Below, piece by piece: positions 1 to 64,000 of a stretch of DNA of 64,000 nucleotides. Origin of the DNA: Bilabrum cf. latius. Its lineage: Eukaryota. The stretch spans positions 434,001 to 498,000 of the forward strand of contig OZ237740.1 of assembly GCA_965178125.1 (NCBI GenBank). The letters run 5' to 3'. Position 1 is the first letter of the stretch, and every line of letters starts with the position of its first letter. The notes below the pieces were generated by a model. That model saw nothing but the letters and a program-made list of their open reading frames with translations, had not been told where the DNA came from and did no database searches. A program made the translations under genes and the position numbers.

Positions 1-3000
1 AAGGAGCGTTTGGTGGGCTGTGGAGCACCACGGCACTATATCCGACCCGGCGAAATCCCAACTTTCGGCACTTCCGGGATTTCGGTGATTGGTACCCCTC
101 CGGATCGGGTCGAGATTTGAAGTCTAAATGAATACCAATTAAGCAATTGTTAATTGATATGGTTTGTTAGGTCTACTAACTACGTATTAGGCGGCTAGCT
201 AGCCGCTAGAGTATTCCATTGATGCTTTGTGTGGCGTAGCAAAAAATTTGCTCTGACGATGACCCGTTTTTTTCAAAGCTCTGTTTCTGCCGAACTAATA
301 GTTAATGCGTAGTAATTTAACTACCAGTGTAATTATACTATATCTTTTAGTAAAATATCAAATTACGTCCCGCCAGTTATATTGTTGTGCCGAGAAATGT
401 TATCTTAAAAAATTTCACACCAGAATTGCGCTTTGGCCAGACTGCCAGTGAATCAGCCGCTGCAGGTAAACTATAAAGATAATGATAGTGATTGTAAACT
501 TTATTACATTACTGTATATATATAATGTGTATAGGCTACTGAATATAGCATAAGCATTTCTAAGTTTGCTGGAATAGGCTCTCTGACCAGATTCACGGGA
601 GTGCGGTGGCTTGTGCTGATCATCAATTCACTCCTCAAATGTCGAATTTAGGACCCTAAGTTGCTAAATTTTAATCTCATTGTTTTGTTTATTGGTATAT
701 AAAGCATGGTACAACGTGAATTACCGTCTGAATGTTAATTTGTGGAGTTATACGCCTAGGAAAGTTGCCACGCGAATCGACCGATTCTTGCCCTTGACAT
801 GAACACGGCATAGTTCAAGTAAAACAATATTCCTCATCGATTGAGTGCTGCCATTCTCTAATGTACTCATCCATCAAGCATTTAAATGCTGCAGCATCAT
901 GAAATATTAAATGTCTGCTCTAGTCAACTGCGCTGTGCAGGGCAGCCTGCAGAAACTGTAGCAAGAATCTGACGTATCCAAGCAAAATAAACGGAAGACT
1001 GCAAATGAATCATTCGCCCACGTTTAACATAGGCACAATACATACCCAATTGGATTGTGTAAGCAAATTTAGACTGAGCAAGCTAGAAAGGAGCGGGGAA
1101 GTCAAGACAAGATTGGAGTGGTTGCTGACAGGCCCACGCCATCGCCAACTTTGAGCGCAATGATATGCCCACGTAAAGCACTAACACATACATGGCCTCA
1201 CGTATAGTATGTATTATAGTATTATCTACATAGGTTTTGGAAGCAATAGCTGAAACAATCCTGTTTCATGATTTCAGGCAGTAAACGAACTCCTAGTATC
1301 GGATCAAGTTTCTGACAGAGACCAACCAAGGCCCGCGGTTGAATTCCTGTAGAGCTTCATTCATTGCTGGGTTATCTAAATGAAGGCATGCATGCAATGT
1401 ATAGCATATAATACTTATAGTGAGGCTGTCATGGAAGGCTTCCGTCGTGTATTGTGGAAGATAAGTGCGACAGTATGGTTGATCCATGGCAAGTGGTGCG
1501 AGGATTTGTGTGGAGCCTGCAAGTCATGTCAAGTACATCTCAAACATTAGGGATTCCAGCTGATCTACGCCCTAGATAGGTCATTATGTGTATAAACAAT
1601 CCACCAACAAGATTGCAGCTTCTTCGTCCTCTTGTGCAAATCGAACTGCTGTGTCATTGCTTAGCCCACCAGCTTGCATGCTACAAGCCCAAGTGCACCG
1701 ACCGTTGTGCACGTTCAATATCTTGCCAAATATAGACTCAAACTCAATATTGAAGCTACTTTATGATAAATATGAATACAAAATATGTATACACGTATTC
1801 ATAGCTCCAAGTACTCCTTATTCAGCATGGAATTGTAGACTGAACCACATAGTCTGGAAAGCGTCAGACACCAACTTGGGGACTCTGTTCCTAGAGTCAA
1901 AACTTCCTTATATTTTCATGAAAGCACTATCTGCTGCCCATTTATTCTAATATATTAATCTATTAGTATGTAACAGGTGCTGAACTATTATTATTGCGAA
2001 CAGATTTGGCCCAAGCTTCATATATGCAGCATGTGTTCGCCAACAGCACATTGAACACACGTGCATACTTTCACTGCACTCAAATTGGTTCATACTTGCT
2101 ACAATACTAGTGTATATATATATGACAATATTGATCAAATATGAGGTCATTCAGACGCAATATAGCTTCGAAATCATGGAAAGGGTGCCTGGTGGCGCAG
2201 CAGCTGCTAGCATACAAAGTCACTGATCGGCGCATAATGAACTCTTTATCACCTTTAGGTGTTACATACATGTGTAAATAGTATAATATGATAGCTTGGG
2301 TATCATAAACAATCCAAAAAACACTTCTGTACGCCTGGCATAGACATATTTCAGAAATTATTACGGGTTCGAGCTTCGTCAGATATTTGGATGCATGCGC
2401 TATGATTGATTCAGTTACCACTACATAGTATATATATGCATGTACACATGTTATATCGATGGCGATGTGGGGTAAAAGACATTGCATTAGTGAGCAACAC
2501 GATGCATTCTGCCAACCCTTGACACATGGACGCTCAGCCATGGTGACAGGAAAATTGAACAATTAGGGGTACTTTCAACGTTTAGCACAAGACTCGCGAA
2601 TAAATTGTGTGTAACGATCATATAAACATCAAATTTTGGCATGTGGGAAGCAAATACGTTGTATTATTCCTATAGAGCTTCGATTCAATGCTGTTGGGGT
2701 ACCTGGAAATTCCCTTGATAAAATTTCTCCAGTTGCCTAAAAGTTCGCTCTAGACCACCTAATCGTATATTTAGTAAGTATTATTATAAGAACAGGGCCG
2801 ACTACAACCTTTAGGGGCAGCATTGTTCTTATTTTTGATTGGACAATTTTCGATGAGTCGAGCTCAGCAACGTCGGGTGGAGTCAACGTTCTTCACATTT
2901 TCTGCTAGAGAATAATATTGCGGAGCCGCTCAAGACTGTCATAGAAATTATATTACCTACTTAATTTGTGGATTAAGTATGGGATAAAAAACGGAGGACG

Positions 3001-4157
3001 TATTTTTGTATTTGCCACTTGAAAATCGAACCTAAGAGATTGGGGGCCGTCGAGTTGAGGGCTAGTACAGACTGTCAGTTTGGGACCCAGGTACCCAAAT
3101 ACAGTGATATCAATTATTTATTATCTAATATATATAATAGTATTCGTTATATGTGTATTTTGGGACATGTTTTGAAGATATCGTTGCCATTTCATGTGGC
3201 ATGCTTTCGTGACCCGCACGGGATCGAGCACCAGCTGCGTGGCGGAGGCAAATGTTTGCACACCTTGAATCTCGCCCACTGCTTGTATCCAGGAGGTAAT
3301 ACTACTGTAATAGTTGAATAACTATACTAATATACATAAAGAGGTTTTATTTTAAACAAATACTTGATTTTACAGCAGATACGTACAGTTGAATGCCAAC
3401 CTTACGAAATTTCGTCACCGAACCTTACGAAAGTTCGTACAATTTCGCCGGGTCGGATATCAGGCTGCAGGACGGCCAAATCGCTGCATGGACCGATCAA
3501 GGGGAGCCGTACGGCGGTCTTATCGTATGGGACATGGCGACCAAGAAGGCCCGCTTCGCCGCTGACTGCTTCCTGCTGGAAGGCAACCCGAAATGCGAGG
3601 ACTGGGAAGAGATCATGGAGGACAATGGATATGCAGAAGGCACCCTTGTACAGGTGGGGCCCTCCGTGGTGGCCCTGCTGCTGCAGAAGTACAAGTACGG
3701 CATCGTGCTCATCGACGTCGATCGCATGGAGCAGGTGGGGCTGGCAGCGGAGGGCGAGCACATCCACCTGGCCGAGGCCGTGCATGTGGAGGGCATGGAC
3801 CATGCCATGCTGGTGGCTGGGACCGTGAGTCCTGGTAAACTGCAGGTTTGGTGTCCTGTGGATGGTGACGCAGGTTGGTACAAGAAGCAGCAGGAGGTGG
3901 AGCTCGGCGAGAAGGTGACTGGAGTGACGGCTCTGAAGGCAATTCCGGGGGGCAAGCTGCTCGTGTCTGCACGCCAGGGGGAGTTCCACGACATGCCATT
4001 CGAGAACCACCCCTTCAAGTGCTTCGAGCTGAATGGAGTCAACGTGAAGCTTGCGGCTGCGACTGGGCCCATCGATGATGAGACTGCTGCCGCCGGTGTA
4101 AGCGGGAGCATGCTGCTCCAGGCGGTGGAGGCGCATGCCTACCCGAAGTCTAGCTGA
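1..4157 (+). pseudogene. Copy A of host gene X (paralog of 26810-28219), interrupted by the TIR element; 5' part lies outside the window
   Basis: 3458-4157 translates nearly identically to the C-terminal half of the 26774-28219 ORF, and bases 2-40 (KERLVGCGAPRHY) align to KEPLAGCTVPAHY. The MPTLRNF... start of ORF 3393 comes from transposon sequence. Confidence 0.8.
42..3456. mobile_element. AT-rich TIR DNA transposon (~3.4 kb), transposase not recognised
   Basis: 38-56 atatccgacccggcgaaat is the exact reverse complement of 3442-3460. Joined flanks (cactat/atcaggctg) restore ...RHY-IRLQDG, matching the paralog at ~27482-27540 (PAHYIRLQDG). The TSD is ATAT (element 42-3456) or TA (element 41-3457), ambiguous because the site is palindromic. 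Confidence 0.85.
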
Positions 4158-4809
4158 TCGGATCAGGGGAATACAGACCACAAATATTGTGGATTCGGAA
4201 TCTGGAATTGTTTCAAATTGGGAGTCGAAGCCGGAAGTAAGACTTTTTGGGGAGACGTCAAAATCCCTGCGCGGCGCCGGTCGGCCGGCGACCGATCGTA
4301 GCCCATCGTCGGGGCGATAATTCGTACCCTTTGTCGCTCCGCGATATGGTTCGGTGGCATCGAAGATCATCGCTGCCCGATCCGGATGGGCCGCTGGTCG
4401 TCGGTGCCCATCGCCCGCCGATAGTCGGCCCCACATCGCGGCGCGATGGGCGCCGGAGCCCGCCGGCGCAGCTCGTGGGGCGATGAGACCGAAAACCAGA
4501 ATCCCGGCTTTGGGCCTTGCTGCTTAGTGCGAATGATTCAGAATTGATACTAATTGTATAGTGCGCAATGATTGTGACTCCTGGTGGCCATGTCTCAGCC
4601 CAACAGAGCGATTCAGTTCATGGGTTGCGACCACCCAATACTCGCGATCCGATCCGATCTTCCGGCCACACGACCGTGGCACTACACCTTCCTAAGCTCA
4701 GCTGTAGTCAGATAATACTGATGCTGGTGGTGTGGCTAGCTGGCCCCCCATCGTTCTCCTCCTCTGCCCCTCCCTCCCTCTCCTCGGTGCGGCTGGCTCG
4801 AGGATGCTA

Positions 4810-7800
4810 GTGGTGGTGTGGCTGTCCTCCTGTGCCTCGTCCTCCTCCTCTGCTGTCCTCGTGCTCCGTGGTGTGGCTGTCCACCGGTGCATCGTCCTCC
4901 TCCTCTGCTGTCCTCGTGCTTGTAATCCGCCTCATCTGCTGTCCTCCTGCTCCGTGGTGTGGCTGTCCACCTGTGCATCGTCCGCCTCCCCTGCTGCCCT
5001 CCTGCTCCGTGGTGTGGCTGTCCACCGGTGCATCGTCCGCCTCCTCTGCTGTCCTCCTGCTCCGTGGTGTGGCTGTCCCCCCTGTGCATCGTCCGCCTCC
5101 TCTGCTGTCCTCCTGCTCCGTGGTGTGGCTGTCCCCCCTGTGCATCGTCCGCCTCCCCTGCTGCCCTCCTGCTCCGTGGTGTGGCTGTCCTCCTGTGCAT
5201 CGTCCGCCTCCCCTGCTGTCCTCCTGCTCCGTGGTGTGGCTGTCCTCCCTGTGCATCGTCCGCCTCCTCTGCTGTCCTCCTGCTCCGTGGTGTGGCTGTC
5301 CCCCCTGTGCATCGTCCGCCTCCCCTGCTGCCCTCCTGCTCCGTGGTGTGGCTGTCCTCCCTGTGCATCGTCCGCCTCCTCTGCTGTCCTCCTGCTCCGT
5401 GGTGTGGCTGTCCACCTGTGCCTCGTCCGCCTCCTCTGCTGCCCTCCTGCTCCGTGGTGTGGCTGTCCCCCCTGTGCATCGTCCGCCTCCTCTGCTGTCC
5501 TCCTGCTCCGTGGTGTGGCTGTCCTCCTGTGCATCGTCCGCCTCCCCTGCTGTCCTCCTGCTCCGTGGTGTGGCTGTCCCCCCTGTGCATCGTCCGCCTC
5601 CCCTGCTGCCCTCCTGCTCCGTGGTGTGGCTGTCCTCCTGTGCATCGTCCGCCTCCCCTGCTGCCCTCCTGCTCCGTGGTGTGGCTGTCCACCTGTGCAT
5701 CGTCCGCCTCCTCTGCTGTCCTCCTGCTCCGTGGTGTGGCTGTCCTCCTGTGCATCGTCCGCCTCCTCTGCTGTCCTCCTGCTCCATGGTGTGGCTGTCC
5801 CCCCTCTGCCTCAGCCGCCTCCTCTGCTGTCCTCCTGCTCCGTGGTGTGGCTGTCCTCCTGTGCATCGTCCGCCTCCCCTGCTGCCCTCCTGCTCCGTGG
5901 TGTGACTGTCCCCCCTGTGCATCGTCCGCCTCCCCTGCTGTCCTCCTGCTCCGTGGTGTGGCTGTCCTCCTGTGCATCGTCCGCCTCCTCTGCTGTCCTC
6001 CTGCTCCGTGGTGTGGCTGTCCTCCTGTGCATCGTCCGCCTCCTCTGCTGCCCTCCTGCTCCGTGGTGTGGCTGTCCACCGGTGCATCGTCCGCCTCCTC
6101 TGCTGTCCTCCTGCTCCGTGGTGTGGCTGTCCCCCCTGTGCATCGTCCGCCTCCTCTGCTGTCCTCCTGCTCCGTGGTGTGGCTGTCCTCCTGTGCATCG
6201 TCCGCCTCCCCTGCTGTCCTCCTGCTCCGTGGTGTGGCTGTCCTCCTGTGCATCGTCCGCCTCCCCTGCTGTCCTCCTGCTCCGTGGTGTGGCTGTCCCC
6301 CCTGTGCATCATCCGCCTCCTCTGCTGCCCTCCTGCTCCGTGGTGTGGCTGTCCTCCTGTGCCTCGTCCGCCTCCTCTGCTGTCCTCCTGCTCCGTGGTG
6401 TGGCTGTCCTCCCTGTGCATCGTCCGCCTCCTCTGCTGTCCTCCTGCTCCGTGGTGTGGCTGTCCTCCTGTGCATCGTCCGCCTCCTCTGCTGCCCTCCT
6501 GCTCCGTGGTGTGGCTGTCCCCCTGTGCATCGTCCGCCTCCTCTGCTGTCCTCCTGCTCCGTGGTGTGGCTGTCCCCCCGGTGCCTCGTCCTCCTCCTCT
6601 GCTGTCCTCCTGCTCCGTGGTGTAGCTGTCCTCCTGTGCATCGTCCGCCTCCTCTGCTGTCCTCCTGCTCCGTGGTGTGGCTGTCCTCCTGTGCCTCGTC
6701 CGCCTCCTCTGCTGTCCTCCTGCTCCGTGGTGTGGCTGTCCCCCCTGTGCATCGTCCGCCTCCTCTGCTGTCCTCCTGCTCCGTGGTGTGGCTGTCCCCC
6801 CTGTGCATCGTCCGCCTCCTCTGCTGTCCTCCTGCTCCGTGGTGTGGCTGTCCCCCCTGTGCATCGTCCGCCTCTCCTGCTGTCCTCCTGCTCCGTGGTG
6901 TGGCTGTCCCCCCTGTGCCTCGTCCGCCTCCTATGCTGCCCTCGTGCTCCGTGGTGTGGCTGTCCCCCCTGTGCATCGTCCGCCTCCCCTGCTGTCCTCC
7001 TGCTCCGTGGTGTGGCTGTCCTCCTGTGCATCGTCCGCCTCCTCTGCTGTCCTCCTGCTCCGTGGTGTGGCTGTCCCCCCTGTGCATCGTCCGCCTCCTC
7101 TGCTGTCCTCCTGCTCCGTGGTGTGGCTGTCCCCCCTGTGCCTCGTCCGCCTCCTCTGCTGCCCTCCTGCTCCGTGGTGTGGCTGTCCCCCTGTGCATCG
7201 TCCGCCTCCCCTGCTGCCCTCCTGCTCCGTGGTGTGGCTGTCCACCTGTGCATCGTCCGCCTCCCCTGCTGTCCTCCTGCTCCGTGGTGTGGCTGTCCTC
7301 CTGTGCATCGTCCGCCTCCTCTGCTGTCCTCCTGCTCCGTGGTGTGGCTGTCCTCCTGTGCATCGTCCGCCTCCTCTGCTGTCGTCCTGCTCCGTGGTGT
7401 GGCTGTCCCTCCTGTGCATCGTCCGCCTCCTCTGCTGTCCTCCTGCTCCGTGGTGTGGCTGTCCCCCCTGTGCATCGTCCGCCTCCTCTGCTGTCCTCCT
7501 GCTCCGTGGTGTGGCTGTCCTCCTGTGCATCGTCCGCCTCCTATGCTGCCCTCCTGCTCCGTGGTGTGGCTGTCCCCCCTGTGCATCGTCCGCCTCCTCT
7601 GCTGTCCTCCTGCTCCGTGGTGTAGCTGTCCCTCCTGTGCATCGTCCGCCTCCTCTGCTGTCCTCCTGCTCCGTGGTGTGGCTGTCCCCCCTGTGCCTCG
7701 TCCGCCTCCTCTGCTGCCCTCCTGCTCCGTGGTGTGGCTGTCCTCCTGTGCATCGTCCGCCTCCCCTGCTGTCCTCCTGCTCCGTGGTGTGGCTGTCCCC

Positions 7801-10110
7801 CCGGTGCCTCGTCCTCCTCATCTGCTGTCCTCCTGCTCCGTGGTGTAGCTGTCCTCCTGTGCCTCGTCCGCCTCCTCTGCTGTCCTCCTGCTCCGTGGTG
7901 TGGCTGTCCCCCCGGTGCCTCGCCCGCCTCCTCTGCTGTCCTCCTGCTCCGTGGTGTGGCTGTCCTCCTGTGCCTCGTCCGCCTCCTCTGCTGTCCTCCT
8001 GCTCCGTGGTGTGGCTGTCCCCCCTGTGCCTCGTCCGCCTCCTCTGCTGTCCTCCTGCTCCGTGGTGTGACTGTCCCCCCTGTGCATCGTCCGCCTCCTC
8101 TGCTGTCCTCCTGCTCCGTGGTGTGGCTGTCCCCCCTGTGCCTCGTCCGCCTCCTATGCTGCCCTCCTGCTCCGTGGTGTGGCTGTCCCCCCTGTGCCTC
8201 GTCCGCCTCCTCTGCTGCCCTCCTGCTCCGTGGTGTGGCTGTCCTCCTGTGCATCGTCCGCCTCCTATGCTGTCCTCCTGCTCCGTGGTGTGGCTGTCCC
8301 CCCTGTGCATCGTCCGCCTCCTCTGCTGTCCTCCTGCTCCGTGGTGTGGCTGTCCCCCCTGTGCATCGTCCGCCTCCTCTGCTGTCCTCCTGCTCCGTGG
8401 TGTGGCTGTCCTCCTGTGCATCGTCCGCCTCCTCTGCTGTCCTCCTGCTCCGTGGTGTAGCTGTCCTCCTGTGCATCGTCCGCCTCCTCTGCTGTCCTCC
8501 TGCTCCGTGGTGTGGCTGTCCCCCCGGTGCCTCGCCCGCCTCCTCTGCTGTCCTCCTGCTCCGTGGTGTGGCTGTCCTCCTGTGCCTCGTCCGCCTCCTC
8601 TGCTGTCCTCCTGCTCCGTGGTGTGGCTGTCCACCTGTGCATCGTCCGCCTCCCCTGCTGTCCTCCTGCTCCGTGGTGTGGCTGTCCTCCTGTGCATCGT
8701 CCGCCTCCCCTGCTGCCCTCCTGCTCCGTGGTGTGGCTGTCCACCTGTGCCTCGTCCGCCTCCTCTGCTGTCCTCCTGCTCCGTGGTGTGGCTGTCCCCC
8801 CTGTGCATCGTCCGCCTCCTCTGCTGTCCTCCTGCTCCGTGGTGTGGCTGTCCCCCCTGTGCATCGTCCGCCTCCTCTGCTGTCCTCCTGCTCCGTGGTG
8901 TGGCTGTCCCCCCTGTGCATCGTCCGCCTCCCCTGCTGCCCTCCTGCTCCGTGGTGTGGCTGTCCCCCCTGTGCCTCGTCCGCCTCCTATGCTGCCCTCG
9001 TGCTCCGTGGTGTGGCTGTCCCCCCTGTGCATCGTCCGCCTCCCCTGCTGTCCTCCTGCTCCGTGGTGTGGCTGTCCTCCTGTGCATCGTCCGCCTCCTC
9101 TGCTGTCCTCCTGCTCCGTGGTGTAGCTGTCCTCCTGTGCATCGTCCGCCTCCTCTGCTGTCCTCCTGCTCCGTGGTGTGGCTGTCCCCCCGGTGCCTCG
9201 CCCGCCTCCTCTGCTGTCCTCCTGCTCCGTGGTGTGGCTGTCCTCCTGTGCCTCGTCCGCCTCCTCTGCTGTCCTCCTGCTCCGTGGTGTGGCTGTCCAC
9301 CTGTGCATCGTCCGCCTCCCCTGCTGTCCTCCTGCTCCGTGGTGTGGCTGTCCTCCTGTGCATCGTCCGCCTCCCCTGCTGCCCTCCTGCTCCGTGGTGT
9401 GGCTGTCCACCTGTGCCTCGTCCGCCTCCTCTGCTGTCCTCCTGCTCCGTGGTGTGGCTGTCCTCCTGTGCCTCGTCCGCCTCCTCTGCCTCGTCCTGCT
9501 CCGTGGTGTGGCTGTCCTCCTGTGCATCGTCCGCCTCCTCTGCTGTCCTCCTGCTCCGTGGTGTGGCTGTCCTCCTGTGCCTCGTCCGCCTCCTCTGCCT
9601 CGTCCTGCTCCGTGGTGTGGCTGTCCCCCTGTGCATCGTCCGCCTCCTCTGCTGTCCTCCTGCTCCGTGGTGTGACTGTCCACCTGTGCCTCGTCCTCCT
9701 CCCCTGCTGTCCTCCTGCTCCGTGGTGTGGCTGTCCTCCTGTGCCTCGTCCGCCTCCTATGCTGCCCTCCTGCTCCGTGGTGTGGCTGTCCCCCCTGTGC
9801 ATCGTCCGCCTCCTCTGCTGTCCTCCTGCTCCGTGGTGTGGCTGTCCTCCTGTGCATCGTCCGCCTCCTCTGCTGTCCTCCTGCTCCGTGGTGTGGCTGT
9901 CCTCCTGTGCATCGTCCGCCTCCTCTGCTGCCCTCCTGCTCCGTGGTGTGGCTGTCCCCCTGTGCATCGTCCGCCTCCTCTGCCTCGTCCTGCTCCGTGG
10001 TGTGGCTGTCCTCCTGTGCATCGTCCGCCTCCTCTGCTGTCCTCCTGCTCCGTGGTGTGGCTGTCCTCCTGTGCATCGTCCGCCTCCTCTGCTGCCCTCC
10101 TGCTCCGTGG
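4810..10110. repeat. Minisatellite, 55/56-bp unit (ctccgtggtgtggctgtcctcctgtgcatcgtccgcctcctctgctgtcctcctg), roughly 95 copies
   Basis: Directly visible tandem array with few variant sites and some 52-bp units near the 3' end. The long ORFs in all six frames are artefacts of the repeat. Confidence 0.97.
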
Positions 10111-12470
10111 CCGTGCACAGCACTGGGAGTTCACTTTGATACCTGGCCATACACGCGCTTTCGACGTGGCATTACATACGGCAAAGGGCAATACCACGTC
10201 AGTGCAATACCCCGCATGTGGGTAACGGCGGGGCAAGCACTGACTGGCAGTGAACCGATACAGGGCTGTTACTTCGCGCTGTACGCGGTTGTAACCGCTT
10301 TGCCAAGACAATCCAAGCCTTGGCATAGCCGTGAGGCATGGTGACTCGGCAGCCCATAACTGAGCTGCCCGACCACTAGCACATGACCTGGAGATAGAGC
10401 CAGGTCGGTCACTAGACACACGCGTGTCTACAAAGGTGGCAATACGCCACCGCCCTGAGAGCCAAGCATCGTAGCGAGGACTGTAGACCATGACGAAACA
10501 ATCTCGCAGTGATAGATCCCTCGCTTGCGGCTTCCGGTACATGCAAATTGTACTGGTCAACTTTGCTGTTGATCATGGTGCTTCACGATTGGGTGCGTGC
10601 ACTGACGCTCTGCCGCTGCTCTGCTCGTTCCAGCCGCCGCAGCAGGTCTCTTTGTAGTTTACCGGCAGTGATATGACTGCGCCTTCCAACAGAAACAAGA
10701 ATGCAACGGCGAGGTATCAGCTGACACCAACGGGGGTGATGCCGCAGGAGAGGATTCCACCGCACCAACATTCATCAACAACGGCGTGCTGACCAGGCAC
10801 GTGACGTATTCTCGTGTCAGGCACAGCGCCCACGATTGGAGGGGCGGACGGTGCTCCCTTCCATCTCACCGACGACGTCATGTTCTTCAAGATTCCCACC
10901 CCTATCGAACATGGGACCGAGATGACGCGTCAAGCTGCAATCAGACTGCTGTAGCCAGCACTCCGGGTCATCATAGTCTATGCACTCGAATACTCGTCAC
11001 CTCAACTACGGTTGAGAAGGGCGGGTCTAAGGGCAGGTGTTTCTTTCCCGACGTTCCTAGTCGGTTTCTTCACCACCTCATCGGAGGCAAGGCGCCTTTT
11101 CTGTCTACGCGCAACTGGGCCCGCCCGCCGCGGGGGGCGGGCCTAGTACATCCTGTACCTTAGGGCACCTGCGACAACGGCAACAACTCAACCGGCACCG
11201 GATCCACTCCGGGCGCCTATCAGCCCAAATTGAACCGCCACGCCCCAAGGGCATTCATGCCCGAATAGAGCCCACGAGCGAATTTGCACGTTCCGCACAA
11301 GTTGGCTATTCGGATGCCTAACTTTGCATCTGTAGATCCGTTCGGGTACGAGTGGGATGGTTGAGTTGGCACCCGAAGATTTGGCTAGGATCCGGAGAAT
11401 AGTACCGGAGCGCGTCCCCACAGGACTGAAGCGGAGCGCATCATGACGCGCACAAATTACCCTTGGATGGCTCGGCAGCACTGCACGCGAGGTGCCGTGG
11501 AGGATATGTGGAGACAGGCAACATTAATTGGAAGCAGATCGAGCCCGACGACCAGGCCTACTGCAGCAGCGAGGACCACGCCACCTGGTCATCGGCTTCA
11601 ATACGCGTTCCGCGCAGCAGATCGAGCGTACACGAGCACCTGAGTCAGACTGGCAACACCCGATCGACCAACACACGCACGATCGACAACAAATCAAAGT
11701 GGTGAGGGCGGGCCGAGGGCGGCCGCCCTGTGGTGGTGCTGGCGGAGGGCCAGCCCACACCATCACTGTCGCCGTCTTTCTCAGCAACTGTACCCGGCAG
11801 GGTAGATAACGATTAAGTATGCCACAGATCCATCAACTCTGTACGGTCTGTTTCAAATTGGGAGTCGGAGCGCGCGGAGACTTCCGGTTTGATCGGACCG
11901 TGGAGAGTGGCCCTGGAATCTGGCACCCTTGTGGGAGCACGCGCAATAACTAGCGGAAAAAAGATATAAATCTGCGGCACAAGGTAACTGATACCTAGTG
12001 CACGAGGCGCACAACGGATGTTGTAGCTAAAGTTGACCCACTCACCCGTAAGCTGAACAGAGGGGGTGCGACCACAAGTGGAGCACCACCCATCACGCCA
12101 AGGGCGATGAAGGGGATTCGAACTAGGGGACTCAGCACAGTGCTAATGATGTATGTTTTGTATGAACAGATCCATCAACTCTCTACGGTCGCGCTGGGGA
12201 CGAGTCATATGGCCTTGATCCTGACCATGCCGGTCTTATACATCCCCCAGCACCTGCGGTAGGAGCTCCAAATGTGCAGAACCTCCACGGAGAAGCAGCA
12301 CAGCTGGCAGCCCCCATGGCTTGAGCTGATCAGTGAGATAATCCTCCCGGTCGATGTAGCCTTCGGGTGACTAGTTAGCCTGGGTAGCGTGTAGTTTGAA
12401 TAACATTAATTTATCGTCTCTGGGTGTGGTTTGGTTGAAGGAACAAATCTAAACCGTAGTCTAGGTTCAA

Positions 12471-13343
12471 AAGCGACCTCCCATCACGGATGCTGCAGTG
12501 CACCACACACTCGCAGCACCCTGCCCCCAGCCCATCTCAAAAGCGACCTCCCATCACGGATGCTGCAGTGCGCCACACTCTCGCAGCACCCTGCCCCCAG
12601 CCCATCTCAAAAGCGACCTCCCATCACGGATGCTGCAGTGCGCCATACACTCGCAGCACCCTGCCCCCAGCCCATCTCAAAAGCGACCTCCCATCACGGA
12701 TGCTGCAGTGCGCCACACTCTCGCAGCACCCTGCCCCCAGCCCATCTCAAAAGCGACCTCCCATCACGGATGCTGCAGTGCGCCACACACTCGCAGCACC
12801 CTGCCCCCAGCCCATCTCAAAAGCGACCTCCCATCACGGATGCTGCAGTGCACCACACACTCGCAGCACCCTGCCCCCAGCCCATCTCAAAAGCGACCTC
12901 CCATCACGGATGCTGCAGTGCACCACACACTCGCAGCACCCTGCCCCCAGCCCATCTCAAAAGCGACCTCCCATCACGGATGCTGCAGTGCGCCACACTC
13001 TCGCAGCACCCTGCCCCCAGCCCATCTCAAAAGCGACCTCCCATCACGGATGCTGCAGTGCGCCACACTCTCGCAGCACCCTGCCCCCAGCCCATCTCAA
13101 AAGCGACCTCCCATCACGGATGCTGCAGTGCACCACACACTCGCAGCACCCTGCCCCCAGCCCATCTCAAAAGCGACCTCCCATCACGGATGCTGCAGTG
13201 CGCCACACTCTCGCAGCACCCTGCCCCCAGCCCATCTCAAAAGCGACCTCCCATCACGGATGCTGCAGTGCGCCATACACTCGCAGCACCCTGCCCCCAG
13301 CCCAATTCAAAAGCGACCTCCCATCACGGATGCTGCAGTGCAC
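12471..13343. repeat. 70-bp tandem array, 12 full copies plus a partial (aagcgacctcccatcacggatgctgcagtg...cccatctcaa)
   Basis: Units start every 70 bp from 12471 to 13311. The array ends ~50 bp past the stop of the minus-strand MACPF gene. Confidence 0.97.
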
Positions 13344-13392
13344 CTCACAATCATCGTACCCAATCCGGCCCATCCAGAAGTGATGTGACCTC

Positions 13393-26809: not shown

Positions 26810-28219
26810 ATGGCTGGAGTTGCAGGAGCAACTGAAGCTGATAAATCCAGTCATTCAAGTGACGGCGGGGAGGTGAGCGCCACTGCTCATGCGGCTGATT
26901 GGGTCGATGAATCGATGCGTGCGGACGACGGATGCGAAGCCGTCACAATCGGTGATGTACAGTGGGAAATGATGAAAACCCGCATGATTGGATTCAGCAC
27001 TTTAGATCATTTGACTGGCATGCCGGAAGGGTACGCCCTGACCAAGGTGTGCACGTTCGATGAGGACGAGCTCGAGGTTTTCGATACTTCGTCTGGCAAG
27101 GTGGTCGCCACGATCAAGCTCGAAAATCAAGGCAAGTGTTACTACGACATGTTCTACATTCCCCGGTCTGGCATCTTCACCTTAATCGACGTGGGGGTAT
27201 ACCATGTTGACCTGCACAAACTCGAAGCAACCGAGCTGCCTGGCTCGAAAGACTACTGCTACTGGCCTGGGCTACTTGACCGCGCATCTGGTAACCAGCT
27301 GCGTCCATGGGCCAAGTTCGAGGTGTACTCCTACTCGGCTACTACTGGCAAGCAGACCACGATCGAGGCGGCAGAGGTGCAGGCCACCGTTCCGATCGAA
27401 TCTGAGCTTGTGAAAGGCAAGTCGCCCGTAACCCGTGTCCACAAAACGCTGACGGGGCCCATCAGGGGTATGTCTGTCCTCAAGGAGCCTTTGGCTGGCT
27501 GCACCGTTCCTGCACACTACATCAGGCTGCAGGATGGCCGAATCGCAGCATGGGCTGAGCAAGGGGAGGGGTACGGTGGCCTGATCATGTGGGACATGGC
27601 GACCAAGAAGGTCCGCTTCGCCGCTGCCTGCTTCCTGCTGGAAGACAACCCAAAATGCGAGGACTGGGAAGAGATCATGGAGGATAATGGAGATACAGAC
27701 GGCACCCTTGTGCAGGTGGGTCCCTCCATGGTGGCCCTGCTGCTGCAGAACCACAAGTACGGCATCGTGCTCATCGACGTTGATCGCATGGAGCAAGTGG
27801 GGCTTGCAGCGGAGGGCGAGCACATCCACCTGGCCGAGGCCGTGCATGTGGAGGGCATGGACCATGCCATGCTGGTGGCTGGGACCGTGAGTCCTGGTAA
27901 ACTGCAGGTGTGGTGTCCTGTAGACGGTGATGCAGGTTGGTACAAGAAGCAGCAGGAGGTTGAGCTCGGCGAGAAGGTGACGGGAGTGACGGCTCTGAAG
28001 GCAATTCCGGGGGGCAAGCTGCTGGTGTCTGCACGCCAAGGGGAGTTCAGCGATACGTCTTTTGATGACCACCCCTTCAAGTGCTTCGAGCTGAAGGGTG
28101 TCAAGGTACAGCTGTCGGCTGCGACAGAAGCCATGGATGATGAGACTGCTACAGCCGGTGTAGGCGGGAGCATGCTGCTCCAGGCGATGGAGGCGCATGG
28201 CGAATCTGGTTCTAGCTGA
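26810..28219 (+). CDS. Host gene X copy B, 469-aa hypothetical protein (possibly beta-propeller-like)
   Basis: Long ORF with strong GC3 codon bias that is conserved with the paralog at 3458-4157 and ends in TGA. The fold is a guess from short strand-like segments. Confidence 0.8.
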   Translation: MAGVAGATEADKSSHSSDGGEVSATAHAADWVDESMRADDGCEAVTIGDVQWEMMKTRMIGFSTLDHLTGMPEGYALTKVCTFDEDELEVFDTSSGKVVATIKLENQGKCYYDMFYIPRSGIFTLIDVGVYHVDLHKLEATELPGSKDYCYWPGLLDRASGNQLRPWAKFEVYSYSATTGKQTTIEAAEVQATVPIESELVKGKSPVTRVHKTLTGPIRGMSVLKEPLAGCTVPAHYIRLQDGRIAAWAEQGEGYGGLIMWDMATKKVRFAAACFLLEDNPKCEDWEEIMEDNGDTDGTLVQVGPSMVALLLQNHKYGIVLIDVDRMEQVGLAAEGEHIHLAEAVHVEGMDHAMLVAGTVSPGKLQVWCPVDGDAGWYKKQQEVELGEKVTGVTALKAIPGGKLLVSARQGEFSDTSFDDHPFKCFELKGVKVQLSAATEAMDDETATAGVGGSMLLQAMEAHGESGSS

Positions 28220-28420
28220 TCAGTGGAATTCAGGATTTCAGATTGTCCATGATTCCGGAATCCGGATCCGAAAGTTTTGACCACAAAGGATCAATCGGAT
28301 AGACTGAAGCTTTGCCCCGTGCAGGTTTACCTTGACCTCGATTGAAATTACGCTACTAGACCTGGCTGATAAACCGCATGAATCCGGATTGCAAGAAGCT
28401 AATTCTAGCAAATTGAAAAA

Positions 28421-28805
28421 GCAACTTCCCATCATGGATGCTGCACTGCACCACACACTCACACAGCACCCTGCCCCTTGCCAAATCCGAAAGCGACCTC
28501 CCATCACGGATGCTGCAGTGCACCTCGCACTCGCAGCACCCTGCCCCAAGCCCAATTCAAAAGCGACCTCCCATCACGGATGCTGCAGTGCACCACGCAC
28601 TCGCAGCACCCTGCCCCAAGCCCAATTCAAAAGCGACCTCCCATCACGGATGCTGCAGTGCACCACGCACTCGCAGCACCCTGCCCCAAGCCCAATTCAA
28701 AAGCGACCTCCCATCACGGATGCTGCAGTGCACCACGCACTCGCAGCACCCTGCCCCAAGCCCAATTCAAAAGCGACCTCCCATCACGGATGCTGCAGTG
28801 CACCA
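28421..28805. repeat. 70-bp tandem array, copy B (~5 units)
   Basis: Same family as 12471-13343, with array-specific variants (ccccaagcccaattcaa). Confidence 0.93.
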
Positions 28806-28852
28806 CACAATAATAGTATCCAATCGGGCCCATCTGGTAGTGCTCTGACCTC

Positions 28853-31800
28853 TCATTTGCACGTGGCATACACGGTGGACACACTTACACCCTGAATGTC
28901 CAGCTCGTAGTCCTGTTCCGGTACACCGACGGCCAGGGCGCGCCTGGATGCATCGTAGCGAGCTTGCTCTGCGTCATTCAGGGTTTGATCGGGCGTCGAG
29001 AACCAGCCCGAATCTAGACGCCTGTGCTCTCGGACTGCGTTGGCGTACGTTGTACGAGCCGCCTCCAGCCTGCGCCTGGCATCATCAGCCTCGCTGGCCT
29101 TCGTTGGAAGGTAATGGTCTAGCCACTTCATACCAGTACCACTCGTCGCCATCACCTGCAGGCACATGTGAGTGCTGGTGTGACGGTGCTTCTGGGTGGT
29201 AGGGAACGGCTTCAGGTCCGACTCGACGTGGAAGGGGTGTCCGAAATTCACACCAAGCACGGCGCGCATTGCCGTCGTCGGGCCGAAGCTTCTGGTCTCC
29301 GCCATTGACTCCAGCCGAGGGTACAGACTGCTGCCGCGACTCCCGCTGTTGCATGCAGAGTTGAACTGGATCAACAGAGGAACTGGTTTGTGGGACAGCG
29401 GCTTGCCATACAGAGTCCAGGTGCCTGCCACAGGGAGCCTCTCGCCGATTGTAGTAGCGTCCTGCCCTGGCTCAGATCCCCATGCCGAGGTGCCAGCGTC
29501 TGCGAACATCTTCAGCGGGGCCACGCGATCCACCGACACTTCCAGAAGCATTGGTGGTATCGCCCTTGCCACTGCACTCTTGTGATCACGACCCCAGCTC
29601 AGCTGAATACCATGATTGTATTGCATCGGTGCATCATCCAGCTGACAAGACGTCAAGCCACGCCGCAGCCCGCTCAGCCCATACGACTGCAGCTTGAACG
29701 TGTTAGCCACATCGGCCGGATCCACCTTGCGGTAGATCACGTTGACTCCTCCGATGCTGTCCTCTCGCCCCTTCGCACTCACACGCGGACTCAGCGATGC
29801 ATCAGGCAACCCCTCCTCGTCGTGCTGTAGCTTGCCAGTCGTGTACACGCCGGCTTCAGACCGAAGCAGGCTGCCCTCCACCGCGCGGAAGAGCGGCTTC
29901 GTCTTGCACTTCTGGCTCCCAATGCTGTGCAGGCCACCCCACACCAGCTTCTCTTTCGTGGCCCCCGGCAGCTTGATCTCCACAGGACGCACGTATCCCA
30001 CTTCCAGCGGCGAGCAGAACGAGGACGCCAGACACACGTGCCGGGCCTGGCACAGACCGTACGGCTCTGAGTCGCCTTCGACACCGCACCTAGGCAGCGG
30101 GTGCCTGCACTCCCCTCCCTCCTGCTCCGCCTGTTTGCGGTACTTGTCCGGGCAGTAGCCGCCAGTGCCCAGGATAGCATGCAGGGCGCGCTTCCGGATT
30201 GCCTCGAGCTTAGTAAGCCGGCATGTCTCGCCCAACAGCGCCTCTTCCCCCTCGGGCAGCGGCCTGCCGTACTTGTGCTCGAATGACGTGCACTCCAGGC
30301 TAGACGGCGGCTGGAATCGAGTGCCGCCGCGCTTGCCGCACGCCAGGTGGATGCCGCTGCCATCGCCCCCAGCGGACCCATCAGCCCCTGACTCGCCAGA
30401 GACATACGACATGTAGTGCGACACGGAGCTGAGGCACGCCCTGCACGCGTCTGTCGCCTGCTGGTGGTACTCGTTGACGATCTTGGTGGTGGTGCTGCCG
30501 TCCGGATGCCTGTGCTCGTGCTCTGACTCGAACTTGTTCACGAGAGCAAACTCCGAGTCGTTCAGGTGGCAGGACTTGCGGAAGGCCTCGTGCTTCCTGG
30601 CCATCTCGTCGCAGTCCTGCAGCGGGTACGGCTTGGCCTCTGGGAATCCATTCGCGCTGCGCTCGTTGTGGATCTTGATCAGGTAGTTGAGCACCTCCTC
30701 GCAGTCTGCCTTGGGCAGGCCCGTCTCGGCCGACAGCCGCAGCAGCGTGCTTGCACCGTGCGACGCAAACACGTTGTGCGAGGCCTGCCGAATGCGCTCC
30801 TGCATGGCGGCTTCGATGAGGAACTTCCTGGCCTTGGCGGCTTGCAGCACCTGGGATAGTGGGATGTCCTTGAGCTCATTGCCGTCGGCGTCCAGCATCT
30901 AGGTATCTCCGGACATGAAGCACATCCGGCCGACCGCTTCCATGCTCTCCACCCTGCCGCGGCTCGACCGTTTGCCTGCCTCCATCGCTATGCGGGTGCA
31001 CGCCTCCCAGTCGCCGAAGAGAGCCAGGCCGTGCAGGGCCCAGAACTTCATGTCCACCACGGCCGGCATCGTGTCCACCGTGGTGGCCCAGCGCTTGAGC
31101 CCAGCCATCATCGTCTCGCGGTCCTGCGTGGCGCTGACGAGGCTGGGCTCGCCTCCCCTGACGCTCACCGTGACGTCTGTGGCGAGCTGAGCAGTGCGCC
31201 GAGACTTGCCGGACGACCACGCCGCGCTGAGATCCACTCCTGCCTTGCCTGCACTGGAGGCCAGCTCTGCAAGCTGCAGGGCCCGTTGGATGGTGGGCCC
31301 GTCCTCGCGGATGGAGCTGGTCTTGTACGAGGTGTCCACGACTTCCTCCCGCCCGTCCACGATGCGAGTGTACTTGGTGCTGGCGGTGGTGGTGTGGTTG
31401 GAGCGAGACGCCGTGAGGATGTCACCGACTGAGATGGACTCTGCCGGGTCGAAGCTGGCCTGCAGGGAGAGGGCGGTGTCGGTGTGCTCGTCCGTGGAGA
31501 GCTTCTCGGAGCTGAACTTGCGGGTGACGGTGTACTCCCCTCCCATCGCGATGCTCGTGGACACGAGTTCACCATACGTGTTAAGGAATCCAAGGTACTG
31601 ATCTTGTACCCAATCAGGGACAGAGGCCCACAACTTCTGAAGGCCCTCGCGGCCGAGCGCCTTGCCAGGATAGAAGTCTTTGATGTACTCCACGGCATTG
31701 GAGGTGACGCGTAGTTGCAGAACAGCTCTCTTGAACTCATCCGTAAGCAGCGTCTCGTCAAGCACCAGCTGGCACTCAATCGTTTCAAGTGCATCGTCAG

Positions 31801-32480
31801 TGGCTTTTCCGATATCAAGGGGCCCTGCTCGTACTTCATGTGGCAGTAGCGGCGTAGTTGAACCATCTTTTCTGGCCTTATCCAGGCAGCCGACAGCGTA
31901 GATGCTCTCTGGAACACTCAGTGAATGCGTCAAGATGGTGCGGGTGGTAGAAACGGTAGTCCCTTCATTAGCAGACTGCTGCGAAGAATCTGAAGACGTT
32001 GATGCGCTTATTCCAGCTACAATTGGACCTAAAGCGGCGCTGAGTCCGAGCTTGGTAGCGCGCTACGATGCCACATCGACGGCATCGCTACAGTGCTGCG
32101 CAGTACTGCTCGAAGTTGCCGTTGCCCTCCTCTACAGGTCAACCTGCGCAGCCATAAATCAATTGAGGTTGCATCATATTAGTCGTTTTTATTCATTTCA
32201 TTTTCCAGTAGGCAGAATACCAGAATACCAGAATTATTTGTAGGCAGTATGACGAGTGTAATGTTGCGCGCACTTCATTTATTCAGATTTGGTTCTTGCG
32301 ACCAAATTGTGGGCGCGCGCGCCCGGAAACATCGGGGGATCCGCATCATGGCTCCCAATGCGATCAATCGGCTCGAAATACAAACGAAGCAAGCTTACAT
32401 CAATTCAAATATGATACTTAGCTCAAATTCTGTATAATCAAGATCTCACATAATCTGGGACCCACACCATCCCCGTCGGC
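28853..32480 (-). pseudogene. MACPF-like protein 1 copy B, 3' portion (exon 2 32143-28853, intron 32449-32144, end of exon 1); exon 1 split by the virophage
   Basis: Colinear with copy A at a constant offset of 15460 across exon 2. The rest of exon 1 is at 56129-56360. Confidence 0.8.
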
Positions 32481-34099
32481 TGTTATCCGCCAAAATGTGG
32501 AGTTATGATAACTCTATTTCTACTATATAGTAGAAATAGAGTTTACTTATATAAAAACTACACACATTTTGGCGGATAACATAAGAGGTCAATATTAACC
32601 ACTTCACAACATCTTAAGCCGTAGTCCTTCATAATGTCCTTCACTTGAACATAATAATTTAATAGCTATTTATTCATATATCTACCTAATTTAATACCTT
32701 CGCGCCGTTAATGTCTATCTGTTAGACCTTTACTTTACTTAATCTGTTGAGTGAATCCCTAGCCTAAGTCTTAGGATATGCCCGCCCGAAATTGCGGAAA
32801 TATATAGTCATTTAAGAATATATGTTCGCAATTCTGGGCGCGTAGGTGTATTGAGTTTTATATTATGATTTGGTTTTAAGTATCAATTGACATTTACCAC
32901 TTTAGAAAATAACTAAATAAATACTTAAAGAGATTGACAGAAGTATTAAAGTCTTTTTAATACTTCCAATGAAAAATTTAAATTAATAAATAAAACTAAA
33001 CTAATATATCAACTTAATTTATCTCTTTTTTTATTACTTGTCAATCTATACTTAAATAATTGAATATTTAAATTTAACTAGAAGGAGATATTAATCACTT
33101 TATAAAGTCTTTTATATGTCATCTCTTCAAAACTTCAAATATAAGGGTATCCCCTTAAAAATACATCCTTTAATCTATCGCCCGAAATTGCGGTAATATT
33201 ATAGCTATTCAAGATATATTTTCGCAATTCTGGGCGCGTAGGTGTATTGAGTTTTATTTTTCATAATTCTTTAAATATGTTTAAGTCCTTTGTTTGAGTA
33301 TATGATATAAAGGAATACAAAACGGGATAACTTAAAAATGATAAATATTTTGACGATGACTTTAAAATGATAAATATTTTGACGATAACTTAAAAATGAT
33401 AAATGTTTTGACGATGACTTTAAAATGACTCAATGAACTGGTTTATGTCAAGTGTATTACTTTGAAATGATTAATCACTAGATTAAATGGAAAATATAGG
33501 ATAATTAAATATGGTATAGTATAATACTAGCGCCCGAAATTGCGGTAATATATTAGGATATTAAGATATATTGTCGCAATTCTGGGCGCGTAGGTGTATT
33601 GAGTTTTATATTTTGTTAATTTTGACATAGTTATCTTATAGAGGTGTAATTTTGTAATAAAGATATTTCTAGTATGTGCTATATTAAATGTCCAGAAATG
33701 ACGGCCCGAAATTGCGGAAATATATTAGGATATTAAGAGATATTGTCGCAATTCTGGGCGCGTAGGTGTCTTCAATAATTAATAATCAACTACTTCTTTA
33801 TTTTGATTAATTTTTTTGACTTACCGTTCATTTTATTGACCACTTAACGGGATATCACAAAAAGACTTAACCACTTGACGAGATATTTTAAAATAACTAA
33901 TAATAAATATGACCGCCCCAAATTGTATCTCCAGATATGACCGCCCCAAATTGTATCTCCAGATATGACCGCCCCAAATTGTATCTCCAGATATGACCGC
34001 CCCAAATTGCGGAAATATATAAGTATCAAGAAAATTATGTTTGCAATTCTGGGCGCTCACCCGTATTCAATTTTACATATTCACTAACTCATACCACTT
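32481..34099 (+). repeat. Left terminal inverted repeat (1619 bp)
   Basis: Reverse complement of 54566-56128, with two extra copies of a 28-bp unit (atatgaccgccccaaattgtatctccag). Contains five 58-bp dyads and a ~29-bp x3.5 array at ~33330-33430. Confidence 0.95.
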
Positions 34100-34298
34100 G
34101 AAGTGGTCCATTTGATCTTGTGTTCATATTTAGAATGTCCTTTAACTTGTATCAATGTATTGAGTACTTCTTCTAACTAGTCCTTAACAAATGATTTTGT
34201 CTTATGATATGTCTTGGTAGTCTTCACCTATTTAATAACTAATTTACAAGTCTTACCGACAATATACTAAGTTAATAAATCTTGTATCATAATATATT

Positions 34299-34706
34299 AT
34301 GTATGAGATAATTATTGATGGATTCAAATATAAACCCTCTACTCGTAGAAATAAGAAATATGATGTATTCAAAAATGGTAAGTATATCACTAGCTTTGGT
34401 GATGCACGATATGCTCAATACTTTGATTTGATTGGTAAGTATGGAGATAATAACCATATTGACCCTAAAAGACGACGCCTATACTACCGAAGACACGGGA
34501 AGACTACCGATACTAATAGCTCAAAATATCACAGTCATAAAATCTTATGGGGAAGTGATAATGCTATTAAGGACTACTTAACAAAACTAGCCAATGGAGT
34601 ATTAGATGTAAAAAGGTATGTTAAAGGGGATACTTTGGAAAAATGGTTAGATGACTATAGGTCTAAAGTGGACGCAAGACTGAAACAATTAAAAATATTA
34701 AATTAA
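34299..34706 (+). CDS. Tlr6F-like protein (virophage/Polinton/Tlr family)
   Basis: PSTRRNKKYDV...SFGDARYAQY...HIDPKRRRLYYRRH...ILW pattern typical of Tlr6F; TAA stop. Confidence 0.75.
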   Translation: MYEIIIDGFKYKPSTRRNKKYDVFKNGKYITSFGDARYAQYFDLIGKYGDNNHIDPKRRRLYYRRHGKTTDTNSSKYHSHKILWGSDNAIKDYLTKLANGVLDVKRYVKGDTLEKWLDDYRSKVDARLKQLKILN

Positions 34707-34863
34707 AAAGTCAATACGCCTACGCGCCCAGAATTGCGAAAATATATCTTGAATAGCTATAATATTACCGCAATTTCGGGCGCCCAAATTTGAATCGAGC
34801 TTAAGACATCTCGTTTAATTAGACTTAAAAATAATATATTATTATAGTATATACTATATTATA

Positions 34864-35397
34864 ATGTGCTATAAATGTCGTAACTTCATAATCAATAAGC
34901 TAAAGATTAATGACTGGAATAAGATAGCCCCTCTATTAATACCAGCTGGAGAGACTAGAGAAGAAGACGGAAAGTGTATCTGTGATCACCAAATTAAGGA
35001 AGTTCATTTCGTTGAGTATCCCCCAACTGGTGATATATTTAAATTAGGTTCTGAATGTATTAATAACACATTCGAAAAGGATCATGATGTGTATAAGGCT
35101 TGTATGTATAAGACTTGTGATGTATGCTCTTGTGTTGTTAAACGTAGTAGCTGGAAAAGTCATATTAAATCCATTAAACACGAATTAAATAAAGACATAT
35201 TAAAAGATAAGAGTAGATGCACTGATTGCGATGAGTTCATTGAAAAACATAAATATAAAAAGACTTGTCTTAGTTGTTATAATAAAAAGAGGAAATACTC
35301 ACAATGTAAGAAATGTGAAAAGTATCTTATTAAACCAGGAGCCACTTTCTGGTTTTGTTATGACTGTAACTAGAAGAGAAAGAAATATAAGAAATAA
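34864..35397 (+). CDS. Cys-rich zinc-ribbon/zinc-finger protein (177 aa)
   Basis: Multiple CxxC pairs and a C2H2-like CDVC...H...H. Extends through TAG 35371 to TAA 35395. Confidence 0.75.
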
Positions 35398-35437
35398 TGT
35401 TTAATTTACGCCAACATATTATATCGTCTTTATATAT

Positions 35438-35671
35438 ATGTACGACTTGAAAATTATAATGTCTCCCAAGTTTTTAAAAGCTTGTAAAAATAATAAAGTT
35501 ATTGAAAAGGCTATAAAAGCTATTGAAGACAATTTAAAAGATGAAATTAAATTATGTTTTGATGGCAATGAGTGGGATATGTCAAATGGATCATAGACTC
35601 TTTTTTATAATCTTCAAAGTAAAGAAGAACGAGAAGAAATATTAAAGAAAAATGGAACAATTACAACATAA
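35438..35671 (+). CDS. Small hypothetical protein (77 aa, 1 TAG)
   Basis: ATG follows the CGCCAA...TATATAT motif; open to TAA with TAG read through. Confidence 0.5.
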
Positions 35672-35757
35672 ACAACTAGAAGAAATAACAGAAGACAATA
35701 TGTTATAAAATCGTTTAATTAACGCCAAAATTTATATCTACTATATATATAGTAAAT

Positions 35758-37413
35758 ATGACTAATAAAGGCAAGACATACACTAGAGGTAAAATATCTT
35801 ACACGTATGGTGATGAACCGACAAAAAATCAAAAAGATAGTGATAATTTAGAAGCCACTATTAAGGGACTACTTGATAAAGGGTTTAATGAGATACCAAC
35901 CACTAAAGAAAGTATTAAAAAGATTCCTTTATACTCTTACGTTTCGTACATCTCAAATATCAAAGGAAAGCCACTATTTAGAAGAGGTGGGGTAATTAAC
36001 TCAATATAGAAGGATGGAGACTATTTCACTTTATATAACTTAGTGAGTCGTGTTCATTTTAGCGTTCAATAGTCTAACCTAGTTCGTCTTTTTTATAAGA
36101 TGACTAAAGCTTAGACGAAAAAACTTAATAAACCAACCGGTAAATTAATTGAAGTAGAAGATGAGGACGACAAAGACAAATTTAATTATAAACCAATATT
36201 AAAGAAACTATATTATGAAGAAGGTAATGTAGTCAGTCGTGATGCGTTATATGACCTAGCTAGACAAAAAGATAAACGTATTAAAAGACGACAAGTAGAA
36301 AAGTGGTTAAATAACTAGATGCTCCACCAATTGACCAAAAAACGACCTAAACAGTCAGCAGTAAGTTCTTTTGTACCTACTAAGCCTTTCTCAATTTACG
36401 CATTGGACTTAATAGACATGCAAAAGTATTCAGACACTAATGACGGCTATAATTGGATATTAAATATAATGGATATATTCACAAAATACCTATGGAGTAT
36501 TTCATTAAAAGATAAGACATTAGTTAATATAATTCGTGAGATGAAGAAACTATTTAAGAAACCTAATTGGAGAAAACCGACTGTTATGTTAAGTGATAAT
36601 GAGTTTAATAAAGAGGCATATATTAAATTTATGAATGACAATGACATAAAACCACTATTCACCATCGCAGGAAATCCATAGTCTAATGGTGCAGTTGAAA
36701 GACTTAATAGGACTATAAAAGAATAGATTAGAAAAGACTTTGCTATTAAGAATGACAGTGATGGTGTTTGGCATACGTCATTATAGAGACTAGTAAGAGC
36801 ATATAATAAGAGAAAACACAACACTATAGGAATGTCTCCACTAGAAGCAATGAAACCCGAAAATTTAGAAGTAGTTAGATCTAGAATTGAAAATAAGAAA
36901 TTATCCAATAATTTCGACGGGAATGATAAAGATCTTAATGTAGGGGATAGAGTTAGAGTATTACTTGAGAAGAACAAGTTTAAAGGGAATTTATTCAATT
37001 GGTCTAGAGAAGTCTTCACTGTTAGATAGAAGACCAAACCAAGAAATCCCAAGTAGAGGATTAAATATAAAGTAATGGACAAAGAGGGAGAACCTCTTAC
37101 TGGATTCTTTAATGCTTCACAGTTATAGAAAATAGACAATGTAGAACACGAAGATAAGGTAAATGATGACATAGACAAGGAAAGTGAAGAGCCTGAAATT
37201 GATAATGTTGAAGGTTTAGAAGTAGAACCAGACACAATAGAGAAGTTTTTAGATAAAAGACAAAATAAAGATAGACTTATTGAATACTTAGTCAAATATA
37301 AGGGATATTCTAATAAGTTTAATGAATGGATTACCCGTAAGAAATTAGAATAGGATTATGGGAAAGACCAAATACGACCACTTGCGAAAGACTATTCTGA
37401 TAGATAGAGATAA
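35758..37413 (+). CDS. Retroviral-type (rve, DDE) integrase with C-terminal chromodomain, 551 aa
   Basis: One frame with ~12 TAGs and a final TAA. Motifs ALDLIDM, IMDIFTKY, LSDNEF, NP*SNGAVERLNRTIKE, YNKRKHNTIGMSP, VGDRVRV and chromo-like EYLVKYKGYSNKFNEW. Confidence 0.92.
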
Positions 37414-37643
37414 TTAATCTAGTAATATACTTTATGGCATAATACCAGCGCCCCAAATTGCGATAATATATTAGGATATTAAGATATATTTCCGCAATTC
37501 TGGGCGCGTAGGTGTATTGATTTTTATAATTATGTCATTTTATGTTAGCCAGTGTATAGATACGACTTTTGAAATATTAAATTTTTCTAGTATTTACCAT
37601 ATTAATATAAAACAAAGTCAAAGAAATTATTTATAATAAGTAT

Positions 37644-38324
37644 ATGGAATTGTTAAATATAACAAGATACAAAAATAAAGACCTTCTAAAAAGAGTAGTC
37701 AAGTTAAGTGAAAAGTACAAGTGGTCTCGTGATGACTTAAAAATGTTATGGATTAACAAGCATTATTCAAGTTTATAGGGTGAAATAGATGATGAAGGGG
37801 ACGAGATAGCAACTATAAATTTAGTGAGACAACCGTCTAAAATAGAACCTATCTAGTTAAAACCTCCACAATTAGAACGACAATAGGCTATATTGGAAGA
37901 TGTTGAATTAGATAGCGAAGACATAGAGGATAATAAAGAGGAAGACTATTTGAATGATACATATAGTGATACAAGTAGTGAAGTAGTGAGTGAAGTCATT
38001 GAAGAGAAACCAATTAAAGAGAAACCAAAACCACAAAACAATATTAGTGATCTTACAGTGAGTGATAAACCTGAATATGTTTATTGTGTAGAGATTAATG
38101 ATACAAAGGTATATTTTAACAAAAAGAATACATAGACTTATCCTGATGCTTTAAGAAGAGGTAAATCACACGCTGATAAAATGAGAAAGCGAGTATTAGG
38201 ACATCTTCATTTTGATGAGACCGATATGTATGACAGCAACTTATGGTATGCTAAAGTGTGCTGGGGTGATAGTGATAAAATTCATGATAACTTTACAAAG
38301 TTTAAAAATATCTTATTAAAATGA
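37644..38324 (+). CDS. Hypothetical protein (226 aa) with an acidic centre and a degenerate Tlr6F-like C-terminus
   Basis: Open from ATG 37644 to TGA 38322 with TAG read through. The C-terminal KVYF...TYPD...HADKMRKR...WYAKVCWG resembles the 34299 protein. Confidence 0.65.
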
Positions 38325-38343
38325 CCACTATATATATAGGTAA

Positions 38344-38850
38344 ATGAAAAACACAATTTGGAAGTTTTTAAATGAATACTTTGATGTCTTTAGTTTAATA
38401 CTTAAAATACGAGACGAAAACCCTAGTGATGTCATAAGTACTATAATAGCAATGTATGAAGAGAGCGAAATAGAAGACCCAAAAGAGATCCATAAACATA
38501 TGAGTGAAATACGTCATAACTTGGAACTTAGATTTAAAACAAAGTATGTTGAAGTATTAAGCACAGATCACGATGACAAAGCAGAAAGTTATCTCCATCT
38601 TAATAATATATTATGTAATATTGAAGGAGAGCAATATGTGGAGGATAGCAAAATCAAGATGTCCGAGAAAAAACAAGTATTTATAAAGACTTACGGTGAT
38701 GTGGATAAATTCAACGAGACTGTCCAAGAGATGGAACAAGAAGACGAAAAGACTAAAACAGGAGTAGAAAAAGAAATAGATCAAAAGTTAAGTCTATTAT
38801 GTAATACTTCTAAACAACCAGACAATATTTGTCTAGATTATAAATTGTAA
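38344..38850 (+). CDS. Hypothetical protein (168 aa)
   Basis: Complete ORF with CTATATATATAG just upstream and a TAA stop. Confidence 0.75.
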   Translation: MKNTIWKFLNEYFDVFSLILKIRDENPSDVISTIIAMYEESEIEDPKEIHKHMSEIRHNLELRFKTKYVEVLSTDHDDKAESYLHLNNILCNIEGEQYVEDSKIKMSEKKQVFIKTYGDVDKFNETVQEMEQEDEKTKTGVEKEIDQKLSLLCNTSKQPDNICLDYKL

Positions 38851-38962
38851 TATCAGTATGTATTTTAATTATAAAAATACAAATTGACAGGTTAGATACG
38901 ACCGCCCCAAATTGCGGATATATTATAGCTATTCAAGATATATTTTCGCAATTCTGGGCGTC

Positions 38963-39277
38963 TCACCGTGTTGATTTTTCCACACGTTTTAACTCATTCA
39001 TAATTTCTAAATCAAGTAAGCCATTAATAATACGAAAATCTTTGTAATCTTGCGCCATCTAAAACATTCCTTCATATTTAGGCAACATAGCCATTTTAAG
39101 ACCTAGGATAGACTTAATATCTTCGTAGGTAATAATCTAGTCTTTTTCTACTTCTTTTAGCTCTTCAACTTCACAAATACGAAGGTCCTTTCCATCAAAA
39201 AATTGATCAAAAGCTGTCTTTACCTTTTTTAATATATTGTTCAAACTTTTTATGTTATAAATATTATTAAAGTTCAT
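38963..39277 (-). CDS. Hypothetical protein (104 aa, 2 TAG)
   Basis: MNFNNIYNIKSL... to TGA, with the upstream CGCCAAAA/TATATATAG motif; fills the space between two dyads. Confidence 0.65.
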
Positions 39278-39433
39278 TTCTATATATATATAGTAAATAT
39301 TTTTTGGCGGAATAATTAAACTTAGGATCTAACCGCCCCAAATTGCGGAAATATTATAGCTATTCAAGATATATTTGTGCAATTCTGGGCGCGTAGGCGT
39401 ATTGACTTTTGTATTATTTTGTATTTATTTGTA

Positions 39434-40072
39434 TTATATTTGGTACCCTAACTAGAGGCAATTCCTCAATTTATCGTGAAGCTATTCGTAAGTATTATAA
39501 ATGTAATAGCTAGAAGGGTTCAACTCTTTGATATAAGAGTTACGGTCTTCTAACATAGACTTCTATTTATCTACTTTCTAATTCTTTAAAGTCTTCTAGA
39601 ATAGTGAATTAGATGGAAGACATACAACTATACTTTCTTTTTTAAATAACTCATTAGCTAGACTTAACTCTTTAGTAAAGAATATTACTCTCTTCTCGCT
39701 ACCTTCATTCAACCAGTTATCTTTTACCCATTGAAGGGCTTCTTTACTGGCTTTTCTATTAAGTATATTATAATTACCCCAATCACTTTTTAACTTACAT
39801 TCGTCTAGTTTCATAAGTAATTCGGGCTCCTAGACATATACTCCTAGAGTACTATCTAAATCAACAAGTAAACAGTCTTTAGAACTAGACCGTAATATTT
39901 GACAAGCGGTAGACTTACCACTACCTTCAGGCACACAGATACATATTTTTTTACGTTTATGTAAAGGTTTATCCCATAACCACTACCAACAAGACATACC
40001 ACCAGAGTATGCTAGAGGTAGTAAGACACTTAAACCTCCTACAACGACACTGCTTGAACTGATTCCATCCAT
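39434..40072 (-). CDS. Small P-loop NTPase/kinase-like protein with a hydrophobic N-terminus (212 aa)
   Basis: With TAG read through: MDGISSSSVVVGGLSVLLPLAYSGG..., ICICVPEGSGKSTACQIL (Walker A), then LLVDLD; TAA stop. Confidence 0.7.
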
Positions 40073-40115
40073 TTTATTATATTAATAAAAAAGATATTTC
40101 TATAATTAAACTCAA

Positions 40116-40838
40116 TTATCCTGTTAAGAAAATACAAGGTACGACTTTATACTCTACTCCATTAGCATCAGTAGAAGTACCACTTGAAAAGTCTTCATCT
40201 ACTAGAGCTTTTGCTACAATAGTCTAATCAACAGAGACTGGTTGAGGATTAGGCGCATAGACATATCCACTATCAGAACTATTAATTAAGTAATCACCCG
40301 CACTTACATCTCCTCCATTTTTATTTACTTTCACAGCTCCATCACCTAAAGATGCCACAAGTACTTTACCATCATCATGGTGTTCTCCTACATATACTCC
40401 AAAAGGTGGTGAATGTTGAGATGCTTGACTTACGACATATTCATTAGTTGTGGGTCCTTTATTAACTACACTATCAAGAGTAACCACTGACCCAATACCA
40501 GCTGGTAAACTAGAAGCAACATCACTACAAGATGCTACATGTGTACCGGTAAATGATAAGAAGTTGGTTGCTGTCATAGTACTGGTTTGAGTGCCATCAC
40601 CTGCGACATTGATTGAGATAGATGCACCTGCTGATGCTGAGTTTTTACCTATTCTCCATGTGAAAGACTTAGCATCTTCATTAGTACCACTCATAATATA
40701 TGGTAGTGATTGACCATTGAAGTTAAGTCCAAAGTTAGCGGCTCCATCAAAGCCTTCTGCTTTAATTGATTCTACTTCAATAGACTTACTCTTTAATTCA
40801 TATTCATTTTTGTTTAAGAGATTGTATATTCCTGCCAT
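40116..40838 (-). CDS. Fibre/spike-like protein with a C-terminal peptidase-G2/IMC-like chaperone domain (240 aa)
   Basis: FTGTH...PFGV...VASLGDGAVKV...GGDVSAGDYL...GY...*TIVAKAL.DEDF pattern, as in viral fibre C-termini. Confidence 0.6.
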
Positions 40839-41081
40839 TACTTATATTATATTAGCTAGACTAGATATTTTTTTTTTAAATTACGAGATTTTAAAAAGTT
40901 AGTAGTATAAGATATAGTATAATACTAGCGCCCCAAATTGCGATAATATATTAGGATATTAAGATATATTTCCGCAATTCTGGGCGCGTAGGCGTATTGA
41001 TTTTTATAATTTAGTCATTTTTAATATAGCCACCTCTTACAATGTAATATTTTTAAATTAAAATATTATAGTATATACCAT

Positions 41082-42524
41082 TTAAAGACTTCTTAATCTT
41101 GAATCTAACCAAGATATTAGAGTATCAAGTCTCTTATTAAGACCTGAACCTTCACCAGTCTTACTTTCACTTGCTCCACTAGATGATTGACCTTGTGCTT
41201 CTTGTTCTTGTTCTTCCCGTTCTTGTGCTGCTCGTGCTGCTCTTGTTCTTGCTTCTTGACCTTTACCAAGATCTTCACCTGCATCGCTTGCTACAAATTC
41301 TCCATCTGGTTGTCTTTCTAATAGTGTCCCTTCTGTCTCATCATCTAAAGGTTCATTACCTCTTGCTATCTATTCAGCAGCTTCATTCATTACATCACTT
41401 AATGCGGCTTCTCTTCGTAAGTCTGGATCTTTTTCCTTAGCTCGTCTAAGTCTTTCTTTAAGTGGAGTTCCTGACGGTTCTGCACGACTAAATGGGTTTG
41501 GTTGTCTTTTTCTAAGTGATAATTGTCTTTCAATATCTTTCTTTGCGTCATCAAACTTGATTCTATTTAAATTTACAAATCTAGTTTTACTGTCAAGTCC
41601 CGATTGTCTTCCAGTCTTAATATCTTGAAATAAGCTCTATAAATCATAATACTACATATCATCTATTGGCACACCATCATATTCATCACCTAATAGTGCT
41701 TTAAGTCTATCTTTTAGTACTGGTGCTTTAGATGTGGCTTTTGTTTTATAAATATCATTTATTGCTTCCATTCTTTTATTAAGTACATCTCTTTTTAGTT
41801 TAACTCGATCAGTTTGGCTTCGTAATCGTTCCAAAGCATAGCCTTTTGACTTTTTATCTCCTAATCTTTCTAATAGAGGTACTATTTGTGTTCCTTTTGC
41901 TCTTTGTCTAACTTTTACAAGTCTTGATGCCATTGAATTAAGTTGAGCCTTAGAGAGACCATTTAAAGTTGAATCACTTACACCTCTCTCTTTAAGAAAC
42001 TTCTTCAACTAGTCTACTGTTAAGTCATTCTCTAAGTCTTTGACATCTTTAGGTAAATTGTCTATCTCTTCTGCTTCAATAAATAAGTTATTTAATGCGT
42101 CGTTAAGTTTTGACTCAGCTTTACCTTTTTGAAATAGAGTATTAGATGAGTTCATATATGGAATATTCTATATCATCTTAGCAATAGCTTCAGCATCTTC
42201 ATCAAGTAGTTCATTATCTTTAGCTAGTCTTACAACTTGATCTATATCTGCTACTTTATACTTTTTACCTTTCTTACTGTTATCTTTAACTCTTTTTAAA
42301 GTCCTTTTCATAAGATTTGCTATTCTTTTTAATTTTCTCTTTTCTTCTAATGGCATAAAGTCCTCTTCTAATTGAATTTTTTGTTTTCGTTTAGCTTCTC
42401 CTATAGCTGCTCTTATGGCTCTCTCTTCGTTTCTTACCTTTCGTCTTGCTTGACTTGTAGGGGCTCTACTTTCCACAAGTCCATCGAGTAAGTCTTCCAA
42501 TACTGCTGTTCTTTTTTTAGACAT
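41082..42524 (-). CDS. Highly charged K/R/E-rich coiled-coil protein (480 aa)
   Basis: ORFs 42524-42168 and 42008-41652 share a frame, open to TAA at 41082 with TAG as sense. Confidence 0.7.
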
Positions 42525-42563
42525 CGTATAATTATATTATGATAATAGATAATATTATTAAAT

Positions 42564-43007
42564 TTACATACCATTTTCTTTTAATATTTTACTTGCTTCT
42601 CCTAGACTTACGCCATACTTCTTCATTACCGCACTCACTAATTTACCTCTTGCTTTAGCTTTTGGATTAGGTTTCCTCTTACGCTTAGCCTTTCCAAGTC
42701 CTACAGTCTTAAGTGCAGCATCAAGAGGGACACCAACTTCAGGGGCTACAAACTTAAGACCTGTTCGTATTGCCTTTCCTACATTACTTTTAATACCTTT
42801 TTTAATTGTTCGCCCTACTTTCTTGAATTTACGACCTACTTTTTTAAAAAAGCGTCCAACTTTTGAACCACCTTGAACACCATTCATTTGATAGTCTTCA
42901 AATAATTCAAGTAGTTTTTGCTTAAATTCGTCTTTTAAATTGTTGACTTTGGCATTAGAGGGTGATTTACCTAGTTGCTATAGTCTTTGTCTTATGAAAT
43001 CGTCCAT
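42564..43007 (-). CDS. Basic putative core/DNA-condensing protein (147 aa) with a GG motif
   Basis: ATG 43007 and one TAG. VQGG followed by SKVGRFFKKVGRKFKKVG; C-terminal ARGKLVSAVMKKYGVSLGEASKILKE. Confidence 0.65.
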
Positions 43008-43041
43008 TATAATAAAGAACTATAATATTTCTTATTAATAT

Positions 43042-43860
43042 ATGGTTAAATTAACAAAGTAGTAGCTAAAGTATTATTCACGATTTGATAATAAGATATT
43101 CAAGTCTTTTAAAATAAATAGAAGTGATATTTATTTAAATGGTTCATATTCATTTACTCATAATATGCTTTCACTTTGGGCTGGAGACATAGACCTATAC
43201 TCTCCCGTTAAATTGTCTGATGTCAATAGTGTTATAAATGAATTAAAGACCTTAAGAGGTAGTAGATTAATACATATTTATAACGTTGAATATGATGATA
43301 ATGGCGTCTCTTTAGATACATTTCTTGATACTAATAGACCTAAAATATTAAAATCTTTAAAATAGTAGAATAATCCTATGATATTCGTTGAAAGTTGGGT
43401 CTATACTGGATATATTGAAGAGGTTAGTATATTATATGATATTGGAGGTAAGATATTGAAAATGAAGCCTAAACAAGTAGCAGATAGGATGATAGATGAC
43501 ATAAAAGACTTACAAAAAGAACGAAAATATTTCAAGATATTAAAAAGACTAGATGTTATATATGACGAATTAGGGCAAAAGAAGAAACAGGAAGAGATTG
43601 AACAACTTATAAAGAATCCCGATGTAGGCTTTCTTTACTTGACTATTACAAGATTAAAAAGTTTATTACTTCCAACAGTTCCATTTAAATTAAAAAATAG
43701 AGTTATTGATAGACTTAAGAATGATGTACGTAAATTAGGACTTATTAAACCAGTATATCAATACTTTAATACGTTCAATAGTAAAGATGTAAGTATTATA
43801 ATTAAATATTTAGAAGACTAGCTCAATAAAAGGGTCGTTAAATTAGTTTCACATAATTGA
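43042..43860 (+). CDS. Pol-beta-superfamily nucleotidyltransferase-like protein (272 aa)
   Basis: YLNGSYSFTHNMLSLWAGDIDLY fits hG[GS]x9-13Dh[DE]h. One frame from ATG 43042 to TGA 43858. Confidence 0.6.
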
Positions 43861-44054
43861 ATACACCTAAACGCCCAGAATTGCAGACATAATTTTCTTG
43901 ATACTTATATATTTCCGCAATTTGGGGCGCCCTATTTTGTGAGATTTTTATTAGATTGACCCGAAAATGTAAAACCTCTAACAGCCTACGCGCCCAGAAT
44001 TGCAGAAATATATCTTAAATAGCTATAATATTACCGCAATTTGGGGCGGTCGTC

Positions 44055-44576
44055 TCACCAGTCACTATAAAATAGCTCGTCAATGTCTTCTTCGTTAAGT
44101 TTATTAACTGTTTCTGTCGGATGGAGGGGATTATCTGGTCGTATGTCATGTAAATAGCACTTAAGTCTGAAAATTTTTAGATATTCATAAATTAACTACA
44201 TTTGAAAAAAGTCTTTTTTAAATAACCTTTCCCACTCAACGGATTGTTTAAATTGTTCTATACATTCATTTATTTTCATTGAATTAGCATAGTCAAAGTT
44301 AAGTGTTTTCAAGTGATCCAAAGAAGACGATACATATCCGTTATCATTTAACGTAAAGTTCATATCACAATAGTACTTTTTACTGCAATTGATAATACAT
44401 TCTCTATACTTACGAGCAATTAGCAGACAAGTCATATAATTAGTATAGCAATCTACTCTATCAGTTGTCATCATATTACGCTACTCTTCTGCTTTCTTAT
44501 AGTACTAATTAACTTTACATGAGTACTTATAAAATGATTTAATATATCTTTTTGAAATTAGAAGTTTGTGATCCAT
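44055..44576 (-). CDS. Hypothetical protein (173 aa)
   Basis: Extends ORF 44474-44196 through TAGs at both ends to ATG 44576 and TGA 44055. Confidence 0.65.
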
Positions 44577-44721
44577 AATTCTATATATTTATATGATATT
44601 TTAATCATATTCTTAAGACTGTGCACTCTAAAATGAATATTTGAAATGGCTACTTCTCACAATATACCTTTTAAACCCACTTATTATTAGAAAAATAATA
44701 AATATTAACATATAGTATATA

Positions 44722-45789
44722 ATGTCATTATCATACGATGAAATACCAAATAGTCATTTAGTTGCTTTAAGAGAATACAAGCACAAGAAGAGGAACAAAA
44801 GCGTCTTTTTTAGTGAAGATGTAGGGGAAAAAGTCATAACTCCAGAAGATATAAGTGATGATTTACTTGAAGAGTATTATGGAAAGAGAGCAATTAAATA
44901 TGAGAAGAATAAAAAAGCATTACGTGAAGAGATGTGTAAGTTAGTGAATGGAAATAAAAAACTAGTTAGAAAGACTAACGAGTTAAGAATAGATGATAAG
45001 AGTTAGTTTGAAATAGTCCCATTCTTTGATGATGAGACCAAAAGACAAATACACTATTTAAGTGGTTAGGCTGGTGCTGGTAAGTCTTATATTGCTAAGT
45101 CTTTACTCAAGTATTATCATATGTTCATTCCAAAGAAGAGGGTTTTAGTCATTACACCAGTACAGGAAACAAATCCAACTTATTTAAAATATGGTAATTT
45201 TATTGATATTGATAAATTAGTAGCAGTAGATAGAAACGATAGTTATGATGACTTAATGAGGAAATATAAAGAAGAAAAGATATTCTTTAGGTAGGAAAAG
45301 AAGTCATTAGAACCTCATGAATTAATTAAAAGAGAGATAGAGATAGAAAGAATGAAACCAACAAGTAAAGACAAGACTAAGGCATCATTTACCACTACTC
45401 CATTGTATGAAGAATGGGCAAAATAGGGTCCTTCTGTGGTGGTATTTGATGATTATGAAGCCTTAAACGGGGATAAAAAGTAGAGGGCGTTATTCTTAAT
45501 TAAGCGTATAGGTGAAGTTGGAAGACATAGCTCAACAAATATGATAGTTATAAGTCATTTAACGAATGATTATGCGAATACTAGGTCAATAGTCATGGAA
45601 AGTCATAATATTATTTTATTTAAGAGAAATCTATGGAAATTTAGCAAATATTTAATGAAAGCATATTTAGGATTTGATGCAAGTCTTATAAATCGTGTTT
45701 ATAAATTGTTTGGAGAAGGTAATAGATGGCTATGTATTAATAAGACGTATAATTTTATCACTTGTCCTAAATAGATGTTCGTATATTAA
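44722..45789 (+). CDS. A32/FtsK-HerA family DNA-packaging ATPase (355 aa)
   Basis: Walker A YLSG*AGAGKSY, Walker B VVVFDDYE, GRH motif, ISH...TRSIVMESH; TAA stop. Confidence 0.92.
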
Positions 45790-45808
45790 TTTTCTTAGTA
45801 TTAAGTAT

Positions 45809-46357
45809 ATGGATATAACCACTGCATTAAGTCCTGAAGAGGTACAAAGACTATACTTTACATTTACAAAGTAGCATATACCAGTTATAATGTATGAAGA
45901 AATAAGTGATACTAATAACATCAGACAATTTCTAGATGAAAATCCTTTATTTGTCCTTTATTATCCTAACTTAGTAGAAGGAGCAACAATGAGCGGTCAT
46001 TATACTGCGGTCATATTTAATAAATCAAAGAATACTCTTTATTTTTGGGATAGTTATGGTCAATTACCTGATACTCATATTCCAGTTGTAGGTGGAGTCA
46101 TAGACCCATAGAAGCTATATGATAGAAGTAGTCTTCTAATAGATCACGTATTAGATGCTGGTATTAATGTTGACTATTCAAATCAAAAGAATCAATTAAT
46201 ATCAAATAACTCTGCCACATGCGGGAGGTGGTGTGTGCTCAGGATATTATTCCATCACTTGACTAATGATTAGTTTAATAGTCAATTAAAGAAGGCTTTT
46301 AAAAAGTATGGAGGAGGACTAGATAATGATGAACTTATTACTTTGATAATTAGTTAA
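45809..46357 (+). CDS. Adenain-like virion maturation cysteine protease (182 aa)
   Basis: Catalytic pattern GHYTAV / YFWDSYG / NQ...ATCGRWC; TAA stop. Confidence 0.92.
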
Positions 46358-46717
46358 TATGACATATACCATAAATTTTTAGATATTGAAAATTGATATC
46401 TATAAGGTGGCCATATTAAAAAGACTAAAATATAAAAATGAATACGGGTACGCGCCCAGAATTGCGGAAATATATCTTAATATCCTAATATATTATCGCA
46501 ATTTGGGGCGCTGGTATTATACTATATCTTAAGATACTAAATTTTTAAAATTTCGGAATATTGGATTTTTTCAATGAGTCAAATAATTAATAAAAACTTT
46601 TTTAAAAAGTCAATACGGGTACGCGCCCAGAATTGCGGAAATATATCTTAAATAGCTATAATATTACCGCAATTTGGGGCATTAGACAAGACTTATTTTC
46701 TTGATAAATGTTATAGA

Positions 46718-47644
46718 ATGGTAGAGATTCAAGAACCAGATATCTTTTATATTAACTCATAGGATACTATAACATCTATTAATACTAATAGACCAGTATC
46801 AATACATGAACAGCGTCAAGGTAATATCTTGACAAATTCACAAAACTACTTATTATCACTTGACCGATGGACTCTTAAATGTCGTATTCCTTTATTTGTA
46901 GCAAGTAAAGAAGTAAAGAATAGCGATAATTAGTCAATTTATAAGATGTCGTTTGTGAAGAAGAGTGATGGAACTACTTACACTCGTAATATTGTCTTAA
47001 CCAAGTCGTTATATTATAGTCTTAAGACCTTATCTAATGAATTTAATAATACTCTTAGTGATTTATGTGGAGATGCTAGTATTCCAACTGATAGTATAGT
47101 ATTTGAATATCACGGTAAGACTAAAACTTTTAGTTTCACCCGTTTAGCGGCTTTTACAAGTGCGTGGACTTTAAGTTTTAACTTTCCTTTATTCTCTATA
47201 TTTGAGACATTTGAATATGACGATGAAGGTAAAGACATCAAGAGTGATACTTATATAAATCTATTAGATGGATATAATGAATAGAGTGCTTCTACCTTAG
47301 ATTAGTTTCCTACTATGGAGTATATTCAAATTATTAGTCCATCACTTCCAATACTTCCAGAATTTACGCCATCATATAAAAGTACATCTAGTACAGAGAT
47401 ACAAAGTGAAAATATCTTAAGTGATTTCAAGATAGACAATACAACAGGAACGAGTTTTATTAAAATAAACTTTAGTAGTGGAGGAAATCATAGATGGCAA
47501 TAGTTCTATAGATCAGCATTTAATAGTTATAGTATAGTACCGTATTTTAGAGATACTTTTGGAAACTTATACGAAATACCCTTTACTTTTGGACAAGGAC
47601 TTAATATAAAAGCTCTATTTAAAAGTAAAAAGTTAATAACTTAA
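46718..47644 (+). CDS. Minor capsid protein (penton), 308 aa
   Basis: N-terminal FYIN...EQRQGNILTNSQNYLLSLDRW...IPLF and C-terminal ILSDF...YFRDTFGNLYEIP...IKALF resemble virophage pentons. Lies directly upstream of the MCP. Confidence 0.82.
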
Positions 47645-47686
47645 AGTAAAAAATAAATAAATATCTTTAGTCTTAATATATTTATA

Positions 47687-49573
47687 ATGTCTGATATGGA
47701 TAATGTACCTGTAGCAGCACAAAGCAAAGTCGTAGATGACGTCTCAGAACTACCAGTAACTCAAATAGCTGACGAAAAACTCAACTTTGTGGGTGATAGT
47801 CAAGCTATTACTCTAGGAACTACCCTTGGATACTCTTCCAAGTTCCAAAACCACTATGAACCAGATGGTGGTAACTCTAGCGCAACTAATGCATTTAGAA
47901 GTAATTATACTTTCGTAGTGCCATCAAATCAAGGAATGACTGACAGTAATCCCCGTCTAAGAGTTTCATTTGACGTATACATCTATGATAGTTAGAACAA
48001 TGGAGCAGTAGCTCAAACTGATATCGTCAATAAGGTAGCCCCTTCTACATTTATGGTAAATTCAATGATCACAAGTTCCACAGTTAAAATGGGAGACTTA
48101 TCTCGTAGTTCATCACCTTATCAATTAGTCAATTTAATAGCTAGAAGTCTTGACCGTGCCACTCTAGCACAAATAAGTCCTGTCTTTTAGGCTGATAACA
48201 CTTGGGAATTTAATACTGCCGCAAATGGTCTTGCTAAGTCTGTCCTTCAATGGGGTGTAAATGATGATAGTATTATGGAAGCTCGCGGTCCTGGTAAGAA
48301 TTACCGCGCAACACTTGAAAAAGTGGATGCTAATACTCCAATACCTAATAATAATGTAACACCAACTCAAGACTATGTCAAATTACATATTGAAATCTCT
48401 GAAGCACTTCTTGCACGTCCTTTCCAATATATGATGGGTGGTAATGCTAGACCTTTTGTTGATCATCCACAATTAAATGTTAATTTACAAATGAGAAATA
48501 ACTTAATTGATAAGATGTTTAATACTTCAAGTGATTGGAATGGAGACTATGCTTTTGCTTTATCCGATTGCTAGATCCATTTTGATGTCTTTACTTATAA
48601 TACTCATCTTAACTTCTTGAAGAAAGTACCTAAACAAATATTCTACAACTCTGTTGACTTTGAACTACATGAAGAGCCTAAACTTGATAATCCTATCACT
48701 ACTAAAGGTGTCCATACTTTTAATAATTATCAACTTTAGACTTGCCCTTCTTGGTTTGCTGTGTGCTTAGTTGATTCTCAATATGGAGAAGCTAGTGGTA
48801 CACCTCATAGAACACTTGCCATTAACAATATTAAAGTACAACTTAGGTCTTAGGGTTCTATTTTAGGAGAACTTACACAAGACGATATCTTTAGACTTAG
48901 TGAAAGAAATGGATCAAATAGTGAGTATGCTTCTTTTACTAACTTAGATGTAACTGTAGGAGGTGCTTCTAAAGTATACGGATCTAATGGCTGGCTCTTA
49001 TTTAGACTTAGCGATTTAAATACTCCTGAAACTATTCAAAGCAACAGTGCTGACCCTATTAGTATTCGTGTTCAAGTAGCCTATGACGAACCCCCAACCG
49101 CTGCTATGTCTCAAGGATATAAAGCTCAATTATTCTGTGCCTATGACAAGATTATCGTGAATACTAGAGGTGCCGCTATTGAATGGCGTGAAGATAGTGC
49201 TTCTGTTGACCCTGAGAAAGTGGCTAAACCTTCTAATTATACATTTTCTAATATGAACTACTCTAAGAACGTATTAGGTGGAAGACGTCGTAAAGTGATG
49301 CAATTCTTTAAGAGAGCCTTTAACAAAGCTAAAGACTTAGGACGTAAAGTGGTAGACTTTGGAAAGAAAGCTAAAGCTAAATTTGATAAAGTGAAACCAG
49401 CTCTTCGTAAAGCAAGACAAGCAGTAAGTGAATACTTACCCGATGAAGTGAATGACTTAGCTGAACGTGTTGGAGCAGGTCTTTTAACTAGTGGTGGAAG
49501 TCTTTTGACCAGTGGAGGTAAGAAACTAACTAAGGCTCAACTTATGAAACTTAGAAAGTAGCTCAATATGTGA
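47687..49573 (+). CDS. Major capsid protein (double jelly-roll, virophage type), 628 aa
   Basis: ORFs 47687, 48275 and 49106 share a frame joined by TAGs, ending at TGA 49571. Size, position after the penton, and VLGG followed by a basic C-terminal extension fit virophage MCPs. Confidence 0.82.
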
Positions 49574-49760
49574 GTCGTAAATTATTAATTAATATTTAAA
49601 AGTTATAAATATTGACTAAATTTAAAAACTCAATACGGGTACGCGCCCAGAATTGCGAAAATATATCTTGAATAGCTATAATATTACCGCAATTTGGGGC
49701 GGTCATACCTTAAGACTAGTTTAAATATTACGCCAAAAAATATCCACTATATATATAGTT

Positions 49761-50183
49761 ATGGCAGCAGTATCACCGTGTGAAGACTTACTTTATATGG
49801 AGTATTCATTCTTATTCTTACCACATAGAGAAGACCCAACACTTAAATCTCAAAAGGTTTACTTAGATGATGAACTTGAAGGAGATCCTGAAGACATTGT
49901 AATAGATAAAGATTAGATACAAGTAAATAATAGAGGTCATATAAAGACATATGTAAGTGAAGGAGGCTTTACAAAGTTAAAGGTAGGATAGATAATTGAA
50001 GAGATGGAGCAAGAGGTGCGTAATTAGAATGGTATTGCTTATGATTGTATTTTTTATCATAAAGTTGAACACGACACGAGCACAGATATTTATAAAGTAG
50101 TATGGGGATGGCACAAAGCAGACTTTCCAGTGGATATTTTTGATCCTGCTAGCGTGTATAAGAAACCCCCTAATATGGATTAA
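49761..50183 (+). CDS. Hypothetical protein (140 aa, 3 TAG)
   Basis: MAAVSPCEDLLY... to TAA; upstream CGCCAAAA/TATA motif; lies between two dyads. Confidence 0.7.
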
Positions 50184-50317
50184 TTATTAAAAACTCAATA
50201 CGGGTACGCGCCCAGAATTGCGGAAATATATCTTAAATAGCTATAATATTACCGCAATTTCGGGCGGTCATATGTCTTAATAATAAAGTTATTAATATTA
50301 AGTCATATCTATGTAAT

Positions 50318-50640
50318 AAAAAAAAAATTCTTTGAGCTAGTAATTATACCGATGGTTTGACTACTTGGCGAAGTCATTCGTAAGTCATTGTTGTAGCGGG
50401 GCCAGAATGTGAACTGATGCACCTGAAACCCTATTAAGTCTTACGACTAAGTCTGCTACAACCACTTACGACTACTTCTACAGTATCCAAACTCCCTTCA
50501 AAGACTTGCAAGACGTGTGCTTTGTCATGAAAATGACTTACAGAACGACTTACGGCGATGTCAGTGGCGGGAATCGAACCCACGACCTTGACTTTGTGAA
50601 ACAATCACGATATCACTAGACCAAGACCACAACGCACCAA
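50318..50640 (-). ncRNA. Putative RNA polymerase III-type, tRNA-like non-coding RNA
   Basis: The minus strand has an A-box-like TGGTCTAGTGA, a T-arm/B-box GTGGGTTCGATTCCCGC and a T10 run at 50327-50318. The interval is GC-richer than its surroundings, has no obvious ORF and has no canonical acceptor stem. Confidence 0.55.
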
Positions 50641-50808
50641 GAGGTAAAAAATATTATATTCAAATAAATTTAAAAATTCAATACACCTACGCGCCCAGAA
50701 TTGCGGAAATATATCTTAAATAGCTATAATATTACCGCAATTTCGGGCGGTCATATCTTAAGACTAGTTTATTACTTTCGCCAAAAAATATCCACTATAT
50801 ATATAGTA

Positions 50809-51159
50809 ATGTCAGATAAAGAAGATATCAAAATTGAACTATCTCAAAATTTTATAGATGAATGTCTTGTTAAAGGTGTAGGTGTCGATGATGTAGTCAG
50901 TAGTATAGGTAAAAGTATTGAGAATCACTTTGATAAATATGTATGGATGAAACCAAAAGACAAAGGTGATGGTTATCGTTAGAATGTCTTTAGTTTTAAA
51001 TTCGACAATATTATCAAGAAACTCGAAAGTACATTGGAACAGTTAGAATATGAAGAGCAAGTGAAACACGTCTAGGAGCTGATGTATCGTGTTGAAAGAA
51101 GTGAATGTGAAAGGAAGAAGAGAGAAGAAAAAATTAAAAAGACAAAAAGAGACCACTAA
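50809..51159 (+). CDS. Hypothetical protein (116 aa)
   Basis: MSDKEDIKIEL... open to TAA 51157 with TAG read through; upstream promoter-like motif. Confidence 0.65.
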
Positions 51160-51221
51160 GTCATTTTATATAAGGTATGTATTATTAAGTCTTATTAAGT
51201 TTTTTATTAATAAGTCATAAT

Positions 51222-64000: not shown

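What the first reader, a model, noticed from the sequence alone, without database searches (positions are those of the whole stretch)
50318..50640. Virophage-borne Pol III-type, tRNA-like structured RNA (possible VA-RNA analogue)
Seen: an ORF-free, GC-richer cassette between two dyads. On the minus strand it has an A-box-like TGGTCTAGTGA, an anticodon-like stem-loop (TGATT-GTTTCACAA-AGTCA), a T-arm with B box GGTTCGATTCC, ~230 nt of further sequence and a T10 run (an internal T4 could end it earlier). Long inverted segments occur (tcgtaagt...gttgtagcgg near 50378-50399 vs ctgctacaac...acttacga near 50453-50471, with alternative partners at 50532-50554). Known: adenovirus VA RNAs and gammaherpesvirus TMERs are Pol III RNAs with tRNA-type internal promoters. 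Inference: a nuclear-expressed viral ncRNA, possibly active from the integrated state.
Basis: partly seen in the sequence, partly recalled or inferred. Interest (0 to 1): 0.75.

Follow-up and report, generated by a model that had tools for sequence, protein, structure and literature searches.

The report
Degenerate tRNA-like cassette in a virophage
An integrated virophage carries a 330-base non-coding unit that starts with a half-decayed tRNA look-alike and continues with hairpins; it may be a small structured RNA, but it is not a working tRNA and no expression data were available.

Summary
The described sequence is there. Window 32481-56128 is an intact integrated virophage: 1473-nt perfect inverted ends, a 5-bp target duplication, and a paralogous empty site in the same window.

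Its largest internal ORF-free gap holds the cassette. On the minus strand there is an 84-nt tRNA-like module (50642-50559). It has a perfect T arm with B box, an acceptor-like stem, an anticodon-like arm with a 9-nt loop, and no D arm. A 230-nt hairpin-rich body follows, with T4 at +26 and T10 at the end.

ARAGORN (default settings) and Rfam do not call a tRNA, and only the 3' half resembles real tRNAs. The cassette is single-copy in the window. In three public runs from two studies it has the same depth as the neighbouring genes. A 30-nt hypervariable patch inside it keeps a small hairpin through changes on both sides, which is suggestive only.

No RNA data and no diverged relatives were available. 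My best reading (0.4) is a tRNA-derived non-coding transcription unit, a variant of the tRNA and other RNA genes already reported in virophages and polinton-like viruses. A functionless relic is nearly as likely. The VA-RNA analogy is unsupported.

In passing: the virophage and a host gene read TAG as glutamine.

The parts
32481..56128 (.). Integrated virophage that carries the cassette (context). Termini TG..CA, 1473-nt perfect inverted ends, 5-bp target duplication TCGGC.
   Evidence: (I1).
50166..50265 (+). Dyad repeat copy on the low-coordinate side of the cassette (arms 50210-50221 and 50254-50265). One of 22 copies, all inside the element.
   Evidence: (D1).
50318..50327 (-). T10 run on the minus strand (A10 on plus), a possible Pol III terminator. 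It is T9 in the other strains (50327 A>T).
50328..50558 (-). Body: ORF-free, built from repeats of the 7-8-mer GACTTAC(G) / GTAAGTC in both orientations, which give alternative hairpins.
50378..50471 (-). Long imperfect hairpin (arms 50378-50396 and 50453-50471) with a 56-nt branched loop.
   Evidence: (I1).
50399..50431 (-). Hypervariable patch forming a small hairpin. Three haplotypes (window, X1, X2/X3). Pairs 50424-50404 and 50425-50403 change on both sides and stay paired.
   Evidence: tables 3-4.
50524..50537 (-). Small hairpin GUCAU-UUUC-AUGAC. It contains T4 (50533-50530), 26 nt after the tRNA-like 3' end.
50559..50642 (-). tRNA-like module, 84 nt: acceptor-like stem (50642-50635 with 50566-50559), a 27-nt D region without a stem that holds a tandem TGGTCT TGGTCT, an anticodon-like arm, variable loop AGGTC and a T arm.
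50613..50623 (-). A-box-like TGGTCTAGTGA. Its TAGTG also pairs with CACTG of the 3' acceptor strand (alternative D-armless fold).
50589..50607 (-). Anticodon-like arm: a 5-bp stem with the 9-nt loop GUUUCACAA. Alternatively a 7-nt loop UUUCACA closed by a G.A mismatch.
50567..50583 (-). T arm GTGGG-TTCGATT-CCCGC, holding the B box at 50570-50580. The U50582.G50568 wobble is U-A in the other strains.
50649..50748 (+). Dyad repeat copy on the high-coordinate side, followed by the promoter-like motif of the next gene (ORF 50809-51159).

Best explanation
The cassette is a tRNA-derived non-coding unit of the virophage, read from the minus strand.

Its 5' module (50642-50559) descends from a tRNA gene. 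It has lost the D arm and the 7-nt anticodon loop, so it cannot decode. It keeps the parts that matter for making and processing a tRNA-like RNA:
- an intact B box and T arm;
- an acceptor-like stem, together forming an acceptor/T-arm minihelix of the kind RNase P, RNase Z and the CCA-adding enzyme are known to recognise (established knowledge, not tested here);
- an A-box-like motif at the usual distance;
- T-runs at +26 and +232.

Inferred mechanism: in the integrated state Pol III starts near 50642 and ends at T4 (about 113 nt) or T10 (about 325 nt). Alternatively, during co-infection the giant virus's polymerase reads the unit like the other dyad-bounded genes. The tRNA-like head is then cleaved off, releasing the hairpin-rich body.

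Shown: the anatomy, the tRNA ancestry of the 3' half, single-copy status, and retention in other strains. Inferred: transcription, strand, processing and any function.
For: - The T arm with B box is beyond chance. Infernal gives a local T-arm hit at E 0.0038 in the 121-nt search.
- The 24-nt variable-loop/T-arm stretch is identical to that of real tRNAs. At least 120 prokaryote stretches were found, and ARAGORN called a tRNA on 106 of the 123 matched segments.
- The acceptor-like stem pairs at 7 of 8 positions.
- It is the largest internal ORF-free gap in a compact element and is bracketed by the same dyad units that bound the genes.
- A cassette contig is present in 3 of the 4 runs laid (2 studies), at the depth of the neighbouring genes: X3 448 against 504-519, X1 1069 against 1225-1296.
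- The only change in the tRNA-like part turns a U.G pair into U-A.
- In the hypervariable patch, two adjacent pairs change on both sides and stay paired (A-U to C-G, C-G to G-C), and a third (50420-50411, G-C to C-G) does so in my hand pairing.
- Wobble pairs in these stems are G.U on the minus strand and would be A.C on the plus strand (my reading).
- tRNA genes and other small-RNA genes are known cargo of virophages and PLVs.
Against: - No transcript evidence of any kind; no RNA run was listed.
- ARAGORN default settings: 0 genes. Rfam gathering threshold: 0 matches. No tRNA model hit beyond the T arm.
- The 53-nt 5' half is no more like tRNAs than shuffled sequence: best alignment score 8, against a shuffle-best mean of 5.7 and maximum of 11.
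- BLAST hits to phage tRNAs cover only query positions 41-87.
- The A-box pattern alone is at chance.
- Fold z-scores: minus strand -1.42, plus strand -2.75, tRNA-like part +0.30. Thermodynamics therefore favours neither a structure nor the minus strand.
- The strains compared are about 99.9% identical, so retention says little about selection.
- Three double-sided changes that all stay paired have a chance of about (4/9)^3 = 0.09 (my arithmetic). They could also arise from template switching at a quasi-palindrome.
- The X1 haplotype folds in a different register.
- Both flanking dyads have the orientation seen after plus-strand genes.
Confidence: 0.4

Rival explanations
1. Functionless relic: a tRNA gene, with some flanking DNA, once captured by the virophage lineage from host or giant virus and now decaying. 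The body and T-run are captured flank or filler between two tandem dyads.
For: - tRNA detectors fail.
- The 5' half is not tRNA-like.
- The D region carries a tandem duplication and the anticodon loop has 9 nt.
- Tandem dyads with ORF-free spacers occur elsewhere in the element, at spacings of 119-396 nt.
- PLV-borne rRNA captures were judged probably non-functional by their authors.
- The fold is not significant on the minus strand.
Against: - The element is otherwise compact and intact: all 19 ORFs are open with TAG read as sense, and the inverted ends are perfect.
- The T arm and acceptor pairing are still clean, and the one change there improves pairing.
- The hairpin in the variable patch is kept through double-sided changes.
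Confidence: 0.33
2. DNA-level element rather than an RNA: for example a replication origin or protein-binding region built from iteron-like 7-8-mers and hairpins, or a TFIIIC-binding B box acting as a chromatin boundary for the provirophage.
For: - The GACTTAC/GTAAGTC motif family recurs in both orientations within about 180 nt.
- The plus strand folds as well as or better than the minus strand, as expected for strand-neutral DNA hairpins.
- The element replicates with a primase-helicase and would need an origin.
Against: - Nothing ties the motif to a protein.
- A tRNA-type T arm with variable loop and acceptor strand is not explained by an origin.
- The wobble pairs fit only the minus strand read as RNA (my reading).
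Confidence: 0.12
3. A host tRNA-derived SINE or other retroposed insertion that landed between two dyads.
For: - A tRNA-related head, an unrelated body and a terminal T-run within about 325 nt.
- A possible flanking 7-nt repeat TAAAAAA at 50317-50323 and 50645-50651 (my reading). It is low-complexity and not significant.
- GC is locally higher than in the element.
Against: - No second copy in the window, including about 40 kb of host DNA.
- No excess depth over the flanking virophage genes in X1 and X3 at 80% likeness.
- No poly(A) tail on the sense strand.
- 0 matches in JGI metagenomes and IMG/VR.
Confidence: 0.07
4. An oddly built but working tRNA, for example a D-armless form with anticodon UCA, or a form with an expanded anticodon loop, supplying a codon that is rare in the GC-rich host.
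For: - ARAGORN's mitochondrial mode draws a D-armless tRNA(UCA).
- Virophage and host codon usage differ strongly, for example AAA 69.8 against 7.3 per 1000 and GAA 48.7 against 12.7 per 1000.
- Virophage tRNAs are thought to compensate codon usage.
Against: - TGA ends 5 of the 19 ORFs and is never needed in frame, so a UGA reader has no use here.
- In that fold position 37 is C and the loop is closed by a G.A mismatch.
- No CUA anticodon can be drawn, although TAG is the recoded codon.
- D-armless cytoplasmic tRNAs are not known (recalled).
Confidence: 0.03

Closest known systems
tRNA genes and other small-RNA genes carried by virophages and polinton-like viruses. Sources: Paez-Espino et al. 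2019, PMC6905037, passages read; the cryptophyte PLV study of 2025, PMC12220804, section 16 read.
   Same: A tRNA-type sequence sits as a separate unit in a virophage genome that has an rve integrase and is integrated in a host of very different GC content.
   Different: The reported genes are tRNAs called by ARAGORN or Rfam. This one fails both, lacks a D arm, has a 9-nt loop, and is followed by 230 nt of hairpin-rich sequence. The supplementary tables of both papers, which list the individual tRNAs, could not be seen.
TMERs of murid gammaherpesvirus 68 (Pol III tRNA-like RNAs fused to pre-miRNA hairpins). Recalled, not read here.
   Same: A non-decoding tRNA-like head with A/B-box-type promoter elements, downstream hairpins, and T-run terminators.
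   Different: The hairpins here are not pre-miRNA-like: 8+8 bp arms with a 56-nt branched loop. No processing or expression data exist, there is no sequence relationship, and there is one copy rather than an array.
Adenovirus VA RNAs (recalled; Rfam holds a VA family).
   Same: A Pol III type-2 promoter logic inside a viral genome would be shared if the cassette is transcribed.
   Different: No Rfam hit to any family beyond the T arm. No compact VA-type fold: z -1.42. VA acts on PKR in vertebrate cells, and nothing here points to that.
tRNA-derived SINEs.
   Same: A tRNA-related head, an unrelated body, and a length of about 300 nt.
   Different: Single copy in all data available. No A-rich tail.

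Membership tests
Canonical tRNA | Cloverleaf recognised by standard detectors | tested here: not met
   ARAGORN default finds 0 genes in the window and in the region. Calls appear only at lowered thresholds or in mitochondrial mode. Rfam gathering threshold: 0 matches.
Canonical tRNA | D arm and 7-nt anticodon loop | tested here: not met
   The D region is 27 nt without a stem. The loop is 9 nt, or 7 nt closed by a G.A mismatch with C at position 37.
Canonical tRNA | T arm with GTTCGANTC loop, plus an acceptor stem | tested here: met
   5-bp T stem with loop TTCGATT. The acceptor-like stem pairs at 7 of 8 positions.
Pol III type-2 (tRNA-type) transcription unit | Internal B box | tested here: met
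   GGTTCGATTCC at 50580-50570: 1 match, 0.09 expected.
Pol III type-2 (tRNA-type) transcription unit | Internal A box at about 30-60 nt upstream of the B box | tested here: inconclusive
   TGGTCTAGTGA lies 43 nt upstream of the B box, but the relaxed pattern is at chance in the window: 4 found, 4.24 expected. The consensus is recalled.
Pol III type-2 (tRNA-type) transcription unit | Downstream T-run terminator | tested here: met
   T4 at 50533-50530 and T10 at 50327-50318 on the minus strand.
Pol III type-2 (tRNA-type) transcription unit | A Pol III-dependent transcript | not testable with these tools
   No RNA run was listed, and the runs are held only as contigs.
Adenovirus VA RNA | Match to the family model or its compact fold | tested here: not met
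   No Rfam match in E-value mode up to 10 other than three chance-level hits. Fold z -1.42.
TMER-type tRNA-like plus pre-miRNA RNA | Pre-miRNA-like hairpins directly after the tRNA-like part | tested here: inconclusive
   Hairpins exist, but the main one has short arms and a 56-nt branched loop. The small-RNA data needed are not available.
tRNA-derived SINE | Many dispersed copies in the host genome | tested here: not met
   One copy in 64 kb. Depth equals that of the flanking single-copy virophage genes in X1 and X3. The whole host genome was not available.
Virophage (Sputnik/mavirus-type) provirus | V20-type major capsid protein, packaging ATPase, cysteine protease, integrase, inverted ends, target duplication | tested here: met
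   Pfam PF22031, rve+Chromo, Prim-Pol and AAA hits; the protease match is weak. 1473-nt inverted ends. TCGGC duplication and an empty site.

The most novel reading that the evidence does not exclude
The provirophage makes, from its own tRNA-type internal promoter, a nuclear Pol III RNA while all its protein genes wait for a giant virus. RNase P and RNase Z cut off the tRNA-like head and release a hairpin RNA. The 30-nt hypervariable hairpin of that RNA evolves fast under selection, for example as a guide or decoy aimed at the giant virus or at host silencing. It would be a TMER-like system in a virus of protists.
Probability: 0.12. Interest if true: 0.8.

Novelty: new variant of a known kind. 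Interest (0 to 1): 0.42.

Why it matters
Virophages integrated in protist genomes are thought to stay silent until a giant virus arrives. A unit that host Pol III could read in the integrated state would be the first sign of provirophage activity independent of the giant virus, and a new kind of viral small RNA outside animal viruses.

If it is only a decayed tRNA gene, it still documents tRNA capture by an AT-rich virophage living in a GC-rich host. That host and the virophage both read TAG as glutamine, which is worth reporting in its own right.

Tried and rejected
Searches for related sequence:
- IMG/VR: capsid protein (nothing); capsid alignment (56 pattern matches, none confirmed by tblastn); T-arm 29-mer (0 matches); dyad 16-mer (36 contigs with a single match each). 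I did not inspect those 36 contigs. I took them for chance because the element has 22 copies.
- JGI metagenomes: T-arm pattern and dyad pattern, 0 matches each.
- Prokaryote genome contigs: dyad pattern, 0 matches.
- No whole genome is held for this window.

Expression: no RNA holder was listed. All runs laid were contigs, so starts, ends and strand cannot be read.

Joints that skip the cassette (50266 to 50673 and 49704 to 50666, X2 only, sides of 25-35 nt) begin and end in the repeated dyads. I did not count them as cassette-less variants.

Parent tRNA: the 3' segment is shared mainly with tRNA-Lys(UUU) in prokaryotes (58 of 106 ARAGORN calls; then Met 14, Arg 11, Thr 14). The 5' half matches none above shuffles. 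My impression that the D loop and the UUUCAC loop resemble tRNA-Glu(UUC) rests on recall only and is dropped.

Amber suppressor: no CUA anticodon arm can be drawn around the CTA in the A-box-like motif (by hand).

Meaning of TAG from capsid homologues: across the 35 relatives beyond the two close ones (P0004-P0038), the 6 TAG columns are variable and mostly polar (K 31, N 26, T 16, R 15, S 15 of 210 cells). This is not decisive.

Earlier findings of this scan: nothing on this genome or this sequence.

Full report
**Context**

The window is a mosaic. About 60% GC host DNA surrounds a 23.6-kb stretch of about 30% GC. That stretch, 32481-56128, has 1473-nt perfectly complementary inverted ends (I1) and TG..CA termini.

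A 98%-identical paralogous copy of the flanking host DNA lies in the same window and is uninterrupted at 18116-18120. The filled site carries TCGGC on both sides, a 5-bp target duplication.

With the standard code the element has only short ORFs. With TAG read as sense it has 19 ORFs of up to 932 codons. Among them Pfam finds:
- a Sputnik V20-type major capsid protein (PF22031);
- an rve integrase with a chromodomain;
- a Prim-Pol primase;
- an AAA ATPase;
- a weak cysteine-protease match.

It is an intact integrated virophage of a lineage with few relatives. There are two capsid proteins at 86-88% identity, on 2-kb contigs. The next best of 60 hits in 1.84 billion representatives is at 32% identity.

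**The observation**

The cassette occupies the largest internal ORF-free gap: 625 nt, against at most 360 nt for the others. No credible ORF appears under either code.

It sits between two copies of a ~100-nt dyad repeat. That repeat occurs 22 times in the element and nowhere in the host part. The arm pattern gives 48 matches against 1.41 expected.

The dyad on the high-coordinate side is followed by the same promoter-like motif (CGCCAAAAAATATCCACTATATATATAGT + ATG) that precedes four other genes. The dyad on the low-coordinate side lacks it.

**How tRNA-like is it?**

- ARAGORN at default settings finds nothing in the window or in the region.
- Rfam at gathering thresholds finds nothing.
- In permissive mode the only tRNA-clan hit is an 18-nt T-arm match, E 0.0038 in a 121-nt search.
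- At lowered thresholds ARAGORN draws two folds:
  - An 86-nt fold closed by TCTTGGTG (50642-50635) and CACTGACA (50566-50559), 7 of 8 positions paired.
  - A D-armless mitochondrial-type fold closed by TAGTG and CACTG, with anticodon UCA.
- In both folds the T arm is perfect and the variable loop is AGGTC.
- The region between the acceptor strand and the anticodon-like arm is 27 nt, holds a tandem TGGTCT TGGTCT, and forms no D stem.
- The anticodon-like stem closes a 9-nt loop.
- The B box is beyond chance (1 match, 0.09 expected). The A-box-like motif alone is not (4 found, 4.24 expected).
- BLAST against 50,697 phage records gives 323 records with a match. None covers 80% of the query, and the best hits are confined to query positions 41-87, over tRNAs of several types.
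- The 24-nt variable-loop/T-arm stretch is identical in at least 120 prokaryote stretches. ARAGORN called 106 tRNAs on the 123 matched segments: Lys(UUU) 58, Met 14, Thr 14, Arg 11, others 9.
- The 53-nt 5' half aligns to those tRNAs no better than shuffled versions do.

So the 3' half is genuine tRNA sequence and the 5' half is degenerate. The module cannot be a standard decoding tRNA.

**Is it the amber suppressor?**

It is not, even though TAG is recoded here. No CUA anticodon arm can be drawn. The alternative UCA reading makes no sense, because TGA ends 5 of the 19 ORFs.

**Structure**

- The whole cassette folds at -87.1 kcal/mol on the minus strand (z -1.42; 7 of 100 shuffles fold as well).
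- It folds at -82.2 kcal/mol on the plus strand (z -2.75; 1 of 100).
- The tRNA-like part alone is at z +0.30.

Thermodynamics therefore gives no support for the minus strand.

The body is built from a 7-8-mer family (GACTTACG and its complement) in both orientations. These repeats give the long hairpin 50378-50471 and its alternative partners.

**Other strains**

Six of the seven listed public runs (two studies, two coded organisms) hold 85-87% of the sampled words of 48500-52000. I laid four of the seven.

X1, X2 and X3 hold the virophage at about 99.9% identity: 2-3 differences in 2652 nt of the capsid gene and 4-5 in 3709 nt of the primase gene. X7 holds only short pieces, mostly below 90% identity.

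In each of the three, a contig covers the cassette at the depth of its neighbours. That argues against a dispersed repeat.

The cassette differs from the window copy at only three places:
- 50327, where T10 becomes T9.
- 50568, which turns the T-stem U.G into U-A.
- A patch at 50399-50428, with 12 substitutions and two single-base indels. This patch exists as three haplotypes.

A second patch of this kind lies in the last codons of the neighbouring ORF, 50108-50154.

I applied the listed differences to the window sequence in a script and folded the results. The patch is a small hairpin in each haplotype.
- In X2/X3 the MFE stem pairs 50431-50423 with 50399-50405.
- In the window copy the same register is 0.5 kcal above the MFE.
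- In that register, pairs 50424-50404 (A-U to C-G) and 50425-50403 (C-G to G-C) change on both sides.
- Pair 50420-50411 (G-C to C-G) does so in my hand pairing.
- X1 folds in another register.

By my arithmetic, three such changes all staying paired has a chance of about 0.09. Template switching at a quasi-palindrome could also produce them. I count this as suggestive only.

The wobble pairs in these stems are G.U on the minus strand and would be A.C on the plus strand. This is the only hint for the strand beyond the orientation of the tRNA-like part itself.

**What it most likely is**

tRNA genes were reported in 18 high-quality virophage genomes, including Gln tRNAs and an ochre suppressor (PMC6905037, passages read). 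A scan of 8300 PLV and virophage genomes found 558 tRNAs, plus 5S rRNA, snRNA and snoRNA matches. Its authors propose codon compensation for the tRNAs and call the captured rRNA genes probably non-functional (PMC12220804, section 16 read).

An AT-rich virophage in a GC-rich host has every reason to pick up tRNAs. Codon usage differs up to tenfold for AAA and fourfold for GAA. The simplest origin of the cassette is therefore a captured tRNA gene.

What it is now is open. I give:
- 0.40 to a tRNA-derived non-coding RNA unit, made by Pol III or the viral polymerase, whose head serves as promoter and processing signal;
- 0.33 to a functionless relic;
- 0.12 to a DNA-level element;
- 0.07 to a SINE-type insertion;
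- 0.03 to an odd working tRNA.

The VA-RNA analogy has no support. The TMER layout is the nearer analogy, but the hairpins are not pre-miRNA-like.

I found no paper on a Pol III or tRNA-like RNA of a virophage in three searches: 'virophage' + 'tRNA-like', 'virophage' + 'RNA polymerase III', and 'virophage' + 'tRNA' + 'stop codon' (listings only, apart from the two papers named above).

**TAG as glutamine**

This was seen in passing, but it matters for reading the element.
- 77 in-frame TAG codons occur in 5546 codons, in 17 of the 19 ORFs.
- The stop codons are TAA 14, TGA 5, TAG 0.
- CAG is nearly absent (7, against CAA 134), while GAG and AAG are common.
- TAG codon 308 of the integrase is the Q of GNPQS. 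It aligns with the GNPQS of a solved retroviral-type integrase core (4pa1_A).
- The host MACPF gene has 3-4 in-frame TAG codons in a 1101-codon frame. At one of them the paralogue has CAA.

Searches for 'virophage' with 'genetic code' + 'UAG', with 'alternative genetic code', and 'endogenous virophage' with 'stop codon reassignment' gave no report of a recoded virophage (two of the papers checked by passages).

Noticed in passing
window 32481-56128 and 13396-16698 / 28856-32158: The virophage reads TAG as a sense codon, most likely glutamine. There are 77 in-frame TAG codons, stops are only TAA or TGA, CAG is nearly absent, and a TAG stands at the conserved Q of the integrase GNPQS motif. The host MACPF gene also has in-frame TAG codons, one of them replaced by CAA in its paralogue. 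I found no report of a TAG-recoded virophage in three paper searches.
   Followed up: partly
window 32784-55825 (22 copies): A ~100-nt dyad repeat (arms GCCCAGAATTGC / GCAATTTSGGGC, 32-nt AT-rich loop) bounds nearly every gene. It is absent from the host DNA. Its orientation mostly follows the strand of the gene it trails, so it looks like a 3'-end hairpin signal of the kind known from mimivirus transcripts (recalled).
   Followed up: partly
window 50108-50154: The last ~15 codons of the 140-codon ORF next to the cassette differ at 17 of 47 bases between the window copy and the strains in runs X1-X3, although the genomes are otherwise about 99.9% identical. This is a second hypervariable patch, unexplained.
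   Followed up: no
window 18116-18120 vs 32476-32480 / 56129-56133: A segmental duplication of the host locus (about 98% identical) gives an empty site for the virophage insertion inside the same window, with the target duplication TCGGC.
   Followed up: yes
window 35730-35757, 38315-38343, 39278-39310 (-), 49733-49760, 50781-50808: Five genes share a promoter-like motif CGCCAAAA..TAT..ACTATATATATAG directly before the ATG. Other genes have a TAATATAAT-type motif instead, suggesting two promoter classes.
   Followed up: no
window 4926-10110: A 55-bp satellite, about 94 copies at 93% match, GC 0.68 with strong strand skew, in the host DNA.
   Followed up: no
runs X1, X3: The virophage stands at about 1200x in a run of 200 million letters and about 500x in one of 1839 million. 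It is either present in many copies per genome or was replicating in those cultures.
   Followed up: no
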